Assembly: GCA_963716435.1 (NCBI GenBank)
Contig: OY970312.1
Coordinates: 985,576 to 1,049,575 of the forward strand
Direction of reading: 5' to 3'
Source of the DNA: an uncultured Thermoleophilia bacterium
GTDB lineage: Bacteria > Actinomycetota > Thermoleophilia > Gaiellales > Gaiellaceae
Length of the DNA stretch: 64,000 bases
Shown here: positions 1 through 64,000 of the stretch, one piece after another
Layout: every line of letters begins with the position of its first letter
Numbering within the stretch: the first letter of the stretch is position 1
Made by a program: the position numbers and the translations under genes
Notes under the pieces: model-generated
The model's input: only the letters and a program-made list of their open reading frames with translations
What the model was told of the DNA's origin: nothing
Database searches by the model: none

Positions 1-109
1 GTATGTCCGGTAGAGCGCGCCGCTCACACGTCCATCTTAAGGGCTCCGGTTATTGCCGGCCGCGCACCCTCCGTTGCTGGCGTTTTCTGGGGCGGTGCCC
101 ACGCCGCTC

Positions 110-216
110 GCTCGGGCCAGGCTTGGCCGCGGCACCTGAGAAGCGCTGCTTAGCGCTGCTTCCTTCCGGACCTGACGCGGTTCGCAAGCTCTCAGTGCGC
201 GGGACCTGGCCTTCAA
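110..216 (-). ncRNA. ffs: Signal recognition particle RNA (small/4.5S type)
   Basis: The reverse complement of 155-176 reads GTCAGGTCCGGAAGGAAGCAGC, the conserved SRP domain IV motif with a GGAA tetraloop. The flanking arms pair (GCCAGG at 205-210 with CCTGGC at 116-121, CCGCG/CGCGG, CTGAGA/TCTCAG), giving a hairpin of about 95 nt. Ends are approximate. Confidence 0.85.
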
Positions 217-362
217 CACTCGCGGGCGCTAGCCCTACCTCGAAGCCACCCTCTCGGGAGGGAGTTCGGCCCCGCTAGAGCGGATTGCGGGTTCAGGGAA
301 CCGCTAGCTCCCCACCTAGCGCGACCGGCCCGGCGATGGTACCGGCTATCGTCCGTTTTGCG

Positions 363-434
363 GGGCGCATAGCTCAGCGGGAGAGCGCTCGCTTCACACG
401 CGAGAGGTCGCTGGTTCGATCCCAGCTGCGCCCA
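363..434 (+). tRNA. tRNA-Val (anticodon CAC)
   Basis: Full cloverleaf read by eye: acceptor GGGCGCA/TGCGCCC, D arm GCTC-AGCGGGA-GAGC, anticodon stem CTCGC/GCGAG with loop TTCACAC, T arm GCTGG-TTCGATC-CCAGC, discriminator A. CCA is not encoded. Confidence 0.95.
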
Positions 435-461
435 CTTCGGGTCCCGGCAACGGATCCGAAG
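435..461 (+). terminator. Hairpin immediately after tRNA-Val (possible terminator or processing site)
   Basis: CTTCGGGTCC (435-444) pairs with GGATCCGAAG (452-461), 10 bp with one G-U pair. There is no clear U tract. Confidence 0.3.
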
Positions 462-494
462 TGAGCCGATGCTCTGACTATTCTCGGCTCCAGG

Positions 495-1055
495 ATGCGC
501 CGCTTTCGCCCCAGGCTCCGCGAGACGATGCGCGTCGTCCCGCCGCTCGCGCTTCTTGCGGTGGCCGGATATCTCCTCGGCGGCTGCGCAGGGGGAGGCG
601 GGCTGACCGGCGGGTTGACCGGACTGACCGGGCTTCCGACGGGCCAGGTGCCGAGCGTGGCGCTCCCGGAAGTGACCGTTCCGACCATCTCCACACGGCC
701 CGAGGACACGACTGGGGTGACGCTCCCGACCGGTCCCACGGAGACTGCCACGATCCCCGCGACGACCACGGAGGCGCCCGAAACCACGACGACCCAGCCC
801 GAACCCACGACGACCGCGCCACCGCCGACCACGACCGAAGCCGAGACGTCGACGGTCGTCGAGACCGTCATCGTCACCACTCCTCCGCCTCCACCGGAGG
901 CGACGACCGCTGAAACGGAGACCGCGGCCGCCGAGCCGACCTCATCGGAGAGCGGCATCTCATGGGGCTGGATCGCGCTCGGCCTTGGCTTCGTGGCGGC
1001 CGCCGTGGCCATCGTTGTCCTGGCGCGGAGACGGCGGCGCGACGACGGTGTTTGA
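495..1055 (+). CDS. Putative lipoprotein with a Thr/Pro-rich linker and a C-terminal TM anchor with poly-Arg tail
   Basis: Signal peptide with lipobox (LLAVAGYLLGGC). Long low-complexity T/P/E region. C-terminal hydrophobic helix WIALGLGFVAAAVAIVVLA followed by RRRRRDD. An alternative start exists at ATG 528 (MRVVPPLALL). Confidence 0.6.
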   Translation: MRRFRPRLRETMRVVPPLALLAVAGYLLGGCAGGGGLTGGLTGLTGLPTGQVPSVALPEVTVPTISTRPEDTTGVTLPTGPTETATIPATTTEAPETTTTQPEPTTTAPPPTTTEAETSTVVETVIVTTPPPPPEATTAETETAAAEPTSSESGISWGWIALGLGFVAAAVAIVVLARRRRRDDGV

Positions 1056-1103
1056 TCCGCCGGTTTGACCGGCGCTGGGCGAAGGAACAGGATCGCCTGA
1101 ACG

Positions 1104-1697
1104 ATGGGCGTCACACCAGAAGTCGAGCGTTCCGAGCGGCGGGCCGGCCGCCGGTCTCTGCAGCACCGGAACCGGATCGTCCTTGTTGCGGTCGGGCTAC
1201 TTTTCATCGTCCTTCTGGTCTGGTGGCTCGCCTCGTGCTCGTCGGAGGAATCCGCCGGCGGGGCGCTCACGGGCACTGCGGAGGGTCCGGTCAGCGGGCC
1301 TGTGACACCGGGCACCCCGGTCGCCGTCGGCGTGCTGGAGCTAGATAACGGGGGCGGGTCGGCGATCGTCATCGACAGCGTCTCCTTCGTGGATCCGACC
1401 ACCGGGCTGCGGATCGTCGGGATGTACGCGCAGCCGGCCGGCGAGAGCTCGCTTGGGTTCGGCGGCGACTTCAAGTGGCCGCGCGGCGCGGCTGAGGTCG
1501 ACGGGCTCACGCTCGAGCCGGACGCGGAGTCCGGCTACAAGCTGGTGCTCGGCGTTCAGGTCGACGCGCAGGGCATCTTTCGCTCCCCGGGGATCCGGAT
1601 TGGCTACCACTCGGGCACCACGGCCGCCGAGAAGACCTTCGCGATCGCGATGACGTTCTGCGCACCGCCGCGGCTGTACCGGGCGCGCTGCGTCTAG
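1104..1697 (+). CDS. Membrane-anchored hypothetical protein, paralog of 3564..4136
   Basis: N-terminal TM (IVLVAVGLLFIVLLVWWLA). The C-terminal domain shares ordered motifs with 3564..4136: AIVIDSVSFVD vs AIVESVSLVD, VDGLTLEP vs VDGLVVPP, YKLVLGVQVD vs FQLVFGLEVD, GIRIGY vs GVRVTY, and a terminal FCAP vs LCAP. Confidence 0.65.
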   Translation: MGVTPEVERSERRAGRRSLQHRNRIVLVAVGLLFIVLLVWWLASCSSEESAGGALTGTAEGPVSGPVTPGTPVAVGVLELDNGGGSAIVIDSVSFVDPTTGLRIVGMYAQPAGESSLGFGGDFKWPRGAAEVDGLTLEPDAESGYKLVLGVQVDAQGIFRSPGIRIGYHSGTTAAEKTFAIAMTFCAPPRLYRARCV

Positions 1698-1877
1698 CCG
1701 TCGCCGAAGCGTCACGAAACCGTCACAAGAGCGTCACAGACGATCCACAACGTGGCTTGTCTGCACGTGTTCTTCCCTCCCCTGTCCGAAAAGGACAATT
1801 GACGGCTTCACCCTCCGGTCGCAGTCTGTCGGCATGGCCCGCGCGACCTGGCAACCGACGGACTGGAGGCGAAGAGA

Positions 1878-3560
1878 GTGGAAAAGCTACGGCCCCGCGC
1901 GGGCGGAAAACTGCGATGTCTTTGTGTAGGGATCTCCACGGTGCTCGGCTTCGCTCTGTGGACGGCCGGCGCCGGGGCGCAGATGTATCCCGCGACCGAG
2001 ACGCTTCAGCTCTCGTCCTCCGGGCAGCCGCCCGGTGACGGTCTGCTGCATGTCGGAGCGGAGTCGCCGGAAGCGCCGCAGTATCGGGCGCTCGTGCGCT
2101 TCGACCTGCCGGCGATCGACCCCGACCGGCTGCTCGCCGCGACCCTCGTGCTCGAGGATGCCGCCTGTTACTACGGGGACATCCCGCCGGTGACCGCGCG
2201 CCCGATTCTCTCGGACTGGAATGCCGAAACGACCTGGGACGGCCGGCCGGAGACGGGCGATGAGGCCGGCGAGGCGGCGGGAGGCGACTGCCCGAGCAGC
2301 GAGGGGCGGATCGACGTCACGACGCTCGTTCGCGACTGGTCCACCGGTGCCGTTTCGAACCTAGGCGTCGAGCTGCGCGGCGACGAGTCGGGGTTCTCGC
2401 CTCAAGCCGATCGGCGCCTCGCGCCTGTGTCCGGCGTGTCGCTCGAGGTCGAGCTCCTGAGCCAGACCCAGACGATTCCCACCCAGCCGGGCTCGGGGCT
2501 CGCGCCGGTGCTGCTCGCCGGTGTACTCGTCGACGAGTACGGCGCGCCGGTTCGCGGTGGCGCTGTCTCCGTGTCACCGTCCGTCGGAGCCGAGGGCTCC
2601 GAGGAGGCGGTGGAGCTCGCGTCGGCGGAGACGGACGCGTCCGGGGCGTTCGTGGTGCGTCTGTCGCCGGCCGATCCCGCAATAGCGGCTGCGGCGGCGG
2701 CAAATGACGGCTGGGTGACCTTCGATGCGGCCTTCCTCACGGGCACCCGCGTCCAGTTCCGGTCGTTCTCGAGGCGAGCCGAAGGCGGCAGCTGGGTGGC
2801 GGGAGAGGCGCAGGTGCATGTTCAGTTCGACTCCACCGCGGCGATCGGATCGCAGGCGCCCGGCGTCCGGACGGCTCTGTCCGAGCTCGATACCGGACAT
2901 CCGCGACCGGGGTGCTACTTGTTCACCACGAGGCTCGGCGAGCTCGACCGGTACATGGTCATCGGCGAGGCGCACGTCTGGAAAGACCAGGCCCTGACGT
3001 GGGCGTACGGCGAGCAGGCCGACTCGAACATCGGCGTCGGCTACTCGACGGACGGCATCCACTGGAGCCTCTCGGGCTCCATGCACGTGGGGAACAAGCG
3101 AAGCGCCCAGATCACCGACACGATCTCGAACCTCGGCGACGACGACGGGAACTTCGGACGCCGGTACCGGTCCGAGTTCCACTTCGTGAAGGAGCGCCAG
3201 CGGCGCGTGTGCCTCGGGCGATCCGCGACGGTCTACCGGATCCGGGCAACGCGCTGGAACGGCGGCTTCGACTACTACGACGATGTGAAGGATCTGAACG
3301 GCCACTGCGGCGACCGGTACGTGGGCACTGCGGTCTACTTCACGCCGGCGAGCGGGAAGGGAACGTTTCGCCGGGCCAGCGAGGACCTGCGGACGTACAC
3401 GGCGGCGGTCACGGTGTTCGGCGTGTCGCTGAGCGGCCAGACGGGAGCCTCGAAGTCGTCCTCGCAGACGTGGCGCTTCGGCCGGCATTTCACCCGCTAC
3501 TACCTCTGCGGCGACACGGGGAAGCCGACCGTCGCCGAGCGGATCTTCGCGGGGTTCTAG
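1878..3560 (+). CDS. Secreted DNRLRE-domain protein with a carboxypeptidase-regulatory-like middle domain
   Basis: GTG start and signal-like N-terminus (VLGFALWTAGAGA). DNRLRE-type pattern: YRALVRFDLPAIDPDRLLAATLVLED ... ARPILSDWNAETTWDGRP ... IDVTTLVRDWSTG. The C-terminal ~270 aa are not recognised. Confidence 0.65.
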   Translation: MEKLRPRAGGKLRCLCVGISTVLGFALWTAGAGAQMYPATETLQLSSSGQPPGDGLLHVGAESPEAPQYRALVRFDLPAIDPDRLLAATLVLEDAACYYGDIPPVTARPILSDWNAETTWDGRPETGDEAGEAAGGDCPSSEGRIDVTTLVRDWSTGAVSNLGVELRGDESGFSPQADRRLAPVSGVSLEVELLSQTQTIPTQPGSGLAPVLLAGVLVDEYGAPVRGGAVSVSPSVGAEGSEEAVELASAETDASGAFVVRLSPADPAIAAAAAANDGWVTFDAAFLTGTRVQFRSFSRRAEGGSWVAGEAQVHVQFDSTAAIGSQAPGVRTALSELDTGHPRPGCYLFTTRLGELDRYMVIGEAHVWKDQALTWAYGEQADSNIGVGYSTDGIHWSLSGSMHVGNKRSAQITDTISNLGDDDGNFGRRYRSEFHFVKERQRRVCLGRSATVYRIRATRWNGGFDYYDDVKDLNGHCGDRYVGTAVYFTPASGKGTFRRASEDLRTYTAAVTVFGVSLSGQTGASKSSSQTWRFGRHFTRYYLCGDTGKPTVAERIFAGF

Positions 3561-3563
3561 GCG

Positions 3564-4136
3564 ATGTCCCGGCCAAGACCTCGTTTCTGGATGGCCCTTG
3601 CGCTCTGTGCCGCGATCCTCGGTGGGATCGCGGCCTGGGCGCTCACCCGTCCGGATGTCGTCGAAGGCGGGCCGCTCGCCTACAAGAAGGGCTATCACGA
3701 CGAGCTGGCGTTCACCGTCCCACTCGACGTCGCGTACTCGTGGGGACTCGTGGTGCTGCGCAACTCGGGCTCGGCCGACGCGATCGTCGAGAGCGTCTCG
3801 CTCGTCGACACGACCGGAACGATTCGCGACGTCGGTGTTCGAGCCGTCCCGGAGACGGCCGTGGAAGCGGTCGGTTTCGCTCCGGGGTTCGACGCGAGCG
3901 CGGGCGAGGAGGTGGACGGGCTCGTCGTCCCGCCGGGGAACGGAAACGGATTCCAGCTCGTGTTCGGGCTCGAGGTCGACCGGCCGGGGATCTCGGGCTT
4001 TCGGGGTGTCCGGGTCACGTACCGCGTCGCCGATACGCATTTCGCGACCACGCTCGGGCACGTCGTGGTTCTCTGCGCACCGGTGGAACAGTACGAGGAG
4101 TGTCCGGGACCGGACGCGGCGCCGGCCTCGCGCTAG
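3564..4136 (+). CDS. Membrane-anchored hypothetical protein, paralog of 1104..1697
   Basis: N-terminal TM (FWMALALCAAILGGIAAWAL). Shares motifs with 1104..1697 (see that feature). Starts 4 nt after the stop of the DNRLRE gene. Confidence 0.65.
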   Translation: MSRPRPRFWMALALCAAILGGIAAWALTRPDVVEGGPLAYKKGYHDELAFTVPLDVAYSWGLVVLRNSGSADAIVESVSLVDTTGTIRDVGVRAVPETAVEAVGFAPGFDASAGEEVDGLVVPPGNGNGFQLVFGLEVDRPGISGFRGVRVTYRVADTHFATTLGHVVVLCAPVEQYEECPGPDAAPASR

Positions 4137-4303
4137 CCGCTCGGGCGCCCCTCGATCGAGGCATTGGAGGGTTCAGCCGCTCGCCGTGAAATCCGACTGG
4201 ATGAGGAACCGATCTGCGGCAGACCGGAGTGATTTGCGTGGCCCGTGTGCGTCGTAGGCTCGAGAACTTTTTCCTGAAGAACGCTTCCGGACTCGTGGAA
4301 GGC

Positions 4304-5206
4304 ATGAGCGAGGAGCAGGGCGGCCGCCTGGCCGACGCGCTCGAGGATCTCGAAGGGCGAAGCGCGCGCGCCGCGGTCGCCGAGGTGCGCGCCGCCGAGC
4401 TGGACCGGCGCATCGCACGATTCGGGCCCGCCTACGAGGACGACAGTGCCCAGATCGAGCACCTCGTTGCGGAGCTCGAAGAGCGCGACTCCGAGCTCGC
4501 ACGCCTGCGGCCGAACCTCGACGAGATCGAGGGACAGCTCGACAGGGCGCACGCGGAGATTCAGGCCCGCGACCGGGCGCTTGCCGATCAGACGGCCGCC
4601 CAGGTCGAGCAGGAAAAGCGGATCACCGAGCTGACCGACACCGCAGCCCAGGCGGCGGCCGCCGTCGAGCGGGCCGAGGCGTCCCGGGCACGGACCGAGG
4701 CCTCGCTCCGTGCGCTCGAGGAGACGGAACGAGAGCGCGCCCGGGCCAGCCTCGAGACCGGACGCCAGCGCACGGCTCTCGCGGAGCGCGAAGCCGGCCT
4801 TGCGCGTCGCGAGCTCGAGCTCGTCCGCCTGGCCGAGCGTGAGCGGGAGCTCGAGCAGGTCGCCACGCGGCTCACCGAGCGCGAGCGCCGCGCCGCCGAG
4901 CGCGACGAGAAGGTCGCAGACGCCCAGCGGCTCGCAGTGGCCGAGCAGGAGCGGCTCGAGGGCGAATCCAGCCGGCTCTCAGAGCTCGAAACGTCGCTGA
5001 CGACCCGAGCCGAGGCGCTGGACGACCGCGAGACGGAATTGGCGAAGGAGCATCTGGCCGCGTATGCGCCTCCGCCGGAGGAGCGAACGTTTGACGCGCG
5101 CGACGAGACGCGCGAGGTCCTCGAGGAGCTCCGCACCAGGGTCGACCGCCAGCGAGCGCAGCAGGAATCGCCGCCGCGGTGGCCGTTCGCCGGCGCCGGC
5201 GCCTAG
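4304..5206 (+). CDS. Coiled-coil protein (E/R/A/L-rich)
   Basis: Long ORF with heptad-like charged composition (ELARLRPNLDEIEGQLDRAHAEIQARDRALADQ...). Start placed at ATG 4304 (MSEEQGG); the ORF opens at 4229. Confidence 0.55.
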   Translation: MSEEQGGRLADALEDLEGRSARAAVAEVRAAELDRRIARFGPAYEDDSAQIEHLVAELEERDSELARLRPNLDEIEGQLDRAHAEIQARDRALADQTAAQVEQEKRITELTDTAAQAAAAVERAEASRARTEASLRALEETERERARASLETGRQRTALAEREAGLARRELELVRLAERERELEQVATRLTERERRAAERDEKVADAQRLAVAEQERLEGESSRLSELETSLTTRAEALDDRETELAKEHLAAYAPPPEERTFDARDETREVLEELRTRVDRQRAQQESPPRWPFAGAGA

Positions 5207-5225
5207 CGCTCGAAGCCGACCGCAC

Positions 5226-6164
5226 CTAGAAGCCGGCCGAGCGCACCCCGGTCTCGATCGCGAGCAGAATGAGCGCCGCCACGATCAGGCGGTAGACGAC
5301 GAACACCGTGTAGGTGTGCCGCTGCACGTAGCCGATCAGAGCGCCGATGGCCACGATCCCGGCCGCGGCCGACGCCAGCATCCCCACCACGAACGGGCCC
5401 GTCGAGCCGGCCGGCAGGTCCGCCAGCAGCACGTCCGTCACGCCCTTCCAGACGACCGCGCCGAGCGTCGTCGGCACGAGGAGGAGGAACGAGAAGCGCG
5501 CGGCGGACTCACGGTCGAGGCGGAGGAACCGCCCGGCCGTGATCGTGACGCCGGAGCGCGAGACCCCCGGCATGAGCGCCAGGACCTGCGCCAGTCCGAT
5601 CGCGATCGCGTCCTTGAACGACATGTCCGTGATCCGGCGTTCCGTGGGCGAGCGGTCCGCGAGCCAGAGGATCCCGGCGAAGCCGCCGAGGAGCAGGGCG
5701 ATCTGCCATGGCTCGCCGAGGTGCTCGGCGATCACGCTCTCGCCGAAGGCGCCCGCGAAGAGCGCCGGGACGGTCGCGACCGCGACGAACCAGGCCGCCC
5801 GCTCGGTCGGTGTCCGGATCGCGCGGGCGCGCAGGCTCTGCAGCGCCGCGGTGACGAGCTCGACGATGTCGCGCCAAAAGAACACCACGGCCGCAACGAG
5901 CGTCCCGAGGTGCAGGGCCACGTCGAACGTCTGGTTGAACTCGTCGTGCGCCTCGAGGTACGTCCAGTCCGCAGCCCAGGGCAGGAGGATCAAGTGGCCC
6001 GACGAGGAGATCGGCAGGAACTCCGTGAAGCCCTGCACGACGCCGAGGGCCAGCGCTTGCCAGTTCGTGAGAGCGCCGGGCGACTCTCCCGCGCCGACGA
6101 TCGCCAAGACGACCGCGACGGCGAACGCCGCTCCGGCGCCGACGTAGAGTCCGACGCGGCTCAT
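5226..6164 (-). CDS. uppP: Undecaprenyl-diphosphate phosphatase
   Basis: Polytopic membrane protein with the BacA/UppP signature GVVQGFTEFLPISSSGHLILL and a second conserved region (PGVSRSGVTITAG). Start placed at ATG 6164 (MSRVGLY); the ORF opens at 6251. Confidence 0.85.
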   Translation of the reverse strand: MSRVGLYVGAGAAFAVAVVLAIVGAGESPGALTNWQALALGVVQGFTEFLPISSSGHLILLPWAADWTYLEAHDEFNQTFDVALHLGTLVAAVVFFWRDIVELVTAALQSLRARAIRTPTERAAWFVAVATVPALFAGAFGESVIAEHLGEPWQIALLLGGFAGILWLADRSPTERRITDMSFKDAIAIGLAQVLALMPGVSRSGVTITAGRFLRLDRESAARFSFLLLVPTTLGAVVWKGVTDVLLADLPAGSTGPFVVGMLASAAAGIVAIGALIGYVQRHTYTVFVVYRLIVAALILLAIETGVRSAGF

Positions 6165-6189
6165 GGGGCCGGATATCGTATGCGAGCCC

Positions 6190-6747
6190 ATGAGCCGCAA
6201 CGAGATCATCATGACCGTCGCCGCCGGCGCCTTGATCGGGTTCAGCCTCATCGTCTCGCTGGTCGTGCCGCGCTGGAAGCCCGACTTTCCCGGCCGGCGG
6301 ACGGGCCTCTTTGCCGTCGTTGCCGCCCTGTTCGTCTTCGGGATGCTCGGTGCGGTCGAGGTCGTCGGCGCCGAGGATCACAACGAGGCCGCGGCCGAGA
6401 CGATCGAGGGTCCCGGAGGCGGAACCGAGACGGTCGGCGAGACCGAGTCCACCAAAACCGAGACGGGCAAGACCGAGACGGGCGGCGGCGGGTCGGGCGA
6501 GAGCGACCAGATCAAGGAAGGCGAAGACCTCTTCGCCGCCAACAACTGCGCCGGCTGCCACACGCTGGAAAAGGCCGACGCGAGCGGAACGGTCGGGCCG
6601 AACCTCGACGAGCTCCAGCCGTCCGCGGACGCTGTCGTCGCCCAGGTCACGAATGGCGGCGGCGGAATGCCGGCGTTCGGCGGATCGCTGAGCGCGGACC
6701 AGATCCAGGCGCTCGCGGCGTACGTGGTCGACGCGACCAGCCGGTAG
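6190..6747 (+). CDS. Membrane-anchored class I c-type cytochrome
   Basis: N-terminal TM, a low-complexity linker, a haem-binding CAGCH motif, and a distal Met in GGGGMPAF. Divergent from uppP with a ~25-nt spacer. Confidence 0.8.
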   Translation: MSRNEIIMTVAAGALIGFSLIVSLVVPRWKPDFPGRRTGLFAVVAALFVFGMLGAVEVVGAEDHNEAAAETIEGPGGGTETVGETESTKTETGKTETGGGGSGESDQIKEGEDLFAANNCAGCHTLEKADASGTVGPNLDELQPSADAVVAQVTNGGGGMPAFGGSLSADQIQALAAYVVDATSR

Positions 6748-6768
6748 GCGCAGAAACCGCCGGCGCGG

Positions 6769-7242
6769 CTATTCGGCGTCGATCCGGCCGTGACCGATGC
6801 GCGCGAGCACGCGCTCGCTGAGCTGGACGTCGTGCGGGAGCGTCATCAGCTCGGAGCCCTCGATCACGATGCCCTGACGTTGGAGCACTTTCGCGAGCGT
6901 GTTCCAGTGGCCCGCCTCCACCTCGGCTGGCGTCTCGTCGCCGAACGGCTCATCCGGGCCGACGACGAAGCGGGCCTCGTGCTCGAGCACCTCCGCTGTC
7001 TCCAACTCCCAGATCCCGCGGGCATCCGCGGCCCGGCGCTCCTCTTCGGACGGCTCGCCGTACCACGCCACGGCAGCCGTTCCACTCCAACCTCGGTCGT
7101 TCAGCAGCACGATGTGGCGACCGTCCGCGAGCACCGCATCGTGCCGCGCCGATAAGGAGAAACTCCGAGCGTCGGGCCCCTCGTCGTTCGCGTCGATGTC
7201 CACGAACGTCAGCAGGCGCGCCACATGAGTCATGCGGTCCAT
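6769..7242 (-). CDS. Hypothetical protein
   Basis: ORF with a coding-like composition. The annotated ORF start (7350) would overlap tRNA-Ser, so the start is placed at ATG 7242 (MDRMTHV). No family recognised. Confidence 0.5.
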   Translation of the reverse strand: MDRMTHVARLLTFVDIDANDEGPDARSFSLSARHDAVLADGRHIVLLNDRGWSGTAAVAWYGEPSEEERRAADARGIWELETAEVLEHEARFVVGPDEPFGDETPAEVEAGHWNTLAKVLQRQGIVIEGSELMTLPHDVQLSERVLARIGHGRIDAE

Positions 7243-7270
7243 TCTCTCAGGCAGCGCCGAAACAACAGCC

Positions 7271-7300
7271 GCGCCCCGGTCCTCGTCGAGACCGGGGCGC
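7271..7300 (-). terminator. Intrinsic terminator downstream of tRNA-Ser(GGA)
   Basis: Perfect 11-bp stem, GCGCCCCGGTC (7271-7281) with GACCGGGGCGC (7290-7300). On the minus strand it is followed by GGCTGTTGTTT. Confidence 0.6.
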
Positions 7301-7311
7301 GAGCTTTCGAG

Positions 7312-7400
7312 CGGAGAGGGCGGGATTTGAACCCGCGAACCGGCTTGCACCGATTACGCGATTTCCAGTCGCGCTCCTTAGGCCACTCGGACACCTCTCC
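7312..7400 (-). tRNA. tRNA-Ser (anticodon GGA)
   Basis: Reverse complement reads GGAGAGGTGTCCGAGTGGCCTAAGGAGCGCGACTGGAAATCGCGTAATCGGTGCAAGCCGGTTCGCGGGTTCAAATCCCGCCCTCTCCG. Acceptor GGAGAGG/CCTCTCC, anticodon loop CTGGAAA, long variable arm, T loop TTCAAAT. Confidence 0.95.
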
Positions 7401-7432
7401 AAGCCGCGACATCGTGCCACACGTGCGGCGGA

Positions 7433-8209
7433 CTACTCGTGGACGACGCGGCCCTCCATGCCTCCCGCGACCGTGACGACCTGCCCGGTGACATGGCCGG
7501 AGATGACATCGGAGGAGAGCGCGACGATCTGGTTCGCGACGTCCTCGGGCTGCGCGACCTTGCGCAGCGGCATCGTCCTCGTCACCCGCTCGATCAACGC
7601 GGGATCGGCGAGCGAGTCGCGCGTCATCGGCGACTCGGTCCAGCCGGGGCAGACGGCGTTCACGCGGGCGAGCGGCGCGACGCGGACGACTTCGTTCTTC
7701 AGCGACAACAGCAATCCGCGGACGATCGCCGACTTGGCGGCCGCGTAGTCGGCGTGGCCGGCCTCGCCGACGAGTCCGGCGGTCGAGCCGACCAGGACGA
7801 GGCTCCCGTGACCGCTCGCGGCCACCTCGCGGAGAAACCCGCGGGCGGTGAGGAACGTCGCCGTCAGGTTCGCGTCGAGGGTCGCGCGCCAGCGCTCGAG
7901 CTGCAGCTCCCACACCGGGACGTAGGGCTCGGGCCACACGCCCGCGACCGCGGCGCAGACATCGAGACCGCCGAACGCCTCGCGTACCTCGGCGAAGAGC
8001 CGGTCGGTCTCCTCCTCGCTCGTCAGGTCGGCCTGGACGACGATCGCGCCGTCGAGCTCCGCGGCAATGGCCTCCGCACGGTCGCGTCCGCGGTGGCAGT
8101 GCACGACGACCCGGCAGCCGTCGGCGGCAAACGCGCGGGCCGTTGCCGCGCCGATCCCGCCGGACGCGCCGGTGACGAGAACGCGCTTGCCGGCGAGCCC
8201 CGTGTCCAT
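7433..8209 (-). CDS. Short-chain dehydrogenase/reductase (FabG-like)
   Basis: TGASGGIGAATA Rossmann motif near the N-terminus and a YAAAK catalytic YxxxK. Its start abuts the stop of the upstream gene at 8210. Confidence 0.85.
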   Translation of the reverse strand: MDTGLAGKRVLVTGASGGIGAATARAFAADGCRVVVHCHRGRDRAEAIAAELDGAIVVQADLTSEEETDRLFAEVREAFGGLDVCAAVAGVWPEPYVPVWELQLERWRATLDANLTATFLTARGFLREVAASGHGSLVLVGSTAGLVGEAGHADYAAAKSAIVRGLLLSLKNEVVRVAPLARVNAVCPGWTESPMTRDSLADPALIERVTRTMPLRKVAQPEDVANQIVALSSDVISGHVTGQVVTVAGGMEGRVVHE

Positions 8210-9751
8210 CTAGGAGCAGCCGCCGGCCGGCGGGCGCTGACCGAACGGATTGAACGTGCGGTCGCTCGGCGCCTTGAGCGCAAACGACGGCGAGGCCTTG
8301 CCCTGGAAGATCGCCCGCATGTAGCCCTTGGTGTAGGGCGTCCCGAAGCGGGCCTGGAAGATCCCGCGCGAGGTCGCCTTGAGCGTCGAGATCCTGCGCC
8401 AGCCGCCGGAGGTCTTCCGCTGGATCGTGACCTTCCCGGGCTGCGAGTTCATCGTGCGGCCCCAGATGCGAATCGACCGCTTCTCCTTGATCGCGACGAA
8501 CGGGAAGCGGAACGCGACGATCGACGGCTTGACCTTGGCCGCGGCGATGTCGGCATTGAAGTAGTAGAAGCCCGACTGGTACGGGTCGCCGCAGGCGCCC
8601 GTGTACTGGTTGTCGGCGAGCTGGAGCCAGGCGACGAGCGTGACGCCGGCCGACCACATCCGGTACATGCCCTCGGCGACCCAGCGGGTGTGCAGCGCGG
8701 CCGGAATCGCGGCCGGGTCGGGCGGGCTGGTGTCCCAGCTGAACTCGTCGACCCAGAACTTCACCTTGTTGCCCGCGGCCGTGATCTTCTTGGCCTTCGT
8801 TCCGGCGGTGAGTACCTTGCGCACGGCCGGGAGATCGCCGAGCGAGACGTCTCCGGGCTGCACCGCCTTGCGGGTCGGGCCGCCGGAGGTGTACGGGTGC
8901 GTCCCCCAGATGTCGAAGCGCACCGGGCCACAGCCCTTCTTCGGCTTCAGCTTCGTGTCGAGGCAGACGAGGATCCGCAGGAAGTCGAGCGGCGCGGTGT
9001 TGAGCGTCCGCTTGAACGGGCTCGTCCCGCCTGCCAGCACGAGGTTGCTCGCGCTCACGGACTTGAGGCCCGTGGCCATCGCATTGACCATGTCGCGGTA
9101 GCGCGTGACGCCGACCGGCTGGTTTCCCACCCGCTGCGGATAGAGGAAGCGGTACTGGTTCGGCTCGTTCCAGACCTGCCAGTGGCGGACGGCCGGCAAA
9201 GTCTCCCCCGCGTGGTTCGGGTCCGGATCGGGGAAGTCGCCGTTGTAGCGAACCGCGGCGGCGTGCGCGAAGAGGCCGAGCTCGGCGGCGTCGGGCTTCG
9301 TCCAGCCGTCGGGGCCGTCGGAGGCCCAGTCCGGTGCGCGCGCGATCATCACGAGCGGCTTCAGCCCGTGGGCGACGGTGTCGCGGATGAGCTGGTCGAA
9401 CTCGGTCCAGTTGTTGATCGCCCCCGGCTCCATGTTGTTGTAGGCGGGGTCGTTCGGATCCGAGGGATCGAGTGGGCGAACCGGCCCGGCGAGCACGGCC
9501 CAGTCCAGGTGGAGCTTGATCACTGTCGCGCCGCTCGTGGCCACGCGGGTGAAGCCGGCCTCCGCCTGGCTGCCGACGAACGCCGTCGTCGGGTAATGGA
9601 TGAAGGCGGTCTCGAACGGAGGCGTCGCAGCCTCAACCGGCGCGGCGGCGAACGCCAGGATCGCCGCGACCGACGCTATGAGCGCCGGAAGGCGAGCGGA
9701 TCTCACGCTGTCGCGGTTGAAAGCCACAGGACGCTGGTTCGTCGACCCCAA
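8210..9751 (-). CDS. Secreted TIM-barrel glycoside hydrolase-like protein
   Basis: Signal peptide (LPALIASVAAILAFAAAPVEA). RHWQVWNEPN acid/base motif typical of clan GH-A hydrolases. The start is ambiguous (TTG 9751 or GTG 9706). Confidence 0.65.
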   Translation of the reverse strand: MGSTNQRPVAFNRDSVRSARLPALIASVAAILAFAAAPVEAATPPFETAFIHYPTTAFVGSQAEAGFTRVATSGATVIKLHLDWAVLAGPVRPLDPSDPNDPAYNNMEPGAINNWTEFDQLIRDTVAHGLKPLVMIARAPDWASDGPDGWTKPDAAELGLFAHAAAVRYNGDFPDPDPNHAGETLPAVRHWQVWNEPNQYRFLYPQRVGNQPVGVTRYRDMVNAMATGLKSVSASNLVLAGGTSPFKRTLNTAPLDFLRILVCLDTKLKPKKGCGPVRFDIWGTHPYTSGGPTRKAVQPGDVSLGDLPAVRKVLTAGTKAKKITAAGNKVKFWVDEFSWDTSPPDPAAIPAALHTRWVAEGMYRMWSAGVTLVAWLQLADNQYTGACGDPYQSGFYYFNADIAAAKVKPSIVAFRFPFVAIKEKRSIRIWGRTMNSQPGKVTIQRKTSGGWRRISTLKATSRGIFQARFGTPYTKGYMRAIFQGKASPSFALKAPSDRTFNPFGQRPPAGGCS

Positions 9752-9899
9752 AGCCGCACGGACGGGCCGGGTGCCCGGCGCACGACCCGTGTCGCTGAGC
9801 GCGCGAGTATAGACCAGGAATGTCAGCGGTTCATCAGGTCTCCGGACTGCCAGGCTCTAGACTGACGCGGCCTCCGTTCGAAACCGGTGGGCTTTGCGA

Positions 9900-11882
9900 A
9901 TGACCCTTTCCGCTTCGTCCTCGGTCCGCCGTAGGAGCGGCGTGGCGCGTTTCGGCGTCTACGTCTTGCCCGCTGCCGTCGCCGTTGCGCTCACCTGGGC
10001 GGCGTTTGACGGCGGCAGTTACGGGCTGACGTCGCGCAATACGCTGGCGATCGCGGTGTGGTGGGGAATCGCGCTGGCGCTCGGGCTTTCCGTCTGGCCG
10101 CTTGCCCGCGTTCCCCGTGCGGCGCTCCTCACCGGCGGCCTGCTCGCGGCGTTCGCGCTCTTCACGGCGTTCTCCGTCGCGTGGTCGACGAGCGCCGAGG
10201 ACGCGTTCAACGAGTTCAACCGCGTCGTGCTCTTTCTCGGGATCCTCATCGTCGCGGTGCTCGGCTCGTCGCGCGCCAACGTGGACCGCTGGTGCGACGG
10301 GATCGCCGCCGGGATCGTCGCCGTCGGCCTGCTCGCGCTCGGGAGCCGGTGCTTTCCGCAAGTCTTCCCCGCGGACGAGCTCGCCCAGCTGCTTCCGATC
10401 GAGGCCCGGCGGCTCAACTATCCGCTGAACTACTGGAACGGGCTCGCGGCGCTCCTCGCGCTCGGCCTTCCGCTGCTCCTGCGCGCCGCCGTCGAGGCGC
10501 CCGGCGCGGTTCGCCGCGGGGTGGCCGTGGCACCGCTTCCGGCGCTGGCCGCGGCGATCTACCTGACCTCCTCCCGCGCCGGGACGATCGCGGCGGCGAT
10601 TGCCGTGGCCGGGTTCGTCGCGCTCACCCGCCGGCACTGGGCAGCGGCTGCGGCCGTGGGCGCGGGAGCGCTCGGCGCGGCGCTGACGGTCGGCTTCGCG
10701 GCGTCGAGCCACGAGCTGGTGAACGGCCCGTTCGACTCGGCCGCGGCGAGGAGCCAGGGCTGGCAGGCGGCGCTCGTCATCGTTCTCGGCTGCGCCGTCG
10801 CCGGGGTTGCCTACGGCCTCGGAGTGCGTCGCTTCGGCGGGCGGCCCGAGCCGGGTCGCCGCGTGGGGTGGATCGCGGTCGGCCTCGTCGCGGTGGTGCT
10901 CGTCGCCGGCCTCGTCGCCGCGCATCCGGTCAAGCGGTTCCAGGACTTCAAGCGGCTGCCCGACGCGACGGAAACGTCATCGCTCACCGGCGACGACCAG
11001 ATCCGCGCGCACCTCCTCAGCTCGAGCGGGAACGGGCGCTGGCAGTGGTGGAGCTCCGCGGTTGACGAATGGCGGGCGCACCCGGTCGAGGGCGGCGGCG
11101 CCGGGTCGTTCGAGGCCTGGTGGACGGAGCGCGGGACGCTCCCCGGCTTCGTCCGCGACGCGCACTCTCTCTACGCCGAGACGCTCGGCGAGCTCGGCCT
11201 TATCGGGTTCGCGCTGCTCGTGGCCGCGCTCGGCTCAGGCGTGGTGACCGGCGCGAGGCGGCTCCGCGGGGGCGAGGCGCGCAGCACCCTGGCCGCGCTC
11301 CTCGCCGGATTCGTCGCGTACCTAGCAATCGCGGGCGTCGACTGGATGTGGGAGATGACCGTCGTGACCATCGTGGCCATGCTCCTGCTCGGGCTGCTCG
11401 TCGGCCCGGCCACCGCGGTCACGGGGCCGAAGCCGGCGAAGGCCCCCGACGGCCGCCCGCCTGGGCCGAACATCCGGGCGGCGAGCGCGGTCGTGCTGGT
11501 CTGCGCCGCCCCGTTCGTGATCGGCAGCCAGCTCGTGCCGCTCCTCGCGACGCTCGAGGTCCGCCGAAGCCAGGCGGACGTCATTGCCGGCGACGGCGCG
11601 GGTGCGCTGTCGAACGCGCTCGCCGCGCGCCGTCTCCAGGGCTGGGCGGCCTCGACGCATCTCCAGCTGGCGCTTGTCCAGGAGCAGCTCGGGAACCTCC
11701 CTGCGGCGCACCGGACGATTCGCGCGGCGATCAGGCACGACGAGACGGACTGGCGGCTCTGGCTCGTGCGGGCCCGGATCGAGACGAAGCTCGGAAAGAT
11801 CCCCGAAGCGCGGCGCTCGCTCCACCGCGCCGCCGAGCTCAACCCTCGATCGGCGCTCTTCGAAGGACTCGAGGCAGGGTGA
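9900..11882 (+). CDS. O-antigen ligase/polymerase-like (Wzy_C) membrane protein with C-terminal TPR-like repeats
   Basis: More than 10 predicted TM helices. Motif RDAHSLYAETLGELGLIGFALLV matches the Wzy_C/O-antigen ligase family. The C-terminal ~130 aa are helical-repeat-like. Confidence 0.75.
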   Translation: MTLSASSSVRRRSGVARFGVYVLPAAVAVALTWAAFDGGSYGLTSRNTLAIAVWWGIALALGLSVWPLARVPRAALLTGGLLAAFALFTAFSVAWSTSAEDAFNEFNRVVLFLGILIVAVLGSSRANVDRWCDGIAAGIVAVGLLALGSRCFPQVFPADELAQLLPIEARRLNYPLNYWNGLAALLALGLPLLLRAAVEAPGAVRRGVAVAPLPALAAAIYLTSSRAGTIAAAIAVAGFVALTRRHWAAAAAVGAGALGAALTVGFAASSHELVNGPFDSAAARSQGWQAALVIVLGCAVAGVAYGLGVRRFGGRPEPGRRVGWIAVGLVAVVLVAGLVAAHPVKRFQDFKRLPDATETSSLTGDDQIRAHLLSSSGNGRWQWWSSAVDEWRAHPVEGGGAGSFEAWWTERGTLPGFVRDAHSLYAETLGELGLIGFALLVAALGSGVVTGARRLRGGEARSTLAALLAGFVAYLAIAGVDWMWEMTVVTIVAMLLLGLLVGPATAVTGPKPAKAPDGRPPGPNIRAASAVVLVCAAPFVIGSQLVPLLATLEVRRSQADVIAGDGAGALSNALAARRLQGWAASTHLQLALVQEQLGNLPAAHRTIRAAIRHDETDWRLWLVRARIETKLGKIPEARRSLHRAAELNPRSALFEGLEAG

Positions 11883-13626
11883 GCATGAGCCCGAGCACCG
11901 TCCAGAAGAACATGGCCATGTAGGGCCCCTCGAGCGCGACGTTCAGCGCCGCCACGACGGAGATGAAGGTGAAGAGGGCGAGCAGCGCGACGAGCGGCGG
12001 GCGCTCGCCGGTTTCCGTTGCGCGGAAGAGCCGGGACATGCGGACAAGGGCGACGGCGAGCAGTCCGATGAGTCCGGCGAGGCCGACCAGGCCGGTCCTG
12101 TAGAAGAGGTTCACGAAGGAGTTGTGCGGCGGACTCAGCGACTCGAAGCCGCCCGGCTCGCGCGTGTCGTACACGACGCCGCGCCACGGGAACGCGGCGG
12201 GGTGGCCGAACCCGACGCCGAGCACCGGCTCGTCGAACGTCTCGTCCAGTAAGGCGCGCCAGTAATGGAGCCGCCAGTTGGCGTTCAGGTACTCGCCGGT
12301 CGCCGCGCGCGGATCGAAGCTGTCCACGATCGCCGACAGGAGCGTCGACTCCTTGGGCGGTGTCCGGGTGATCGTCATCGGGCCGCTGACGTTGGACTTC
12401 CGGTCGAGCGCGTCCTCCGAGTAGCTTCCTGAGGCGTCGCGCGTGATGCGCACCGAGTCGAACCGGGCGCCGAGAACGCCGCGGTCGGGGACGAACATCA
12501 GGCGCTCGACCGGCGCCGTGGCGCGCAGCCGAACGCTCAGCCGCTGCCAGACGCGGTCGGGTTGCGCGTGCCAGAAGACCATGCTCCAGCCGGTGCCGGC
12601 GTTGTTGCCCGCGATGCCGCGGTTCGAGAGCGGGTCGAGCGGCTTGACCGCGAAGCTCACCGTGTAGATCGCGCCCGGGACGAGCCCGGTGACGTACGGG
12701 ATCTCGATCGCCTCGCCGATTTGCGCCTCGCGGGATGCCCGTCCTCGCTCCGCGTCGATCGTCACCACCTTTCCTCCCACGGCGGGCTGGAGCTCGTCGT
12801 CGAGCACGAGGCTCGAGGCGACGTCGACCGAGACCGGCGGCGTCGTGTTGGCCGCCAGCCCGCGGTCGCCGAATCCGAGCGTCTGCAATCCGACGACCGC
12901 GCCCACCGACAACGCGATGCAGGCGAAGCCGATCGCGGCCGTGCGCAGCGGACGGGGGGACAGGACGCCGAGAACGATGAGCGCCGCGAGGAGCGCGACG
13001 AGGACGCTGCGTCCGGCGCCGAACGCCATGAGGAGCACCGCGCCCGCGGCGACGCCCAGCTCCCAGTTGGCCGGCCGTTCCCCGTACATGAGGCGCGCGG
13101 CCACGGGGAGGACCCAGAGGGCGAGGTAGATCCCCACCGCCGAGGTCGGGTTCTCGACGACGCCGATCGGCGAGTTGGGGGCGAAGAAGAAGACGACCGC
13201 GAAGACCGCCGTCGCGGCGAGCCCCGCGTAGGAGAGCGTGCGCACGAGGGCGTCCGCGCGTGCCCGCGTGTCGGCGAGAACGGCCACGAGCGGGACGAAG
13301 ATCGAGTACTCGACGAGTCCGACGTCCTTGATCGTCGCCGAGAGACCGTACGTGTCGAGTCCGCGCAGCGCGGCGATCGCGCCGCCCAGCCAGAGCAGCC
13401 CGAGCGCCACGAGGGGAACCGAGCGGCGGATGCGGTCGAACGCGCCCCGGAAGCCCGTGCGCCGAAGTGCCAGGACGATGATCGCCGCGAGCGCGACCTC
13501 GGTGATGTAGAGGCCACCGGCGCCGATCTTCGAGAACGGCCGGCCGAAACAGGCCGTCAGGACGAGCAGCGCCGCGAATACCGCGAGATCGGGGTTGGCG
13601 CGCGCCCAGCGCCGCAGGCCGGTCAT
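11839..13626 (-). CDS. O-antigen ligase/polymerase-like (Wzy_C) membrane protein with a large extracytoplasmic insert
   Basis: Polytopic. Motif PPHNSFVNLFYRTGLVGLAGLIGLL. Start ATG 13626 overlaps the stop of the upstream GT4 gene (ATGA). Confidence 0.75.
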   Translation of the reverse strand: MTGLRRWARANPDLAVFAALLVLTACFGRPFSKIGAGGLYITEVALAAIIVLALRRTGFRGAFDRIRRSVPLVALGLLWLGGAIAALRGLDTYGLSATIKDVGLVEYSIFVPLVAVLADTRARADALVRTLSYAGLAATAVFAVVFFFAPNSPIGVVENPTSAVGIYLALWVLPVAARLMYGERPANWELGVAAGAVLLMAFGAGRSVLVALLAALIVLGVLSPRPLRTAAIGFACIALSVGAVVGLQTLGFGDRGLAANTTPPVSVDVASSLVLDDELQPAVGGKVVTIDAERGRASREAQIGEAIEIPYVTGLVPGAIYTVSFAVKPLDPLSNRGIAGNNAGTGWSMVFWHAQPDRVWQRLSVRLRATAPVERLMFVPDRGVLGARFDSVRITRDASGSYSEDALDRKSNVSGPMTITRTPPKESTLLSAIVDSFDPRAATGEYLNANWRLHYWRALLDETFDEPVLGVGFGHPAAFPWRGVVYDTREPGGFESLSPPHNSFVNLFYRTGLVGLAGLIGLLAVALVRMSRLFRATETGERPPLVALLALFTFISVVAALNVALEGPYMAMFFWTVLGLMLTLPRVLRRAPIEG

Positions 13627-14711
13627 CCCTCGTCTCCCGCGATCCGCAGCGCGTCGGCGAGGATCTCTGCGGAGCGTTCCCACGTGTACTGCGCGGCCCG
13701 CTGCTCGCCGCGGCGCACGGCTTCGGCGCGCAGGCCCTCGTCGGTCAGCGCGCGTTGGAGCGCTTCCGCGGTCTCATCCGACCCGGCGGCTGCGTCGAGC
13801 CAGACCGGCGCGTTTCCGCCGAGCTCCGCGACGCCGCCGATTCGCGTCGCGACGACCGGAACTCCCGCGGACATGGCCTCGAGCACGGGCAGCCCGAAGC
13901 TCTCCAGCAGCGAGAGGTGGAGGAGGACGTCGGACGACTCGTACACGGCCGGCATGCGCTGGTGGGGGACGGCGCCGAGCAGCTCAACCCGGTCGCGGAC
14001 GCCGAGCCGGGTCGCGAGCGCCTCGAGGGCGGTGACCGCCGAATCGCTCCCGGGCCCGGCGATGCGGAGGGTCGCGTCCGGCAGCGACTGGGTGAGCCGC
14101 GCGAACGCCTCGACGGCGAGATCGACGCGCTTGTAATCCCAGAGCGCCGAGACGCAGAGGACACGTCCGGCTGCGGGCCCGGCGGGCCTGCGTGCCCAAC
14201 CGAGATCGATCCCCGGCGGTGCGACACGTATCCGGCGCGCGTCCAGGCCGGGGAACTCCTCGAGGAGCAGGTCGCGCAGGTGCTCGCTGACCGCGGCGAC
14301 CTGGGTGGCGTGCTCCAGCGTGCGGGCGAGCGCGCGCGGCCGGTACCAGCGGCGCAGGCGCGTGACGTCGCGGCTCAGGCCGACGGCGCTCGGCAGCGAG
14401 AGCAGGTTGTGCTGGACGCAGACGGACGGGCCCCGGCGGCGCGGCGGCAGGTAGTTCAGTGGCCCGAGGAGGACGTCGCAGTCGAGCCCGCGCGCGATGC
14501 GGCCCTCGGCCGCGATCCGGCCGGCGTGGCCGAACCGGGGCGTGTCGTGGGAAACGACGCGGCAGCCGCGGAAATCGACGTCCGGATCGGAGATGTGCAC
14601 CTCCAGCTCGAGCCCCGGTTGCGCGGCGAGCGCCGGCAGGATTCCGTTCAGGTACGTGCGCCCACCGGTGTCGCGGCCGATTGGGCCGAGCGCGAGCACC
14701 GCGACCCTCAT
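13623..14711 (-). CDS. Glycosyltransferase family 4 (GT-B)
   Basis: ESFGLPVLEAMSAGVPVVATRIGG signature. Start placed at MRVAVLAL (14711); the ORF opens at 14789. Confidence 0.85.
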   Translation of the reverse strand: MRVAVLALGPIGRDTGGRTYLNGILPALAAQPGLELEVHISDPDVDFRGCRVVSHDTPRFGHAGRIAAEGRIARGLDCDVLLGPLNYLPPRRRGPSVCVQHNLLSLPSAVGLSRDVTRLRRWYRPRALARTLEHATQVAAVSEHLRDLLLEEFPGLDARRIRVAPPGIDLGWARRPAGPAAGRVLCVSALWDYKRVDLAVEAFARLTQSLPDATLRIAGPGSDSAVTALEALATRLGVRDRVELLGAVPHQRMPAVYESSDVLLHLSLLESFGLPVLEAMSAGVPVVATRIGGVAELGGNAPVWLDAAAGSDETAEALQRALTDEGLRAEAVRRGEQRAAQYTWERSAEILADALRIAGDEG

Positions 14712-14927
14712 CGACCCGGTCCGAGTCATCGCGAAAAGTGTAGAGCGGTCAAGCGCAGATCCAACCGGGGACCGGCACACATTCGGCACGTTTCGGCACA
14801 GACGCGTGCGGATTTCGGGGCTACGCTGACCGCAAGGGGTGCTGCACAGGGGGTCCCCCGGGGGGAAGGCGCGCGAAGTCGGGCGGTCGCGGGTTTTTCG
14901 GGGGCGAGGCTAGTACCCTTTTGCGCT

Positions 14928-17018
14928 GTGAAACAGGTGACGCATCGCCTGCGCGACGGGCGGATCGAGGTGCTCGACGTCCCCAGGCCCGAGTTGCGGC
15001 CCGAGGGGGTGCTCGTGGACGTGCGCGCCAGCCTCGTGAGCGCGGGAACCGAGCGGCGCACCGTGGAGACGGGGCGCAAGAACCTCCTCGCCAAGGCGCG
15101 CGCCCGGCCCGACCAGGCCAGGCTCGTGATCGACAAGGCGCGGCGCGACGGAATCGGCTCGGCCGCGAAGGCCGTGCGCTTCCGGCTTGGTCAGCCCGCG
15201 CCGCTCGGCTACTCGGCCGCCGGCGTCGTGCTCGCGGCCGGGAGCCGCGTGACCGACCTCGTTCCCGGCGATCGCGTCGCCTGCGCCGGGGCCGGGTTCG
15301 CCACCCATGCGGAGATCGACTACGTGCCCGCCAATCTCGCTGTGCCGATCCCGGACGGCGTCTCCTTCGAGGACGCGGCTTTTGCGACCGTCGGGGCGAT
15401 CGCGCTCCACGCCGTCCGCCAGGCGGACGCACGCCTGGGCGAGCGCGTCGCCGTGATCGGGCTCGGTCTCGTCGGCCAGCTCGCGGGGCAGATCCTCCGG
15501 GCGGCGGGCTGCCGGGTCGTTGGGATCGACCTCGACGCGTCGCTCGTGGAGCGGGCCCTCGCGGACGGCGCGGCCGACGACGCCTTCCGGCGCGAGGCCC
15601 TCGACGGAGAACTCCCGGCTGCCGCCACCGGCTGCGACGCCGTGCTGATCACCGCTGCGACCTCCTCGGCCGACCCGGTCGAGCTCGCCGCGCGCCTGAG
15701 TCGCGACCGCGGGCGCATCGTCGTCGTGGGCGACGTCGGCCTCGACGTTCCCCGCGACGCCTACTACGACAAGGAGCTCGAGCTGGTCGTCTCCCGCTCG
15801 TACGGGCCCGGCCGCTACGACGCCGACTACGAGGAGCGCGGGCTCGACTACCCGATCGGCTACGTCCGCTGGACGGAGCGGCGCAACCTCGCCGCGTTCC
15901 TCGACCTCGTCGCCGCCGGGAAGGTGCGCGTCTCCGAGCTCGTTACGGCGCGCATTTCCGTGGACGAGGCGCCGGAGGCCTACGACGCGCTCGTCGGCGC
16001 CGATTCGTCGCCGCTCGGCGTGCTGATCGGCTACGAGCCGGTCGCGGCCCCGCCCGCGCTGGTCGAGCCGACTCCGGCCGCCGGGCCTCCGTTGGCCGCC
16101 GGCGTGATCGGCGCGGGAAACTTCTCCGCCGCCGTGCTCATCCCGGGGCTCGCGGGCGCGGGCTTCACGCTCGAGGCGGTCGCGAGCGCGAGCGGTCTGA
16201 CCGCGCGGGGAGCCCAGGATCGGTTCGGCTTCGCCCGCGCGCTCACCACGGACGAGCTGATCGCCGATCGCGGCGTCGGGCTCGTCGCGGTCGCGACGCG
16301 GCACGGATCGCACGCCTCGCTCGCCGCGCGTGCGCTGCGCGCCGGAAAGTCCGTCTTCGTCGAGAAGCCGCCGGCGCTGACCGAGGAGGAGCTCGACGAC
16401 CTCACCGCGGCCCGTGCTGCGGGAGGCGCGCTCACCGTCGGCTTCAACCGCCGGAACGCCCCGTTGGCCGCGGCGCTACGCGATTTCCTCACCGGCCCGT
16501 TCGAGCTCCTCTACCGCGTGAACGCCGAGTCGATCGACGCCGGCCACTGGCTGAACGACCCGGACGACGGCGGCGGACGTCTGCTCGGCGAGGGCTGCCA
16601 TTTCGTCGACTTCGCCTGCTGGCTCGCGGATGCGCTGCCGACCCGCGTGACCTGCGCGCTCAGCCCGGCGCCGGGCCGACCGCTCGCGGCCGCGGAGAGC
16701 TTCACGATCCACCTGGATTTCTCGGACGGATCGACTGCGACGATCGTCTACGGCTCGCAGGGCGACCCGAAGCTCGGCAAGGAGCGCATCGAGGCGCACT
16801 CCGCGGGCCGCTCGGCCGTGCTCGACGACTTCGAGCGCCTCGAGCTGCACGGCGACGGCCGCACCCGCACGAGCAAGTCCCGCCGCGACAAGGGCCACAC
16901 GGCGCAGTTCGCCGCGCTCGCCGCCGGGACAACGCAGAGCCCGGACCCGCTCGCCACGATGGCGGTCACGCTGGCCGCGCTGCGCTCCGCCGAGACCGGC
17001 GAGACGGTCGCGCTCTAG
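14928..17018 (+). CDS. Bi-domain oxidoreductase (MDR/alcohol dehydrogenase-like plus Gfo/Idh/MocA)
   Basis: GTG start at 14928 (VKQVTHRLRDGRIEVLDVPRPEL). VAVIGLGLVGQLAGQ Rossmann motif in the first half. The second half has AGVIGAGNFS ... and the VFVEKP motif of the Gfo/Idh/MocA family. Confidence 0.8.
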   Translation: MKQVTHRLRDGRIEVLDVPRPELRPEGVLVDVRASLVSAGTERRTVETGRKNLLAKARARPDQARLVIDKARRDGIGSAAKAVRFRLGQPAPLGYSAAGVVLAAGSRVTDLVPGDRVACAGAGFATHAEIDYVPANLAVPIPDGVSFEDAAFATVGAIALHAVRQADARLGERVAVIGLGLVGQLAGQILRAAGCRVVGIDLDASLVERALADGAADDAFRREALDGELPAAATGCDAVLITAATSSADPVELAARLSRDRGRIVVVGDVGLDVPRDAYYDKELELVVSRSYGPGRYDADYEERGLDYPIGYVRWTERRNLAAFLDLVAAGKVRVSELVTARISVDEAPEAYDALVGADSSPLGVLIGYEPVAAPPALVEPTPAAGPPLAAGVIGAGNFSAAVLIPGLAGAGFTLEAVASASGLTARGAQDRFGFARALTTDELIADRGVGLVAVATRHGSHASLAARALRAGKSVFVEKPPALTEEELDDLTAARAAGGALTVGFNRRNAPLAAALRDFLTGPFELLYRVNAESIDAGHWLNDPDDGGGRLLGEGCHFVDFACWLADALPTRVTCALSPAPGRPLAAAESFTIHLDFSDGSTATIVYGSQGDPKLGKERIEAHSAGRSAVLDDFERLELHGDGRTRTSKSRRDKGHTAQFAALAAGTTQSPDPLATMAVTLAALRSAETGETVAL

Positions 17019-17935
17019 ACCGAGTACACGGAGCGCATCCAGTCCACCGTCTTGGGGATGCCCTCCTCGAGCTTGATCGTCGGGTTGTGGCCGAACGCGG
17101 CCGCGGCCTTCGAGATGTCGGGCCGCTTGTTTTGCACGTTGTGCTTGTCCTCGGGCAGGTACGAGATGAGCTCGTCCGACTTGCCGAGGTAGTCGAGCAG
17201 CAGGTTCGACATGTGCTCGACGCTCACGAACTCGACGCCGCCCACGTTGTAGACCTCGCCGGGGACGAAGTTCTCGACCACGTTCGCGAGCGTCGGCGTG
17301 AAGTCGTCGATGTACATGAACACGCGGTGGTAGCCCTTGTAGACCTCGTACGGCAGGTCGTGCAGCGCGCGGTACGTGAACAGGCAGACCACGCTGCGGT
17401 ACTGGTGATAGCGCTCCCCGGGGCCGTACGCGTTGAAGAAGCGCAGGCGCACGATCTCGGAGTCGTAGCGCTTCTCGAAGTTCATGATCTGAACCTCGTT
17501 CACCCACTTGGTCGTCGCGTAGTCGTTGTGCTGGATGAGCGATTTCTGGAGGGGGATGTCCTCGGTGAGGATCTCCTCGTGCCGGTCGCCGTAGATCTCC
17601 GACGAGGACGCGAACACGAGCTTGAAGCCGCGCTCGCGCTGGAGCTCGAGCAGGTGCCGCGTGCCGATCACGTTCGTCGCCCAGAGCGTCTCGTAGTACT
17701 CCTCGCCGTTCAGGCGTCCGAATTCGGCGGCCAGGTGGTAGACGAAGTCGAACGGCCCGGCGTCGTCGAAGACGCGCTCGAGCTGCCGGAACTGGCGGAT
17801 GTCGGCACGGATCGTCTGCTCGTCGACGCCGTGCTGGAGGTCGCAGCCCCACACCGTGTGCCCGCGGCGCCGCAGCTCTGCGGTGAGCGGACGTCCCAGA
17901 GTGCCGGAGCAGCCGGTTACGAGGATCTTCGCCAT
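17015..17935 (-). CDS. NAD-dependent epimerase/dehydratase (extended SDR)
   Basis: N-terminal MAKILVTGCSGTLG and a YATTKW (YxxxK) motif. Converges on the bi-domain oxidoreductase gene with a 4-nt overlap. Confidence 0.85.
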   Translation of the reverse strand: MAKILVTGCSGTLGRPLTAELRRRGHTVWGCDLQHGVDEQTIRADIRQFRQLERVFDDAGPFDFVYHLAAEFGRLNGEEYYETLWATNVIGTRHLLELQRERGFKLVFASSSEIYGDRHEEILTEDIPLQKSLIQHNDYATTKWVNEVQIMNFEKRYDSEIVRLRFFNAYGPGERYHQYRSVVCLFTYRALHDLPYEVYKGYHRVFMYIDDFTPTLANVVENFVPGEVYNVGGVEFVSVEHMSNLLLDYLGKSDELISYLPEDKHNVQNKRPDISKAAAAFGHNPTIKLEEGIPKTVDWMRSVYSV

Positions 17936-18021
17936 GAGGTCATTCTCCCTGGAACGGCGCGGAAGCGGGCGCTACCGTACCAGAGCCCATCGCTCCCGAC
18001 CCGGGGTGCCGGATCCCGATC

Positions 18022-19302
18022 ATGACCGCTCATGCGACCTCGACCGTGGACGCGCCGGAGGGCGCCGATTCGCGTCCGCCGCTCCTCGACGACGGGTCGC
18101 TCGTCGTCCTCTCGTACTGCTTCCCGCCCATGTCGGTCGGGCCCGCGTTCATCCTCGAGCGCGTCCTCGGCCGGTACGACCTGGCCGACGTGCTCGTGTT
18201 CGCCGGCGACGCGCGCTCCTACGCCGAGCACACGGACGCCTTCGGCCGCACGAATGCGAAGGTCGTGCGCCGCGACGTGCCGCGCTGGTGGCCGCGCCGT
18301 GACCGGGAGATCCGGCTCGGGCCCGTGCGGATTCCGCTGCGCGTCCGCACGGCCGGGAACCTGCTCGTCGCGGTCCGGCTCGGCCTCGACGCTGCGCGGG
18401 CGCTGCGGCGTGACGAGGTGCGCGGACTGCTGGCCGTGTATCCCAAGCAGAGCTACCTCTTCGCGGCGTGCCTGGCGGCGCGTACGACGCGCAAGCCGTT
18501 CGCCGTCTACTTCACGGACGTCTACGTGGAGGGACTGCCGCGCGGCCGGCGCGTCGCGCGGCGGATCGAGCGCTACGTCGCCCGGCGGGCGTCGGTCGTG
18601 TTCGCGATGAGCGAGCCGCACCGCGAGCAGCTCGAAGAACGGCTGCGCGCGCACGGCGTCGCCGAGCCGCACGTCGTCGAGATCCCGCATCCGTACGTTG
18701 CGCCGGCGACCACAGTGGCGACGGAGCTTCCCGGCGAGCCGTCGATCCTCTTCACCGGGGCGATCTACGACGCGCAAGGCGATTCCATCCGGCGCCTCGT
18801 CGAGGCGCTCGACCTCCCGGAGCTCGAAGGGCTCGACCCGCGGCTGCACCTCTTCTCGCAGCTCGACCCGGAGGTGATCGCCGAGGAGGGCATCCGCGCC
18901 GGCGGCCGGGTGACGCTGCGCTCGGCGACGAGCGACGAGACTCTGGCCGCGCAGCGCGGGGCCGGGATCCTCTACCTGCCGATCGCGTTCGGCGCGCTCG
19001 AGGCGGTGCGCCAGACCGCGTCGCCGACGAAGCTCCCCGAGTACCTCGCGTCGGGTCGGCCGATCCTCGTGCACGCGCCGCCCGATGCGTACGTGTCGCG
19101 CTACGCCCGCGAGCACGGCTTCGCCGAGATTGTGGACGTGCCTGACCCGGCCGCGCTCGCGGCGGCCGTGCGGCGCCTCGCGACCGACGAGGCCCGCTGC
19201 GCCGAGCTGGTCGCAAAGGCGGAGGCGACGCTCGAGCGCCACCTCGCCGACCGCGTCGCGGCAACGTTCCGCGATGCGCTCGTCCGAGCTATGAGCGGCT
19301 GA
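18022..19302 (+). CDS. Putative glycosyltransferase (GT-B-like)
   Basis: 426-aa ORF in the glycan cluster. The C-terminal half resembles a GT-B nucleotide-sugar domain (SPTKLPEYLASGRPILVHAP). The family assignment is weak. Confidence 0.55.
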   Translation: MTAHATSTVDAPEGADSRPPLLDDGSLVVLSYCFPPMSVGPAFILERVLGRYDLADVLVFAGDARSYAEHTDAFGRTNAKVVRRDVPRWWPRRDREIRLGPVRIPLRVRTAGNLLVAVRLGLDAARALRRDEVRGLLAVYPKQSYLFAACLAARTTRKPFAVYFTDVYVEGLPRGRRVARRIERYVARRASVVFAMSEPHREQLEERLRAHGVAEPHVVEIPHPYVAPATTVATELPGEPSILFTGAIYDAQGDSIRRLVEALDLPELEGLDPRLHLFSQLDPEVIAEEGIRAGGRVTLRSATSDETLAAQRGAGILYLPIAFGALEAVRQTASPTKLPEYLASGRPILVHAPPDAYVSRYAREHGFAEIVDVPDPAALAAAVRRLATDEARCAELVAKAEATLERHLADRVAATFRDALVRAMSG

Positions 19303-20731
19303 GCGTTCGGCGGACACTCGCCACGTCGCCTCCGTGGACGAGGCCGAGCGGCCGCGCAAGGAGCAGCGCAACCGCCGCTCCGACGAGGTAGGTCGCCGTC
19401 GCGGGCGTGTCGGCGAGCTCGACGAGGCCGAACGGGATCCCGACCAGCGCGAGGCCGGCGACCGTCGCCGCGAGCGTCCCGAACCCGAATCCCCGTTGGT
19501 GGAGTGCGGCCACGAGTCCAGCGACCAGCACGGCCTCCCCCGCGAACGTCGCGAGCGCCGCCCACTCGACGCCGCCGGCCGGAACGGCGATCAGGTTCGT
19601 CGTCACGTTCACCACGGCAGCCGCCGCCGTCCAGACGACCGCCGCACGCGCCATCCCGATCGCCAGGAGATAGAGCGCGGTCAGGTAGTTGACCGCAATG
19701 AGGACGATCGAGGGCGAGAGCAGCGTCAGGAGCCGCGCCGCGCCGTCGAGGCTCGTGCCGTAGATCAGCTCCGTGACCGGATCGGCCAGGGCGAGCAGGA
19801 GGAGCGTGGCCGGAGCCAGCACGAAGACGAGCAGCCGCACGAGACGGCCGTAAAGGGCGTTTGCCCCTGCCGGATCGGGGGCGGCGAGCCGCGCGAACAC
19901 CGGGAACGCCGCCGTCGTGATCGCGCCAGCTGTGAGGAAGGTCGCGGCGTCCACGAGCCGGTAGGCGGCCGCGTAGTCACCGACCTCGGCCGCGCTGACG
20001 AGGAAGCCGAGCAGCACGACGTCCACGTGGGCGTAGACGCCGAGCAGCGTGTACGCGACCGCGATGGCCGGCGCCGTCCGCAGGAGGAGCCGCACCGACT
20101 CGGGTTCGAGCCGAGGGCGCGTGAGCCGGGCCTCTGTCCGGGTGAACGCGACGCTCAGCACCAGCCGGAGCAGGTAGGCGGCGACGTAGACGGCGAGGAT
20201 CCCCTCGAGGGACACGCCGGCCGCGGCCGCGACGATGACCCCGGCAAGGAGCGCGAGCGACGAGATGGCGTACGCGAGGTAGACGAGATCCTGCCGCTCG
20301 TGCCCGCGCAGGAACGACCAGTAGGCGTTCGTGACGGCGGCGAGGAGGATGACCGTCGCGAAGATCGCCACGGGCCTCGCGGTCCCGGACGGGAGCAGGT
20401 CGAGCAGCGCCGCCGCTCCGAGCGCTGCGTAACAGAGGATCGAGAGCACGATCCCGATCGCGAGCGCCGCGCCGAGGAATGCGTGCGCCCGTTCGCGGTT
20501 GGCCGCGACGAGCCGCGTTCCGGCGACCTGGAGCCCGACGTCCGAGAGGAGCAGCGCGAACCCGACCAGCGCGAGGACGAAGCTGAAGCGCCCGAACTCC
20601 GACGCCGAGACCGAGCGGGCGACGACGATCGCAGCGAGGAACGCGGCGCCCTTGCTGACTCCTTCGCCGACCACGCTGGCCAGGAGGTTCCGCACGAGGC
20701 GGCGCGGGTCGTAGGAGCGTTCGCCGGTCAC
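19289..20731 (-). CDS. Polysaccharide flippase (Wzx/MOP superfamily)
   Basis: About 12-14 TM helices. The start of the membrane domain (LLASVVGEGVSKGAAFLAAIVVARS) is typical of oligosaccharide flippases. GTG start 20731 overlaps the wecB stop (GTGA). Confidence 0.75.
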   Translation of the reverse strand: MTGERSYDPRRLVRNLLASVVGEGVSKGAAFLAAIVVARSVSASEFGRFSFVLALVGFALLLSDVGLQVAGTRLVAANRERAHAFLGAALAIGIVLSILCYAALGAAALLDLLPSGTARPVAIFATVILLAAVTNAYWSFLRGHERQDLVYLAYAISSLALLAGVIVAAAAGVSLEGILAVYVAAYLLRLVLSVAFTRTEARLTRPRLEPESVRLLLRTAPAIAVAYTLLGVYAHVDVVLLGFLVSAAEVGDYAAAYRLVDAATFLTAGAITTAAFPVFARLAAPDPAGANALYGRLVRLLVFVLAPATLLLLALADPVTELIYGTSLDGAARLLTLLSPSIVLIAVNYLTALYLLAIGMARAAVVWTAAAAVVNVTTNLIAVPAGGVEWAALATFAGEAVLVAGLVAALHQRGFGFGTLAATVAGLALVGIPFGLVELADTPATATYLVGAAVALLLARPLGLVHGGDVASVRRTLSRS

Positions 20732-21798
20732 GACGCGGCGAGCACGTCGACGATGCGCTCCGCCGCGTGCCCGTCCCAGAGCGGCGGCACCTGGGCCGGG
20801 CGACCGCCCGCCGCTAGCAATGCAGGCACCTCGCGGATCCGGGAAGGGTTGAGGCCGAGCAGCGTGTTTGTCCCCAGCTCGACCGTCACGGGCCGCTCGG
20901 TGGTCGAGCGCAGCGTGAAGCACGGGACGCCGAGGTAGGTCGTCTCCTCCTGGATCCCGCCCGAGTCGGTCAGCGCCGCGCCGGCGCCGGCGACCAGGCC
21001 GAGGAACTCCAGGTACGGCAGCGGGTCCAGCAGACGCAGGCCCGGAGGCGCCGAGAGCCCGAGCCGCTCCAGCGCGCCGCGCGTCCGCGGATGCGCCGGA
21101 AAGACGACGGGCAGCTCGCGGGCGAGATCGCCGAGCGCCGCGAACGCATCGGCGAGCAGCGGCCCGTCCACGAGCGCGGGGCGGTGAAGCGTCACGACCA
21201 CGTACTCGCCCGGCTTGAGCCCGTGGCGCGCCGGGGCGTCGAGCGCGTCGATCGCGGGGCGCAGGCGCACGAGCGTGTCGATCATCGTGTTCCCGACCTC
21301 GTGGATCTCGCCGATCGCGCCCTCGCGCTCCAGGTTCCCGCGCGCCTCCGGCGAGTGGGTGAAGAGGAGGTCGGAGATCGCGTCGGTGAGGATCCGGTTC
21401 AGCTCCTCGGGCATCGTGCGGTCGAACGAGCGCAGGCCCGCCTCGACGTGGCCGATCGGGATCCCGAGCTTCACCGCGGCGAGCGCGGCGGCGAGGGTCG
21501 AGTTCACGTCGCCGGGGACGAGCACGAGGTCCGGCTCCGTCTCGACCAGGACCGGCTCGATTCGCTCGAGCACGCGCGCGGTCTGCTCGCCGTGCGTGCC
21601 CGAGCCGACCTCGAGGAAGCGGTCGGGCTGCCCGGCGCCGAGCTCGTCGAAGAAGACCTGCGACATCGCGTCGTCGTAGTGCTGGCCCGTGTGGACGAGG
21701 ATCGTCTCGAAGCCGGGCCGCTCGTCGAGCGCCCGCTCGACCGGGGCCATCTTCATGAAGTTCGGCCTCGTCCCGACGACGAGGAGGACGCGTTTCAC
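20728..21798 (-). CDS. wecB: UDP-N-acetylglucosamine 2-epimerase (non-hydrolysing)
   Basis: VKRVLLVVGTRPNFMKMAP ... HTGQHYD ... GDVNSTLAAALAA ... HVEAGLRS motifs. GTG start 21798 overlaps the asnB stop (GTGA). Confidence 0.9.
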   Translation of the reverse strand: MKRVLLVVGTRPNFMKMAPVERALDERPGFETILVHTGQHYDDAMSQVFFDELGAGQPDRFLEVGSGTHGEQTARVLERIEPVLVETEPDLVLVPGDVNSTLAAALAAVKLGIPIGHVEAGLRSFDRTMPEELNRILTDAISDLLFTHSPEARGNLEREGAIGEIHEVGNTMIDTLVRLRPAIDALDAPARHGLKPGEYVVVTLHRPALVDGPLLADAFAALGDLARELPVVFPAHPRTRGALERLGLSAPPGLRLLDPLPYLEFLGLVAGAGAALTDSGGIQEETTYLGVPCFTLRSTTERPVTVELGTNTLLGLNPSRIREVPALLAAGGRPAQVPPLWDGHAAERIVDVLAAS

Positions 21799-23693
21799 TC
21801 CCAAACGCGCTCGTCGGGCCGTGCGAACGTGTCCACGTACGAGCGGAAGAAGATCTCGGTCATCGCCATCGTCCACAGCGCGTAGCCGTAGTCGCCGCGC
21901 CCGGAGCGGTGGCGTTCGAGCGCCGTCTTCGCGCCCTGCGGGTCGTAGACGCCGCGGCCCGCGAACGACTCGGACGAGAGGAGCCCGGCGACCTTGTCGC
22001 CGATCGGGCCGCGCAGCCAGTCGCGCAGCGGAACGGCGAGCCCGGTCTTCGGGAGATCGACCACCTCGGCGGGCAGCCGGCGCCGCGCGACCTCGCGGAG
22101 GAGCACCTTCAGCGTGCGTCCGTCGCGCTTCCACTTGACGGGGATGCCGCCGGCGAACTCGACGACGCGCCGGTCGAGGAACGGCGAGCGTCCGGCGATC
22201 GACGCGTACATGAACGTGCGATCGACCTTCAGGAGGTCGTTCGGCGGCAGATCCCAGCGGGTCTCCGCGTAGAGCAGCCGGTTCAGGTGGTCGGGCGACG
22301 TGCAGCGGTCGTACCGGGCGAGCGCCTCCGCCTCGGGATGCGAGCCGTTCGTCCGCCAGAGCGCCGTCTCGAGGAGGTCGCGGTGGCGGATCGGGAGGTC
22401 GTATTCGCGCATCGAGAGCCAGCGGCGCCGCTCGGGGATGCGGGCCGCGTGAAACCCCTTAGAGAGCCGTCGCGCTTTGCGGCTGCGGGTGACCGAATGG
22501 CCGAGATCGGCCGCCGCCGCGCCGACCGCCGCCAGCGGACGAGGAACCGAGCCCGCGAGCGAGTCGCCCAGCTGGCGCAGCGTCCCGGAGAACGCGTGGT
22601 CGCCGCCGTCCCCGGTGATCGCGGCCGTGATCTCGTCCGCCACGGAACGCGCTACGAGGTGGTTCGCGATCGCGGCGTCGTTCCAGAACGGCTGGTCGAC
22701 CATCCAGGGAACCTGGGCGGCGATCGCGAGCGGGTCGGCGTCGGAGAGCGGGATGACCGTGTGCGTTGTCCCGACATGGCGCGCGACGAGCCCCGCCGCC
22801 TCGGTCTCGTCGTCGGAGTCGCCGGTCGCGATCGTGAACGTCTTCAGATCGGGCTCGTGGTCGGCGATGAATGACGCGATGAGCGCCGAGTCGATCCCGC
22901 CGGAGAGGAGGAGGCCGTACGGCACGTCGCCCATGAGCCGCTGGCGCGTGACGTCCGAGAAGACCTCGGAGAAGCTCGCGATCGCGTCCTCGAACTCGCC
23001 CTCGAACACGGGGACGTCGTTGCAGTCCCAGTAGGCCTCCTCGGAGACGAGCCGGCCGTCCTCGAAGACGAGCGTGGTCGCCGGGAGCAGCATCCGCAGG
23101 TCGCGGAACATGGTGCGGTCCTCGACCACGTTTCCGAACCAGATCACGTCGAGGAGTCCGTGCTGGTCGAGCTCGCGCGACACCGACGGGTCGGCGAGGA
23201 TCGCCTTCGCCTCGCTCGCGAAGCGCACGACGCTGTCCTTCAGCATCCAGACCAGCGGCTTCTTGCCCAGCCGGTCGCGCGTGAGGATGAGGCGGCGGCG
23301 CGTCTCGTCCCACAGGCCGATCGCCCAGTTGCCCTCGAGCTCGGCGGTGAAGGCGGCGCCGTGCTCCTCGTAGAGGTGCGCGATCACCTCGGTGTCGCTC
23401 TGCGTCGAGAACCGGTGGCCGAGCGCCTCGAGGCGGACGCGCTGCTCCTTGTAGTTGTAGATCTCGCCGTTGAACACGACCCAGACGGTTCCGTCCTCGT
23501 TCGAGAGCGGCTGCTGGCCGGTGACGAGGTCGGTGAGCGTCAGCCGGCGATGGCCGAGCCCGGCGCCGTCGTGGATGCGGACGCCCTCGTGGTTCGGTCC
23601 GCGGTGCGCGAGCAGCGCGCACATGGCGAGGATCGTCTCGCGCTCGACTACCGCGCCCGGCCGGAAATCGACGATTCCGCATATCCCGCACAT
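21795..23693 (-). CDS. asnB: Asparagine synthase (glutamine-hydrolysing)-type amidotransferase
   Basis: N-terminal MCGICG nucleophile and an LLSGGIDSALIA PP-loop. Confidence 0.9.
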   Translation of the reverse strand: MCGICGIVDFRPGAVVERETILAMCALLAHRGPNHEGVRIHDGAGLGHRRLTLTDLVTGQQPLSNEDGTVWVVFNGEIYNYKEQRVRLEALGHRFSTQSDTEVIAHLYEEHGAAFTAELEGNWAIGLWDETRRRLILTRDRLGKKPLVWMLKDSVVRFASEAKAILADPSVSRELDQHGLLDVIWFGNVVEDRTMFRDLRMLLPATTLVFEDGRLVSEEAYWDCNDVPVFEGEFEDAIASFSEVFSDVTRQRLMGDVPYGLLLSGGIDSALIASFIADHEPDLKTFTIATGDSDDETEAAGLVARHVGTTHTVIPLSDADPLAIAAQVPWMVDQPFWNDAAIANHLVARSVADEITAAITGDGGDHAFSGTLRQLGDSLAGSVPRPLAAVGAAAADLGHSVTRSRKARRLSKGFHAARIPERRRWLSMREYDLPIRHRDLLETALWRTNGSHPEAEALARYDRCTSPDHLNRLLYAETRWDLPPNDLLKVDRTFMYASIAGRSPFLDRRVVEFAGGIPVKWKRDGRTLKVLLREVARRRLPAEVVDLPKTGLAVPLRDWLRGPIGDKVAGLLSSESFAGRGVYDPQGAKTALERHRSGRGDYGYALWTMAMTEIFFRSYVDTFARPDERVWE

Positions 23694-23696
23694 GGG

Positions 23697-24476
23697 CTAG
23701 GCGCGGCGCAGACGCCGCCGCGCGACTTCCTTTCCCACGATCCCGATGAACTGCGCGTTCGTGACGAGGTAGCGCCGGGCCAGGCGGCGCGGCTCCTGCA
23801 CGAGCCGGAAGAACCACTCGAGCCCGGCGGAGCGCATCCATTGGGGGGCGCGTCGTGTCACACCCGCGACGATATCGATCGAGCCCCCGACGCCCATGAC
23901 GAGCGGCACGCCGAGTGCGCGCCCGTGCTCGGCGAGGAAGTACTCCTTGCGCGGGGACGAGATGGCGACGAAGAGGATGTCCGGCTTCGCCGCGGCGATC
24001 TCTGCGGCCACGTTGGCGCTCTCGGAGTCGGGGAACCAGCCGTTGCGCGCTCCCGCGATCCGCAGGCCGGGGTAAGCGGCGTGCAGGTTCGCGACGGCCT
24101 GGTCGAGCACCTCCTGCTTCGCGCCGAGGATGTAGACGCCGAAGCCGCGCCGCTCCGCGAGGGCGAAGAGGCGGTACATGAGGTCGGTGCCGTTCACGCG
24201 CTCGGGCAGCGGGTCGCCGATCAGGCGCGACGCCCACACGACCGACTGGCCGTCCGCGCTCACGATCTCGCACTCCTCGACGATCGCGCGCAGCTTCGGG
24301 TCGTCGCGCAGCGTCACGATCTTCGCGGCGTTCACGCACACGTGCTGGACGAGGCGCCGCTCGTCGATCGCCCGCTCGAGGTGCGCGACGGTCTCGTCCG
24401 TCGTCAGGCGGTCCACGTGGACGCCGAGCACGTCAGCTCGGGTCGCCACGGGTCTCCAGATAGGTCGCGAGCGCAA
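23697..24476 (-). CDS. WecB/TagA/CpsF-family glycosyltransferase
   Basis: VLGVHVDRLTTDETV ... VNAAKIV ... ADGQSVVWASRL pattern of the TagA family. The start could be GTG 24446 rather than 24476. Confidence 0.8.
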   Translation of the reverse strand: MRSRPIWRPVATRADVLGVHVDRLTTDETVAHLERAIDERRLVQHVCVNAAKIVTLRDDPKLRAIVEECEIVSADGQSVVWASRLIGDPLPERVNGTDLMYRLFALAERRGFGVYILGAKQEVLDQAVANLHAAYPGLRIAGARNGWFPDSESANVAAEIAAAKPDILFVAISSPRKEYFLAEHGRALGVPLVMGVGGSIDIVAGVTRRAPQWMRSAGLEWFFRLVQEPRRLARRYLVTNAQFIGIVGKEVARRRLRRA

Positions 24477-25575
24477 GCAGCATGTGGGCGTCCGACCAGC
24501 GAACGTACGGGACGGAGTTGCGGCCGAGGTGGTAGCGCTGGAACGCGAACCGGCCGTCCCTGCGCCGCATGCGCCTGAGCGTCCAGTCGAGCGTCCGCTC
24601 GGCGGCCGGAAGGGCTCGTTCGTCCCGGGCGGCCAGGCGGCAGAGACCCGTGACCGCCGTCGCGCACGCGTGCGTGTCCACGGGATAGCGGGAGCCGAGC
24701 GTCGCCCGCGCCGCGCCGTCCGAGTCCACGAGCCGGGTGAGGAAGAGGTCGAGGCCGCATTCGATCACGTCGTCCACGGCGGGTTGGCTCGCGACGCGCG
24801 ACCAGCGGTCGAGACTCTCGAGCACGTAGACGGTGTGGTAGCCGTCCACGAAGCCGACCCGCTCGCCCTCGCCGTACGGCCACGACCCGTCCGGGCGCTG
24901 GCGCGAGACCGAGTAGGCGACGGCGTCCGCGGCCGCCTGCCATTCGTTCGAGCCGGGCTCGCCGCTCCGCGCGATGAGGCCCGCCACGAGGAGGCTCGAG
25001 TTGTGCACCGCCGCGGGGGCGCCCGTGTAGTAGGCGAAGTAGCGCTCGCGGCCCGATTCGACGAGGAGCTGCGAGAGCGCGAACCGGCGCGCGCCGGCGA
25101 CGAGCTCCGCGTGCTTCGGATCGCCCACGTCGAGGAGGGCGTGCGCCGCGAAGGTCGTGACGACCGCGTTCGGCGTCCCGGCCGGGTAGTACGTCCAGCG
25201 CGTCTGCACGTCGAAGTCGTAGCCCCAACTCGTCTCGCCGTTGCGCGTGGTCGCCGCGGCCGCGACCTCGTCCGCGAGCCGGCGGGCGAGATCCTCGCGG
25301 CCCAGGCGCATGCTGGCCGATGCTGCGAGCGCGAGCGCCTTCGTGTGGCGGCGCTTCGGCACGCCGATGACCGGGCGCAGGTTGACGGGGGAGCGCTTCA
25401 CGACGTTCGAGGCGACGAAGCGCAGCGTCCGGGTCCGCGCGACCGTGCGGAGCGCCGGTGAGGAAAGCGCATCCCAGGGATCCCAGCCGGAGAAGCTCTC
25501 GCGCTCGAGCGCTGCGAGAAGCTCGCCGGAGGCCGTCCGCACCTGGACGAGCCGGTCGGCCGTCACGGGGGGCAC
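24433..25575 (-). CDS. Hypothetical protein of the glycan cluster
   Basis: 380-aa ORF sitting between the priming transferase and the TagA-like gene on the same strand. Helical-repeat character. No family recognised. Confidence 0.55.
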   Translation of the reverse strand: MPPVTADRLVQVRTASGELLAALERESFSGWDPWDALSSPALRTVARTRTLRFVASNVVKRSPVNLRPVIGVPKRRHTKALALAASASMRLGREDLARRLADEVAAAATTRNGETSWGYDFDVQTRWTYYPAGTPNAVVTTFAAHALLDVGDPKHAELVAGARRFALSQLLVESGRERYFAYYTGAPAAVHNSSLLVAGLIARSGEPGSNEWQAAADAVAYSVSRQRPDGSWPYGEGERVGFVDGYHTVYVLESLDRWSRVASQPAVDDVIECGLDLFLTRLVDSDGAARATLGSRYPVDTHACATAVTGLCRLAARDERALPAAERTLDWTLRRMRRRDGRFAFQRYHLGRNSVPYVRWSDAHMLLALATYLETRGDPS

Positions 25576-25585
25576 GGCCCGTTCG

Positions 25586-27121
25586 CTAGTAGGCGCCGCG
25601 GACGTTGAAAAGCACCGGGATCGTCCGCACGAGGAGCTTCAGGTCGTAGCCGAGCGACCAGCCCGTCACGTACAGGTAGTCGAGCTTGACCATCTCCTCG
25701 AACGGGATGTCCGAGCGGCCGAGCACCTGCCATGGGCCGGTCATCCCGGGCCGCAGGTCGAGCCGCCGGCGCCCCCAGCTGTCCACGTTGCAGTCCTCGT
25801 CGAGCGGCAGCGGCCGCGGGCCGACGAGGCTCATCTCGCCGCGCAGCACGTTCCAAAGCTGCGGCAGCTCGTCGAGCGACGTCCGGCGGAGGAAGCGGCC
25901 CACGCGGGTTACGCGCGGGTCGTTCTTCGCCTTGAACATGCTTCCGTTGGAACCGTGCGTGTTCAGGTGCGCGACGTCGGCGCGGCGCTCGTCGGCGCCG
26001 GGGGCCATCGTGCGGAACTTGAGGATCGTGAACGTCCGGTCGCGTGCGCCCATCCGCACCTGGCGGAAGAGCACCGGGCCGCGCGAGCCGAGCTTCACGG
26101 CCACCGCGATCCCGAGGAAGACCGGCGACAAAACGACGAGTCCGAGCGACGCGAGCGTGACGTCGAGGGTGCGCTTGAGCAGCCGCGACGAGGGCGAGAG
26201 CCGCAGCGGCGGGAGGCTGACGAGCGGCATCCCCTCGAGCGTGTGGATGCCCGCGTTCGACGAGACGAGCTCGAAGAGCCGCGGCACGACGTCCACTTGC
26301 ACCTCGACGCCCTTGAGCGAGCGGACGAGGTCGAGGGTCTCCTCGCTCGACTCCTCCGAGAAGCCGATGATCACGCGCTCGACGTCGAGGGCGTAGACGA
26401 TCTCGAGCAGCCGGTCCGGCCCGCCGAGCATCTGAAGATGGCCGACGTCTTCGTGCAGCTCGTTCGGCTGCGAGTCCACGAAGCCGACCAGGTTGATCCC
26501 GTACTCGGGGTGCCGGAGGATCTTGCGCGCGGCCAATTGGCCCACCTCGTCGGCGCCGACGATCACGGTGTTCTGGAGGTAGCTGACCGTGCGCCGGCAG
26601 TAGGTGCGCGCGGCCGCGCGGCCCAGGATTACGAGCACGATCCCGAGGCCCCAGAAGAGGCCGAGCTTGAAGAGGTCCGGCTCAGCGGCCCCGGTCGCCC
26701 AGGCGCCGATGAAGAAGATCCACGTCCCCACCGTGACGAGGTGGAAGACGCCCGAGAGGTCGTCCACGGTCGTGTGGTCGGTGCGCTCCTCGTCCCGGTC
26801 GTACAGGCCGTACAGCTTGGCCAGCACGATCCACGCCGGCAGCGTTGCGAGGAAGAGCAGCGTTTCGGTTCCGCGCCCGAGGGCGCCGTTCAAGTCGCTT
26901 TGGCCGCTTGCGATCGCCTGCGCGACGAAGAACGCGAGCGCGAGGCCGAGCACGTCGGCGAGCAGGAGCGCGCGGCGGACGAGCCACCCGCGGTGCCGCA
27001 GGCCGCCCGTTTGCCGGCGGTGCTCGAGGATCTCGAGCGTGCGCGCGTCGGCGCTGGCCAAGAGGCTTGGTTGCGCGACGACCTGGTCCTCGCGCGGGGC
27101 CGGTTTGAACCCTCCTGTCAA
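25586..27121 (-). CDS. Polyprenyl-phosphate sugar phosphotransferase (WbaP/EpsB-type priming enzyme)
   Basis: C-terminal bacterial sugar transferase domain (LKRTLDV ... ILKFRTM ... DPRVTRVGRFLRRTSLDELPQLWNVLRGEMSLVGPRP). Start placed at TTG 27121, preceded by AAGGAG 7 nt upstream. The ORF remains open to 27721 but that upstream part is low-complexity. Confidence 0.85.
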   Translation of the reverse strand: MTGGFKPAPREDQVVAQPSLLASADARTLEILEHRRQTGGLRHRGWLVRRALLLADVLGLALAFFVAQAIASGQSDLNGALGRGTETLLFLATLPAWIVLAKLYGLYDRDEERTDHTTVDDLSGVFHLVTVGTWIFFIGAWATGAAEPDLFKLGLFWGLGIVLVILGRAAARTYCRRTVSYLQNTVIVGADEVGQLAARKILRHPEYGINLVGFVDSQPNELHEDVGHLQMLGGPDRLLEIVYALDVERVIIGFSEESSEETLDLVRSLKGVEVQVDVVPRLFELVSSNAGIHTLEGMPLVSLPPLRLSPSSRLLKRTLDVTLASLGLVVLSPVFLGIAVAVKLGSRGPVLFRQVRMGARDRTFTILKFRTMAPGADERRADVAHLNTHGSNGSMFKAKNDPRVTRVGRFLRRTSLDELPQLWNVLRGEMSLVGPRPLPLDEDCNVDSWGRRRLDLRPGMTGPWQVLGRSDIPFEEMVKLDYLYVTGWSLGYDLKLLVRTIPVLFNVRGAY

Positions 27122-27257
27122 CCGCTCTCCTTCTGCGCAGTGGGCGCCTCCGCGATCGGGCCGTCGCGGACTGTCGGCGAGGAAACTATACGAGGTTGAA
27201 TCCCTGGATAACAGTGGGTTTTGTAAGAACATACGCAAGTTCGGTTGACACGGATCA

Positions 27258-27761
27258 GTGCTCGCCCGACCATGGTGGCTCGTGCGCCGTCCCGCCTTCC
27301 TCGCCGTCGTTTCCGCCGCCGCAGCGCTCCTGGCGCCGGGCGTTGCACTTGCGGCCGGGCCTCCGGACGACCTTTCCGGCGTCGACCAGTACGTCGAGGA
27401 CATCCCGACGAGCGAAGGCCCGAAGCCCGCAGGCAGCGGCGGCAAAGCGTCCGGCAATCCCCTTCCGCCGACGGTGACGCAGTCGCTCGCCGACGAGGGC
27501 GGCTCGGACGCGGCGGCGCTCGAGGCGATCGCAACCGATCCGTCGCTCGGCGCTCCCGGGGAGGATCTCTCGGGACGCGTCGCCGTCGGTCCCGCGGGCG
27601 AGGCCGAGGACGTCTCGCTCGGCTCTGCGCTCTCCGGCGGATTCGGCGCGCTCAGAGGCGCCGACGGGCGTGGCAGCGGAGGCGTTCTGCTGCTCGTCCT
27701 GGTCGGCCTGACCACGGTCATCGTGGTCGCCGCCGCCCGCCGCTCGCGCCGCCGTCTTTAG
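27258..27761 (+). CDS. Secreted hypothetical protein with a C-terminal TM anchor and poly-Arg tail
   Basis: Signal peptide (AFLAVVSAAAALLAPGVALA). G/A/D/P-rich body. C-terminal GGVLLLVLVGLTTVIVVAAA followed by RRSRRRL. Confidence 0.5.
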   Translation: MLARPWWLVRRPAFLAVVSAAAALLAPGVALAAGPPDDLSGVDQYVEDIPTSEGPKPAGSGGKASGNPLPPTVTQSLADEGGSDAAALEAIATDPSLGAPGEDLSGRVAVGPAGEAEDVSLGSALSGGFGALRGADGRGSGGVLLLVLVGLTTVIVVAAARRSRRRL

Positions 27762-27938
27762 TACCAGACGGCACGAAGAACCTACGCAGGGCTTCATGAG
27801 CTTTGGCTAGGGTCGCCCGCTTGGCGCCTTCCGAGGGGCGCCTCGGCCCGGTGTGGTTGCGACTTCGCTCACCGGGCCTCGTCCGTTCTCACCTCCCAAC
27901 CAGAGCGGGCGCGCCATGCAAACGAACGAAGGGGGTCT

Positions 27939-28478
27939 ATGCGTACACGAAGTGTTCTGCGCCGGATTGCGGTGCTTGCGACGCTCACGGGGGTTCTCGT
28001 CCCGTCGGCGCATGCGGCACCGGTCGGAGACCAGGTTGCGCCGGGCGTGATCGACCGGATCCAGTCCTACAAGCGGGAGACGCTGCGCTGGCAGCGCGTC
28101 ATGGGCGTCAAGCTCGTGTCGACGCGTCGGCTCGCCGACCGGCCCGCGGATCCGGGCTCGCCCGCGATGCTCCGCTACTGGCGGAAGCGGGCCGCGAAGG
28201 CTCGCTACGCGGCGCGGCATCCGAAGCGCCTTCAGGCCTGGCTCTGCATCCACCGGCGTGAGGGATCGTGGAGCGCAAACACGGGGAACGGCTACTACGG
28301 CGGCCTGCAGATGGACATCTCGTTCCAGCGGGCCTACGGACATCGCCTTCTCCGGACGAAGGGCCGCGCGCACAAGTGGCTCCCGCTCGAGCAGATCTGG
28401 GTGGCCGAGCGCGCCTACCGAACCGGACGCGGGTTCTACCCGTGGCCGAACACCGCCCGCGCCTGCGGGCTCATCTAG
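27939..28478 (+). CDS. Rpf-like transglycosylase-domain secreted protein
   Basis: Signal peptide (IAVLATLTGVLVPSAHA). C-terminal WLCIHRREGSWSANTGNGYYGGLQMDISF resembles the resuscitation-promoting-factor transglycosylase-like motif (C.. ES.G.W..NTGNGYYGGLQF). Confidence 0.65.
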   Translation: MRTRSVLRRIAVLATLTGVLVPSAHAAPVGDQVAPGVIDRIQSYKRETLRWQRVMGVKLVSTRRLADRPADPGSPAMLRYWRKRAAKARYAARHPKRLQAWLCIHRREGSWSANTGNGYYGGLQMDISFQRAYGHRLLRTKGRAHKWLPLEQIWVAERAYRTGRGFYPWPNTARACGLI

Positions 28479-28550
28479 GGAACCTTTTCGCCGGGCGGGT
28501 CGGTGGGTGCCGACCCGCCCGGTAGCTAGGGTCTCGCCCCGCGTGACCGC

Positions 28551-29885
28551 ATGCGCATGACGATCAGCCGCAGACCGTCCGTCCTTCGCCGTGTGCTCTG
28601 TGCGGTTGTCCTCACACTGGCCACGGCCGCTCCGGCGCACGCGGCCTGGACGCGGGTGCTCGACGTCTCCGGCGGATCGCGGCGCAGCGCGCTCGAGGTG
28701 CGGGTGGCGGCCGGCCCGAAGGGAACGACCGCGGTCTGGACCCGCCTCGTCGGCTCGTCCACCCGGATCCAGGCGCGGCTCGTTGCGCGCAACGGCTCGC
28801 TCGGCGCGGTGAAGACGCTCTCGGAGGAGGGGCTCGAGGCGGGCTACCCGGACGTCGGCGTGGCCGCGGACGGCTCCGCGGTCGTCGGCTGGTGGGTCGA
28901 CCGGGCCGCGCCCGTCGTCCAGGCGCGCCGCATCGGGACCGACGGGAAGCTCGGCCCGGTCCTGGCGGTGAGCGGCGGGCACGCGGATTCGTTCGACCTC
29001 GCGGTCGGCCCCGACGGCGCGGCGACGTTCGTCTGGGTGCTCCTTGCGTCCGGGGACGAGGAGTTCGCCTCCGTGAAGATGCGCCGGCTCGAGGCGGACG
29101 GCACGCTCGGGCCCGTCCGGGAGCTGGACGCGGACACCTACGACGCCTGGGGCCCCGCGGTGGCGGCCGGGCCCGACGGCTCGGCGGTGACGGCCTGGCA
29201 CCGGCTCGACGACGACGGCCAGGGCGAGATCGTCGTCACACGCAGGATCGCTCCGGACGGGACGATCGAGGCGAAGCGACGGCTCTGGAGCGGGCTTCTC
29301 TCCTACGAGGCGCCGCGGGTCGCGGTCGGCTCGGGCGGGCGGGCAACCGTCGTGTGGATGACCGCGGCCGAGGAGCTGCGGGCGCGCCGCGTGGATGCCG
29401 GCAAGCCGCTCGGGCCCGTGCTCGCGCTGACCAAGGGCGCGAGCGGCGTGCTCGGGCCGAACGTGGCGATGGGCGCGGCCGGCGCGACGACGGTCGTCTG
29501 GGGACGGGCGGCCGGACGCGGCTACTCGGTCGAGGCGCGCCGCATCGGCCCCGGCGGCGGGCTCGGGCGGCTGAAGACGCTGGCGCGAAACGGTCCTGAC
29601 ACGTCCTGGCCCGACGTGGCCGTGGATTTCCGCGGCGTGGCCGTGATCGTCTGGCCGTCGGGCCAGCACCAGGTCGCCGTGCGGACGCTGCGTACGGGCG
29701 GCCGGCTGGGCGCCCTGCGGAAACTGGCCGCGCGGGGGCGCGTCGACCAGCCTCGGGTCGCGCTTGCGTCGACCGGCGCGCCGACGGTCGTGTGGACGAG
29801 CCAGCGGCCGGGATCGAGCTCGGGCGCGCGCTACGTGGTCGAAGGTGCGGCACAGCGAAGCGCGCAGGGCCGTATCGCCGACTGA
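28551..29885 (+). CDS. Secreted repeat protein (seven ~45-aa repeats, beta-propeller-like)
   Basis: Signal peptide (LCAVVLTLATAAPAHA). Seven repeats of the pattern [VI]xARR[IV]xxDGxLGPVxxL ... VAxxxxGxAxVVW. Confidence 0.65.
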   Translation: MRMTISRRPSVLRRVLCAVVLTLATAAPAHAAWTRVLDVSGGSRRSALEVRVAAGPKGTTAVWTRLVGSSTRIQARLVARNGSLGAVKTLSEEGLEAGYPDVGVAADGSAVVGWWVDRAAPVVQARRIGTDGKLGPVLAVSGGHADSFDLAVGPDGAATFVWVLLASGDEEFASVKMRRLEADGTLGPVRELDADTYDAWGPAVAAGPDGSAVTAWHRLDDDGQGEIVVTRRIAPDGTIEAKRRLWSGLLSYEAPRVAVGSGGRATVVWMTAAEELRARRVDAGKPLGPVLALTKGASGVLGPNVAMGAAGATTVVWGRAAGRGYSVEARRIGPGGGLGRLKTLARNGPDTSWPDVAVDFRGVAVIVWPSGQHQVAVRTLRTGGRLGALRKLAARGRVDQPRVALASTGAPTVVWTSQRPGSSSGARYVVEGAAQRSAQGRIAD

Positions 29886-29911
29886 CCCGGCGGATTACGC
29901 TTGCGCCCGCG

Positions 29912-31300
29912 ATGCGGGCCGAGACCGACCTCCAGCCCCTTCCGGCGCCCGGCGTCTCCGTCGCCGAGCTCGCCGCGCGGTTCCTCCCGTTCCTGCTCGC
30001 GCTCGTCGTGTACGCGGGTGTGCTCGGCGTGATGCGCCCCGGGCCGACCGGGGACGAGCCGCACTACCTGCTCGCCGCGCAGAGCATCCTCCGCGACAGG
30101 GACGTCGATCTCACGAACGATTACGCGAGCCGGGCGCGCGTGCTCGCCGTGTACGGCGAGTTTCCGATCCAGTCGCACGCGGCCGACTTCCGCGGCGACG
30201 GCGCGCTGCGCAGCGTTCACGGACACGGACTGCCGGTGCTCATCGCGCCCGCGTTCGCCGCCGGGGGCATGCCCGCGGTGCGGCTCCTCATGGTCGTGCT
30301 GGCCGCGCTTCTCGCCGACCAGCTCTTCCGCCTGCTGCGCGATCTCGGGCTCGGACGGCGCTGGCGGATCCTCGCCTGGGCCGCGACGTGTTTCTGCGTG
30401 CCGCTCGTCCTCATGTCGGGGCAGATCTATCCCGAGGTGCCTGCGGCGCTCATCCTGGTCGCGATCCTGCGGATCTCCCTGCGCGCGAGCCCTGCGTGGC
30501 CGGCGCTCCTCGGGGGAGCGCTCGGCGCCGCGTATCTGCCGTGGCTCCACGTGCGCCTGATCGTGCCCGCCGTCGCCGCGATCGCGGCGCTCGCCTACCG
30601 GGCCGGGACCGTGCGGCGGTTGCTCTTGGTCCTGGCCCCGCCGCTCCTCAGCTTCGCGGCGCTCGCCCTTGCGTTCCAGCGGTGGTACGGGAGCCCGCTG
30701 CCCAACGCCGCCTATACGTATTTCAGCGGCGGCGACCTCGGCAACGGCGGTCCCGGATTCCTCTACCGCTACGCGCTCACGGATCTCCTCCACCCGGGGA
30801 TCGGCTGGATTCCCTACGCGCCGGTCGCCTGGCTCGGGCTCGCCGGGCTCGGGCTGGTCGTGTGGCGCTGGCGTCGGGCCGGAGCCGCGGTGCTGGCAGC
30901 GGTGGCCGCGTACGTGGGGCTCGTCGCCCTGAACGGACTGCCGCTCGGCTACCACTTCCCCGGCCGGATCCTGCTCGTCGCAATCGTGCTCGTCGCCGTG
31001 CCGCTGGCGCTTGCGCTCGAACACGTGCCCGCGGCGCGCATCGCGTTCGTCCCGCTGTTCGCGGTGTCGCTCGTGATCGCCGCCGCTGCGGTGCTCGACC
31101 ACGACAGCGCGTACCCGAGGGACGGCGGACGGGGCGACGCGCGGCTCGTCGTCGTCCGGCAGCTCGAACCGGTGTTTCCGAACCCGCGATCCGACTCGCC
31201 GGCCCACGACGGCGCGCTCGCGTTCGCCTGGGTTGCGGGCACGGTGCTCGCCGGCGCGCTGTTCGTGCAGGTCGCCGCGCGAGAACGTAGGGTGCGCTGA
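29912..31300 (+). CDS. Polytopic membrane protein, putative GT-C-type glycosyltransferase
   Basis: More than 10 TM helices and an early extracytoplasmic motif TGDEPHYLLAAQSILRDRDVDLTNDY. Family assignment is tentative. Start at ATG 29912. Confidence 0.55.
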   Translation: MRAETDLQPLPAPGVSVAELAARFLPFLLALVVYAGVLGVMRPGPTGDEPHYLLAAQSILRDRDVDLTNDYASRARVLAVYGEFPIQSHAADFRGDGALRSVHGHGLPVLIAPAFAAGGMPAVRLLMVVLAALLADQLFRLLRDLGLGRRWRILAWAATCFCVPLVLMSGQIYPEVPAALILVAILRISLRASPAWPALLGGALGAAYLPWLHVRLIVPAVAAIAALAYRAGTVRRLLLVLAPPLLSFAALALAFQRWYGSPLPNAAYTYFSGGDLGNGGPGFLYRYALTDLLHPGIGWIPYAPVAWLGLAGLGLVVWRWRRAGAAVLAAVAAYVGLVALNGLPLGYHFPGRILLVAIVLVAVPLALALEHVPAARIAFVPLFAVSLVIAAAAVLDHDSAYPRDGGRGDARLVVVRQLEPVFPNPRSDSPAHDGALAFAWVAGTVLAGALFVQVAARERRVR

Positions 31301-31524
31301 TGCTGCTGCTCGCAATCTTCGCCTACCGGCCCGGGACGCTGCTCGGAATCGCCGCCATCGTGGCCTGGGCGGTCTGCTGGATCATCGGCGCGATCGACAT
31401 CTTCAAGCGCCGCGACCTCGGCGTGGGCGGCAAGATCCTCTGGCTCCTCGTGCTCATCTTCCTGCCGATCCTGGGGCTGCTCGTCTACTACATCGCCAGC
31501 GCGTTCAGCGGCACCTCGAAGTAG
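31300..31524 (+). CDS. Small membrane protein with PLD-nuclease N-terminal (PLDc_N)-like domain
   Basis: 74 aa with two TM helices and the motif KILWLLVLIFLPILGLLVYY. Its start overlaps the upstream stop (TGATG). Confidence 0.6.
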   Translation: MLLLAIFAYRPGTLLGIAAIVAWAVCWIIGAIDIFKRRDLGVGGKILWLLVLIFLPILGLLVYYIASAFSGTSK

Positions 31525-31595
31525 CCGCGTAGGGCACAGCGGCAGGACTCCCCGGCGTCTGCCCGAATCCAGGTCGGAACCATCCGGGGGGCATC

Positions 31596-34433
31596 ATGCT
31601 GTTCGAACGTCGCCTCGCTTGCGGGGTCAAGGCCGCACTCGCGGTCGCCACGGTCTTTCTGGTCTTCCCAGCCTTTGCCGGGGCTGCCGTCGCCTGCATC
31701 TTCGGCGCGGGAACCGCGACGATCTCGATGTCCGCGGCGGGCGATTCCGCCTCCGTCTCCGTGGGTACCGGCGCCAACCTCGGGCGCATCATGGTCGGTG
31801 TCGCGGCGTGCGGCGTCGCCACGACGGCGCTGACCGACACGATCGTCGTGACCGGAAACACGGGCGCCGAGACGCTCACGATCGACCTGAGCGGCGGCTC
31901 GTTCGCGCCGGGTGTGGTCGTGGAGGGCGCGGGTCTCTCCGAGATCGAGTTCTCCGTGGATCTGGGGACCGGGACCACGGACCGCATCACGATCACCGGC
32001 GGGCCGGGGAACGACAACGTCGTCTACGGAGCGCTCGGAGCGAACCTGAACGGCGACCTCGATGTGGACGTGACCCTGACCGGGGTCGAGCTCGGAACGG
32101 TGAACGCAAGCGGAGGCGACGACATCATCTCCGGGGCCGGCGACGTCGTCACCGGCGGCCCGTCCTCGATCCTCTTCACCCTGAACGGCGAGAGCGGCGA
32201 CGACACGCTCGCCGGCGGATCGGGCGACGACACGATCACCGGCGGAACCGGCACGAACGGTCTCGCGGGCGGCGCCGGCGACGACACGCTGACCGGCGGC
32301 CAGGGCTCGGACACGCTGGACGGGGGCCCGGGCGGAGACACGCTGAGCGGCGGCCTCGGAAGCGACACGATCGACGAAGGATCCTCGGCGAGCGGCTCGG
32401 ACAGCCTTGCGGGCGGCGGCGGCCTCGACACGGTCACCTACGCCGCGCGGTCGAACGGCGTGACGATCACCCTCGACGGTGTCTTCGACGACGGCGAGGC
32501 CGGCGAGGGCGACAACGTCGCGGCCGACATCGAGAACGCGTTCGGCGGAACGGGCGGTAACACGCTCCTCGGGAGCGCGAGCGCCAACACCCTCACGGGC
32601 GGTGCCGGCGTGGACACGATCGACGGCGCGGCCGGCGACGACACGATCTCGGGCTTCGCGGGCAACGACCGCCTGACGGGCGGCACGGGCAACGACACGG
32701 TTTCGGGCGGGGCCGATGCGGACGCGATCGTCGAAGGCGCGGGCAACGACGCAGTGGACGGTGGAACGGGCTCCGACACGCTCGACTACTCGGCCGTCGC
32801 GGGCGCGCTCACGGTCAGCCTGGGAACGGCGACGCCGCAGATCACGGGCGGCGCCGGCACCGATACGATCGCGGGCTTCGAGAACCTGATCGGCGGGACC
32901 GGGGCCGACGTGCTCTCCGGCGACGGAAGCGCGAACCTCCTCTCCGGGAACTCAGGCAACGACACGCTCCTCGGCGACCTCGGCGACGACACGCTCATGG
33001 GCGATGCCGGCACCGACACGGTCGACTACTCCTCCTTCCTCGGTGCCGTGACCGTCGTTCTCGGCGCGGGCTCGAGCACCGGCGCGGCCGACACCGACTC
33101 CCTGCTCGGAATCGAGAACGCGACGGGCGGCGGAGGCGACGACACGCTGATCGGCGACGCGGGCGCGAACGCGCTCATCGGAAACGGCGGCGCGGACACC
33201 CTCACAGGATCCGAAGGAAACGACACGCTCGACGGAGGCGGCAGCGCCGACGTGCTCGACTACTCCGGCGCGGCGGGCGGGATCACGCTCAACCTCGCCA
33301 CGGTCGCCGCGCAGAACACGGGCGGCGCGGGAACCGACACGATCGCCGCGTGCGAGTCGGTCATCGGCTCGAGCTACGCGGACGTCCTCACCGGAAACGT
33401 CGCGGACAACACGCTTGCAGGCGGCGCCGGCGACGACACGATCGCGGGCGCGCCCGGCGACGACACGCTCACCGGCGACGGCGGAACCGACACGGTCGAC
33501 TACACCTCGTCCACGCTCGGCGTGACCGTCGACCTCTCGCTCGCCGGGCCTCAGGCGACCGGGGCCGGAGCCGACACGCTCGGCGGGTTCGAGAACCTGA
33601 CCGGGGGCGCGGGCCGTGACGTCCTGCGCGGCGACGGCGGGGCGAACATCCTCACCGGCGCGGCCGGCAACGACGTGCTCGTCGGCACGGCCGGCAACGA
33701 CCTGCTCGACGCAGGCGCGGGCATCGACCTGCTCGACTACTCGGCCGAGTCGGACCCCGTTGTGCTCAGCCTGACGACGGGCTCCGCGACGACGACGGGC
33801 GGCACCGACACGCTCGTCGCCTTCGAGAATGCGACCGGAGGCAGCGCGGCGGACACGCTCACGGGCGACGGCGCGGCGAACGCGCTCACCGGCGGCGACG
33901 GAAACGACGTGCTGCGCGGGCTCGCCGGCGACGACACGCTCTCGGGCGGCCTCGGCGACGACCGGCTCTTCGGCTTCGCCGGCGGCGACACGCTCACGGG
34001 CGGCACCGGCGTGGACACGGCCGACTTTTCCACCTTCTACCCGGCGAACCAGCGCATCGGCGTGATCGTCAACCTCAACAGCGGCCGTGCGACCGGGGAC
34101 GGCGCCGACCTCCTCTCCGAGCTCGAGAACGTGCTCGGATCGAGCTTCGACGACCGGCTCGTCGGCACGAACGGCGCGAACCTCCTCGAAGGAACGGAAG
34201 GGAACGACGTCCTCTCCGGCCTCGGCGCGGCCGACACGCTGCGCGGCGGCGACGGAAACGACACCATCACCGGCGGAGGCGGCGCCGACATCCTGGCCGG
34301 CAACGCCGGAAGCGACCTCTTCTACGCGCGCGACAAGACGGCCGACCAGGTCCGGGGCGGCGCGGGGCGCGACACGGCCCAAATCGACCGCAAGCTGGAC
34401 CACCTCTCCAGCATCCAGAGGCGCCTGCCGTAG
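31596..34433 (+). CDS. Large RTX-type (haemolysin-type calcium-binding repeat) secreted protein
   Basis: N-terminal signal-like segment (AALAVATVFLVFPAFAGA). Dozens of GGxGxDxL nonapeptide repeats, for example GGSGDDTITGGTGTNGLAGGAGDDTLTGGQGSDTLDGGPGGDTLSGGLGSDT. Confidence 0.85.
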   Translation: MLFERRLACGVKAALAVATVFLVFPAFAGAAVACIFGAGTATISMSAAGDSASVSVGTGANLGRIMVGVAACGVATTALTDTIVVTGNTGAETLTIDLSGGSFAPGVVVEGAGLSEIEFSVDLGTGTTDRITITGGPGNDNVVYGALGANLNGDLDVDVTLTGVELGTVNASGGDDIISGAGDVVTGGPSSILFTLNGESGDDTLAGGSGDDTITGGTGTNGLAGGAGDDTLTGGQGSDTLDGGPGGDTLSGGLGSDTIDEGSSASGSDSLAGGGGLDTVTYAARSNGVTITLDGVFDDGEAGEGDNVAADIENAFGGTGGNTLLGSASANTLTGGAGVDTIDGAAGDDTISGFAGNDRLTGGTGNDTVSGGADADAIVEGAGNDAVDGGTGSDTLDYSAVAGALTVSLGTATPQITGGAGTDTIAGFENLIGGTGADVLSGDGSANLLSGNSGNDTLLGDLGDDTLMGDAGTDTVDYSSFLGAVTVVLGAGSSTGAADTDSLLGIENATGGGGDDTLIGDAGANALIGNGGADTLTGSEGNDTLDGGGSADVLDYSGAAGGITLNLATVAAQNTGGAGTDTIAACESVIGSSYADVLTGNVADNTLAGGAGDDTIAGAPGDDTLTGDGGTDTVDYTSSTLGVTVDLSLAGPQATGAGADTLGGFENLTGGAGRDVLRGDGGANILTGAAGNDVLVGTAGNDLLDAGAGIDLLDYSAESDPVVLSLTTGSATTTGGTDTLVAFENATGGSAADTLTGDGAANALTGGDGNDVLRGLAGDDTLSGGLGDDRLFGFAGGDTLTGGTGVDTADFSTFYPANQRIGVIVNLNSGRATGDGADLLSELENVLGSSFDDRLVGTNGANLLEGTEGNDVLSGLGAADTLRGGDGNDTITGGGGADILAGNAGSDLFYARDKTADQVRGGAGRDTAQIDRKLDHLSSIQRRLP
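32100..34330 (+). repeat. Degenerate 27-nt coding tandem repeats (RTX nonapeptides)
   Basis: Recurrent ggcggc..ggcgacgacacgctSacc units throughout the RTX gene. They are coding repeats, not a CRISPR array. Confidence 0.8.
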
Positions 34434-34461
34434 ACCCGGGATCGGCGAGACTACGGGCCGC

Positions 34462-35403
34462 ATGGGCTCGGTTTCCGTCGTGATTCCCACCTACCTTCGG
34501 CCGGAGCTGGTCGTCCGCGCCGTGCGCAGTGCGCTCGCGCAGGAGCCCGGCCCGGCCGAGGTGGTCGTGGTCGTGGACGGACAGGACTCCGAAAGCCAGG
34601 ACGCGCTGGCGGCGATCGGCGACACGCGAGTGCGCGTGGTCGTTCCGTCGGAGGGGCTCGGCAACGGCGGAGCCCGAAACGAGGGCGTGCGGCAGGCAAC
34701 CGGCGAATGGGTCGCGTTCCTCGACGACGACGACGAATGGCTCCCCGGCAAGCTCGCCGCACAGCTCGAGACCGCCGCGGCGTCGCGGTACGAGCTTCCC
34801 GTCGTGAGCTGCCGCCTGCTCGCCCGCACCGGCGCGGCCGAGTTCGTCTGGCCGGTCCGGCTGCCCGAGCCGGACGAGGACGTGAGCGAGTACCTCTTCC
34901 TGCGCCGCAGCCCGTTCGTCGGCGAGGGGCTGGTGCAGTCGTCGACCATCTTCGCCCCGCGACGCCTCGCCCTCGAGCTGCCCTTCGTCAAGGACCTCCA
35001 CACCGACTCCGACTGGATCCTGCGCGCCGTCGCGTATCCAGGCGCGGGCCTCGAGTTCGTCGCCGGCGAGGCGCCCTACGTCGTGTGGAACATCGAGTAC
35101 GAGCGCTCGCGGGTCACGTACTCCACGGAGGACTGGCGCGCGTCGCTCGCGTGGATTGAAGCTGCGAGTGTTACCCCGCGCGCGAGGACGTCGTTCATCC
35201 TCTCCCACGTGAGCGCGGCGGCCGCCCGCGAGCGCTCGTGGCGCGCGTTCGTGTCACTGCCGCGCACCGCGCTGCGCTATCACCGGCCGTCGCTCGTGGA
35301 CACGGTCGTGCACACGGCGAACTACTTCGTCCCGACCCGCATGCGCCGCGCAATCGCCGCGCGGGCCGGAATCGGACGGCGGGCCGCAGACCGCCAGGCC
35401 TAG
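34462..35403 (+). CDS. Glycosyltransferase family 2
   Basis: SVVIPTYLRPELVVRAVRSAL ... VVVVDGQDS ... GNGGARNEGV ... VAFLDDDDEW (the DxD region) is typical of GT2. Confidence 0.85.
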   Translation: MGSVSVVIPTYLRPELVVRAVRSALAQEPGPAEVVVVVDGQDSESQDALAAIGDTRVRVVVPSEGLGNGGARNEGVRQATGEWVAFLDDDDEWLPGKLAAQLETAAASRYELPVVSCRLLARTGAAEFVWPVRLPEPDEDVSEYLFLRRSPFVGEGLVQSSTIFAPRRLALELPFVKDLHTDSDWILRAVAYPGAGLEFVAGEAPYVVWNIEYERSRVTYSTEDWRASLAWIEAASVTPRARTSFILSHVSAAAARERSWRAFVSLPRTALRYHRPSLVDTVVHTANYFVPTRMRRAIAARAGIGRRAADRQA

Positions 35404-35486
35404 AGAGAGTTTCCCCAGGGGTCAGGTCTTGCTCCCCCGCACTCGCCTGATCACGGGCGGCGCTCCGGTGCGGCTACGCTTCCGTT

Positions 35487-35810
35487 GTGGTTGCGGCGAT
35501 GGCAACGCTGACGGGTGGCGCCGACGACTTGGCCGGCCTGGCGAGGCTCGCGCAGGAGACGATGGAGGACTGGCTGCGCGAGTACGAGGGCTATCGCGGC
35601 CTGATCGTCTTCACCGACGAGCAGAACGGGCGCTCCCGCGTCGTCACGCTCTGGGATACGCGCCAGGACGAGTTGCGCGCCCGCCAGAGCCGCGGAGCAA
35701 TGCGCGACCAGGTTGCGGTCATGGCGGGGATGACGGTCGAGGGCATGGAGGTATACGACGTGCCAGGCACTCGAGGTCGTTCCCGGCTGACCGGCCGGCC
35801 GCGCGGCTAG
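35487..35810 (+). CDS. Small hypothetical protein (possibly ABM/Dabb-like fold)
   Basis: 107-aa ORF and the last core gene before the att fragment. Weak resemblance only (GLIVFTDEQNGRSRVVTLWDTRQD). Confidence 0.4.
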   Translation: MVAAMATLTGGADDLAGLARLAQETMEDWLREYEGYRGLIVFTDEQNGRSRVVTLWDTRQDELRARQSRGAMRDQVAVMAGMTVEGMEVYDVPGTRGRSRLTGRPRG

Positions 35811-35829
35811 CCGCGCCGGCGCGAAAAGC

Positions 35830-35892
35830 GGAGGGGGAGGGATTCGAACCCTCGATCCGCCTTACGACGGATAACGGTTTTCGAGACCGCTG
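35830..35892 (-). other. 3' fragment of tRNA-Ser(CGA): anticodon stem-loop through the acceptor 3' end. Predicted att core at the distal junction of an integrated element.
   Basis: Reverse complement reads GCGGTCTCGAAAACCGT (anticodon loop CTCGAAA), a variable arm ATCCG..CGGAT, T arm GAGGG-TTCGAAT-CCCTC, acceptor 3' strand CCCCTCC and discriminator G. The matching 5' acceptor GGAGGGG and the D arm are absent from the next ~100 nt. Confidence 0.75.
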
Positions 35893-35955
35893 ACAAGCAT
35901 GCGGTTTGCAGGCATCCTGCCGCTCGTTCGCCAGTTGGTTCGCCAGCGGGATCGT

Positions 35956-36529
35956 CTATTCCTCGGTGGAGCCGGGCTCGCCTCCCCTCGTTTGAGCCTC
36001 GATACATCTCTCACGAAGCCGCTGGAGCGCTTCGGTTCGTCCTTCTCCTGGATCATTGGACTGGAGGAAGACGGGAAGCTTCTCGACCGCGTCATCCGAT
36101 GGGGCGATTAGCGCTTCGTCCAGCGCCCACTCCCACACAATCGCCTCGTTCCGATACAAGCGGTGAGGCCGCTCATCATCGGGCCGCTCGTCGAAGGACG
36201 GGAGCTGGAGAACGATATGGCCGATCTCGTGGAGCGCCACGAAGTACGAGAGGCTCGGAGCTTACGGTCGGCACGGTGATCTCGCGCTTCTCCACGCTCA
36301 AGGAACCCTCCGCATCGAGGAGGCGAATGTCCTTCTCCAACAAGGAGATCCCGTGCTGAGCGGCAAGATCCGCCATGTGCCGACGGAGTCTCGCGGTCTC
36401 CTCATGCGGAAGCGGGTCGTTCGATGGCCCCCGGAACACCGAGTCGAGCAGCGCGAGAGGGTCGATCTCCTCGTTCGTCACGAGTGGGCCGAGTCGCGCT
36501 CGCTCACGAGCTTCTTCAGCTCGCCGCAT
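35956..36529 (-). pseudogene. ImmA/IrrE-like zinc metallopeptidase, frameshifted
   Basis: The two ORF pieces 36176..36529 and 35956..36240 join across a 1-nt frame change near 36245-36260. The downstream piece carries YFVALHEIGHIVL (HExxH). Confidence 0.6.
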
Positions 36530-36969
36530 CTGACCGCGAACTGCTCGATCACCTCCTCGATCTGCTGGCGGGCATGGGCAATCTCCGGCGAGCCCTCCAC
36601 GGGCGATCGGGCATGCAGCTCAAACCACGTGAGGATCCGCCCCTCCCGCTCCACAAATGAAGCGTCGTCGGGTGTCTTCCTCCGCAAGAACGCGCGCCAG
36701 GACTCCTCGCGTTTCTCGTCCCCGTTGCAGCTTCCGCATGCGAGCACGAGGTTGCCAAGATGGTTACCGCCGTCCGCGTCCGCATGGTCGACGTGGCCCT
36801 CGCGCTGATCGCGGCGCAGCTCCTTGCCGCAGTATGCACACCGCGCTTCGAAGTGTTCCCAAAGCGCGTCAACGCTGCCGGGACCGGGATCGACGATCTC
36901 GTCGACGGCCCTGCGCATGAGGTTCTTCGCCTGCGAGACCGTGTACTTCCGCCGTTGCCGGGACGCCAC
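36478..36969 (-). CDS. HNH endonuclease
   Basis: CAYCGKEL ... HVDHADADGGNHLGNLVLACGSCNGDEK matches the HNH pattern (CxxC ... H-N-H ... CxxC). GTG start 36969 has a purine-rich RBS. The 3' end overlaps the ImmA-like ORF. Confidence 0.8.
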   Translation of the reverse strand: MASRQRRKYTVSQAKNLMRRAVDEIVDPGPGSVDALWEHFEARCAYCGKELRRDQREGHVDHADADGGNHLGNLVLACGSCNGDEKREESWRAFLRRKTPDDASFVEREGRILTWFELHARSPVEGSPEIAHARQQIEEVIEQFAVRCGELKKLVSERDSAHS

Positions 36970-37219
36970 TAGAACCCTCTCTGGCAGTAGTCGGTGATGA
37001 GGCCACTCTAGGGGAGTCGTTCGTTGGTCAAGGCGACGGTTGCCCCTGCGCACAAACCTGCAGAGCGTGCGCGCCAAGGCAGGCCTTGATCAACGGAGAG
37101 GCGAGGGCGCGAACCGAACCCGGAGTTCAGGCCGGCGGATCCGATCCTTCTTGACACAGATGGTGGTCAGGTGAGACAGTCGCCTCGTCAAGTCCTGTGG
37201 GCCCTCGGGCTCGCAGGAC

Positions 37220-37999
37220 TTGGCATTTGTGGGCGCGAACCGGCTTCGGAGGAGGGCGGCGATGGTCACGCTCATGCCCGCATTGCGGGACCGCCTGCGC
37301 GTTGAGCCGAGCCTCTCATCCGTCGGCGGCAGCCTTCCGGTGCTGTTCTTCGGCGACGCACTCTCCGCCCAGGTTGCGACCATCGGGCTGAATCCTTCGA
37401 GGTTCGAATACCTCGACCGCAACGGGGCGATCCTCGCCGGTTCGGCGCAGCGCTTCTCGACGCTGGCTTCGCTCGGAGCTCGGTCTCGCGGCCACCTCAG
37501 CAACGCACAGGCCGACGAAGCCATCGATGTCATGCGCGCCTACTACGACGCCGGCAAGCCCGTCTACGGCTCCTACTTCCGGCACCTCACGAACTTCCTC
37601 CGCGGCATGGGCGCCAGCTACATCGACCGGACCGCGACTCACCTCGATCTCGTTCAGGAGCCGACCGATCCAGTGTGGAACGGACTCGGCGACGACGAAC
37701 GCGCCCGGTTGCTGGCACGCGACCTGCCCTTCCTCGTGTGGCAGCTCGAACACCTGCCGCACCTGCGGGTCGTCGTGTGCGCCGGCGCGACCGTCTCGCA
37801 CCACGTGCGAAGCCACATCGAAGTGGACGAGCGCGATCGCGGCAGGATGAAGCGAATCCGATGGTGGCTGGGAACGGCACGAGTCGGCCATCGTGAGCTT
37901 CCGATCGGCGGCTGGAACTACCCACTCGACCGCCCGACTGGTCTCGGCACCGCGGGCGAGGTCGAACTCGGCGAGATGTTCGCTCGGGAACTCCTGTGA
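37220..37999 (+). CDS. Hypothetical protein, possibly uracil-DNA glycosylase-superfamily fold
   Basis: VLFFGDALSAQVATIGLNPS resembles motif A of MUG/TDG-type UDGs (GINPG). A late WNYPLDRPTGLG could be motif B. Weak, by eye only. Confidence 0.35.
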   Translation: MAFVGANRLRRRAAMVTLMPALRDRLRVEPSLSSVGGSLPVLFFGDALSAQVATIGLNPSRFEYLDRNGAILAGSAQRFSTLASLGARSRGHLSNAQADEAIDVMRAYYDAGKPVYGSYFRHLTNFLRGMGASYIDRTATHLDLVQEPTDPVWNGLGDDERARLLARDLPFLVWQLEHLPHLRVVVCAGATVSHHVRSHIEVDERDRGRMKRIRWWLGTARVGHRELPIGGWNYPLDRPTGLGTAGEVELGEMFARELL

Positions 38000-38077
38000 C
38001 CCAGGCCATTCCTTGGCGGACTCAGTCCCTACTGTCTCTTGCGGTGGTGACGGCGCAACTCGCAAAGTCGAGCGCGG

Positions 38078-38425
38078 TCAGCTGGTCCGTGTGCGCAGAA
38101 GCTTCTCGATCCGCTGGTCCGGCACGCGCTCGAGCTCGTCGATGAGCTCGGCGACGCGCCCACCTAGCGCGGTTGCTGGGTCGCCCGGCCAGTAACGGCC
38201 GCCCTCCTCGCTGAGCAAGCCGAGAGCGACGAGACCGCGGATGTGGTCGTCCGCACCGCCGTTCTTGCTCACGCCGCAGCTCTCAGCGATATCGGATTTC
38301 GACCATCCCTTCTTCGAAGGTGTGGCGTTCAAGACGAAATGGAGCGCGAGCCGTCGAGGCCGCGATCCAAAGATCCAGTCGCGGGCGGTCAGAGGCTTCG
38401 GGCCGCGTTGCTGGCCGACAGTCAT
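38078..38425 (-). CDS. Winged-helix (MarR/ArsR-like) DNA-binding protein
   Basis: 115 aa starting at ATG 38425 (MTVGQQRGPK). WSKSDIAESCGVSKNGGADDHIRGLVALGLLSEEGGRY resembles an HTH plus wing. Confidence 0.55.
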   Translation of the reverse strand: MTVGQQRGPKPLTARDWIFGSRPRRLALHFVLNATPSKKGWSKSDIAESCGVSKNGGADDHIRGLVALGLLSEEGGRYWPGDPATALGGRVAELIDELERVPDQRIEKLLRTRTS

Positions 38426-38426
38426 G

Positions 38427-38443
38427 TTAGAAATAGATTCTAA
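38427..38443. promoter_or_regulatory. Perfect palindrome TTAGAA-ATAGA-TTCTAA between divergent genes (candidate operator)
   Basis: Lies 1 nt from the wHTH start codon (38425) and overlaps the first base of the ATG at 38443. It is the AT-richest spot of the window. Confidence 0.5.
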
Positions 38444-39021
38444 TGAGACAGATAGCCGAGAACGATTCGGGGTTCCTGCGGCTCGTCGCCGGTGACCGAG
38501 TCGAAGAGGCTGTGGAGGCGCGGCGCGATCCCGGCTTCGAGGCTCCGGCTCCCACCGCGCGCCCGTCTGAGCGCTGTGAGCCATGGCCGGTCGACGATCA
38601 GGGCTGTCTGAGATCACTCGCGGCGGCGGCGGTCGAGCTTGGTGTCTCTGTGGAGTTGGCGTCGGTCGTCGTCGTCGAGCGGTCGCTTCTTGCCGACGAT
38701 CTTTCGGCGCGCGGCTTCGACGAGATTTCGGCGAGACTCGATGCCGAGGCTGCGCGTGCGAGCGTGACGATCGAGCTGTCTGAGTCGCTTAGCGCCTACC
38801 TGTGTGCGTTATCGAGTCACGACCGAGGCACGTCTCGATCGCTACCGCGACTCATTGCACTGCCGATGCGTCTGACTGAGCGGATCGGTGCGGATGGCGG
38901 GGCGGCGCGCCTCGATGCGATGCTTCTGGCGTCCGCGCTTAGTTGGGAGCGAGCCGCAGTTCTGGAGGGCCGCACCATGAGCGAGTGGGCGACCTTGAAG
39001 GCGCTTGAGCTGGCCGGCTGA
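38443..39021 (+). CDS. Hypothetical protein
   Basis: 192-aa ORF divergent from the wHTH gene. No motif recognised. Its 3' end overlaps the convergent ORF 38842..40260 by about 180 nt, so one of the two may be shorter. Confidence 0.4.
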   Translation: MRQIAENDSGFLRLVAGDRVEEAVEARRDPGFEAPAPTARPSERCEPWPVDDQGCLRSLAAAAVELGVSVELASVVVVERSLLADDLSARGFDEISARLDAEAARASVTIELSESLSAYLCALSSHDRGTSRSLPRLIALPMRLTERIGADGGAARLDAMLLASALSWERAAVLEGRTMSEWATLKALELAG

Positions 39022-40260
39022 GTTCCGCTCGTCGGTCGCGACGTCCGCGTCTGCGTCTCGCAGCCTCGTCGCTTCCCGAGGGATAGTGTCGAAGCCTGTC
39101 CGGAGCTTGGACATCTTGAGAATCGCGCGCTCGCGCGCTGCCTGTCCTGCTCGGGTCGCGAGTCGTATCTCAGCGGCCGCGACATCGGGGAGCGCGAACT
39201 CGCGAGCATCAGTTCCGACCGCCCAACAGTTGTGCGCGACGATCTGCTTCGTGCCGACCGGCGGCTCGGCTTCGGGATGATGCCCACACGGGCAGGGGCG
39301 ATTCAGGAAGAGCGCGCGCCGTATCGCCTCACCGGTGGCGCCTAGCGGCCCTGCGTTGCCCAGGACCGCAGGGTGGTAGGTGTGTACACCGAGGCCCGTC
39401 TCCTCGTCGTCGCGCTCGGGAAGTTCCGCCGGGGGGTGGCGGAAGGACATTCCGTGGAGACCAGCGCAGGTTGCGGCGACGCCGCTGGCGAGCATGGCGA
39501 GGTGCCCGTCACCCACGCACGAGACTGCCGCAGGCCGCCCGGTAAGCCGCTGGAGGCGTAGCGCGAGACGCGCATAGCCGGCGAGCTGGCGTCCACTCTG
39601 CGAGGTGTTCGCGGCGATGATCCAGTAGCCCGTCACGCCGTCGAGCTCGGCGTAGGCCGCCACGAGCCAGTCGATCACACCGGGAACGGCGGCATGGCGT
39701 CCCTGCACGATGATGGTCGCGTAGAGTTCGCGCCTCCCAATCTCCCCAGCCGCCGCAGCCCATGCCCGGCGATCCGCGAACTCCGTTGCAGCTAAGCGAG
39801 CGAGAAGCAGATCGTTCTTGCGTCCGGCCCGCCCTTCGGTCTCGAGCACATGACCGGGAGTTGTCAGGATCGTCGCTCCGCCCTCGATCTCTGCGGCGAG
39901 ATGATCGGCCGCGTAGCGCTCGGCAAAGGCTGCCCGGAGAGGATCTCCGTCCGCAACAAGTTGAACACCGGGACGATGAACCTTGAGGCGCGCAAAGGCG
40001 CCGCCGCGCTTCGGATGATCGACTGGGAGCTGGTTTCGCCAAGCCTGTGCCGGCAGAACAACCCCCATACCAGCCTTGAGCGCTTCAGAGACGAGGCTCT
40101 GGTCGAGCACCGCATGCGCGAGCGGCTTTGCGATCGCGCCCACGACCCGACGGTCGAACGAGGCGAGAACCAGCCCGGACCGGTAGCCCGGCCAGGCGAT
40201 CAGGCTTCGGCGCCCGATCTCGGGATGCTGCGGAGCTGCAACTAGCCCAGATTCACTCAT
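38842..40260 (-). CDS. Hypothetical protein (alternating strand/helix character, CPCGHH cluster)
   Basis: Start placed at ATG 40260 (MSESGLV). Contains NRPCPCGHHPEAEPPVGTKQIVAHNCW. Divergent from res. No confident family. Confidence 0.5.
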   Translation of the reverse strand: MSESGLVAAPQHPEIGRRSLIAWPGYRSGLVLASFDRRVVGAIAKPLAHAVLDQSLVSEALKAGMGVVLPAQAWRNQLPVDHPKRGGAFARLKVHRPGVQLVADGDPLRAAFAERYAADHLAAEIEGGATILTTPGHVLETEGRAGRKNDLLLARLAATEFADRRAWAAAAGEIGRRELYATIIVQGRHAAVPGVIDWLVAAYAELDGVTGYWIIAANTSQSGRQLAGYARLALRLQRLTGRPAAVSCVGDGHLAMLASGVAATCAGLHGMSFRHPPAELPERDDEETGLGVHTYHPAVLGNAGPLGATGEAIRRALFLNRPCPCGHHPEAEPPVGTKQIVAHNCWAVGTDAREFALPDVAAAEIRLATRAGQAARERAILKMSKLRTGFDTIPREATRLRDADADVATDERNSAGQLKRLQGRPLAHGAALQNCGSLPTKRGRQKHRIEARRPAIRTDPLSQTHRQCNESR

Positions 40261-40364
40261 TCGCTCGGAACTCTGCCCGGGCCGCCGGATGGAGCTGGAT
40301 CGGGCGCGCATGTGCCTCGATCCGATAGCCAGCAATGTGCCCCTCTCGTACGATGCTTCGGGCC

Positions 40365-43328
40365 ATGCCTGACGTAGTCATCGAGAACCCGATTCTGAAC
40401 TCGCCGTTTCGCGAGCCTGCGCGGCACTGGCGCTTCGGGGACACAGGGATCACGAACGAGATCGTCGAAGGGCGCCGGCTGAGCTCGTACTTCATGCCGA
40501 TCCCGGCCTCGAAGGTTCGCGGTAAGCAGCTCGAGCTCGAGACGCAGTGGACGCGCGATCGGATCGAGGAGAACCGGCTGATCAACCAGATCCGTGAGCG
40601 TGTCACCGACTGGCGCAACCTCAACTGGCCCGGTGTGACGCCGACCACCCGGCGCCTGCTCGAGTACTGGACGGACGAGACCCGGGAGCGGCCGTTGTTC
40701 TTCTGCCAGGTCGAGGCGCTCGAGACGGCGATCTATCTGACCGAGTGTGCGACCAAGCAGGGGGACGCGTGGATCGAAAATGAGCTGCGCAGGCTGGCCG
40801 ACGACCAAAACCCTGGGCTCTACCGGGTGGCTTTCAAGATGGCGACTGGAAGTGGCAAGACGGTCGTGATGGCGATGCTGATCGCCTGGCAGACGCTGAA
40901 CAAGCAGGCCAATCCGCAGGATGCGCGGTTCTCCGACGCCTTCCTCGTCGTCGACGCCCGGGATCACGATCCGTGATCGGCTCCGCGTCCTGTTGCCTGA
41001 GGATCCCGAGAACTACTACCGAGCGCGCGATATCGCCCCGAGCGCCGACATCGAGCGCTTGCGCCAGGCCCGGATCGTCATCACGAACTTCCACGCCTTC
41101 CAGCTGCGCGAGGCGCAGGTCGCGTCGAAGACGACGAAGGAGCTGCTCACGCGCGGAGGCGAGAACCCGTTCGTGGAAACGCCGGATCAGATGGTGCGCC
41201 GGGTCTGCCGCGGCCTCGGCACGAAACGACAGATCCTCGTCTTCAACGACGAGGCGCACCACTGCTACATGCACCGCGTGGGCGGCGAGGAGGAAGCGCT
41301 CAAGGGAGATGAACGCAAAGAGGCGGAGCAGCGCGACCGCGAGGCGCGGGTCTGGGCGACCGGCCTTCAGGCGGTCACTCGCAAGCTCGGCGTCAAGGTC
41401 GTGTACGACCTCTCCGCTACGCCGTTCTTCCTGCGCGGCTCCGGGCTGGCCCGAGGGAACGCTTTTCGGCTGGGTCGTCAGCGACTTCTCGTTGATCGAC
41501 GCGATCGAGGCGGGGATCGTGAAGATCCCGCGCGTCCCTGTCGCCGACGACGTTGTGGACAAGGCGGGACCGACCTTTCGGAACCTGTGGCCCAAGATTC
41601 GGAACGAGCTTCCGAAGAAGCGAGTGAAGGACGCGTCCGCCCGAGCCGCCGCGACTCCCTGCCGAGTTGGAGGCGGCGCTGCACGCGCTGTACGGCAACT
41701 ACGAAAAGTCGTACCAGGATTGGGAGAAGCGCGAGCAGGCCGCGCGGCGCGGCACCACGCCGCCCGTCTTCATCGTCGTGTGCAACAACACGAGCGTCTC
41801 CAAGCTCGTCTACGACTACGTCGCTGGTTGGGAGAAGCAGCTCGACGACGGAAGTCGGGTCGTCGTGCCGGGCGAGCTGCCGCTTCTCTCGAACGAGGAA
41901 GGCGGAGCGTTCATCCATCGCCCGCGGACGATCTTGATCGACTCGCGGCAGCTCGAGTCGGGGGAGGGGATGAGCGCGGACTTCAAGGCGATCGCGGCCG
42001 GCGAGATCGAGGAGTTCAAGCGCGACTACCGCACCCGCTATCCCGGCCGTGACGCCGACGCGCTCACCGACGAGGATCTGTTGCGGGAGGTAATGAACAC
42101 GGTCGGCAAGCCCGGCAAGCTCGGCGAGCACGTGCGGTGCGTCGTCTCCGTCTCGATGCTCACCGAGGGCTGGGACGCGAACACTGTCACCCACATCCTG
42201 GGCGTCCGCGCCTTCGGGACGCAGCTCCTTTGCGAGCAGGTCGTCGGCCGAGGTCTACGACGGACGAGCTACGTGCCCAACGACGATGGACTCTTGACGC
42301 CTGAGTACGCAGAGGTCTACGGCGTGCCGTTCAGCTTCATTCCGACATCAGGCTCGGCAACGGATCCGCGACCGGCGCCGGTCATGACTCGGGTGCGCGC
42401 GCTGCCGGAGCGGGCGGCATGCGAGATTCGCTTCCCCCACATCGTCGGTTACCGCTACGAGCTCGACGGTGAGCGGATTGGCTGGAGCTTCGGCGAGGAG
42501 CATCGGCTCGTGCTCTCGACGCAGGACGTCCCTACGGAGACCGAGGTGGCCGGAATCATCGGCGAGCACGACATTCACGACCTCGAAGGGCTGAAGGCGC
42601 GCCGAGAGCAGGAGATCGCGTATGCACTTGCCCGCGAGCTCGGCGCCCGGTACTTCTCGGACCGTCCGTGGCTTTTCCCTCAGCTCGTAGAAGCGACGCG
42701 CGATTGGATGCAGACTTCCCTGACCCTGCACGATCGCGTCTTCCCGCAGCTGCTCCTCCTTCACGAGAAAGCGAGTGAGGCGGTCGAGCGGATCGTGCGT
42801 GGGATCCTGTCCGCCGATCGGAGCGCGCCTCGGCTCATCGCGATCCCCGACGCAGCCGATCCCGAGGGCTCGACGGCGGAGATCGACTTCGACACGTCCA
42901 AGCCCGTCATGGTCACGGACCCGGAGAAATGTCACGTCGAGTACGTCACGGGCGACTCGAACTGGGAGCACGTCCTCGCTAGTCGGCTCGAAGGCATGCC
43001 CGAGGTGCGCGCCTACGTGAAGAACCAAGGGCTTGGTTTCACGATTCGGTACACATTCGACGCAGAGTCGCGCGCATACGTCCCCGACTTCATCGTCAAA
43101 GTTGATGACGGACACGACGACGACCTCCTCAACCTCGTGATCGAGGTCACCGGACAGGCGCGCCCCGACAAGGTCGAGCGCGTTGCGACTGCCCGGGAAC
43201 AGTGGGTTCCCGGCGTGAACGCCCTCGGCCGGTTTGGCCGCTGGGACTTCATCGAGATCACCGATCCCTGGAATGCAGAGAACGCAATTCGCACCCACCT
43301 CTCCTCGCATGAGGAGCTCGCTGCGTGA
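40365..43328 (+). pseudogene. res: Type III-like restriction enzyme Res subunit (SF2 helicase), 3 frameshifts
   Basis: N-terminal VIENPILNSPFREPARHW. Walker A MATGSGKT. DEAH box FNDEAHHC. Motif VSMLTEGWDANTVTHILGVRAF ... QVVGRGLRR. The reading frame moves 0>1>2>0 near 40955, 41445 and 41650. Confidence 0.8.
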
Positions 43329-46020
43329 GCCCGCGGAAGCGAGCAACCAAGTCGGGGCCGACGCCGGTCGAGCCGATCCGTCACAAGGACAAACGATCCA
43401 ACATCCCCACGAACGAGCTGCGCGCCATGCTCGCCGACGACGAGCGCACGCCGAAGGCGATGCTGTACCCGCGTGACCCGAGCCTCGACCCGCAGCTCGT
43501 CTGGAAGGGCAAGGACGAGCAGGACGCGGCCGACCTCGAGGTGCCGGCCGTCCCGATCTACATCCAGGAGAAGATCCACCCGCGGGTGCTCATCGAGAAC
43601 CTGCGCCAGACGGCGGCCGCCGGCGAGCCGGAGCCCGAGCTGACGCTCTTCGACGACTTCAACGGCATCGCCGTTCGAGGAACTCGTCGACTTCTACCAG
43701 CACGAGCAGAACTGGTCGAACCGGATGATCCTCGGCGACTCGCTGCTCGTGATGACGAGCCTCGCCGAGAAGGAAGGCCTCAAGGGCAAGGTCCAGACGA
43801 TCTACATCGACCCGCCGTACGGCATCAAGTTCGGCTCGAACTGGCAGGTCTCGACCCGCAAGCGCGACGTCACGGACGGCAAGGCTCAGGACGTCACCCG
43901 CCAGCCCGAGCAGGTCCGGGCGTTCCGCGACACCTGGGAGCTCGGCATCCACTCCTATCTGACGTACCTGCGCGATCGGCTGGTCGTCGCGCGCGACTGC
44001 TCACCGAGACGGGCTCGATCTTCGTCCAGATCGGCGACGAGAACGTCCACCTCGTCCGCTGCGCTGCTCGACGAGGTATTCGGAGCCGAGAACTTCGTCT
44101 CGCCTGATCACGTTCAGGAAGACAGCTGGCGCAACGGGCGAGTCTCTCGCAGGCACGGCCGACTATCTCCTCTGGTATCGCGAAGGATCGTCGAACGTGA
44201 AGTACCGCGCGCTCTATCGACCCAAGGAGGTCGGCGGAGACGGTGCCGATGCGTACGACCTGCTTCGACTTGGCCGATGGGTCGACGCGTCGTATCACCC
44301 GCGACGAGCGTCGAGATGTCGCTCGACTTCCGCCCGGGTCGCGTCCGTTCCGAATCGAGCCCTCTGACAAGTCAGAGCGTCGGGCGCCAGAAGGGCGAAG
44401 GCGCGGCTTCATGGTTCGCCGTGCCGTTCGACGGGCGCGAGTTTCGACCGACCATGCAGGAGCGGTGGAAGACGAACGAAGCGGGTATGGCGCGGCTCGC
44501 AGTCAGCCGAACGAATCGGCCGTAGCCGGGAACACCCTTCGGTACATCCGGTACATCGACGACTTCCCAGCGTCCCCACTCACAAACATCTGGGACGACA
44601 CAGGAGTAGCGGGCTTCGGTGAGCGCAAGATCTACGTCGTTCAAACCAATCCGAAGGTCGTCGAGCGCTGCCTCCTCATGACGTACTGACCCTGGCGATC
44701 TCGTGCTCGACCCGACGTGTGGCACCGGCACGACGGCGCTACGTCGCGGAGCAGTGGGGTCGGCGCTGGATCACGATCGACACCTGCCGCGTCGCGCTCG
44801 CGCTCGCGCGCACGCGCCTGATGGCGCAAGTACCCGTACTACCTGCTCGCCGACTCGTCCGAGGGCTCCGAAGGAGGCCGAGCTGACCGGCAGATGCCGT
44901 CGACCAGCCGACGGCGACGTTCGCAGGGCTTCGTCTACAAGCGCGTGCCGCACGTGACGCTGAAGTCGATCGCGCAGAACCCGGACATCCACGAGGGCAT
45001 GAGCCGCGAGGAGATCGACGCGGCGATCGCTCGGCACGCCGAGACCGGAGACGCTGTTCGACCAGCCGTACGAGGACCGCAAGAAGGTGCGCGTCACGGG
45101 CCGTTCACGGTCGAGAGCCTGTCGCCTCACCGGACGCTCGACGGCCGAGGACCGCCGCGCCCGCGGACGTTGCGGAGTCGGCGAGCAGCGCTTCGTCACC
45201 GACGATCCTCGACAACCTTCGCAAGGCCGGCGTCCAGAACACCGTGAAGGACGAGCACCTCGACTTCGACTGGCTCGATCCGTACCCCGGCGCCTGGGTC
45301 CAGGGCGTGGCGCGTTCACCGACGCGGACGGCGCGGAGCAGGACGGTCGCCGTCAGCATCGGTCCGGAGTACGGCACCGTCGGATGCCGACCAGGTGCGC
45401 GAGGCCGCGAAGGAGGCGAGCAAGGGCGCGGGCGCCGACCTGCTGCTCGTGTGCGGCTTCGCCTTCGACGCGAACGCGGGTGAGATCGCGCAGGAGTTCC
45501 AGCCGATCGATGGTTCGGGCTGGGCGGTCGCCGCGGGCGAGCGCAAGCTCGGCAAACTCCAGGTCCTGCTTGCGCGCATGAACCCCGACCTCGCGATGGG
45601 CGACGAGCTTCTGAAGAAGACCGGCGCCGGCAATCTGTTCATGGTCTTCGGCGAGCCCGACGTCGAGATCCGCCGGCCGGAGGACGGCCATCGTTCAGGT
45701 CGAGATCCGCGGCGTCGACGTCTACGACCCGACCACGGGCCAGGTCCGCTCGAGCATCGACCGACGACATCGCCTGCTGGTTCATCGACACCGAACTACA
45801 ACGGCGAGAGCTTCTTCGTCCGCCACGCGTACTTCACCGGCGCCGACGACCCGTACGACACAGCTCCGCAGAGCCCTGCGCGCCGACATCGACGAGGCGG
45901 CCTGGGCGACGCTCTACACGACGGTGAGCCGCCCGTTCCCGGCCGCCCGAGACCGGCAAGATCGCGGTGAAGGTCATCAACCACTACGGCGACGAGGTGA
46001 TGAAGGTCTTCACCGTGTAG
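43325..46020 (+). pseudogene. mod: Site-specific DNA methyltransferase (Mod-like, DPPY motif), at least 8 frameshifts
   Basis: GTG start overlaps the res stop (GTGA). Recognisable pieces lie in different frames: [83 protein letters not shown] and the C-terminal KIAVKVINHYGDEVMKVF. Confidence 0.8.
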
Positions 46021-46179
46021 CTACACCAGGCACCGGTGGGCGTCCGACTGGATCACCCCCAGGAGGTCGACGGTTCGAGTTCGGCTAGCTCCATCGCCCC
46101 GCTGCGCGGGCATGCCGTCTTCCGCGGTGTCCTTCGCCGCGAGCCGGTGAGCCGCGCCCCGTCGCGCGGTCGCGGCGGC

Positions 46180-47584
46180 GTGACGCGACATGCAAGACTT
46201 GACCCGTTCACTCGCGTGTCGTTCCAGCCGAGCCCGTTTCAGCTTGTCGCCGAAGAGCGGCTCCTGAACGAACCGATCTACAGGAAGGCGCGCGACAAGA
46301 TCGTCGAGTTCATCACGCAGTTGCAGGCGGCGCGGAAGCCGCAGGACTATGTCGGGCTGCACCGCAGCGCGCTGGCGCACCTCATCGCTTACCAAGAGGC
46401 CGCTGACGAGGCCATCGCGCAGCGGATGGAGATCCGCCGCCGGATCCGGGAACTCGCGCGCGAGGAACCGAAGCCGATCGAGGCCATTCAGGAGCAGCAG
46501 GCGCTGCTCGACCGCGTCGTCAACCAGGAGGCGACCCTGAAGGCCGTACACCATCTAGTCCGCGCCGTCGGCGATGGCATCGCCTGGCGAGCGCTGCGCT
46601 ACGACCGCCGCGCCTTCACGGTGCTCGGCAAGGGCGAACGCGTTGGTCGTTTGGCCTCAGGTATCGGTCGCGACGCCGAGCTGACGGCGCTCGCCAACCT
46701 CTGGGAGGAGGAGGGGCAGTTCGCAATCCACAACGACATGACCAACTGTCTGCGTCATGGCGACCTGACCGCCATTCGAGAAGCCGGCAGTCAGGTCGAA
46801 GTGACGATCTACGAAGTCAAGGCGGGGACGTCTCACGACGAGGCGCAGCTGCGACGGCTCGACAGGGCGACCGAGCTACTGCGAACGCACCTCGACCCGA
46901 CCGGCGGCAGCGACGGCGGCATGCTGCGAGTGACGTCGGTACCGGCGCGCTACGAGACGTTCTCATCTGCGCTACCCGGTCTGATTCAGCGGGCCAAGGC
47001 GGTGGGATTCGATTGGATCCTCCCGCACCCGTGCCTACTCGTCGGCGCCGTCGATTACCGCGTGTGGGGCCGCGGCGACGTTGATGACTTCACTGAGCGC
47101 TTCGCGAAGATGCGGGCCGAGGTTGGCTGGCCAGGAGAGGAACCCGAGATCCTCGACTGGATGTCCTCGCTGCGGCGCATGCGCGACCGCCACCACAGCT
47201 TCAGCTCGCTGGCTCCCTTTGCGATCTTCCCGCTCGCGCCCGAGGATGTCGCCGATGTCATCTCGGGGTCGATCGATCTCTTCTTCTCGCTTCACCTGCC
47301 GCGGCTCGAGCAGGCCTCGAGCCGGGATGGTGTCAGCGTCCGAGTTGCCCGCCCCCCTGGATCGTCGACGCTCTTCCTTGAAGCCAGCCGCGGCGGACGC
47401 GGTGTGACCGTGCCGCCACACTTGCGCGAGCAGATGATGACCGAGCTTCGTCACGCCCGATTGCATCTTCGCTGCCATCGACGAGATCCTGAAGCTGAAC
47501 GAGGCGAACCCGGGCGAGGCATACGACAGCCGCATCGTTGTCTTCGCCGACGAGCGGCAAGTGTGGGAGGTCGAGAACACGTAG
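46180..47584 (+). CDS. PD-(D/E)xK-like hypothetical protein, one frameshift near the 3' end
   Basis: AIHNDMTNCLRHGDLTAI ... VEVTIYEVKAG fits a D...ExK nuclease core (D at about 46762, EVK at about 46813-46821). Near 47445 the sensible reading switches frame (...MMTE / VTPDCIFAAIDEILKLNEANPGEAYDSRIVVFADERQVWEVENT*). The start is uncertain (GTG 46180 or 46216). Confidence 0.5.
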
Positions 47585-47716
47585 GGAGCGGGCCGCTTCG
47601 GCCACGCAGCGGACCGCAAACCGCCTGGCCGCGCTAGCAAGAAAACCTCGAGCCCCTTCTAAAGGAAACGTGATCGCGATCGACGCCCCATCTGAAGCTA
47701 CTGCTTCAATCAGATC

Positions 47717-48751
47717 GTGAGCTGGCAAGACCGCCTTCCCGATGGACTCTCCGACATCGAAGCGACCGAGGAGGGGTTTCAGGCGAGCCTTTCGCTTCCG
47801 GTCGACGGCGACGGCTTCTTCGGCCGCGAGTGCCGCGCCTGTGAGCAGCCGTTCAAGATGAACGCCGACGAGTGGGAGGCGCTCCCCGACGACCCACGAG
47901 TCACGTGCCCGTACTGCGGCGAGCAGCCCGAAGATGCCAACGACTTTATGACACCGGATCAGCAAGAGCGGGTCGGGGCCGCGATCAACGCGCTGGCCGA
48001 GCAATACGTGCACGGGGCGTTCACGGACACGCTCTGGCAGTCGTTCGGCTCGCGGCCACGCCGAACGGGTGGCGGCATGTTCGGCATCGAGATCAGCGTC
48101 GCTACCGGAGCGCCGCCCCCAATCAGGGTGCTGCCCGAATACGTCGAGGAGAAGGTGCGACGAACGATCACCTGCAGCAACTGCTCAACGACTTACGCTG
48201 TCTACGGGGCGAGCGCCTTCTGCCCAGTCTGCGGCCCGCGCGCAGCGCTTGCGACCGTCATCGAGGCGATCGAGGCAGCACGCACCGCCCTTGGCCTGGA
48301 GGATCTCCTCCCCGAGGACGCGCGTGAGCAGGCGCGTGCCGCAGGTGTCTTCGGCAACGTCGCCGCCGACACGATCAAGCGCGTCGTCACCCTCTTCGAG
48401 GTCTTCGCCCGGAACCAGCTCGAGGAGCGAGTATCGACTCACGTCGACCCGCTGCGGAAGGCGGGACGCGGCGTGTTCCAGCGGCTGGACGATGCTGACG
48501 ATCTCTTCGATCAGCATGCGGGACTGCGGCTCTCCGCACTGGTCAACAGCAAGACGTGGGCGCGCCTGCTCGTGACATTCCAACAGCGGCACGTGCTCGT
48601 TCACCGCCAGGGGCTGATCGACGACCAGTACCTCCAGCGCGTGCCCGCGGCTCGCCAACGAGTCGGGCAGGCTCTCGTCGTGACGCGCAAAGAGGCGGAG
48701 CAGGCGCTCGACGATCTCGAACGGCTCGTGCACGCACTCGCCTCGACGTAG
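47717..48751 (+). CDS. Double zinc-ribbon protein with a C-terminal HEPN-like domain
   Basis: CRACEQ...CPYCG and CSNCS...CPVCG ribbons. The C-terminal helical domain ends in FQQRHVLVHRQG, which matches the HEPN Rx4-6H motif (nt 48587-48604). Confidence 0.6.
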   Translation: MSWQDRLPDGLSDIEATEEGFQASLSLPVDGDGFFGRECRACEQPFKMNADEWEALPDDPRVTCPYCGEQPEDANDFMTPDQQERVGAAINALAEQYVHGAFTDTLWQSFGSRPRRTGGGMFGIEISVATGAPPPIRVLPEYVEEKVRRTITCSNCSTTYAVYGASAFCPVCGPRAALATVIEAIEAARTALGLEDLLPEDAREQARAAGVFGNVAADTIKRVVTLFEVFARNQLEERVSTHVDPLRKAGRGVFQRLDDADDLFDQHAGLRLSALVNSKTWARLLVTFQQRHVLVHRQGLIDDQYLQRVPAARQRVGQALVVTRKEAEQALDDLERLVHALAST

Positions 48752-48764
48752 CGATGCTGGCTGC

Positions 48765-49562
48765 GTGATTTGCGAAACGACATCAGGAGGCGACATCCGG
48801 CCGGAGATCGTGTCTGCGTTCGAGCCGCAGTTCGCCGCCTGCGACGCTCTGTACGAGTTCGCCCGCTCGCACCGACCCAGCCGGTCTGCGGCATCCGTGC
48901 CTGCGGACCGTCTGATCGTCGCGACGTATGCCCGCGGCTCGAAGACCTACCAGGGTGTACTGCGGCTCGCCTACGTCGGTTACGGCGCCCAGGCGTTCAT
49001 GCTCGGCCGCTCGCTGTACGAGGACATGCTTGTCGCACACTGGATCAAGCTCAATCCTGAGCAGGCGCCTCGGCAGCTCAACGACCATCGCCGCATGACC
49101 ATTGCCGCCTACCAGGGGGAGCTGAGCAGATTCGGGCTGGATGCGCCAAACGAGGAGCCGATCAACCGGGCGGAACGCGACCGGCTACGTCAGGAGTTTG
49201 GCTCTGGACCTTGGACGAAGCTGAGCATGGACAAGCTGCGGCGCGCAGTCGAGTCGGAGTTTCCGGAGCTGGAAGGCCACCGGCGGCTCCTGCTCCAGGT
49301 CGACGCACTCTTGCACCGTCACGCGAACCTCATTGTCCACCACTCGTTCTTGAGCTTGGGCGGTGCCGTGGCAAACGCGAGCGAGGATGGCATTACCTAC
49401 GACGTCGGCGTCTCGACGCGTTTCATCCCGCAGGCGCTCTTCATCGCCTTCTTCAGCTACATCCATCTGACGAGCCTGGTCGTACACGGCAGCGCGCGGG
49501 AAGAGCTCGCGCAGCTGTGGCACGAGCATCGCGACGCATTCACGGTGACACGAGCCGCCTAG
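48765..49562 (+). CDS. DUF5677/AbiV-like helical protein
   Basis: Starts 13 nt after the HEPN gene stop. All-helical, with the motif GRSLYEDMLVAHWI reminiscent of DUF5677/AbiV-family proteins. Assignment by eye. Confidence 0.45.
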   Translation: MICETTSGGDIRPEIVSAFEPQFAACDALYEFARSHRPSRSAASVPADRLIVATYARGSKTYQGVLRLAYVGYGAQAFMLGRSLYEDMLVAHWIKLNPEQAPRQLNDHRRMTIAAYQGELSRFGLDAPNEEPINRAERDRLRQEFGSGPWTKLSMDKLRRAVESEFPELEGHRRLLLQVDALLHRHANLIVHHSFLSLGGAVANASEDGITYDVGVSTRFIPQALFIAFFSYIHLTSLVVHGSAREELAQLWHEHRDAFTVTRAA

Positions 49563-49777
49563 CGTTGGGCCGCGAGGGGAGCACGGCCGCGGCAGCTCGT
49601 TCGTCGCGCGCCCGCGCTCCGAACTGCGACCTGCCGGGGCGCTGCCGTGGTCAACTTCTGGTCAAATAGCCGCGGCAAACAATCACAAAGCGCCTGGCGG
49701 CAGAAGCGGCATGGATGACGCCGCCGAAGGTCTGACCGCGGCGCCCTCGGTCGGCGTCTTGTTCGGGGACGCCGTTG

Positions 49778-49806
49778 TTGCTTTGAGCCAACAGCGAGGC
49801 TAGCCT
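49778..49806 (+). promoter_or_regulatory. Candidate promoter for the AlpA-like gene (near-leaderless)
   Basis: TTGCTT (49778-49783), a 17-nt spacer, TAGCCT (49801-49806), and the ATG at 49811. Confidence 0.3.
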
Positions 49807-49810
49807 GGCT

Positions 49811-50026
49811 ATGGTGCAGGTCGATTCGCGAACCGATCTCGTGATCGCTACCGACATTGCGAAGCGGCTCGCGATCTCGCCCCAGCGGGTTTACGTGCTC
49901 GCATCCGGATCCGGCTTCCCGAGGCCGCTTGGCATGCTCGGCCGCTCGGCCGTCTGGCGCTGGAGCAGCGTCGAGCGGTGGGCGCGCGAGACCGGCCGGC
50001 TGCCGGCCGACAACGCCGCCGTGTAG
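49811..50026 (+). CDS. AlpA/excisionase-family HTH protein
   Basis: 71 aa. IATDIAKRLAISPQRVYVLASGSGFPRPLGMLGRSAVWRWSSVERWA matches the pattern of MerR-like excisionase/AlpA DNA-binding domains. Confidence 0.7.
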   Translation: MVQVDSRTDLVIATDIAKRLAISPQRVYVLASGSGFPRPLGMLGRSAVWRWSSVERWARETGRLPADNAAV

Positions 50027-50091
50027 CACCCCATTGGACCGGTACGTGCGTCTGAAGCCCGATGACACAAGGGCACTCGCCCGCATCTGCG

Positions 50092-53000
50092 TCAATCAGT
50101 GACTTTCGTGGCCGGCGCTTCCACGCCGTGCGAGGGGAACCGCACCTCCAGAGCCGACCGGCGGCCCGTGATCCCGGCAAGCGTCACAGACGTGCTCGGC
50201 TTGAACTCGAGCGTTCGGAGCGGATTCGGAAAGATCTTCACCACCGTGTCGTAGCCTTCCTCGAGGCCGGCAACGACAGCGAGAAAGAACTTGTCCCCCT
50301 CCAAAAACGCGCGCTCGGCCTCGTTCGCCGTGAGGGTGATGTCGTCCGGTAGTGGCCCATAGGTGGCCTTGAGTTCGAAGTAGCGGCGAAGCTTGTCGAG
50401 CGCGTCTGCGCCGACGCCGCGCAGATGACGATAGTCGCGCAGCCCGGCGGAGTCGCCGTTGATTGCGAGCTGCAGCACTTGGAGGGCGAGATCCTCCCTC
50501 TCCTCATCGGAGTAGGCCAATGGCGCGGTCCGGGGTGCCGGCCTCGAGCCAGCGATCGGCTTGCCCGCTGGAACGTCGTCCCTTAGGCCGCGCCGACGGC
50601 TCTTCTTGCCCTCGGCCCCGTTGCTGCCATCAGTCACGCCTACGACTTTCTCGCTGAGATCCTCGATCTGCTTCAGCCGTCTCGCCGGGAGCAAGCGCTC
50701 CGTGGTCGCGCCAGCTCTCGTCGTCACGAGATCCCGCTCGGTCTTCGCGCGCTTCTCGACCGGCGTCGAGCTCTTTGCTTGCTCGAACAAGGACGTGAGG
50801 GCTTCTCCGTCGGCGCTGTCCTGGACGAGCGTAACCGCTCCCCTCTCCCCCTTCGCCGCCCTATCCCATGAACGGCTCCACGCAAGTGCGAGCTTGTCCC
50901 GATCCCCCTCAGTAAAGAGGGCGGCGATCACCCGGCCGCCGGCGTCGTCTTCACCGGCCGCCTCCGCGTCAGCGAAGTAGAACGTGAGCGGCGTTCGCGT
51001 CAAGTGGGCGCGGGCGGGAACGGACACTGGCGCTCGACGGTTCAGCCGAAGCTCAATCTGCAGGTGCGGATCGAGCGCGATTCGGGCGCGTGCAAGTTCC
51101 TCCCAAGGCGTCGAACACGCTTCGAAGAGCTTTGGATCGTGTCTCGTCAGCCAGTCGCGCAAGAGTTCGACGGCTGCACCGAACCGTCGCTCTAGGGTTG
51201 CGCCACCGACGAACGCTTGCTCGTGAACGACGGCGTCGAAGTCGCCCTCCGTAAGGAGCAAGGCAGCGGCGGCGCCGATCAAACGGGGCACTGCCGGCGG
51301 TGCGACGGAAAGCCTCCAAACCGCAAGGCGAGACGACAGCGCATTCCCGACGTCCTCATCCGCTATGACATAGATAGGGCGATCGGTCTGCCACCCGACG
51401 CCGGTCCGAAGGGGAAGATTCCGCAAGCGAGCCAGCTCCCGGCTCGAGGCCTCCGCAACATGCGCCTCAAGGTAGAGGTAGACGTTGACGAGGATCTGCT
51501 CGTCCTCCTCATCGGGGGTTCCTCGAGCGATCTCAGCCAGTACATCGATGCAATCGCTGACGGAGGGCGGAACGATTCGTAGGGCGCGCCAAAGCCGCTC
51601 GGCCGCGGAGCGCTCCGAGACGAACGGTCGGCGACCGCCGAAGATCGGCGCGCCGAGGAAGACTGCGGAAGGTGGCAGCCAGCGGCCGTTCGCGTAGACC
51701 AGGCCGGGCTTAGTACGGTGGGTGCCGAAGCGGGCCCGGAGTTTCCGCATCGGCAAGTCACCGACCATGTCGTCGGGCGACGGCTCCCTCTTCTTGCAGG
51801 CCGCAGCAATGGCCGCGTACCGCAGCATCAGCATCCGTTCATCAAGCGGGCCGCCGTGGTCACGCAGGGTCGCGAGCTGCTCGACCATCTCGCTCACCTG
51901 AGGGTCGGTCTCGATTCGGAGCGCTCGCACGGCCGGCGAGGGAGCGTCTCCCTCATCGAGTTCGTATGCGAAGGAACTCCGGTCGTCGCCGAGGATCGCC
52001 TCGGTCGCCGGCGTCCGTACCGCCAGGTCGCGCGGCGCCTTCTTCTTGCCGTCCTCGCTTGTGAGCCAGGGCTCGTCCATGGCCTCGGCAAGCCAGGACG
52101 CCGGGATCGTTCCTGCGCGGTGCCAACTCCCGTACGACCAGACGGCGTCCGCCTGGGTGTGCGGCGCATACAGACGGTCCCACTCCCGCTCAAGCGTCGA
52201 CAGCAGAGCGCGAGCCCGCTCGCGGCGGGCGCGCAGCCCGCGTTCGCGCTGTAGATCCTTGAGCGCCGCGTGCAGGTCGGGCGAAAGTCGGTCTCCTTTG
52301 AGATGAGTGGCGTGGCGCTCCAATCCCCGGAGCGCCTCGATCTGGGGCCGCGCGAGCAGGTGCGGCTCGATCGGGCTCGCCGGATCGCCGTAGCGCGTCT
52401 CCACGCGGCTCGGCGCGACAAGCCTTGGCGCCGCCTCGGCACCGAGGAGGCCGAAGAACGCGCGAGCCGCGAGCGGCCTCGGAGCGCCGGAACCGGCCCG
52501 CCGCCTGCCCGGTCGACGAAGGACATCTTCGTAGCGAGGATGTATCCAACCCAGCCCCGGCGCCCGACCGGCTGCCTTGCTCCACCCATCTCGACGATCC
52601 TCGATCGACGCCGGCAAGTAAGAGTCCGCGGGACGTCCCACGCGCGTAACGCGCTTCGAGCCATCCCAACCCTGGACGTCGACCGCGATCACCCGGCCGA
52701 CCGCTGACCCGAACTCCTGCTGTATGCGCTGGTCGAGCGCGGCGAATGCGTCGCGCATGAGGCGAAGCTCGTCGTCATCGATGCGAAGCGGTTCGTCTTC
52801 GTCGTCACGCGAGGCGAGCGCTCGGAGCGTGCTCTCAGGATCAGGAGCGTCCCTGAGCATTTCGTTCTGCTCGAGCCATTGCCTGACTACGACCGCATCG
52901 GTCCAGCGAGAGAGGTAGACGGGATCGATTACGTGTGCCAGCCCGATGCGGGCAGCGAGCGAGTCGTCGTGAGCCGAGCGAAGGAGCAGTTCGCCCTCGA

Positions 53001-54747
53001 CGTCGGCCATCGGCGGGACGATTCGATTGCCATTGGCCGCGACCACCGATCGCAGCGACCAGAGGGTGTTGCCGAGGTCGGCCTCGATCGCCGCGCGGGC
53101 AAGCTTGATGAACCAGCGTACGTCGCGCGGGCCAAGGTCGTCGTCTTCCCAGTCGAGGAGCCTAAGGCTCTCCTCGACGTCGACCAAGCTTGCCCCTCCG
53201 ATCTCGCCGAGGATCCTCCGCCAGCGCCCCTCGGGATCTCGCGCGGACCGCGGAAGCAGCGTCAGACCCGGTCGAAGGCCGCCGATTTCCTTCTGCGTTA
53301 GAAGTCCATCTACCGCCTCTGCCTCGTACGCGAGGGTCCGCAGCCGCCGTTCCTCTCCAGTGATGCTGATCCGGAAGCTGCGGCGTACGCGTGCTTGTAC
53401 CGACCCGACGAGTTCGGCTATGCGGTCCGCGACCCATGCATCGGCGGAGAAGGCTTGCTCCGCCCGCTGCGGGATAGCTCTCCATGCTGTCGCGGGGTTG
53501 TTTGCAAGCCGCTCGAGCGCGACAGATGCGGTCAGCTCCGCGAGGCGCTCGAACAGCCACGCATTCAGGGGCTCATGTTGAATCCCGCGCCGAGCGACGT
53601 CGATATCGAACTGCGCGTTGACGCTGAGCGGAAGCTGAGTTCCCACGCCCAACGGCAGCCCTGCGTAGATCTGGCCTGGATCGCTCTGAGCGGGCACGGC
53701 GACGGCGATCGGCGTCGTGTCCTCTCGCGCCTTGTACCGGCGGTGAAGGCTCGGCGGCATCCTCCGCTCGATCTCGTACCGCTGCCAGGAGCGACTGCTT
53801 CGTGGCGCGCGGAGTGTCGTGCGTCGACATGACTCCTTGATTCCGGGCAGAGTGAGCGTTTCGGTCGTGACCTCGGCGAGCCGGTGATTGATCAGGGCCT
53901 TCCGACGCCCGATCGAGACGAGCCGAAGAGAACGCACTGTGTCTAGAAAGACCAGTGACTCGGAGCCGAGCGAGGCGAACCAGGTCTGGAATTCGTCGGC
54001 ATCGAAACCCTCCCGCAACCGAAGTTCGAGCAGCGTCTCGGTCGAAGCCGAGTTGTAGAAAGCAGGAATCGACCGCGCACGCTGCGCGGGTCGCACGTGG
54101 TTCCCGGTGATCGCGAAGTCATAGGGCGCACAGTGAACGGTGAGGCTGTCGCCGAGGCGCCCAAGGGTCTTTAGCCCGATCCCGAAGCGGCCTTTTGCAC
54201 GGGGGTCGTCACGCTTTGTTGAGACGAAGGCGAGGGTCATCGCGATCACGTGATGCAGATGCACCCGCTCTCCGTTGTGGGCGATCAAGAGTCGGCCATG
54301 CTTCCCTGATCTCCGGATCGCGACCCGAACCTCAGACGCATGCAAGTCATCGGCGTTCTGGACGATCTCGATGAGCCCGTGGAACGACTCGACATTGAGC
54401 TGCTCCGCGCTCATCTGCGCGCCCTCCAGAACCTCGCGCAGCACCCCCGGAGCCCCGAGCTGAAGTTGCTCAAGTTCGCCGAGCGCCGCGTGAGCGAACG
54501 CCGGAGTCAGAGGGTCGTGGACTTCGCCTGCGCGAAGTCCGAGTCGCCAGAGACTCTGAGCCGCTTCACGACCTAGCTCGGCTTCCGGCCCTGTTTCTGC
54601 CCCGTGGTCCGTCGCGTCGTTCAAGGTCACCCCGATAGAAGACTCCGCCTCTAGTCTCGCACCCGCTCGATTCCGAGCAAAGGCTCCGGAACGCAGACAC
54701 AGGTTCACCCTTCGGGTGGGGAGGCAGGCCACCGGCCGCTTTCGCAT
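50092..54747 (-). CDS. Giant sacsin-like GHKL (HATPase) protein with a C-terminal DUF3883 (PD-(D/E)xK-like) domain
   Basis: Uninterrupted 4656-nt ORF. N-box LIEIVQNADD (nt about 54346-54369). G-box KGRFGIGLKT. Sacsin-repeat-like YAGLPLGVGTQLPLSVNAQFDIDVARRGIQHEPLNAW. C-terminal GVGADALDKLRRYFELKATYGPLPDDITLTANEAERAFLEGDKFFLAVV fits DUF3883. The true start may be GTG 54630. Confidence 0.8.
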   Translation of the reverse strand: MRKRPVACLPTRRVNLCLRSGAFARNRAGARLEAESSIGVTLNDATDHGAETGPEAELGREAAQSLWRLGLRAGEVHDPLTPAFAHAALGELEQLQLGAPGVLREVLEGAQMSAEQLNVESFHGLIEIVQNADDLHASEVRVAIRRSGKHGRLLIAHNGERVHLHHVIAMTLAFVSTKRDDPRAKGRFGIGLKTLGRLGDSLTVHCAPYDFAITGNHVRPAQRARSIPAFYNSASTETLLELRLREGFDADEFQTWFASLGSESLVFLDTVRSLRLVSIGRRKALINHRLAEVTTETLTLPGIKESCRRTTLRAPRSSRSWQRYEIERRMPPSLHRRYKAREDTTPIAVAVPAQSDPGQIYAGLPLGVGTQLPLSVNAQFDIDVARRGIQHEPLNAWLFERLAELTASVALERLANNPATAWRAIPQRAEQAFSADAWVADRIAELVGSVQARVRRSFRISITGEERRLRTLAYEAEAVDGLLTQKEIGGLRPGLTLLPRSARDPEGRWRRILGEIGGASLVDVEESLRLLDWEDDDLGPRDVRWFIKLARAAIEADLGNTLWSLRSVVAANGNRIVPPMADVEGELLLRSAHDDSLAARIGLAHVIDPVYLSRWTDAVVVRQWLEQNEMLRDAPDPESTLRALASRDDEDEPLRIDDDELRLMRDAFAALDQRIQQEFGSAVGRVIAVDVQGWDGSKRVTRVGRPADSYLPASIEDRRDGWSKAAGRAPGLGWIHPRYEDVLRRPGRRRAGSGAPRPLAARAFFGLLGAEAAPRLVAPSRVETRYGDPASPIEPHLLARPQIEALRGLERHATHLKGDRLSPDLHAALKDLQRERGLRARRERARALLSTLEREWDRLYAPHTQADAVWSYGSWHRAGTIPASWLAEAMDEPWLTSEDGKKKAPRDLAVRTPATEAILGDDRSSFAYELDEGDAPSPAVRALRIETDPQVSEMVEQLATLRDHGGPLDERMLMLRYAAIAAACKKREPSPDDMVGDLPMRKLRARFGTHRTKPGLVYANGRWLPPSAVFLGAPIFGGRRPFVSERSAAERLWRALRIVPPSVSDCIDVLAEIARGTPDEEDEQILVNVYLYLEAHVAEASSRELARLRNLPLRTGVGWQTDRPIYVIADEDVGNALSSRLAVWRLSVAPPAVPRLIGAAAALLLTEGDFDAVVHEQAFVGGATLERRFGAAVELLRDWLTRHDPKLFEACSTPWEELARARIALDPHLQIELRLNRRAPVSVPARAHLTRTPLTFYFADAEAAGEDDAGGRVIAALFTEGDRDKLALAWSRSWDRAAKGERGAVTLVQDSADGEALTSLFEQAKSSTPVEKRAKTERDLVTTRAGATTERLLPARRLKQIEDLSEKVVGVTDGSNGAEGKKSRRRGLRDDVPAGKPIAGSRPAPRTAPLAYSDEEREDLALQVLQLAINGDSAGLRDYRHLRGVGADALDKLRRYFELKATYGPLPDDITLTANEAERAFLEGDKFFLAVVAGLEEGYDTVVKIFPNPLRTLEFKPSTSVTLAGITGRRSALEVRFPSHGVEAPATKVTD

Positions 54748-54786
54748 CTCGTGGGGGTTGGCTCAAACCAACAGCAAGGAGGAGGC

Positions 54787-55053
54787 ATGGAGTACCGGAT
54801 CGACCGCGAGGCGCTTGCCGAGTTCATCGCTGGGCAGGTCGAGCTCGTCGAGGCGACCTCGATCCCGCATCTGCTCGCCGACGTGGTCGAGCTTCGCCTG
54901 CGGCACGAGAGCGTCAGCCGCGACGAGGTGCGGGCGCTCTGGCTCGGCGCGGGTCTCGCGACCCATGTCGGGCTCGCGATCTTCGAGGAGCCCGAGCGCT
55001 TCGTCACCACCGCCGACCCTTCGCCCGCTCCACCGGCGGCGATCGCCGCCTGA
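54787..55053 (+). CDS. Small hypothetical protein (first gene of the transfer module)
   Basis: 88 aa. Strong RBS AAGGAGGAGG directly upstream of ATG 54787. No family recognised. Confidence 0.55.
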   Translation: MEYRIDREALAEFIAGQVELVEATSIPHLLADVVELRLRHESVSRDEVRALWLGAGLATHVGLAIFEEPERFVTTADPSPAPPAAIAA

Positions 55054-55072
55054 CCGAGAGGAGAGACCAACC

Positions 55073-56125
55073 ATGCAGACCATCGAACAGCCCGTCCACC
55101 GGATCGAGGACGCGACCGCGCCGCTCTGGTTCGGCTCGCGGCCCGGCCGGATGGGGCGACGTCGTGCGCGCCGTCGAGCCCGGACGCAGGCGCACAGCGC
55201 GGCGGCGATGATCGACGCCGCCGGGCTGGACTGGACGGTCGAGCAGCACCCGCTCGAGGCCGTCGTCGAGCGCGAGTACCAGTCGCTCCGCGTGCCGGTG
55301 CCGCGCGCACGTCGCGAACGTCCGCAGCGACACGCGCGCCGTGCTCGGCGTCGTCGGCGAGGGCTACGAGCCGCTGCAGAACCGCGCCGCGTTCGCCTTC
55401 TGCGACGCGATCACCGACTCGGGGCGAGGCGCACTGGCTCGGCGCGGGCGCGACGCGCGGCGGCGCGCGCGTGCACGCGCTGATGCGGCTCGACCGCGAG
55501 ATCCGGATCGGCGGACGCGGAGGGGGAGGACGTGCTCCCGCTGCTCTGCTTCCGCAACGGCCACGACGGCGGCCTCGCCGTCACGGTCTCGCGTCGCGCC
55601 GTTCCGGCTCGCGTGCCTGAACGGGATGCTGCTCCCGCTCGACGGAGCGCGCAGCGCACCTGGAAGGCGCGCCACACGGCGAACGTGGAGGCGAAGCTCG
55701 CCGACGCGCGCCGCACGCTCGGGATCGCCTGGCGCTACTACGACGAGTTGGAGGAGGTCGGCGGGCGGCTGATCCGCGAGCGCGATGGGCGCGGCCGAGT
55801 TCGAGCGCTTCCTCGCCCGGCTCGTGCCGCTGCCCGAGCCGCGGCCCGATCGCGACGAACGGCGGGCGCGCCGTGCGCAACGTCGAGCGCGTGCGCGAGG
55901 CGATCCGCACCGCCTACCGGGCGACGCCCGACCTCGACGAACATCCGCGGCACCCGCTGGGGCGCGCTGCAGGCCGTCACGGCCTACGTCGACCACGTCG
56001 CAGCCGACCCGCGCGACCGCCGGCCGCACGCACGCCGGAGGCGCGCTTCGAGCGCGCGACCGAGCCGCAGCCGCTCAAGGACCGCGCGCTCGCAGCTACT
56101 GACCGAAGGAGGGACGCAGCCATGA
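55073..56125 (+). pseudogene. DUF932-family (phage/plasmid-like) protein, at least 5 frameshifts
   Basis: Pieces lie in different frames: AAMIDAAGLDWTVEQHPLEAV, VLGVVGEGYEPLQNRAAFAFCDAITDSG, DVLPLLCFRNGHDGGLAVTVS, APFRLACLNGML and RGTRWGALQAVTAYVDHV. Confidence 0.75.
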
Positions 56126-57953
56126 CCGCCACGCTGAGCATGGTTCCGCTGGCGAAGATCCGCCCGAGCGAGGACAACCCGCGCAGCGAGTTCGACGACG
56201 AGCAGATGGCCGAGCTGGTCGAGTCGGTGAAGCGGCACGGGATCATCACGCCGCTGACGCTCGCGCCGCGACGGCGAGGGCGGCTTCGCGATCATCGCCG
56301 GCGAGCGCCGCTACCGCGCGGCGAAGGCCGCGAAGCTCCGCGAGGTGCCCGCCCAGGTGCGCGAGGCCGACGGCGACGCGCTCACGCTCGCGGTCGCCGA
56401 GAACGTGATCCGCGCCGACCTCAGCCCGGTCGAGGAGGCGCGCGCGTACCGGCGGCTCGTCGACGAGCACGGCGACGCGGCGAAGGTGGCGAGGCTCGTC
56501 GGCAAGAGCGAGCGGCTGATCGCGCGAGCGGCTCGACCTCCTGCGCCTCCCCGACGAGGCGCAGGAGCTGCTCGCCGGCGCGCAGGGTGCCGCTCGCCTG
56601 CGCGCCGGCGCTCGTCCAGATCGCGGAGCGCGAGCCGCTGCTCGCCGACCTCGACGGCGGCATGGCTCGCGGAGCGCCCGCACGACGCCGCGCGCTTCCC
56701 GGCCGACCCGGGCGAGGTCGTCGGACGACGTGCTCGCGCGCCGAGTGGCACGACGACGAGGGCGAGCCGCTGCACCCGGTCGCCTACAGCGTCGGCGGCT
56801 ACTACGGGCCGATCCTCCCGCGCGGCCGCGCACGCGAGGACGCAGCTCGCCGGCCGTGCTCGCGAAGCTCGGCGCGCACGCGGAGGCGGTCGCGGCCGCG
56901 CTCGCGGCGCTGCCCGAGATCGCGCACGCGTCCGAGTACGACTGGCAGGCGCGGCGAGGCCGAGGAGGAGCGCGCAGCGCGACTGCTTCGCGCTCGACGA
57001 CGACGACGCCGACGCCGCGCGCGCGTTCGGCTGCCTGCTCGAACTGCCCGGCCGCGAACGGACGCGGCGATCACCGCTACGTCACCGATCCCGAGTGGCT
57101 CGCGGATCGGCTCGTGCAGAAGATCGCCGCCCACGCGAGCGGCGAGGCCGAGCGCGAGCACGCCGGGAGCGCGAGCGAACGCGCTGCCGAGCCGCCGCGG
57201 ACGACGCCGAGAAGGAGGCCCGCCGCCAGGAGCGCGAGCGCCACTACGAGGAGCGCGTCTCCGCCCGGGCGCGCAACCTCGACCTCGGCGCGGCGCTCGC
57301 GCGGTGGCAGCCGAAGCTCGACACCGACGCGGTGAAGCTGCTCGGCTCGCTCGTCCTGACTCCACTACGGGAAGGCGGCGGCGTGGGCGCACCGGCTCTG
57401 CGTCGAGCAGCCGACGACGACGAACAAGCAGGGCAAGGTGACCGTCCGCTACCCGCGCGGCGCGCAGGCCGAGAAGCAGCAGCACGAGGCAGGCGCTCGC
57501 CGCGCTCAAGCGCGCCCGGACGCCCGAGGCCGCGCTCGCGGTCGTCCTGCGCCTGCTCGTCGCGCAGCGGCTCGCCGACACGGCCGGGCTGCCGAACGCC
57601 GACCGGCAAGGCATCTACGAGCCGCAGGAGCTGGCCGACTCGCCGCGTGCTCGACAAGCTCGCCCGCGCGTCGCGCCGCCCTCGGTCAAGCAGCACCTCG
57701 CCGAGCAGGAGGCCGAGCGCGAGCGGCGCGAGCAGGCCTGCCGAGCGAGCAGGCCGCGCGGCTCAGCGAGCAGCGCGCGAAGCTCGCCGCAGGCGAGCCG
57801 TCCGCTGCGAGTGCTGCCTCGCCCGATCGAGAGCCGAGCAAGCCGCCGAGAAGCACGGCGCGCTCGTCCACGCCGGCGACTGCGAGCGCAGTGGGGCAGC
57901 GCCTCGACGACGACGAGCGAGACCGCATGATGCACCGTCCGCCCGACTACTAA
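56122..57953 (+). pseudogene. ParB/Srx-like nuclease-domain protein, at least 4 frameshifts
   Basis: ATG overlaps the DUF932 stop (ATGA). LSMVPLAKIRPSEDNPRSEFDDEQMAELVESVKRHGIITPL, then in another frame FAIIAGERRYRAAKAAKLREVPAQVRE ... ENVIRADLSPVEEARAY. Later pieces lie in further frames. Confidence 0.75.
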
Positions 57954-57979
57954 CCTCGATAGCAGGCGAGACACAGATG

Positions 57980-58012
57980 CACTTGACCCATAAATGGGTC
58001 GAGTGCTAGAGT
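57980..58012 (+). promoter_or_regulatory. Inverted repeat plus promoter upstream of the relaxase (candidate operator or oriT-proximal site)
   Basis: CACTTGACCCAT-AA-ATGGGTCGAGTG, a 12-bp inverted repeat with one G-T pair (57980-58005). It embeds TTGACC (57983-57988), an 18-nt spacer and TAGAGT (58007-58012). GTG start at 58019. Confidence 0.45.
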
Positions 58013-58018
58013 GGCGTC

Positions 58019-60979
58019 GTGCTGAGCGTCGCGAAGCTGACGCCGGGCCAGGAGGGCTACTACGAGCGCTCCGTCGCCGCGGGGCTCGACGACTACTACG
58101 CGGGCCGCGGCGAGTCGCCCGGCGTCTGGACCGGCCGCGGCGCCGCCGCGCTCGAGCTCGAGGGCGTCGTCGAGGAGGGCGAGCTCGGCGCGGCTGATCC
58201 GCGGCGACCACCCGCAGACCGGCGAGCGAGCTGCGGCGCCGGCACCCGAAGGCGCGGACGATCACGATCGAGCGGATCGACCCGCTCGACCGGCGAGCGG
58301 CGCCTCGAGGACGAAGACGCTCGCGCCGGTCGCCGGCTTCGACCTCGTCTTCTCGCCGCCGAAGAGCGTCAGCCTGCTGCACGCGCTCGGCGACGAGGAG
58401 ACCCGCCGCGCCGTCAACGAGGCGCACCTGGCCGCCTGGCAGGCGGCGCTCGCCTACCTCGAGGACGAGGCCTGCGTCGTCCGCCGCGGCACGCAACGGC
58501 GTCGCGCGCGAGCACGCCGCCGGGCTTCGTCGCGGCCGCCTACCAGCACCGCACCAGTCGCGGGCGCAGGACCCGCACCTGCACACGCACGTGATCGTCG
58601 CGAACATGGCCCGCCGCCCGAGCGACGGCAAGTGGCGCGCGCTCGACGGCGAGGCGATCCTCAAGACGCTACCGGCTCGCCGCCGGCTACCTCTACCAGG
58701 CGCACCTGCGCGCCGAGCTCTCCCGCTCGCTCGGCGTCGAGTGGGAGACGCCGCGCAAGGGCATGGCCGAGCTCGAGCGACGTGCCGCGCGGCGGTGATC
58801 GCGCGAGTTCTCGACGCCGGCGCGCGCAGGTCGTCGAGCACATGAACGAGCACGGCGACCGGCGGGCTTCTACGCCGCCCAGGTCGCCGCCCTCGAGACC
58901 CGCGAGCGCAAGGAGCACGTCGACCTCGCCGCGCTGCGCGAGGACTGGCGCGCCCGCGCCGCCGAGCACGGCCTCGGCGAGCGCGAGCTCGACGCGCCGT
59001 GCTCGGCCGCGTCGCCAGCCGCGAGCTCGACGTCGCGACGAGCTGCTCGAGATCGCCGCGCGGCTGCTCGGCCCCGACGGGCTGACCGAGAAGCAGCACG
59101 GCGTTCTCCGACCCCGACGCTCGTGATGGCCTGGGCCAGGCGCACGCCCAGGGCGCGCCCGGCCGAGCGCGTCCGCCGGCTCGCCGCCCGGCTCACTCGG
59201 CACCGACGGCGTCGAGCCGGTCGGCGAGGCGCCGCAGCCCGGGCCGGCCGGCCCGCTACTCGACCGCGCGAGCTGATCGCCGCCGAGCGCGCCGCGCTCG
59301 CGCTCGTCGAGCGCGGCCGCGACGCCGACGCGCCGTCGATCCGCGACGCGAGCGCGTCGCCGAGATCGAGCGCGCCGACCGATCGCGCTCTCCGCCGAGC
59401 AGGAGGCGATGCTGCGCGCGGTCGCCACGAGCCCGGACCGCGTCGTCTGCGTCGTCGGCCTCGCCGGCGCCGGCAAGACGACCGCCACCCGCGCCGTCGC
59501 CGAGCGTCTTCGCGCAGGCCGGCATCCCGGTGCTCGGCGCCGCGCCCTCCGGCGTCGCCGCCGAGAAGCTCCAGGACGAGACCGGCATCCCGTCGACCAC
59601 GCTCCACCGGCTGCTCGACGACGCGCGCGCCGGACGGGCTGCCTCCGGCTCGTGCTCGTCGTCGACGAGGCCGGGCATGGCCGAGACGCGCATCCTCGCG
59701 CCCGTGCTCGAGCTGGTCGAGCAGGCGGGCGGCAAGGCGATCCTGATCGGCGACCCGCACCAGCTCCCCGCCGTCGGCGCCGGCGGCCTCTTCGCCGGCA
59801 TCGTCGAGCGCCACGGCGCCGTCGAGCTGACCGAGAACCGCCGCCAGCACGACGAGCTCGAGCGCGACGCGCTCGCGCGCGTCCGCGCCGGCGTCGGCCG
59901 CGACTACCTCGCCTACGCCGAGAAGCGCGAGCGGCTCGTCGTCTCCGAGAGCCCCGTCACGACGCGAGACGCGCCTGCTCGCCGACTGGTGGGAGCACGC
60001 CCGCGACGACCTCCCCGGCAACGTCATGATCGCGCTCCGCCGCCGCGACGTCGCCGAGCTCAACGCGCTCGCCCGCGCGCTCATGGACACCGACGGCCGC
60101 CTCGGCCAGCGAGCGCCTCACCGTCGCGGACGCGCGAGTTCGCCGCCGGCGACCGCGTCGTCTGCCTCCGCAACTCCGACGCGCCTCGGCGTCAAGAACG
60201 GCACCCGCGGCACCGTCGAACACGTCGACCGCGAGCAGCGCACGCTCACCGTCGCGACCGACCGCGGCGACCGACGTCGAGCTCAGCCGCCCGCTACCTC
60301 GAGGCCGGCAACGTCCGCCACGCCTACGCGCTCACCGGCCACGCCGCCCAGGGCCTCACCGTCGAGCGCGCCTTCGTCCTCGGCGCCGGCGAGGCACGCC
60401 TGCAGGAGTGGGGCTACGTCGCCCTCTCCCGCGCCCGCACCGAGACCCGCCTCTACGTCACCGGCGACGCCGCGCGAGCACGAGAGCCACTTCCACGACC
60501 TCGACGACCGCGACCCGCTCACCCGCCTCGGCCGGCACTCGAGGAGTCGGCGATCGAGCGAGCTCGCCGTCGACCAGCGCCCGCTCCCGTCCGGGCCGCG
60601 GCACGACGCGCGTGCCGAGATCGAGCGCACGCGACTCAACGAGCTCGACCGAACGCGGCTCAGGCTGCTCGAGCAGCAGCGGCTCGCGATGCTGAAGGTA
60701 CGAGATTCCGCCGAACGGAAACTGGGCGAAGCCGAAGTGAAGCTCCACCGGCTTCCGCGACTCGTCCGCGGCCGGCAGCGAGACAAGCTGCGTGCCGAGA
60801 TCGCCCGCGAGCGAAACGCAGTCTGGATCGCCGACAAGAAGCTCGCTCAACTCGCCCCCCATGCGGGCGTGGGCGTTTCCGCGAGCATCGAACTCGCCGG
60901 CAATGCCCGTCGTAGCGGATGCAGGCAGCAAGATCTACGGACTCTTCGCCGCGGGAACCATCTCGAGCCGGGCCTCTGA
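58019..60979 (+). pseudogene. MobF/TrwC-type conjugative relaxase with C-terminal RecD-like helicase, at least 6 frameshifts
   Basis: VLSVAKLTPGQEGYYERSVAAGLDDYYAG (TrwC N-terminus). FDLVFSPPKSVSLL. YQHRTSR..DPHLHTHVIVAN. Walker A GLAGAGKTT. VVDEAGMA. LIGDPHQLPAVGAGG. HAYALTGHAAQGLTVE. These are scattered over all three frames. Confidence 0.8.
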
Positions 60980-61166
60980 GCTGGCGGTGCGGAGGGGCGC
61001 GTCCCGGGGTATTGCGTCGTGGTGTCTGCGCCGGTATCGTGCTCGCCTCGATGCAAGAGCTATGCAACCCGATCGCCGACGCCGGAGCCCCCGGCGTCAT
61101 CCGCTTCCCCCACGCCGGGAGGTCGCCGCGGTAGTCACCGTGATGCCGACTTGACCGATCGACGTG

Positions 61167-61194
61167 GGCGACCCCAAAGGGGGGTCGCCTTTTT
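61167..61194 (+). terminator. Canonical intrinsic terminator
   Basis: GGCGACCCC (61167-61175), loop AAAGG, GGGGTCGCC (61181-61189), then TTTTT (61190-61194). Confidence 0.7.
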
Positions 61195-61230
61195 CGTTCC
61201 CGGCGCCGAGCGCCGGCTGGAAAGAACCCC

Positions 61231-62337
61231 ATGACCATGGACACGACAACCGATTCCGCCCGTCCCGCAGCCACGGCGTGGCCGCGCGTGCCCGTGACCG
61301 ACGACCTCGATGTCGACGCGATCGCGTATCTCGAGTTCTCGGCGCGTGTCCTTGCCGAGGGCATCGCCCACACGGACATGCGGCGCTGGCCGACGACGAC
61401 GGCGACGCTCGAGGCCGTGCTGCCGCACGCGATCGTGACCGCCCGCTGGCGCGAGCACGAGACGGCCCTCCTCGAGCTCGACGGGACCTTCGGGTCCGAC
61501 TGCATCGCGTACGTCTGGGTGGGAGACGGCGGTGTGCTCGTGCGGGTCGCGGCCCGTGACCTCCCCGTGGTGGAGCAGGCCGAGCGCTGGCTTCGCGAGC
61601 AGTTCCCGGAACGCGGGGCGACGGACGACAGGACCGTCCCGGTCTCGTTCTGGTCCCTATCCGGGCCGCGCGGCTACGCGATCTCGCGCAACGTCGCCGT
61701 CGCGCCGTGGAGCGACATCCGGGTGAACTACCCGGCCGGCGTCCACGCGGCCCTCGACGAGCTGGTCGGCATGTCCTTCGAGGCGAGCGACGGAGGCAAG
61801 CTCGTGCTCTGGCACGGCGAGCCCGGCACCGGTAAGACGCACGCTCTCCGGGCGCTGGCATGGGAGTGGCGCTCGTGGTGCGAGCTCCACTACGTCACGG
61901 ACCCCGAGCAACTCTTCGGCGGTCGCGCCAGCTACCTCATGGACGTCCTGCTGAGCGAGCCCGACGACGCAGAAAAATGGCGGTTGCTCGTGCTCGAGGA
62001 CACGGGCGAACTCCTCGCCGCTGACGCGAAGGAGCGCACGGGCCAAGGCCTTTCCCGGCTGCTGAACGTCGTCGATGGAATCATTGGCCAGGGCCTCCGG
62101 CTCCTCCTGCTCGTCACCACCAACGAGCCGCTAACGCGTCTCCACCCCGCGGTCGCGCGGCCAGGGCGCTGCGCGGCCAAGATCGAATTCCTGCCGTTCG
62201 GGCCGGGCGAAGCCGGTGCGTGGCTTGCCGAGCACGGCGGCGCCGAGGTGGAGGGCGGTGGAACGCTCGCAACGCTCTACGCCCGCGCTGAGGGCCGGCA
62301 CGCCGTGACTCGCGTGAAGGTCGGGTTCGGAGCATAG
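61231..62337 (+). CDS. AAA+ ATPase with an uncharacterised N-terminal domain
   Basis: Walker A GEPGTGKTH. Walker B RLLVLEDTGE. Sensor/Arg-finger region VTTNEP ... HPAVARPGRC. The N-terminal ~190 aa are not recognised. Confidence 0.8.
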   Translation: MTMDTTTDSARPAATAWPRVPVTDDLDVDAIAYLEFSARVLAEGIAHTDMRRWPTTTATLEAVLPHAIVTARWREHETALLELDGTFGSDCIAYVWVGDGGVLVRVAARDLPVVEQAERWLREQFPERGATDDRTVPVSFWSLSGPRGYAISRNVAVAPWSDIRVNYPAGVHAALDELVGMSFEASDGGKLVLWHGEPGTGKTHALRALAWEWRSWCELHYVTDPEQLFGGRASYLMDVLLSEPDDAEKWRLLVLEDTGELLAADAKERTGQGLSRLLNVVDGIIGQGLRLLLLVTTNEPLTRLHPAVARPGRCAAKIEFLPFGPGEAGAWLAEHGGAEVEGGGTLATLYARAEGRHAVTRVKVGFGA

Positions 62338-62647
62338 AAATGCCTCTCACCAAGAGGCCGTTCTCCCTGCGCCGCGGTCCCCCATTGATTTCGGCGTGTC
62401 GCCGCCAGCGCCACGCTGCGCGGGTCAGGCCAGACGGAGGGGGTGCCGCATCAGCAGCGTGGCGTAGCGGTCGTCGGTCGCGCACGATCGAGCCGGCCTG
62501 CTGGTAGAGCTCGGTGAGCGCCCATGTCCGCAATATCTCGTCCGGCTCATCGGGCGCGCCCCCAGCCGAGGATCGAGATCCGGGTGCTACCGATGATCGC
62601 GTGCAGGTTCGCGGCCCGTTGACCACGGTGATCGCGTGGGGCGATGC

Positions 62648-64000
62648 TCACATATAAAAGCCGTACCGAGGTTCGATGTGCGCGTCGTCGTCGAGCCACT
62701 TGAGGATGTCGCCGACTTGGCGTGCTGCACGGATGGTGATCGGCTCACGCCCGTCGAACTGGGTGTTATTCCAGTTGAGCTTTGTGAGCGCGAGGAGCTC
62801 CTCGGCGAGGAAGCGCGGCGTCTCGACGGTCTTGTCGCAGCGGAAGCCGAGCGGGAGGGGTACGTACGCGCCGGGGTAGGTCTCGAAGAACTCGACGCTG
62901 CCACGCGTGTACAGCACATGTGTGTTGTCGTCGAGGCTGAGGAAGGTGCCGCGTAGTGGCGGGTAGGAGCCGCGGCGGAACAGGCGGGTGAGCGAGCCGA
63001 AGACGCTGACGAAATCGGCGGTGGACACGCGCTCCGAGTTGAGGGCGGCGGTCATGCCGTCGAGTTCCGCCTCGGAGAACTTCGAGGTCTTGTGGACGAC
63101 GACGCGCGCCGGAAGCGTGTGGTGCTCCCGCCGGTAGGTCTGGAGTGCCTGAACGAGGAGGTCTTGTGCGCTCTCCGCGCTCAGATGTGGCTGCCGGTCG
63201 TCCTTCGAGATCTGGGCCCCACCGCCACGGACGACGACTCCCTGCCCCAGCTCGTTGAACACCTGCGCGACACTCGTTCGAAGGTTCTCGTCGTTGGGCG
63301 ACCGGAAGAAGGAGACGCCGACGAAGCACGAGGTGACCGCGTGCGGGTCGCGGGCAAGCCGCCAAAGCGTGCCGCCGGACTTGTAGTAGAGGGCGGTGAA
63401 GAAGTTCCATGCGCGCGTCGCTTCGTCCTGAAGCTGACGGCCGCCGCCGCGTCGGCGGCCGCCCCATGTGGGCGGCTTTACGATCTGGATCGGCACGCCG
63501 ATCTCCATCGCCTGCGCTTTCAGGAGCTGGCGGAAGTCGACCCGCTTCCAGCGGGCCTCAGCCGCGGGCGCCGCTTCCTCGTCTTCTTCAGCGGCTGCAG
63601 GGGCGGTGGGGGGCTCGCCGCTGACGTTGAGAAGGCTCTGCGGGAGCGCGCAGACGATCACGTCGACGCGGCCGCGCTCGGCGATGTGGCGCAGCTCGTC
63701 GAGGAAGAGCTCGACGGAGGCTACGGTGGCCGCGTGCTTCGTTTTGCCGCTCAGTTCGGCGAACGCGTCGTTCGCGATCGTCCGCTCGGTGCGCGCATCG
63801 AAGACGAGCCTTGCTGCCAAGGACGAGTCCGCGCTGAGGCCGGGAAACGGCGGCGCGGTATGCGGATGCCCAACGAGCGGTGCCTCCACGCCCTCCGCGG
63901 CTCTTTCGAGCCAGCCGCGTACGCCCTCGACCGTCTCGGGGGTGCCGACGATGCCGACACGGATCGAGCGCGGCTCAGCCACGTCCTTCAGTTCGAGCGG
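62648..64000 (-). CDS. Short prokaryotic Argonaute (MID-PIWI), predicted catalytically inactive. 5' end truncated by the window edge.
   Basis: PIWI C-terminus LTKLNWNNTQFDGREPITIRAARQVGDILKWL ... PRYGFYM. VVVHKTSKFSEAELDGM where active Agos have RDG. MID-like DFRQLLKAQAMEIGVPIQIV. The frame stays open from 63982 to 64000. Confidence 0.8.
   Translation of the reverse strand, partial: PLELKDVAEPRSIRVGIVGTPETVEGVRGWLERAAEGVEAPLVGHPHTAPPFPGLSADSSLAARLVFDARTERTIANDAFAELSGKTKHAATVASVELFLDELRHIAERGRVDVIVCALPQSLLNVSGEPPTAPAAAEEDEEAAPAAEARWKRVDFRQLLKAQAMEIGVPIQIVKPPTWGGRRRGGGRQLQDEATRAWNFFTALYYKSGGTLWRLARDPHAVTSCFVGVSFFRSPNDENLRTSVAQVFNELGQGVVVRGGGAQISKDDRQPHLSAESAQDLLVQALQTYRREHHTLPARVVVHKTSKFSEAELDGMTAALNSERVSTADFVSVFGSLTRLFRRGSYPPLRGTFLSLDDNTHVLYTRGSVEFFETYPGAYVPLPLGFRCDKTVETPRFLAEELLALTKLNWNNTQFDGREPITIRAARQVGDILKWLDDDAHIEPRYGFYM

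Follow-up and report, generated by a model that had tools for sequence, protein, structure and literature searches.

The stretch of DNA analysed here, referred to below as the window, comprises 64,000 nucleotides (G000:C1:985576-1049575) of a genome assembled as a single contig of 2,638,422 bp (2.64 Mb), and positions are those of the window unless they are marked as genome positions. In its right-hand part, two chromosomal genes are followed by a tRNA fragment, by genes of predicted restriction and other defence functions, and by a module of predicted transfer genes; the coordinates of these features and of the DNA beyond the window end are collected in Table 1.

On the minus strand, from 35890 to 35825, lies the 3′ part of a class II tRNA-Ser(CGA), comprising the anticodon stem-loop (GCGGT-CTCGAAA-ACCGT, anticodon CGA), a long variable arm, the T arm, the acceptor 3′ strand, the discriminator G, and three further nucleotides. 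A preliminary description of this DNA had placed about 63 nt of such a tRNA at 35830-35892; its identity and strand were correct, whereas the exact limits are 35825-35890 (66 nt). The same description had seen no 5′ acceptor strand or D arm beyond the fragment, and the bases upstream indeed bear no likeness to either. The tRNA search that it proposed was performed with ARAGORN, which calls no tRNA at this site and, in the window, only a tRNA-Val and a tRNA-Ser(GGA). Likewise, Rfam at gathering thresholds gives no RF00005 match at the fragment and reports in the window the same two tRNAs and an SRP RNA, while a permissive Rfam scan of 35600-36200 yields only a sub-threshold alignment to tRNA-Sec (29.4 bits; gathering score, 47). 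A complete tRNA at this position is ruled out by ARAGORN and Rfam. Separately, the plus strand at 35829-35882 gives a sub-threshold match to the Rfam model Plastid-psbl-rps4 3UTR (40.9 bits; gathering score, 68), a model that evidently holds an antisense plastid tRNA-Ser, and the match is biologically meaningless here.

Table 1. Features of the window and of the adjoining off-window DNA (window positions unless marked as genome)
Feature	Position	Strand	Basis or remark
GT2 glycosyltransferase gene, chromosomal flank	34087-35403	+	GC3 core-like; orthologues in G003 and G005
ABM-domain protein gene, chromosomal flank beside attR	35487-35810	+	GC3 core-like; 72% match in G007
Displaced tRNA-Ser(CGA) 3′ fragment, left copy of the 66-bp direct repeat (very probable attR core)	35825-35890	-	65/66 identical to genome 1099266-1099331; no tRNA call
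Candidate arm-type sites, tandem TGGCGAAC (putative P arm of attP)	35926-35933 and 35938-35945	-	one of two tandem pairs in the genome
Putative cargo block 1	35891-54700		GC 0.66; no match in five same-genus genomes
HNH endonuclease gene	36478-37077	-	Pfam/PADLOC scans
Type III res gene, frame-broken as assembled	40335-43328	+	intact homologue in G006
Type III mod gene, frame-broken as assembled	43313-46017	+	intact homologue in G006
PDC-M14A-like gene	47717-48751	+	Pfam/PADLOC scans
DUF5677 gene	48765-49562	+	Pfam/PADLOC scans
Tiamat TmtA gene	50092-54747	-	PADLOC full-length match, 1386 bits
Predicted ICE backbone module	54705-60900	+	GC 0.75; 79% DNA identity to G009:C26:12550-18488
DUF932 gene, frame-broken as assembled	~55146-56091	+	intact in G009, 342 aa
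ParB-like gene, frame-broken as assembled	~55845-57696	+	intact in G009, 732 aa
TrwC/MOBF relaxase-helicase gene, frame-broken as assembled	58019-60853	+	intact in G009, TrwC+AAA_30, 975 aa
Putative cargo block 2	61.2 kb to genome 1057.2 kb; part in window, 61231-64000		
AAA ATPase gene with DUF5925	61231-62337	+	block 2
Short pAgo gene, SPARDA-type	62648 to past window end	-	E = 1e-164
Island beyond the window	further 49.7 kb, to genome 1099265		
Off-window order, first part			DREN-APAZ, AbiEi/AbiEii, T4CP, SCO6880-like, VirB4-like, TrbL, ParA, HTH, M78 peptidase
Off-window order, last part			2634-aa Rhs, NlpC/P60, HTH_3 repressor, Toprim, Xis-like, Int, DUF2188, attL core in tRNA-Ser(CGA)
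Putative cargo block 3	genome 1066.5-1091 kb		M78 peptidase, several large unknown proteins, 2634-aa Rhs-repeat protein, then HEAT-repeat genes

A BLAST search of the whole genome with the fragment returned one strong further match, at genome 1099266-1099331, on the same strand and over 66 nt with one mismatch (E = 5.8e-27). This second copy is contained in an intact 90-nt tRNA-Ser(CGA) called by ARAGORN at genome c[1099269,1099358], which is situated off the window, 77.9 kb to the right of the fragment (window-equivalent ~113.7 kb) and on the same strand. The first base of the anticodon stem (tRNA position 27) opens the repeat, which extends to 3 nt beyond the tRNA 3′ end. Its sole mismatch is located in the loop of the variable arm, where the fragment has A and all six intact tRNA copies have T; the A of the fragment must stem either from a mutation at a later time, from a polymorphism of attP, or from an error in the consensus. 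Five genomes of the same genus have a tRNA-Ser(CGA) that is 99-100% identical to the intact gene. A second ARAGORN call of Ser(cga), at genome 2181572-2181660, has a mismatched acceptor stem and lacks a proper variable arm, is probably false, and was rejected as a second functional gene; the gene at genome 1099269-1099358 is the only credible tRNA-Ser(CGA) of the genome.

In the direction of the tRNA, the order is right flank, intact tRNA (attL), 77,800 bp, 3′ fragment (attR), and left flank. An intact tRNA and a fragment of the same tRNA thus lie on one replicon in the same orientation, and this geometry is the standard outcome when the integrating attP bears the 3′ part of a tRNA. The use of a regenerated tDNA and a displaced fragment as the end-marks of an island is the principle of Islander (PMC4383910). 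The preliminary description had anticipated this arrangement, with core DNA on the left, the element on the right, a second core copy further right, and an intact tRNA-Ser(CGA) with its integrase at the far end off the window, and all of these were found as predicted; its estimate of an island of at least 28 kb was right but low, the element measuring 77.8 kb.

Integrase, candidate arm sites, and predicted transfer backbone

A tyrosine integrase of 389 aa is encoded at genome 1096566-1097735 (+), on the island side and 1.5 kb from the intact tRNA-Ser(CGA), as expected of a tDNA island, in which such a gene lies inside the island near the intact tDNA; a tyrosine recombinase in this place had also been foreseen in the preliminary description. 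In this protein, the PF00589 catalytic domain is complete (Pfam, E = 8.5e-23) and is accompanied by a SAM-like core-binding domain, the latter a borderline match. Its best relative of solved structure is the integrase of Tn1549 (PDB 6EN0; E = 2e-9, residues 106-357), and comparison with 6EN0 indicates that all catalytic residues are present, i.e., Arg in GLRrgEL, Lys in PKS..GrRrvP, the HeaRHTF motif, His in GHS, and Tyr in rYGHL. No other complete integrase is encoded in the island. Directly upstream of int, a 77-aa ORF with a match below the Pfam cut-off (E = 7e-5) to HTH_17, the family to which excisionases belong, is a candidate for the excisionase.

Relatives of the integrase in named genomes belong to metagenome-assembled genomes (MAGs) of Thermoleophilia, Solirubrobacterales, Gaiellales, and other Actinomycetota; they mostly adjoin tRNA genes (SeC, Val, Trp, Ser), one of them a tRNA-Ser(CGA). 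The exact protein also occurs on two short contigs from other public runs, ERR15459708 and ERR12036786, one of which would, by arithmetic, end inside the att core. Apart from the complete gene, a second, sub-threshold catalytic fragment of a tyrosine integrase (24.8 bits) is present at genome 1052975-1053067 (window-equivalent ~67400-67492), within the island between a Lar-like ORF and abiEi, and may be a relic of an element that delivered cargo.

Comparison of the 300 bp of island DNA beside each core copy identified the motif TGGCGAAC, which is present twice in tandem at each core, with all four copies on the tRNA strand. The motif has 132 copies in the genome, and tandem pairs with a spacing of at most 15 nt occur only twice, at genome 1021501/1021513 (35926-35945 in the window) and 1099157/1099168, at distances of 36-48 nt (attR) and ~98-109 nt (attL) from the respective cores. 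Since the only two tandem pairs of the genome flank the two cores, both ends of the island are tied to one attP independently of the tRNA repeat. The pairs share one orientation, flank the core on either side, and present the picture expected of P and P′ arm-type sites of a heterobivalent (lambda-type) integrase, to which the integrase would bind.

The identity of the element was approached through a genome of another genus of the family (G009). Its contig C26 encodes intact DUF932, 732-aa ParB-like, and 975-aa TrwC relaxase proteins, the last with an AAA_30 helicase domain. Its contig C8 encodes a 722-aa T4CP (T4SS-DNA_transf, TraG-D_C, TrwB), a SCO6880-family protein, a VirB4-like AAA_10/TraG P-loop ATPase, TrbL/VirB6, ParA, an HTH protein, an NlpC/P60-SLT hydrolase, Toprim, and a tyrosine integrase, and ends at tRNA-Asp(GTC). 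A 48-nt tRNA-Asp 3′ fragment on the relaxase contig, beyond the relaxase end, indicates a sister element of the same architecture at a different tRNA. The two elements share 69-79% DNA identity over the relaxase, T4SS, and integrase-side (NlpC/P60 to Toprim) modules, int excluded, and the same order of 3′ tRNA fragment, relaxase, T4SS, Toprim, int, and intact tRNA. By contrast, the sister element has another integrase (34% identity in the catalytic domain) and targets tRNA-Asp(GTC), lacks the large cargo blocks, and has intact genes. Every backbone gene of the present element other than int has a collinear homologue in G009; the genes for the TrwC, T4CP, VirB4-like, and TrbL proteins are among them, and each of these four is split over at least two frames in this assembly. 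In G009, another 47-nt tRNA-Asp 3′ part, 100% identical, was observed at a contig start (G009:C34:135-181) and may mark a second element or a tandem site at tRNA-Asp.

No FtsK_SpoIIIE domain (PF01580) was found in the island, the matches in this genome lying at 1.96 Mb, 176 kb, 42 kb, and 30 kb, and no capsid, terminase, portal, or tail genes were found among the ~75 island ORFs scanned with Pfam or PADLOC. The class of actinomycete integrative and conjugative elements (AICEs) of the pSAM2/SLP1 type was therefore rejected, the island having a relaxase and T4SS genes instead of an FtsK/SpoIIIE-like TraB, and a prophage was rejected because phage structural genes are absent from the Pfam and PADLOC scans. 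Judged from its gene content, with TrwC and T4SS homologues and neither FtsK_SpoIIIE nor phage structural genes, the element is assigned to the T4SS/MOBF-type ICEs. The comparison with actinomycete integrative elements made in the preliminary description accordingly holds for the tyrosine integrase and the tRNA, whereas the FtsK/TraB type is replaced by the T4SS/MOBF type.

Flanking chromosome and the relocated block

The GC content falls at the fragment from 0.70-0.73 on the left to 0.65-0.67 on the right, a drop already recognised in the preliminary description, and the island as a whole has a GC content of 0.673 compared with 0.717 and 0.706 in its flanks. The 77.8-kb island, searched in five pieces, has no blastn match at E<=1e-30 in the five same-genus genomes, and each of these genomes contains one intact tRNA-Ser(CGA) and no fragment; the island is foreign DNA, missing from close relatives in which the tDNA is uninterrupted. 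The possibility, raised at the outset, that 35.9-64 kb is conserved core DNA does not hold, since the island has no match in these five genomes. Patches of the island match other genera of the family, namely ~21 kb in three modules in G009 and 5.6 kb in G006.

The left flank is syntenic at 79-85% between 20.7 and 34.4 kb in five of the five same-genus genomes, in agreement with the earlier assignment of the DNA left of the fragment to the core. The 1.4 kb between this syntenic region and attR is occupied by the GT2 and ABM genes. The GT2 orthologues in G003 and G005 sit at another position, and no orthologue of the ABM gene was found in the same-genus genomes; the codon GC3 of both genes is 0.86-0.87 and core-like, and the two genes are chromosomal flank rather than island DNA. 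The right flank is syntenic in all five same-genus genomes from just past the tRNA, and in three of them the synteny starts at the tRNA itself.

In G001-G005, a block of ~56 kb follows the 3′ side of tRNA-Ser(CGA) and parts this tRNA from the DNA corresponding to the left flank of the window. The block encodes response regulators, asparagine synthase, flippases, epimerases, and large repetitive surface proteins. In the present genome, it is found inverted and 870 kb away, at genome 95441-152273 (56.8 kb; compared with G004:C1:184224-240399), where it separates two genes that are neighbours in G001, G004, and G005; an overlap of 5 bp, GTRCT, marks the point of insertion. Its tRNA-side breakpoint lies ~8 nt from the tRNA end, i.e., 5 nt past the att core, and no bases were lost: the fragment keeps ...TTTTCG and the moved block begins GTTC.... 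The block was rejected as a mobile element because no recombinase is encoded at its ends, where the genes are those of response regulators, asparagine synthase, flippases, and epimerases; for want of a recombinase, its relocation is treated as a separate rearrangement. A mechanistic link between the arrival or activity of the ICE and the relocation, i.e., ICE-associated mobilisation of flanking chromosomal DNA, is considered very improbable.

In the empty-site comparison proposed in the preliminary description, the tRNA is intact in the five relatives, whereas a site with joined flanks does not occur among the genomes searched, because in the relatives the tRNA and the left flank are held apart by the ~56-kb block. 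In addition, the TCG beyond the repeat at the fragment is common to G004, but the relatives vary at this position, and it was too weak a sign for the 3′ flank of the fragment to be regarded as the native tRNA end.

Since the 3′ neighbourhood of the tRNA is rearranged here, with the breakpoint of the moved block so close to the tRNA end, the fragment might be regarded as a relic unrelated to site-specific integration, e.g., a partial tRNA duplication left by the rearrangement of the block. This explanation is extremely unlikely: the limits of the repeat, exactly at the anticodon stem and immediately beyond the tRNA, match those known from thousands of mapped tDNA islands (PMC4383910), the integrase, the Xis-like gene, and the paired arm sites are at the expected places, and the same layout recurs in the sister element of G009 at another tRNA. 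The half tRNA is very probably the attR of a 77.8-kb ICE integrated into the only credible tRNA-Ser(CGA) gene of the genome, within its 3′ part.

Cargo and frame-broken genes

The cargo was identified by Pfam and PADLOC scans, and the type III genes were compared with the intact res and mod of G006. At least three cargo blocks were distinguished, which, by homology, appear to consist mostly of genes for defence against phages and plasmids and of an Rhs toxin gene. In block 2, the short pAgo is accompanied by a DREN(DUF4365)-APAZ partner (E = 2e-146), the pair constituting a SPARDA-type system, and AbiEi/AbiEii are also encoded there. Downstream of the island Rhs gene, a stretch of 904 bp encoding a HEAT-repeat protein (L010:18049-18952; genome 1087624-1088527) is 100% identical to genome 783024-783928, and the adjacent Rhs C-terminal region is 87-91% identical at 783 kb, which suggests that Rhs toxin/immunity cassettes have been exchanged between the ICE and a chromosomal rhs locus.

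The cargo blocks have a GC content of 0.64-0.66 compared with 0.73-0.75 in the backbone, and this mosaic, together with the integrase remnant near abiEi and the sister element in G009 without cargo blocks, would also agree with a different history, in which the 77.8 kb is a tandem array or an accretion of at least two islands at the same tRNA, the fragment deriving from an older and the integrase from a younger element. Such a history is very unlikely, however, given that the genome-wide BLAST search reveals no third copy of the core between the two ends, that matching TGGCGAAC tandem pairs occur at the two outer ends only, and that the relaxase, T4SS, and integrase-side modules shared with G009 are spread over the whole length, each occurring once.

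Several genes of the element are broken in the assembly. Compared with intact homologues in G009 or G006, frame hops are found in the genes for TrwC, ParB, DUF932, T4CP, the SCO6880-like protein, the VirB4-like protein, TrbL, NlpC/P60, res, and mod, in the stretches 40347-46017 and 55146-60853 of the window and at genome 1057806-1063648 and 1091895-1092952. The transfer genes contain ~28 frame changes in ~13 kb and the type III res gene at least three, compared with 0.12 per kb in a core control, whereas the genes for Int, Toprim, ParA, HTH proteins, TmtA, the pAgo pair, AbiE, and Rhs are intact. In a DNA alignment of 2.9 kb, 17 of the 24 gaps are single extra bases in the present genome, nearly all of them G or C and outside homopolymers. 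A net excess of insertions exists in two backbone segments and not in core DNA, and the amino-acid identity within the broken segments is 87-95%. Exact-product look-ups of two frameshift-spanning ORFs gave no match, and the homologue search returned no near-identical copy of the element, the best match having 88% identity over 32% of the query. Paralogues within the genome were considered as a source of mis-polishing, and none were found.

Because single-base insertions in one direction are unlike natural decay, the extra G and C bases in the transfer and restriction-modification genes are probably consensus errors of the assembly. It is possible, but on balance unlikely, that the insertions are real +1 events that killed the transfer and restriction genes, leaving a fossil of the same element in the form of an immobile or merely excisable defence island. 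The density of frame changes relative to the core control and the intactness of the Int, Toprim, ParA, HTH, and defence genes are consistent with such a fossil; on the other side, nearly all events are a single extra G or C shifting the frame in the same direction, whereas decay is deletion-biased and of mixed sizes, the amino-acid identity inside the broken segments remains high, and the relatives of the integrase stem from long-read MAG projects.

Proposed integration route and known elements

For the 77.8-kb ICE, a route of integration can be proposed from the arrangement of its ends. The circular form would carry an attP consisting of the 66-bp tRNA copy, from the anticodon stem to past the 3′ end, with two TGGCGAAC arm sites on each side, and the 389-aa integrase would carry out recombination between this attP and the chromosomal tRNA. 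With its start at the anticodon stem, the repeat corresponds to the 'A' sublocation class (PMC4383910); from the extent of the repeat only, the crossover would most likely occur in the 7-nt anticodon loop, bracketed by the inverted arms of the anticodon stem. At the right end (attL, beside int), the 5′ part of the tRNA would thereby receive a functional 3′ part, and the leftover 3′ fragment would stay at the left end (attR). Excision would be the reversal, presumably aided by the 77-aa HTH_17-like protein, and transfer would proceed via the TrwC relaxase, the T4CP, and a Gram-positive-type T4SS, as predicted from gene content, with these genes frame-broken as assembled.

Islands integrated in tDNAs have been mapped by Islander (Hudson, Lau and Williams 2015, PMC4383910, in which the sublocation classes of Williams 2002 are cited). 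The present element shares with them an intact regenerated tRNA and a displaced 3′ fragment in direct orientation, a tyrosine integrase gene beside the intact tDNA, and, as in the 'A' class, a repeat beginning at the anticodon stem, and differs from them in nothing essential. T4SS/TrwC-type ICEs at tRNA 3′ ends are known in actinobacteria (Bordeleau et al. 2012, PMC3429521), including Fcci3350 of Frankia sp. CcI3, a 71-kb ICE of the T4SS type with TrwC/MOBF, VirD4, and VirB4 (Ghinet et al. 2011, PMC3218068; PMC3429521). By description, these ICEs share with the present element the tyrosine Int, TrwC, T4CP, a VirB4-like ATPase, a similar size, and the location at a tRNA 3′ end. In contrast to them, the host here is an uncultured lineage, the relatives of the island proteins belong to Thermoleophilia, Gaiellales, and Solirubrobacterales, the cargo is rich in predicted defence genes (Tiamat, SPARDA, AbiE, type III R-M, Rhs), and the transfer genes are frame-broken in the assembly. 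The AICEs pSAM2 and SLP1 likewise have a tyrosine integrase and an attP with the tRNA anticodon region to the 3′ end, in hosts of the same phylum; AICEs, however, are generally known to transfer double-stranded DNA by a single FtsK/SpoIIIE-like TraB and to measure 9-24 kb (also PMC3429521), whereas this island is devoid of an FtsK_SpoIIIE domain and has a relaxase and a T4SS.

The integrase of the present element can also be compared with that of Tn1549. Tn1549 Int has low target specificity and is not known to be tRNA-directed. The two integrases have the same catalytic residues at low identity (PDB 6EN0, 6EMY, 6EMZ), and both belong to conjugative elements.

The arrangement as a whole is textbook, an ordinary new example of a well-known kind of element that changes no principle. 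The exact limits of 77.8 kb would make the Tiamat, SPARDA, and HEPN genes and the broken restriction-modification and transfer genes the cargo and backbone of one tRNA-Ser(CGA) ICE, and would add a family of T4SS/MOBF ICEs rich in defence genes, from uncultured Thermoleophilia-like actinobacteria of high GC content. Within this family, the sister elements appear to have swapped the integrase/att module (tRNA-Ser versus tRNA-Asp) and kept the transfer backbone. To our knowledge, neither this host nor this element is contained in the Islander database, and the present example may be useful to island-mapping databases and to studies on the travel of defence systems. Elsewhere in the genome, three more tyrosine integrase genes, at 1361422-1361988, 1901301-1901777, and 2096671-2097201, adjoin tRNA-Met (1361210-1361284), tRNA-Pro (1901948-2022), and tRNA-Gly (2095482-2095561), respectively, and the genome probably has more tDNA islands.

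Follow-up and report, generated by a model that had tools for sequence, protein, structure and literature searches.

A double zinc-ribbon protein with a predicted HEPN-like domain and its DUF5677 neighbour are probably separate cassettes of a defence island

Two adjacent genes of the window (the whole 64,000-nucleotide stretch of Thermoleophilia DNA analysed here), designated gene A and gene B, are best explained as two separate single-gene defence-island cassettes, arranged head to tail and probably transcribed together in this lineage. The two genes are neighbours only in close relatives, and we put the probability of this explanation at roughly 0.6. The evidence supports gene A as a double zinc-ribbon protein with a predicted HEPN-like C-terminal domain; gene B encodes an all-helical protein of the Pfam family DUF5677.

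Gene A: zinc ribbons and a predicted HEPN-like domain

Gene A (47717..48751, + strand) has a GTG start and encodes 344 amino acids, arranged as a first zinc ribbon, a long helix, a disordered linker, a second zinc ribbon and the HEPN-like domain. Its frame is uninterrupted in the open reading frame list, its GC by codon position is coding-like (GC3 = 0.82), 112 homologues were found, and the AF2 model of the whole protein has a pLDDT of 88.9. The two CxxC...CxxC ribbons recognised earlier from the letters alone are borne out by eight conserved cysteines, namely C39, C42, C64 and C67 of zinc ribbon 1 (47831..47917, + strand), invariant or nearly so in three alignments, and C153, C156, C169 and C172 of zinc ribbon 2 (48173..48232, + strand), invariant in the alignments. 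Matches of zinc ribbon 2 to Pfam zinc-ribbon families such as DZR and HypA are all sub-threshold, and gene A has no match in the phage collection. Directly 5' of its start codon lies a conserved short leader (47695..47716, + strand), whose sequence is the same or almost the same in six loci that carry unrelated DNA further upstream. A small upstream open reading frame overlapping the gene A start (47670..47720) was considered and dropped, since neither its start nor its frame is conserved in the related loci L002 or L031; across it, conservation is limited to the final ~22 nt ahead of the start codon of gene A.

Residues 22-174, which span both zinc ribbons, match the PADLOC model PDC-M14A (model positions 5-149 of 152, E 1.5e-13), a model also matched by 75 of the 149 representatives of the gene A family (best E 2.4e-25); the match is confined to the N-terminal half of gene A, the HEPN-like half lying outside the model. 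Because the scores are moderate, the match is, on the sequence comparison, that of a shared domain and not of the same family. Among the scanned neighbours (gene B, the upstream gene UP and the giant gene TmtA), PADLOC identified no other PDC-M14 subunit. PDC-M14 itself is a PADLOC candidate only, with no mention found in the literature searched.

HEPN domains are defined by their helix layout and by an Rx4-6H motif at the end of helix 3 (PMC3710099), and the gene A model fits that layout, with Rx4H at the end of H3. Residues 177-344 (48245..48748, + strand) are predicted to form a HEPN-type four-helix bundle in which a helical insert separates H2 from H3 (helices 177-197, 211-238, insert 243-268, 278-296 and 324-343), and the AF2 pLDDT exceeds 94 in each 10-residue block of this segment. 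The RHVLVH that had been likened to the HEPN Rx4-6H signature does fall at residues 291-296, with its numbering unchanged, and the motif R291-H292-V-L-V-H296 (48587..48604, + strand) occupies the C-terminal end of helix 3 (278-296). Its conservation in homologues holds as well: among 149 divergent representatives, taken at the 50% identity level, R291 and H292 are each kept in 146 and H296 in 144, and plasmid copies from four phyla have all three without exception. The eight cysteines together with F254-Q255, R291-H292, H296, G299 and D302 show no variation among copies from Actinomycetota, Alphaproteobacteria, Campylobacterota and Bacteroidota, and the same residues are at least 96% conserved across the 149 representatives. 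A profile of the C-terminal domain found 1631 sequence clusters, and the proteins of this widespread family run to ~340 amino acids.

With the whole two-domain model as query, the best eight Foldseek matches in the PDB are HepT/HEPN toxins (probability 0.54-0.97, target-normalised TM 0.54-0.65, E 0.2-0.9), the best of them at probability 0.97 and E 0.2; overall the Foldseek E-values are weak, at 0.2-1. No Pfam HEPN family matches the gene A protein or any of its 149 relatives, a Pfam scan of 149 distant relatives of the C-terminal domain for a bridge to a named HEPN family returned zinc-ribbon matches only, and a PDB sequence search with gene A gave no match, HEPN included. The assignment of the C-terminal domain to HEPN comes from the AF2 bundle and the conserved R and H residues, with the structural matches pointing weakly the same way, and has no sequence-profile support. 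Since no sequence model provides the HEPN link and the Foldseek E-values are not significant, the domain might instead be a non-catalytic helical one, for example ligand- or protein-binding, which would make gene A a zinc-ribbon regulator and no nuclease. We consider this distinctly unlikely: the R/H/H triad hardly varies and occupies precisely the canonical place in the structure, helix 2 of the domain carries a conserved E/Q, and the family is found consistently on plasmids or in defence islands.

Gene B: a DUF5677 protein with an Rx6H motif

Gene B (48765..49562, + strand) likewise has a GTG start and encodes an all-helical DUF5677 protein of 265 amino acids; its frame is uninterrupted, its codon-position GC is coding-like (GC3 = 0.81), 33 homologues were found, and its AF2 model has a pLDDT of 85.7. 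It scores 33.5 bits against Pfam DUF5677 (PF18928), compared with a gathering score of 27.1 (E 5.6e-8), and all 26 of the 26 aligned gene B members, the window protein included, match this family above or near the cut-off. PF18928 is a family without an assigned function, and one such gene, when tested in Enterococcus faecalis, did not number among the phage-protective ORFs (PMC12632615). Residues 82-94 of gene B read RSLYEDMLVAHWI, and an Rx6H motif, R185-H-A-N188-L-I-V-H192 (49317..49340, + strand), lies at the end of a long helix (169-191) in the AF2 model; E86, D87, R185, N188 and H192 are invariant in the 26 aligned sequences. The NCBI start for gene B lies 15 codons further downstream, giving 250 amino acids. 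The longer reading frame, and with it the 13-nt gap to gene A, is more likely to be correct, judging from the alignment, because homologues conserve residues upstream of the NCBI start.

The HEPN RNase AbiV of Lactococcus lactis and the abiV2 RNA together make up a type III toxin-antitoxin pair (bioRxiv 10.1101/2024.05.05.592566; PDB 9bj6). In the fold search of gene B against the PDB, the AbiV chain 9bj6_A has the highest probability (0.69; TM 0.30/0.38; E 0.75) amid helical-bundle noise, which makes up most of the remaining matches. No PADLOC model, AbiV or other, matches gene B at E up to 1, the only Pfam family to match it is DUF5677, and a profile search of PDB sequences with gene B gave no match and did not find 9bj6. 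The description of gene B as DUF5677/AbiV-like accordingly divides: the DUF5677 part stands above the Pfam cut-off, and the AbiV part comes down to the fold match, so that the link to AbiV, which derives from a predicted model, is weak. No Rfam family matches between 45 and 51 kb at E up to 0.1, and no convincing candidate for an RNA antitoxin of the abiV2 type appears there; the same interval holds only two tandem repeats, short and low-scoring, in a search that would miss an unstructured or novel RNA antitoxin. Comparison of the gene B fold with viral structures returned noise only, and gene B has no match in the phage collection or in plasmids. Genes A and B were also considered as paralogous HEPN copies; they are not detectably so, because hhalign of the gene A C-terminal domain against the gene B family found no relationship.

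Adjacency, neighbours and rival explanations

The setting of both genes as a defence island is supported by composition and by the company that their relatives keep. GC in the window falls from 0.72 to 0.66 across about 35-55 kb. Relatives of gene A have as neighbours CBASS and type I R-M, a TIR protein (PDC-S35) and an AAA_21 protein, PifA, PD-Lambda-2_B and TmtA, and MmeI/OLD-type genes; relatives of gene B have Mrr, RE_EcoO109I-like genes, type I R-M and SIR2. Because a scan of genome contigs with a narrower gene A alignment gave one weak partial match, these contexts were taken from metagenome contigs, exact-protein look-ups and plasmids, and the comparison loci are mostly short metagenome contigs.

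Gene B begins 13 nt after gene A ends, and the sequence-only reading was right that both genes are intact, in their coordinates and in this gap. The terminator scan placed no hairpin between the two genes and one downstream of gene B (49752..49774, + strand), its 3 hairpins against 1.7 expected being a count not above chance; no sigma-70-like promoter was found across 45.9-50.2 kb, in a scan that excludes actinobacterial promoter types. Gene B flanks gene A in six contigs only, the window and L002, L016, L043, L044 and L045 (gene A at least 85%, gene B 82-94% identical), with gaps of ~2-17 nt in the latter five, and the order UP-A-B is kept in two wider contexts, that of the window and that of L043/L044. 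The tight spacing without an intervening terminator-like site, its recurrence in these contigs and the retention of the block in different surroundings all speak for an obligate two-gene abortive-infection or TA-like module, with gene A as HEPN toxin and gene B as DUF5677 sensor or antitoxin. Such a module is nonetheless unlikely, since every co-occurrence belongs to that one shallow clade. DUF5677 was not found by HMM at ~25 other gene A loci with readable downstream DNA, including L031, in which gene A is 84% identical, and gene B is absent beside every gene A of at most 81% identity with downstream sequence. Conversely, gene A is absent from five loci that hold gene B relatives at 60-79% identity. 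In four phyla the gene A family occurs as a lone gene, and gene B has a predicted HEPN-type catalytic motif of its own, which is not antitoxin-like. The proposal of a two-gene module therefore gives way to an adjacency confined to close relatives, the co-occurrence it called for being absent from all of the more distant loci examined (~25 for gene A, five for gene B). Some room for a lineage-specific functional coupling is left by the short gap of 13 nt with no terminator in it and by the retention of UP-A-B in two contexts. In its boldest form, genes A and B, possibly with UP, would be a newly coupled heteromeric system, an early-stage multi-effector operon where one HEPN protein would gate the active site of its partner or complete it; we regard this as a long shot.

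Larger units that draw in the flanking genes fare no better. UP (46036..47637, + strand) belongs to a family without a name and was described earlier as a PD-(D/E)xK-like gene; the motif holds, with D217 and E234-x-K236 invariant (L043 numbering), and the 3' end proves to be frameshifted in the window by a 1-nt insertion near 47447 relative to L002. This frameshift, like those of the type III-like R-M genes within 40.3-46 kb, may reflect either true pseudogenisation or an error of the assembly. UP has 63 homologues and no Pfam or PADLOC match. That UP-A-B is collinear in six contigs and occurs in two distinct flanking contexts would be expected of a three-gene system moving as one unit, but by tblastn UP accompanies the two genes only within the close clade, an association as shallow in phylogeny as the A-B pair itself, and no UP homologue was found beside any other gene A or gene B relative among the loci compared. 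A gap of ~130 nt separates UP from gene A, and UP is frameshifted in the window while genes A and B are intact. A unit of this kind is very unlikely. Loci without UP keep conserved 5' sequence only to ~22 nt before the gene A start, and because conservation ends there, the pattern suggests that gene A moves on its own.

Beyond gene B, the sacsin-like giant noticed next door is indeed one, and can now be named: it is the Tiamat defence gene TmtA (50092..54747, - strand; 1551 aa), convergent with A-B, with a sacsin ATP-binding-like domain (NCBIfam) and a full-length match to PADLOC PDLC03968 (1386 bits; residues 55-1535 to model positions 9-1478 of 1486). Tiamat has been described as a single-gene system, and the TmtA of the window, a separate known system of this type, matches TmtA models only in PADLOC. 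Between gene B and TmtA, and outside the pair, lies a small AlpA/HTH_17-like gene (49811..50026, + strand; 71 aa), which is also called in related contigs and whose Pfam matches are sub-threshold. Gene A, with or without gene B, might be an accessory of Tiamat, given that TmtA lies 0.5 kb beyond gene B in the window and that L034 has a TmtA (37% identical) at a distance of 5.5 kb from its gene A (58% identical). This is hardly credible: L043 and L044, at 90% identity or more, have no TmtA in 5-7 kb of downstream sequence, most gene A loci lack TmtA, all Tiamat models in the PADLOC library are TmtA, and in L034 a transposase and other genes intervene. A giant protein beside the Phaeobacter plasmid homologue of gene A was also considered as a TmtA and set aside, having no tblastn or PADLOC match.

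Proposed function and comparison with known systems

Genes A and B are thus most likely independent single-gene cassettes of abortive-infection type, joined by recent juxtaposition, and within this explanation TmtA and the PD-(D/E)xK-like UP count as additional, equally independent cassettes of this low-GC island. In gene A, the zinc-ribbon module would bind nucleic acid or a phage-derived trigger and hold the HEPN domain inactive. Upon infection, HEPN domains might pair to create a composite metal-independent RNase site from R291 and H296, with E228 nearby, and this site would cleave cellular or phage RNA, stop translation and so abort the infection. Gene B, all-helical and HEPN-like, with its acidic pair E86/D87 and RxxNxxxH, would most likely be a second, independent RNase-type effector.

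If the gene A family does work in defence, it would represent a compact one-protein immune module, composed of a zinc-ribbon sensor and a HEPN RNase, in a family of ~1600 sequence clusters from at least four phyla that is carried both in defence islands and by conjugative plasmids. The domain captured by the PADLOC candidate PDC-M14A would thereby gain a function, and the HEPN superfamily a member family that escapes the present Pfam models. More generally, tight operon-like spacing in a defence island is no evidence for a functional pair unless the pairing persists in distant relatives.

Among known systems, AbiV resembles gene B in being all-helical with an Rx6H at the end of a long helix; gene B differs in length (265 aa, as against 190 aa for the 9bj6_A chain), in matching no AbiV sequence model or PDB sequence, and in having no convincing RNA antitoxin nearby. 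Tiamat is present as the full-length, 1551-aa TmtA next door, yet TmtA lies outside the A-B unit. The resemblance to PDC-M14 is that essentially the whole 152-position PDC-M14A model aligns to the double zinc-ribbon half of gene A; the model stops short of the HEPN-like half, and no second PDC-M14 component was detected among UP, gene B and TmtA.

Closest in kind to gene A are the HEPN proteins, among them HepT of the MNT-HEPN toxin-antitoxin systems (PDB 5yep, 6m6u, 7ae6), and zinc-ribbon-HEPN fusions have been listed for several HEPN families (Anantharaman et al. 2013, PMC3710099). Gene A, as modelled, shares with these proteins a four-helix up-down bundle with an H2-H3 insert, an Rx4H ending H3 and, within H2, a conserved residue that is acidic or polar; the defence-island setting is shared too. 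It departs from HepT in having no MNT nucleotidyltransferase antitoxin beside it, and from HEPN proteins at large in matching no Pfam HEPN model, in its RHxxxH motif with the extra invariant H292, in the invariant F-Q pair of its insert, and in the N-terminal double zinc-ribbon module that is particular to the gene A family.

Architecture and predicted fold of gene A

The zinc-ribbon/HEPN-like gene (gene A, 47717..48751, + strand) is an uninterrupted ORF of 344 residues that carries, as the sequence-only reading described, two zinc ribbons and a helical domain ending in RHVLVH. Pfam and NCBIfam return only sub-threshold zinc-ribbon matches; in PADLOC, residues 22-174 match the entire 152-position model of PDC-M14A, subunit A of the phage-defence candidate PDC-M14 (E 1.5e-13). 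A word-indexed search recovers 112 homologues, nearly all of 330-350 residues and none with a Pfam domain. Alignments of 34 and 92 sequences reveal that the cysteines of both ribbons, together with F254, Q255, R291, H292, H296, G299 and Q318, are invariant or nearly so.

Run against 1.84 billion cluster representatives, a profile built from the last 169 residues matches 1631 clusters at E≤1e-3, of which 549 reach E≤1e-10; most of the clusters share the ~340-residue architecture. Among 149 representatives, the best of these matches with identities down to about 20%, R291 and H292 are each kept in 146, H296 in 144, F254 in 147 and Q255 in 148, and position 228 holds E or Q in 135. Copies carried on plasmids of Miltoncostaea (Actinomycetota), Phaeobacter and Sinorhizobium (Alphaproteobacteria), Aliarcobacter (Campylobacterota) and Emticicia (Bacteroidota) retain all eight cysteines and the FQ and RH...H residues; the phage collection searched contains no copy.

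By the definition of Anantharaman et al. (PMC3710099), a HEPN domain consists of four helices in an up-down bundle, the second and third being separated by an insert. The AlphaFold2 model of gene A (mean pLDDT 88.9, with 10-residue averages above 94 throughout the C-terminal half) agrees with every point of that definition: its helices span 177-197, 211-238 (E228 being the helix-2 residue), 278-296 and 324-343, residues 243-268 form the helical insert, and R291-H-V-L-V-H296 terminates helix 278-296. The top eight Foldseek matches in the PDB are all HepT/HEPN toxins (6m6u, 6m6w, 7bxo, 5yep; probability up to 0.97, target-normalised TM 0.54-0.65, about 167 columns), followed by 7ae6 and 7ae2; their E-values, however, lie at just 0.2-1, in part an effect of querying with the whole two-domain model. 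Pfam HEPN families match neither gene A nor its 149 relatives, and PDB sequence searches return no match. The proposed HEPN identity thus draws on predicted fold, motif position and weak HepT matches but on no sequence model, and we consider a HEPN fold likely (probability about 0.8), from which RNase activity may reasonably be inferred.

Gene B and the surrounding island

Gene B, the neighbouring DUF5677 gene (48765..49562, + strand), is likewise uninterrupted (265 aa), and both ORFs lie exactly where they had been placed, 13 nt apart. NCBI starts gene B 15 codons further on (250 aa); homologues keep the residues before that start, which makes the longer ORF and the short gap more credible. 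GC3 is 0.82 for gene A and 0.81 for gene B, and codon-position GC is that of real genes in a genome of ~70% GC. The two are probably co-transcribed, since no terminator-like site separates them and one lies ~190 nt past gene B, in a scan whose count is not above chance.

Gene B exceeds the Pfam DUF5677 cut-off (33.5 versus 27.1 bits), and all 26 aligned family members, gene B among them, match that family above or near it. R82, E86, D87, H92 and W93 are invariant in its RSLYEDMLVAHWI block, and a second invariant motif, R185-x2-N188-x3-H192 (Rx6H), terminates helix 169-191 in a confident model (pLDDT 85.7), giving gene B a HEPN-like layout. The DUF5677 part of the earlier "DUF5677/AbiV-like" label therefore stands, but the AbiV link is weak: AbiV (9bj6) is the highest PDB match by Foldseek probability, at 0.69 and TM 0.38 amid helical-bundle noise, no PADLOC model matches, AbiV ones included, and AbiV is not among the matches when PDB sequences are searched with the gene B family profile. 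A viral structure library yields nothing for gene B, and genes A and B show no detectable relatedness.

Window GC falls from ~0.72 to ~0.66 across roughly 35-55 kb, which places both genes within a compositionally distinct island. At its edges lie a 945-aa RTX-repeat protein (31596..34433; HemolysinCabind, 17 repeats) and, within a ~75% GC stretch, a ParB_N-domain protein (55873..57441). Type III-like R-M genes (40335..45970) are apparently broken across several reading frames, as a ResIII fragment (40335..40976), a RE_endonuc-like ORF (41667..43328) and methyltransferase pieces with a DPPY motif (43325..45970), which suggests pseudogenisation or assembly indel errors. Upstream of gene A, the PD-(D/E)xK-like gene UP (46036..47637) belongs to a family of ~455 residues (63 homologues, no Pfam) with invariant D217 and E234-x-K236 (L043 numbering). 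Relative to L002 it has one extra T near 47447, which shifts the final ~45 codons out of frame in the window; an intact form would stop at 47582-47584. The five related contigs (L002, L016, L043-L045) all read this 3' stretch in a different frame, and the indel is either genuine or an artefact of assembly. The "sacsin-like giant" beyond gene B proves to be a full-length Tiamat gene, TmtA (50092..54747, - strand; PADLOC 1386 bits; NCBI product shorter, 1440 aa). Between gene B and TmtA, a 71-aa AlpA/HTH_17-like, excisionase-type gene (49811..50026, + strand; sub-threshold Pfam scores) hints at a mobile-element origin for that part of the island.

Distribution of the two genes

Gene B starts about 2-17 nt past gene A in the window, two Logan contigs, L002, L016, L043, L044 and L045, where gene A is at least 85% identical, gene B 82-94%, and UP is present upstream at 86-91%. 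Type III-like R-M remnants precede and AlpA-like and TmtA genes follow this block in the window; in L043/L044 these places are taken by helicase and ORF6N genes and by APH/Tricorn-like genes, so UP-A-B moves as a block inside a shallow clade.

Co-occurrence, the decisive test of a two-gene unit, mostly fails: outside that clade the pairing is lost. The gene B family HMM has no match at about 25 further gene A loci with readable downstream sequence, including L031 (84% identical; DUF4407 upstream, GDSL lipase downstream, CBASS and type I R-M nearby) and L032/L033 (70%). Defence-island neighbourhoods recur, equally varied in gene content: a transposase, a PD-Lambda-2_B-like gene and a TmtA homologue in L034 (58%), a TIR protein (PDC-S35), an AAA_21 protein and an integrase in L035 (52%), MmeI-type and OLD-type genes in L046, and recombinase, PifA, PLD-like and transposase genes on five plasmids. 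On conjugative plasmids, namely Sinorhizobium meliloti pSmeSM11a and its relatives (L042, 3700..6948), a full-length PifA gene (PADLOC 856 bits) is followed after 28 nt by a gene A homologue of 28% identity. The L034 island (9679..16533) apparently splits a ChlI/ComM-like Mg-chelatase gene (fragments 9679-9993 and 16099-16533), a possible integration hotspot.

Five loci with gene B relatives (60-79% identity) contain no gene A; their neighbours are Mrr_cat/NA-iREase, RE_EcoO109I-like plus DUF429, type I R-M or SIR2 genes. DUF5677 relatives of gene B adjoin an RE_EcoO109I-like gene in L036, L037 and L038, the latter two in the order RE_EcoO109I-DUF5677-DUF429 with gaps ≤50 nt, which could be the more usual partnership of gene B.

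A ~22-nt leader directly 5' of the gene A start codon (47695..47716, CTACTGCTTCAATCAGATC...), lacking a Shine-Dalgarno-like sequence, is conserved at six loci (window, L002, L003, L004, L016, L031). The DNA further 5' is unrelated among the six. This leader, the only sequence staying with gene A across unrelated contexts, may travel with the cassette.

The simplest reading is that genes A and B are autonomous cassettes, juxtaposed once, recently, and then co-inherited. The tight spacing would also suit a lineage-specific toxin/partner pair, which the restricted distribution makes unlikely; a UP-A-B triad, consistent with the mobile block, faces the same distribution and is very unlikely. An accessory role to Tiamat fits the proximity of TmtA here and in L034, but not most other settings, and is highly improbable. 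A non-catalytic C-terminal domain would accord with the silence of Pfam HEPN models; set against the near-invariant R291 and H296, it is unlikely, slightly more so than the pair.

Putative mode of action and known systems

Gene A could act as a sensor-effector on one polypeptide: its PDC-M14A-like double zinc-ribbon module would restrain the C-terminal domain and serve as the binding site for RNA, DNA or a phage factor. HEPN domains dimerise. Dimerisation here would form a composite RNase site from R291 and H296, and RNA cleavage would lead to translation arrest and aborted infection. Within this scheme the domain architecture, conserved motif, predicted fold and defence-island setting are observed, and trigger sensing, dimerisation, RNase activity and phage protection are putative. 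Gene B, judging by its motif, is probably an independent HEPN-type effector.

A novel two-gene system, as first proposed, is not supported. Gene B belongs to a catalogued DUF, of which an E. faecalis member, when tested, was absent from the protective ORFs (PMC12632615), and TmtA belongs to a known system. Zinc-ribbon-HEPN fusions inside R-M or defence loci are an established theme (PMC3710099), and the gene A N-terminal domain is already represented in PDC-M14, as part of a candidate system. The novelty is modest: a large and uncharacterised ZnR-ZnR-HEPN family, spread across phyla, with a HEPN-like domain that goes unrecognised by present Pfam models.

Follow-up and report, generated by a model that had tools for sequence, protein, structure and literature searches.

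A predicted single-gene Tiamat (TmtA) defence system, probably cargo of a decayed mobile element, in an uncultured Thermoleophilia bacterium

We examined a 64,000-nucleotide stretch of an uncultured Thermoleophilia bacterium (contig OY970312.1, positions 985,576 to 1,049,575; hereafter the window), whose reverse strand carries a maximal open reading frame (ORF) at 50092..54747. As had been annotated, this ORF is intact and without frameshift, with 1551 codons plus a stop and no internal stop; the likely protein is shorter, at 1512 aa. Comparison with related genes suggests that the true start of the gene, here called tmtA, is most likely the GTG at 54630, because residues 1-50 of the 1551-aa ORF are gaps in 87% of homologues, with conservation setting in at about residue 51, and because the gene of the closest relative (locus L086, 90% identical) has an in-frame TAG seven codons 5' of its aligned GTG. 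DNA homology between these two genes covers 54669..50092. The NCBI gene model (P0001) is 1440 aa long and begins at M112, with the loss of conserved residues. A scan for promoters and terminators around tmtA returned nothing over background, and a 178-aa ORF that overlaps the tmtA stop in the window was rejected because its translation is Arg/Pro-rich junk. The features of the locus are collected in Table 1.

Table 1. Features of tmtA and its surroundings, in window coordinates (residues are those of the 1551-aa ORF)
Feature	Position	Strand	Basis or remark
Probable tmtA CDS	50092..54630	-	GTG start 54630, 1512 aa, stop 50092..50094
N-terminal three-helix extension, residues 54-116	54400..54588	-	precedes ATPase fold; conserved A85, A88, G109
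Hsp90/sacsin-type GHKL (Bergerat) ATP-binding domain, residues ~117-280	53908..54399	-	NF047352, profile, Foldseek, invariant residues
N-box EIVQNADD	54346..54369	-	motif
HNG	54271..54279	-	motif
G-box GRFGIGLKT	54166..54192	-	motif
Second, beta-rich domain, residues ~281-425	53473..53907	-	homologous to same region of verified B. cereus Tiamat family
Invariant K339	53731..53733	-	second domain
Invariant R386	53590..53592	-	second domain
Central body, residues 426-1300	50848..53472	-	within Hsp90-like structural match to ~700
Linker, residues 1307-1400	50548..50829	-	pLDDT <50 for much; lowest conservation in protein
C-terminal DUF3883/NOV_C PD-(D/E)xK nuclease-like domain, residues ~1405-1540	50128..50535	-	Pfam, invariant D...ExK, Foldseek
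D1448	50404..50406	-	invariant, 60 homologues
E1458	50374..50376	-	invariant, 60 homologues
K1460	50368..50370	-	invariant, 60 homologues
HEPN-like neighbour, 344 aa	47717..48751	opposite to tmtA, convergent	two zinc-ribbon motifs, C-terminal RHVLVH (Rx4H)
DUF5677 neighbour, 265 aa	48765..49562	opposite to tmtA, convergent	DUF5677
TrwC-type relaxase, at least 4 frames, frameshifted	58019..60915		3.4 kb upstream of tmtA
Type III R-M res/mod fragments, frameshifted	40335..44525

The N-box and G-box from which the initial annotation had read an N-terminal GHKL ATPase are both present, and they go beyond chance. NCBIfam NF047352 (sacsin N-terminal ATP-binding-like) matches residues 123-204 over its cut-off (E 1.4e-16), and E127, N131, D134, H157, G159, G186, F188, G189 and G191 are invariant in an alignment of 60 homologues of 31-90% identity. 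GHKL motif I is represented by E127-I-V-Q-N131-A-D-D134, with the catalytic Glu and the Mg-binding Asn, and motif III by the invariant G186-R-F-G189-I-G191. The position of motif II reads H157-N158-G159, against H-D-G in most homologues and N-N-G in the verified B. cereus protein; by motif position, residue 158, Asn here, corresponds to the adenine-binding Asp of GHKL ATPases. A HMMER check proposed earlier gave a divided result: NF047352 was above its cut-off, whereas HATPase_c_3 (E ~1e-3) and, at the other end of the protein, Pfam NOV_C (DUF3883; E 1.2e-3) fell below their gathering thresholds in this sequence and were found in relatives, with E<0.01 in 17 and 18 of 30 family members, respectively. 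Pfam SACS scored 12.7 bits against a cut-off of 32.8, and the protein gave no profile match to DnaJ, UBL or HEPN domains or to the MORC or S5 families.

Structural comparison points to the same type of ATPase. The family profile matches the sacsin Hsp90-like domain structures 5v44-5v47, the closest solved sequence relative, and an AlphaFold model from a structure prediction run with 50 sequences has a pLDDT of 90 over residues 40-800. Foldseek matched this model to full-length Hsp90, TRAP1 and HtpG (E ~1e-9, probability 1.0), taking in the N-terminal and middle domains to about residue 700. Profile, Foldseek and invariant residues thus agree in placing the N-terminal GHKL ATPase with the sacsin/Hsp90 type. 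The second, beta-rich domain carries the motif LPLSVNAQFDIDVARRG, and we infer that either K339 or R386 may contact the ATP gamma-phosphate.

TmtA shares with the Hsp90 family (Hsp90, TRAP1, Grp94, HtpG) and with sacsin a Bergerat fold bearing the E-x-x-x-N-A-x-D and G-x-F-G-x-G motifs. However, identity to the Hsp90 family is only 10-13% and TM-scores are low (0.25-0.4), and therefore the domain arrangement differs. TmtA is also without the C-terminal dimerisation domain or MEEVD motif of Hsp90 and carries a nuclease domain absent from the chaperones. With sacsin, the common feature is the type of ATPase domain only; TmtA has a single GHKL module and is without UBL, DnaJ and HEPN. A second GHKL/sacsin repeat in the middle region was considered and rejected, as internal profile comparison found no second copy. 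Prokaryotic MORC/paraMORC proteins (Iyer et al. 2008, PMC2292703) are also GHKL ATPases proposed to act with a nuclease against foreign DNA, and a clamp-type mechanism is plausible for TmtA as well. However, the best structural matches of TmtA are of the Hsp90 type and not MutL/MORC, and the Tiamat nuclease is fused to the ATPase instead of being a separate gene.

Between the two ends, the initial annotation had seen about 900 aa of unassigned helical sequence, a description that did not hold. In the model, the central body is Hsp90-like mixed alpha/beta up to about residue 700, and the remainder folds with confidence as alpha/beta, for which Foldseek found no match in the PDB. A weak internal repeat pairs residues ~916-1108 with 1033-1211 (probability 70%). 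Residues 1307-1400 form a poorly conserved, low-confidence linker that, judging from the model, is probably flexible.

The DUF3883 module of the PD-(D/E)xK type that had been proposed for the C-terminus is likewise supported, by the invariant triad (G-A-D1448 ... F-E1458-L-K1460) and by a predicted restriction-enzyme-like fold. Foldseek placed DpnI first for this domain, although weakly (E 3.3e-3, probability 0.99), followed by PvuII, NhoI and Hjc. In HmaA of the Hma system, experiments have shown that the DUF3883/NOV_C domain is a nickase and that defence depends on it (PMC11232893). HmaA resembles TmtA in that a C-terminal DUF3883/NOV_C PD-(D/E)xK domain ends a large NTPase; however, a Snf2 helicase serves as the motor or switch there and a GHKL ATPase in TmtA, and there is no similarity outside the nuclease domain. 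The architecture of TmtA is therefore three-part, consisting of an Hsp90/sacsin-like GHKL ATPase, a large central body, and a flexible linker with a DUF3883 nuclease-like domain, and the predicted catalytic residues of both the ATPase and the nuclease are intact.

This architecture is that of Tiamat, a single-gene defence system whose gene, TmtA, has been shown to protect against phage (Millman et al. 2022, bioRxiv 10.1101/2022.05.11.491447) and is catalogued as PADLOC PDLC03964-03972 and DefenseFinder Tiamat. PDLC03968 (TmtA) matches the protein over nearly its full length (E=0, 1386 bits; protein residues 55-1535 against profile positions 9-1478 of 1486), and seven other TmtA profiles gave weaker, N-terminal matches. 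Our protein and the catalogued TmtA have the same order of domains, from an N-terminal Hsp90-like ATPase to a C-terminal DUF3883, and they also share a similar size (about 1430-1590 aa), the single gene and the occurrence in defence islands or mobile elements. Table S2 of Millman et al. lists the TmtA domains as 'Hsp90, DUF3684, DUF3883'; hmmscan found no DUF3684 match in this protein nor in 30 relatives, and those authors probably annotated DUF3684 by profile-profile comparison, which is more sensitive. By sequence comparison, the long ORF is a member of the Tiamat family, an already catalogued kind.

The one verified member of the family is a distant relative. The closest tested relative is the TmtA of Enterobacter sp. 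ku-bf2 (SG164), with 31% identity over 394 residues, for which no defence was observed in the assay of Millman et al., and our protein belongs to this subfamily and not to the verified one of B. cereus FORC_005, the sole tested Tiamat showing defence (Millman et al., Table S2). Our comparison with the B. cereus TmtA covers its N-terminal 399 residues. BLASTP with the N-terminal ~400 residues gave an E of 5e-5 and ~19% identity (N-terminal 340 residues), and hhalign of this family against the B. cereus TmtA N-terminal family gave a probability of 98.6% (E 1.4e-15, 385 columns). Searching with the same 399 residues of B. cereus TmtA yielded fragments alone, none longer than 680 aa.

We also examined the neighbouring genes for potential partners. 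The initial annotation had suggested a HEPN-assisted variant, in which TmtA would work with the HEPN-like and/or DUF5677 neighbour as a multi-gene system, echoing the combination of an Hsp90-like ATPase and HEPN in sacsin. The neighbours themselves lend this some appeal, as both look intact and lie within 2.4 kb of tmtA, one is a DUF5677 gene, and the other, in addition to its zinc-ribbon and Rx4H motifs, matches the PADLOC candidate family PDC-M14A (E 1.5e-13). However, both are on the other strand and convergent with tmtA, and therefore the three genes do not form one operon. Neither the HEPN-like nor the DUF5677 gene was present at any of the 87 homologous loci collected, so that the co-occurrence proposed earlier was not borne out. 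All window neighbours were searched for by tblastn in the first 80 loci, and the loci fetched later were inspected through their gene calls; neither approach found any of the window neighbours, these two included. By gene calls, tmtA is flanked by quite other genes in the relatives at 90%, 77% and 76% identity, and nucleotide homology with the closest relative ends exactly at the gene ends, on the 3' side at the tmtA stop codon. We regard such a partnership as most improbable. Even the commonest neighbour family is limited to 11 of 85 loci, where neither its side nor its orientation is constant, and tmtA is without a conserved partner gene and stands alone. A small downstream partner was also rejected: the two closest relatives (L086 and L087) have a 107-aa ORF (82% identical) that abuts their tmtA stop or overlaps it, which the window and nearly all other loci lack.

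The surroundings of tmtA had been described as decayed from a few hundred base pairs outwards. Frameshifted genes are indeed found, 3-10 kb away, but the immediate neighbours look intact. The 36-54.7 kb stretch has a GC fraction of 0.66 vs. 0.72 elsewhere in the window. The source DNA as a whole is high-GC, and its nearest relatives at species level are metagenome-assembled genomes of Gaiellaceae and Solirubrobacterales. Homologues lie in islands comparable to that of the window, which carry toxin-antitoxin genes, and their neighbours include integrases, Type I and II R-M systems, SIR2, PIN/PhD, RES-Xre, Mrr, AbiV and a relaxase. Together with the full-length TmtA profile match, these islands bear out the idea of a single-gene defence system as far as sequence can. 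The accompanying claim of novelty was overstated, as the architecture had already been named and its protection against phage shown in 2022, but it is correct as regards a mechanism for Tiamat: searches of the literature for one gave catalogues and reviews only.

The mobile context raises the question of whom the gene serves. At L087, a TrwC relaxase lies immediately upstream of tmtA, and the frameshifted relaxase of the window is a decayed copy of it, with the first 43 residues 91% identical; at L084, ArdC, ParB and IS66 adjoin the homologue. Taken with the failure of the Enterobacter relative to defend against phage, these genes would fit a tmtA that serves the mobile element, either against competing plasmids and ICEs or through addiction-like stabilisation, and not against phage. 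We consider this unlikely. The mobile context does not discriminate between the two, because defence genes commonly ride such elements as cargo, and phage protection was observed for the B. cereus member of the wider family. Moreover, tmtA is intact here although the relaxase has decayed, which argues for a benefit to the host and not for element transfer.

It is also conceivable that tmtA is itself a non-functional relic still awaiting its first disabling mutation, given that the relaxase and the Type III R-M system of the region are both frameshifted and that the 107-aa ORF following tmtA in its two closest relatives is missing here. However, a 4.5-kb frame has remained open in DNA of 66% GC, all 33 family-invariant residues of the 60-sequence alignment are retained, and an identical protein is present in two independent sequencing runs. 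The dN/dS of tmtA against three relatives is 0.14-0.21, which indicates purifying selection and makes a relic very unlikely. At this locus, the mobile element that brought the predicted defence gene is decaying, and selection has kept the gene itself intact. Most probably, tmtA on its own makes up a Tiamat-type system against phage (or mobile DNA), carried as cargo by a now-decayed integrative mobilisable element.

Beyond the assignment of domains, every mechanistic step is one that we infer. Binding and hydrolysis of ATP at the N-terminus probably drive a dimerising or clamping cycle, by analogy with Hsp90, MutL and MORC, and the central body probably senses a cue of infection, for example DNA of the invader, an intermediate of replication or a protein of the phage. 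Through its cycle, the ATPase would then allow the tethered DUF3883 domain to introduce nicks or cuts into DNA, leading either to direct destruction of the invader or to abortion of the infected cell. ATP would act as a switch and would not power translocation, as the protein has neither a helicase nor a translocase domain. Alternatively, the Hsp90/sacsin-like module may be a client sensor and not a DNA clamp, binding a phage protein as a chaperone binds its client, for example an abundant structural protein undergoing assembly, with ATP-dependent closure freeing the tethered nuclease. Although we give this proposal little credence, it would make Tiamat a chaperone-derived protein sensor and suggest that sacsin-type ATPases began in immunity.

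For the catalogue, the tmtA described here is one more Tiamat gene, which a standard PADLOC or DefenseFinder run would label. It is still of some value: Tiamat has been reported to be enriched in Actinobacteria (PMC10482375), and the function of the actinobacterial-type subfamily is a predicted one. The structural model, with its Hsp90-like N-terminal half, flexible linker and restriction-enzyme-like end domain, supplies E127, N131, K339 and D1448/E1458/K1460 as mutational targets.

The window protein belongs to a class that is already known, since an existing profile made for exactly this subfamily, PADLOC PDLC03968 'TmtA', matches it from end to end (1386 bits, protein residues 55-1535 against profile positions 9-1478 of 1486). 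This match is decisive. The N-terminal model NCBIfam NF047352 ('sacsin N-terminal ATP-binding-like domain') also exceeded its cut-off (E 1.4e-16), and Pfam HATPase_c_3 (residues 123-194, E 2.9e-3) and NOV_C/DUF3883 (residues 1452-1496, E 1.2e-3) were detected under their gathering scores. TmtA alone makes up Tiamat, a defence system described in Millman et al. 2022 (bioRxiv 10.1101/2022.05.11.491447). Table S2 of that study lists two cloned candidates with the domains 'Hsp90, DUF3684, DUF3883': a 1590-aa protein of B. cereus FORC_005, for which defence was observed, and a 1429-aa protein of Enterobacter sp. ku-bf2, for which it was not. The window protein is closer to the Enterobacter protein (31% identity over 394 residues, E 3e-57) than to that of B. 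cereus (19% identity, E 5e-5). Profile-profile comparison of the window family with the B. cereus TmtA family (probability 98.6%, E 1.4e-15, 385 columns) indicates that the N-terminal modules of both are homologous. Membership in Tiamat is supported by the profile match, both terminal domains, single-gene status and homology to a verified member.

The initial annotation had described an intact gene, and the reading frame is indeed open through 1551 codons without an internal stop, with the quoted ATPase and nuclease motifs at the positions claimed for them (see table). Judging from the sequence, the true protein is probably shorter. Alignment positions 1-50 are gaps in 87% of homologues, with conservation beginning at about residue 51; the gene at locus L086, 90% identical, has an in-frame TAG seven codons upstream of the aligned GTG; and DNA homology between the window and L086 starts at 54669. 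The start is therefore probably GTG 54630, which would give 1512 aa. The NCBI gene model P0001 (1440 aa, first residue M112) drops conserved residues. A divergent 88-aa ORF, 40 nt away from the maximal ORF's upstream ATG, has no family match and is preceded by a strong AGGAGG ribosome-binding site; one independent assembly (Logan contig Qt5sov3X) has it as a gene call. The annotated end of the L086 gene is premature (1464 aa), falling inside the DUF3883 domain, and DNA homology runs on past it to the expected stop; a frameshift or assembly error in the metagenomic contig is the probable cause.

A database search (E<=1e-5) recovered 241 relatives spanning Actinomycetota, Chloroflexota, Alpha-, Beta- and Gammaproteobacteria and other groups. 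In a 60-sequence alignment (31-90% identity), invariant positions comprised E127, N131 and D134 of the GHKL N-box, H157 and G159, G186, F188, G189 and G191 of the G2 box, K339 and R386 of the second domain, and the PD-(D/E)xK triad D1448, E1458 and K1460. Among 30 family members, NOV_C was detected in 18, HATPase_c_3 in 17, SACS in 4 and DUF3684 in none. The dN/dS values of 0.21, 0.14 and 0.14 against relatives at 90%, 77% and 76% identity, respectively, indicate purifying selection on tmtA.

A model of residues 40-800 (mean pLDDT 90, pTM 0.81) found its best PDB matches in full-length Hsp90, TRAP1, Hsc82, Grp94 and HtpG (E ~1e-9, probability 1.0, 500-700 columns), with low TM-scores that indicate a different domain arrangement. 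In structure, the protein resembles Hsp90 more than MORC or MutL. A sequence-profile comparison places structures 5v44-5v47, of the sacsin Hsp90-like domain, nearest among solved proteins. Although the ATPase type is shared with sacsin, we rejected a sacsin orthologue because there is a single ATPase module (a search of the window protein for a second GHKL module found none) and DnaJ, UBL and HEPN domains are absent. In the model of residues 700-1551 (pLDDT 84), the best C-terminal matches were PD-(D/E)xK restriction enzymes and resolvases, namely DpnI (E 3.3e-3, probability 0.99), PvuII, NhoI, the Eco15I N-terminal domain and Hjc. Residues ~700-1300 contain a weak internal repeat and gave no match when the model was compared with the PDB. 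Residues 1307-1400 are probably a flexible tether, given their low model confidence and the lowest conservation in the protein.

In the GHKL proteins Hsp90, MutL and MORC, ATP binding and hydrolysis drive dimerisation or a clamp cycle. Beyond the domain assignment, we infer that the Hsp90-like domain of TmtA would behave similarly, that the large central body may sense an infection cue, and that the ATPase cycle would switch on DNA nicking or cleavage by the tethered DUF3883 domain. An effector role for this domain is supported by HmaA, whose DUF3883/NOV_C domain is an experimentally shown nickase essential for defence (PMC11232893). Two caveats apply: position 158 is Asn in the window protein, where most relatives carry Asp, and the nearest tested relative, the Enterobacter protein, had no phenotype. 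In agreement with the initial annotation, the literature that could be searched gave no mechanism for Tiamat; the system is entered as one of unknown mechanism in reviews and surveys, one survey mentioning the PD-(D/E)xK domain only.

On the sequence evidence, tmtA is a stand-alone gene. Assistance by the nearby HEPN-like gene, as had been proposed, was not borne out: this gene and the DUF5677 gene are on the opposite strand and convergent with tmtA, and neither they nor any other window neighbour was found by tblastn in the first 80 homologous loci. Gene calls of loci fetched later show other neighbours. The HEPN-like protein matches PADLOC candidate family PDC-M14A (E 1.5e-13), and the pair may make up another candidate defence module, with no relation to tmtA. 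The two genes are adjacent and both intact.

The proposal of an intact gene amid decayed ones holds in substance, but the broken genes lie kilobases away and not hundreds of bases. The Type III R-M remnant includes parts of res, matching ResIII, REase_III and RE_endonuc, and parts of mod that fall in separate frames and match the MTase_III profile at positions 78-147 and 165-291. Over its first 43 residues the decayed relaxase shares 91% identity with the intact one beside tmtA in L087, a homologous locus; the window therefore carries the decayed remains of a mobilisable element of that type. Window GC is high (0.70-0.75), with 0.66 across 36 to 54.7 kb versus 0.72 in the remainder, and third-position GC of tmtA (0.76) is below that of flanking native-looking genes. 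A 533-aa ORF without a family match has a C-terminal tail resembling out-of-frame translation; its GC3 phase changes at about 47250, from where it follows the frame of a short ORF (47081..47407), pointing to a frameshift.

Features in the window and in homologous tmtA loci
Feature	Position	Strand	Remarks
Type III R-M system, decayed	40335..44525	+	fragments in several overlapping frames
533-aa ORF	46036..47637	+	
HEPN-like gene, 344 aa	47717..48751	+	two CxxC...CxxC zinc ribbons; C-terminal RHVLVH (Rx4H)
DUF5677 gene, 265 aa	48765..49562	+	contains RHANLIVHH
tmtA, maximal ORF	50092..54747	minus	
D1448, E1458, K1460	50368..50406	minus	within tmtA
GRFGIGLKT	54166..54192	minus	within tmtA
EIVQNADD	54346..54369	minus	within tmtA
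88-aa ORF	54787..55053	+	
ParB_N protein	55873..57441		between decayed relaxase and tmtA
Relaxase, TrwC/MobF-type, decayed	58019..60915	+	split over at least 4 reading frames
tmtA relative	L086:200-4740		
107-aa ORF	L086:4737-5060; L087:13731-14054		
RNase_H_2/SF1-helicase gene	L083:14680-18027; L085:1848-5219		nine more loci

Relatives of tmtA are surrounded by typical mobile and defence cargo in the gene calls of the fetched loci: an integrase with excisionase, N6/N4 methylase and SIR2; PIN/PhD toxin-antitoxin genes; ArdC, ParB and IS66; WYL, RES-Xre and integrase; a Type I R-M system; and, in L087, integrase, Xis, TrwC relaxase, NotI and its methylase, Vsr, Mrr and AbiV. When flanking ORFs from 85 loci were searched all against all, no universal partner emerged. 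The commonest neighbour, a ~1110-aa RNase_H_2/SF1-helicase protein (AAA_11/AAA_12/AAA_30), was present in 11 of these loci at no more than 10 kb from tmtA; its gene lies on either flank and on either strand, and a WYL regulator often accompanies it. It is absent from the window and may be a further defence gene in shared islands. A 107-aa ORF, absent from the window and almost all other loci and without a Pfam match, is 82% identical between L086 and L087, the two closest relatives of tmtA, and its start at or over the tmtA stop codon suggests translational coupling.

Follow-up and report, generated by a model that had tools for sequence, protein, structure and literature searches.

A short Argonaute gene at the edge of a Thermoleophilia sequence window: probable Argonaute component of a SPARDA gene pair

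A short Argonaute gene cut by the window edge

The window analysed here is a stretch of 64,000 nucleotides from an uncultured Thermoleophilia bacterium (GenBank assembly GCA_963716435.1, contig OY970312.1). Three features lie at its end:

62648-64000, minus strand: short pAgo gene, codons 30-479 plus TGA (open reading frame and translation, PADLOC pAgo_I, SPARDA Argonautes in the PDB)
62338-62647, no strand: non-coding spacer of 310 nt that ends the cassette (terminator scan; equal gap on contig ERR15459708)
61231-62337: AAA+/DUF5925 gene, convergent, beyond the 310-nt spacer

The pAgo frame runs uninterrupted for 450 codons to a TGA stop at 62648-62650 and is open at the window edge, with a GC3 of 0.85 that is comparable to that of other genes in the window. 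The full-length protein has 479 aa, of which the window encodes residues 30-479. A preliminary description of this DNA had estimated that about 30 codons were missing; the exact number is 29, as given by close relatives, by an identical protein from another assembly (P0001, with 100% identity to the window's pAgo across 403 aa) and by a second contig (ERR15459708), on which the gene call for the pAgo is likewise 479 aa. The additional N-terminal residues, seen both in the relatives and in the identical protein, are MRAAFIPEPLLEFHAGTHIDIRYGLANLG. Because these proteins extend 29 residues N-terminally, a 444-aa ORF with a GTG start was rejected as the true gene, and the start is instead predicted at about 64087. 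The match to the PADLOC pAgo_I profile, which begins at profile position 31, agrees with a missing N-terminus. One of two assemblies of the locus (ERR12036786) carries a frameshift near pAgo residue 432. The window gene is a nuclease-dead short Argonaute subunit truncated by the edge of the window.

Profile, sequence and structure searches agree with the original assignment of MID and PIWI hallmarks to this frame. The PADLOC profile pAgo_I matches at E 6.3e-154 over profile positions 31-455; the Pfam Piwi model gave no match at E<=1, and an NCBIfam scan returned only a far sub-threshold match. With phmmer, the SPARDA Argonaute chains 9qbp_B, 9qbl_B and 9jsb_A match at E 7.7e-85 to 1.4e-79, followed by weaker matches to the Argonautes of SPARHA (2.8e-64), SPARTA (about 1e-31 to 1e-33) and SPARSA (2e-17). 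An AlphaFold model of the protein (pTM 0.80) retrieves SPARDA Argonaute chains as its top 22 Foldseek matches in the PDB (TM 0.75-0.82, E 2e-40), and both methods give the same order by score, SPARDA > SPARHA > SPARTA > SPARSA. Despite the silent Pfam model, these matches are much too strong to have arisen by chance. The protein, which has MID and PIWI domains only, aligns end to end with solved SPARDA Argonautes of 482-485 aa. Its identity to characterised SPARDA systems is 33-40%, and the best match in a scan of GTDB genomes is 51% identical.

The PIWI domain lacks the catalytic tetrad

The PIWI domain and its tetrad positions are listed below, the latter assigned by comparison with the Argonautes TtAgo and hAgo2, whose reference fragments were verified against the PDB:

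62651-63352, minus strand: catalytically dead PIWI domain, residues 217-450 of the fragment (SPARDA Argonaute alignment, Foldseek)
63311-63313, minus strand: S259 (GVSFF), aligned with the first catalytic Asp (hAgo2 D597, TtAgo D478)
63188-63190, minus strand: P300 (DRQPHL), in the glutamate-finger column (TtAgo E512, hAgo2 E637)
63086-63088, minus strand: T334 (VVVHKTSK), aligned with the second catalytic Asp (TtAgo D546, hAgo2 D669)
62732-62734, minus strand: I452 in PITIRAARQVG, at the fourth tetrad position (TtAgo D660, hAgo2 H807)

The DEDX positions read S259, P300, T334 and I452, so the slicer is dead. The stretches GVSF, HKTSKF and IRAARQ, to which the absence of DEDX residues had been attributed, are present and fall on three of the four tetrad positions, and in the alignment with TtAgo and hAgo2 all four positions are non-catalytic. 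A catalytically active long-A pAgo was rejected on the same grounds, since the tetrad is absent and both length and fold correspond to MID-PIWI only, without the N and PAZ domains of that class.

Confidence in the four columns is not uniform. For S259, three MAFFT modes agree in the alignment to hAgo2 residues 591-822, and S, G or A occupies this column in the family; the first catalytic strand of TtAgo is placed inconsistently across MAFFT modes, so this position relies on hAgo2. T334 is assigned concordantly by hmmsearch of the family profile against TtAgo, by hhalign against hAgo2 and by three MAFFT modes. The hhalign comparison of the family profile with the single hAgo2 sequence spans 31 columns at a probability of 0.14 and was used only as agreeing with the HMM and MAFFT results. 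I452 is placed by MAFFT with TtAgo, anchored by a common xxVGxL motif, and because D, E and H are all absent from ITIRAAR, a shift of one or two residues would leave the result unchanged. P300 lies in a loop region and is therefore the least certain of the four; MAFFT puts both reference glutamates in this column, and anchors from HMM and hhalign fall within two residues of it. Judged from the alignment, the three positions other than the glutamate finger suffice to inactivate the site.

The MID domain retains a guide 5′-end pocket

63353-64000, minus strand: MID domain, covering residues 1-216 of the fragment and 30-245 of the full-length protein (solved SPARDA Argonautes aligned; AlphaFold model)
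63380-63538, minus strand: guide 5′-end pocket in MID (residue alignment to 9qbl_B/XauAgo and 9qbp_B; family alignment A1)
63530-63532, 63518-63520, 63485-63487 and 63380-63382, minus strand: R186, K190, Q201 and K236, the RK-type 5′-phosphate motif
63554-63619, minus strand: low-complexity Ala/Pro/Glu-rich loop GEPPTAPAAAEEDEEAAPAAEA inside MID (A1 columns about 180-220)

The boundary of the domain was set by alignment to NbaAgo, with domain limits taken from PMC12205087. R186, K190 and K236 correspond to R183, K187 and K240 of NbaAgo, and the equivalents in XauAgo align as well. K161, Q172 and K207, in the numbering of the window fragment, are invariant in the family alignment of 26 members. 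The RK-type pocket for the guide 5′-phosphate is intact.

In XauAgo, Q222 and N230 read guide base 2 and N179 reads guide base 1 (PMC12205087, bioRxiv 2025.04.08.647717). The first two have their counterparts here in Q220 and N228, and N179 is replaced by D184, a substitution that may shift the guide 5′-nucleotide preference away from that of XauSPARDA, which is 5′-AU. Family members differ in both the length and the sequence of the Ala/Pro/Glu-rich loop, and in this region the AlphaFold model has pLDDT values of <50 (residues 130-151).

A DREN-APAZ gene lies directly upstream of the Argonaute gene

The preliminary description had placed an effector-APAZ gene immediately upstream of the pAgo, beyond position 64000, and had held that the nature of the effector could not be decided from the window. 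The partner is indeed outside the window, and its nature is revealed by public contigs of the same organism. Two of these (7,047 and 10,942 bp) carry the window's exact 368-aa AAA+ protein together with the same pAgo, separated by a spacer that is again 310 nt, and both have a 423-aa DUF4365 (DREN)-APAZ gene directly upstream of the pAgo on the same strand. On the 7,047-bp contig, from which P0001 derives, the 423-aa PF14280 gene occupies 2173-3444 and the pAgo starts at 3444; the 10,942-bp contig presents the AAA+ gene, a 310-nt gap, a 479-aa gene and then, overlapping it by 1 nt, the 423-aa DUF4365 gene. The last base of the DREN-APAZ gene is thus also the first of the pAgo start codon, an arrangement that suggests translational coupling. 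The link to the window comes from proteins that are exactly identical and from gene geometry that matches, rather than from DNA overlap; a scan of JGI metagenome contigs for exact matches to the last 41 nt of the window gave no match.

Profile searches with the upstream protein (P0123) identify both of its parts. It matches the PADLOC profile Aga_REase-PNTD1-PNTD2 at E 2.5e-140, with the APAZ part covered, and, among DREN-APAZ chains, 9qbp_A (E 1.7e-48) and 9jsb_D (E 1.2e-46); PF14280 is recorded on the protein. The effector domain is of the DUF4365/DREN, PD-(D/E)xK type with conserved D...QxK residues: D26, Q46 and K48 align to D41, Q60 and K62 of the NbaSPARDA nuclease, whose triple mutation abolishes nuclease activity, and in an alignment of 26 members (A2) D26 and Q46 never vary and K48 is nearly invariant. 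As called, P0123 begins about 16 residues later than every homologue, so that the gene either starts further upstream than called or encodes a shortened first DREN helix.

Other partner types were considered and rejected. A TIR or SIR2 NADase, as in SPARTA or SPARSA, does not agree with an N-terminal domain that is DUF4365, and P0123 matches SIR2-type PADLOC profiles only through the shared APAZ region (residues 150-377). Likewise, the match to the HNH partner of SPARHA (9om4_A) is confined to the APAZ part (residues 150-374), the N-terminal domain being DREN. Since the effector is DUF4365/DREN-APAZ, the system belongs to the known SPARDA subtype and is not a new one.

Related loci and genomic surroundings

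A DREN-APAZ homologue lies directly upstream in 78 of the 81 loci with relatives of the pAgo. The relatives in L001 (80% identity) and L082 (79%) share the gene layout, with the overlaps TAGTG and TGATG. On the other side of the gene, as had been noted from the window, there is no operon partner, only the convergent AAA+ gene, which was rejected as a partner because no homologue occurs in any of the 81 related loci. The 310-nt spacer contains one terminator-like hairpin (62342-62358), and comparison of the spacer and downstream sequence with the region downstream of the L082 pAgo (tblastn, blastn) found no similarity, with nothing conserved.

The cassette stands within a defence island that includes Tiamat, pieces of a type III R-M system and AbiE. 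The neighbouring ParB and TrwC-relaxase/helicase genes are disrupted, with their pieces lying in several reading frames.

Immediately upstream of the DREN-APAZ gene in the window's organism is a gene for a 303-aa protein (P0247), 67% identical to the product of a 324-aa gene at the equivalent position in L001. Its family matches are weak and sub-threshold only, to a HEPN domain at the N-terminus and a zinc ribbon at the C-terminus. Distant homologues stand alone with no pAgo nearby (P0248 in L083; P0249 in L084 and L085), and because the family occurs without pAgo elsewhere the gene was rejected as a core component. None of the upstream genes of L001 recurs in other SPARDA loci.

A SPARDA system and the alternatives

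We conclude, with a probability of roughly 0.9, that the pAgo frame and the DREN-APAZ nuclease gene make up a two-gene SPARDA system of clade S2B, in which the frame encodes the Argonaute subunit. By analogy with NbaSPARDA, XauSPARDA and EaeSPARDA, the two proteins would form a heterodimer in which the pAgo loads short 5′-phosphorylated RNA guides derived from transcripts of the invader. When a guide pairs with complementary single-stranded DNA, this would push on sensor loops of the PIWI domain (the 'beta-relay'), and the complexes would then assemble into filaments in which DREN domains tetramerise and cut DNA indiscriminately; NbaSPARDA filaments cut RNA as well as DNA in this manner. The resulting cell death or dormancy would halt the spread of plasmids or phages by abortive infection. 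We infer guide type, activation and defence phenotype by homology at 33-40% identity.

A short pAgo of another effector class, with a TIR-, SIR2- or HNH-APAZ or a so far undescribed partner, might be proposed because the window alone does not show the partner, the pAgo also matches SPARHA, SPARTA and SPARSA Argonautes with weaker scores, and APAZ occurs fused to other effectors such as nucleoside phosphorylase. However, the upstream gene of the same organism is DUF4365/DREN-APAZ, SPARDA ranks first by score and the partner of nearly all relatives is of this type, which makes such a class exceedingly unlikely. Decay deserves somewhat more weight: the locus could be what is left of a SPARDA system in a degraded mobile element, recognisable by sequence but no longer active in defence, as the broken neighbouring genes, the frameshifted pAgo in one assembly of the same locus and the short called start of the partner would allow. 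Nevertheless, the pAgo frame is intact over its 450 window codons and has 479 aa in the second assembly, its GC3 is like that of other window genes, the 1-nt coupling overlap is preserved, and the family-invariant residues, including those of the MID pocket and the DREN D/Q/K set, are all kept. We therefore consider a remnant very unlikely.

It is also conceivable that the 303-aa protein is a functional accessory of a high-GC SPARDA subclade, forming a three-gene variant, given its place next to the DREN-APAZ gene and its counterpart in L001. This is highly improbable, because no homologue was found among 80 other SPARDA loci, distant homologues stand alone in other islands, and the gap to the DREN-APAZ gene is 110 nt in L001 and about 230 nt in the window's organism, whereas the core genes overlap. 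The common neighbourhood of these two loci is explained by their close relationship. The proposal that the 303-aa protein acts as a third SPARDA component and, separately, that Asp184 alters the guide 5′-nucleotide preference is quite improbable.

Relation to characterised systems

The SPARDA reading adds one more member to a known anti-plasmid and anti-phage defence family, with a host genome of 70% GC and an identity of 33-40% to the three systems characterised so far, and it opens no new question. Its comparative value is modest, concerning guide 5′-nucleotide preference, filament interfaces and candidates for nucleic-acid detection tools, and it exemplifies how a system split by a window edge can be resolved through exact-protein look-ups in public assemblies.

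The closest resemblance is to XauSPARDA (Xanthobacter autotrophicus) and EaeSPARDA (Enhydrobacter aerosaccus; PDB 9QBL, 9QBQ, 9QCC, 9QBP; bioRxiv 2025.04.08.647717), which share the two-gene organisation of DREN-APAZ and short pAgo, the dead slicer and the RK-type MID pocket. Their Argonautes align end to end with the present one (phmmer E 7.7e-85 and 7e-84; Foldseek TM 0.77-0.82), the residues that read guide base 2 in XauSPARDA are kept, and the partners align over DREN and APAZ (E 1.7e-48 and 1e-42) with an acidic C-terminal tail in both. The present system differs in its identity of about 37-40%, in the Asp that replaces N179, in a longer Ala/Pro/Glu-rich MID loop and in the 70% GC of its host genome. 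NbaSPARDA (Novosphingopyxis baekryungensis; PDB 9JSB, 9JSP, 9JSZ, 9JT2; PMC12205087, bioRxiv 2023.06.08.544223) is alike in architecture, MID residues (R183, K187, K240) and DREN catalytic residues (D41, Q60, K62), but its pAgo is only about 33-35% identical and its partner matches at E 1.2e-46.

More distant is SPARHA (HNH-APAZ and short pAgo; PDB 9OM4; PMC12738770), whose pAgo likewise falls into the broad S2B group (phmmer E 2.8e-64, TM 0.71), whose partner has a homologous APAZ part (E 5e-16), and which is also activated through filaments, although its effector is an HNH nuclease rather than DUF4365/DREN. SPARTA (TIR-APAZ and short pAgo; PDB 8FEX, 8IFK) has in common a MID-PIWI short pAgo with a dead slicer and, if the analogy holds for the present system, RNA-guided sensing of DNA that leads to abortive infection. 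However, its effector is a tetrameric TIR NADase and not a nuclease filament, and its pAgo is only about 22-25% identical.

A SPARDA-type short Argonaute with an inactive slicer site

The protein encoded at the end of the window is a MID-PIWI short prokaryotic Argonaute (pAgo). Its gene and immediate surroundings are as follows.

62648-64000, minus strand: pAgo open reading frame, 450 codons without interruption, stop codon TGA at 62648-62650, open at base 64000
62342-62358: terminator-like hairpin, the only one in the 310-nt spacer downstream of pAgo
61231-62337, plus strand: AAA+ ATPase of 368 aa, DUF5925 in its N-terminal region, convergent to pAgo

The frame has a GC3 of 0.85, as do other confident genes of the window (70% GC). 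A 444-aa ORF beginning with GTG was rejected as the true gene start because homologues run 29 residues further N-terminally. These residues, MRAAFIPEPLLEFHAGTHIDIRYGLANLG, are shared by P0001, a public-assembly copy of the window protein with 100% identity over 403 residues, and by two relatives, P0002 at 80% and P0003 at 79% identity. Since the best PADLOC profile match also begins only at profile position 31, the full protein is 479 aa, close to the preliminary description's estimate that about 30 codons were missing, and a 479-aa gene call occupies this position on an independent contig. Residue numbers below refer to the full-length protein.

The PIWI and MID hallmarks recognized earlier are borne out by the PADLOC pAgo_I profile (E 6.3e-154), phmmer and Foldseek, although the Pfam Piwi model does not match the protein. 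Among PDB sequences, the top phmmer matches are Argonautes of SPARDA, a short pAgo paired with a DREN-APAZ nuclease (9qbp_B, 7.7e-85; 9qbl_B, 7e-84; 9jsb_A, 1.4e-79), and alignments to three solved SPARDA Argonautes span residues 12-447 of the 450-residue fragment. E-values are weaker for the Argonautes of SPARHA (2.8e-64), SPARTA (~1e-31 to 1e-33) and SPARSA (2e-17). When an AlphaFold2 model built from a 26-sequence alignment (pTM 0.80) was compared with the PDB, the top 22 Foldseek matches were all SPARDA Argonaute chains from Enhydrobacter, Xanthobacter and Novosphingopyxis (TM 0.75-0.82, identity 33-37%), with SPARHA, SPARTA and SPARSA ranked next. EaeAgo is ~40% identical to the window protein over the HMMER alignment.

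The slicer site was examined against the PIWI regions of hAgo2 and TtAgo, which match PDB residues 591-822 and 472-685 exactly and thereby fix the numbering of the catalytic tetrads (hAgo2 D597/E637/D669/H807, TtAgo D478/E512/D546/D660). The segment ‘SCFVGVSFFR’ lies opposite hAgo2 ‘VIFLGADVTH’ in all three MAFFT modes, placing S259 at the first aspartate. For the second, the family profile pairs ‘LPARVVLHKTS’ with TtAgo ‘LPSRVLLLRDG’, hhalign against hAgo2 ‘KPTRIIFYRDG’ gives the same register and the three MAFFT modes concur, so that this position is T334. The pairing of TtAgo ‘LHLADRLVKEVGRL’ with ‘PITIRAARQVGDI’ makes I452 the fourth tetrad residue, and the segment ITIRAAR carries no D, E or H. 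The glutamate fingers of both references land on P300 in a conserved ‘DRQPHL’ loop, which, as a loop region, is the least certain of the four columns. The motifs GVSF, HKTSKF and IRAARQ had thus been correctly picked out as the active-site positions, and with S259, P300, T334 and I452 in place of the DEDX tetrad the slicer is dead, as had been proposed.

The guide-binding pocket was read by residue-wise alignment to XauAgo (9qbl_B) and other solved chains. In NbaAgo, R183, K187 and K240 hold the 5′-phosphate via a metal ion (PMC12205087), and in XauAgo guide base 1 is read by N179 and base 2 by Q222 and N230 (bioRxiv 2025.04.08.647717). XauSPARDA prefers guides that begin 5′-AU. The window protein has an RK-type pocket (R186, K190, Q201 and K236), whose K, Q and K residues do not vary among 26 family members, and also has Q220 and N228. 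The single difference noted in the pocket is Asp184 in place of XauAgo N179, and Asp is the norm in the family alignment. Because the RK-type residues are kept, the protein looks competent for binding a 5′-phosphorylated guide.

The partner gene

The preliminary description had placed an effector-APAZ gene immediately upstream, beyond position 64000, and had left its class undecided. Contigs from two other assemblies carry a 423-aa DUF4365-APAZ gene at exactly this place, which makes the system one of a known subtype. On a 7,047-bp Logan contig of ERR12036786, a PF14280 (DUF4365) gene at 2173-3444 is followed by P0001 from 3444 and then by a convergent 368-aa AAA/DUF5925 gene. An exact-sequence look-up of the window AAA+ protein (61231-62337) recovered this contig together with a 10,942-bp contig of ERR15459708. 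The latter carries the AAA+ gene, a spacer of exactly 310 nt as in the window, a 479-aa minus-strand gene and, overlapping that gene by 1 nt, a DUF4365 gene of 423 aa.

P0001 is a 440-aa frameshifted copy of the same pAgo gene that enters the +1 frame after residue 432. Relative to window positions 62766-62800, the ERR12036786 copy carries a 1-nt indel and ends in …EELLRAHKAQLE, an ending whose +1 frame is also readable in the window DNA. The frameshift reflects either misassembly or a naturally occurring null allele.

The partner of P0001, P0123, matches the PADLOC profile Aga_REase-PNTD1-PNTD2 (E 2.5e-140) and the solved DREN-APAZ chains 9qbp_A (1.7e-48), 9jsb_D (1.2e-46) and 9qbq_A (1e-42). 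D26 and Q46 are invariant in a 26-sequence alignment, and K48 and E30 nearly so. Through alignment to 9jsb_D, D26, Q46 and K48 correspond to Nba D41, Q60 and K62, whose triple mutation abolished nuclease activity (bioRxiv 2023.06.08.544223). P0123 also ends in an acidic C-terminal tail (…PPKDDDDAGRLF). Its called start lies ~16 residues downstream of the starts of all homologues, which probably reflects the gene caller's choice of start codon.

The arrangement was surveyed in 81 loci with pAgo relatives, comprising 80 GTDB genomes from many phyla and L001, the locus of the 80%-identical relative. A DREN-APAZ homologue lies directly upstream on the same strand in 78 of them, and in the three exceptions the matches are truncated or the contigs very short. 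In L001, DREN-APAZ (6849-8171) and pAgo (8171-9619) overlap at TAGTG, and in L082, the locus of the 79%-identical relative, pAgo overlaps at TGATG with an APAZ gene of which the C-terminal part is present, sharing 73% identity with P0123. No AAA+/DUF5925 homologue occurs in any of the 81 loci, so this gene was rejected as a SPARDA partner and is a neighbour, and the region downstream of pAgo has no similarity to its counterpart in L082. The system is therefore a two-gene cassette ending at the pAgo stop codon.

The sequences establish the domain content, a dead slicer, intact guide-pocket and DREN catalytic residues, an acidic partner tail and a coupled operon layout. By homology with characterised SPARDA systems, the two proteins would form a heterodimer that binds short 5′-phosphorylated RNA guides. 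Pairing of the guide with complementary invader ssDNA would displace the acidic tail of DREN-APAZ and push the PIWI sensor loops (the beta-relay). Filaments would then assemble, and the DREN domains would tetramerise and cut DNA indiscriminately, with abortive infection as the expected outcome. In NbaSPARDA, RNA too is cleaved indiscriminately.

A group of proteins of about 595-625 aa (P0232-P0240) with an N-terminal PF01048 nucleoside phosphorylase domain likewise matches the partner's APAZ region and seems to form a further effector-APAZ class.

Genomic setting and alternative readings

60-434 and 7311-7400: large-type bacterial SRP RNA (158 bits), tRNA-Val(CAC) and tRNA-Ser(GGA)
36478-37077: PtuB-like HNH protein
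40335-40976: ResIII fragment
41667-43328: weak REase_III match
43725-44525: partial type III methyltransferase (profile positions 165-291 of 983)
47717-48751: PDC-M14A candidate
48765-49562: DUF5677 protein
50092-54747, minus strand: Tiamat TmtA, 1551-aa ORF matching PADLOC PDLC03968 over almost the whole profile (1386 bits, E 0)
55873-60915, plus strand: ParB_N, HTH_ParB, TrwC relaxase, AAA_30 and UvrD_C_2 matches split over several overlapping frames
~64.1-71 kb in window terms (ERR15459708): 303-aa and 250-aa genes upstream of DREN-APAZ and on its strand, then a divergent AbiEi_4/AbiEii pair and two small genes

The window is chromosomal rather than plasmid-borne, as shown by the SRP RNA and the two tRNAs close to its beginning. 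SPARDA sits in an apparent defence island beside an apparently decayed conjugative element. Defence genes lie at 36-54 kb, where GC content is 65-67% compared with 70-75% elsewhere, and the AbiEi_4/AbiEii pair indicates that the island continues beyond the window end. Several genes of the 36000-54000 stretch appear fragmentary. Tiamat, whose TmtA ORF gave no match in a Pfam scan, is a second, independent defence system ~8 kb from pAgo. The ParB/TrwC pieces (55.9-60.9 kb) are followed by AAA+/DUF5925 and then SPARDA; they have the highest GC content of the window (75-77%), and their broken frames represent either a decayed relaxase/ParB pair of a conjugative element or a run of indel errors.

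The broken state of the adjoining ParB and relaxase genes, together with the frameshift of pAgo in one assembly, suggests that the SPARDA locus might itself be a decayed remnant. However, pAgo is intact in the window and in the second assembly, and all invariant residues are retained. Pairing with a different effector class is excluded by the identity of the partner. A three-gene variant that includes the upstream 303-aa gene, P0247, is a rival reading, as P0247 is 67% identical to a gene at the same place in L001, but its other homologues lie in unrelated islands lacking pAgo, and none of the 80 other SPARDA loci has a homologue of this type. The locus thus adds a new, uncharacterised member to the known SPARDA family, sharing 33-40% identity with the systems characterised so far, and does not represent a novel type of system. 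The overall interpretation offered earlier holds, and the finding is real.

Members of the P0247 family (~300-330 aa) comprise P0247 itself (303 aa) and genes at L001 5764-6738, L083 8001-8942, and L084 and L085 8001-8939. They give just sub-threshold matches to HEPN (N-terminal) and to a Lar-type zinc ribbon (C-terminal). The family occurs in three neighbourhoods, containing SPARDA, type I R-M/SIR2_2/HEPN_AbiU2 genes, or integrase/resolvase genes with an NYN-domain protein, and is a candidate stand-alone defence gene.
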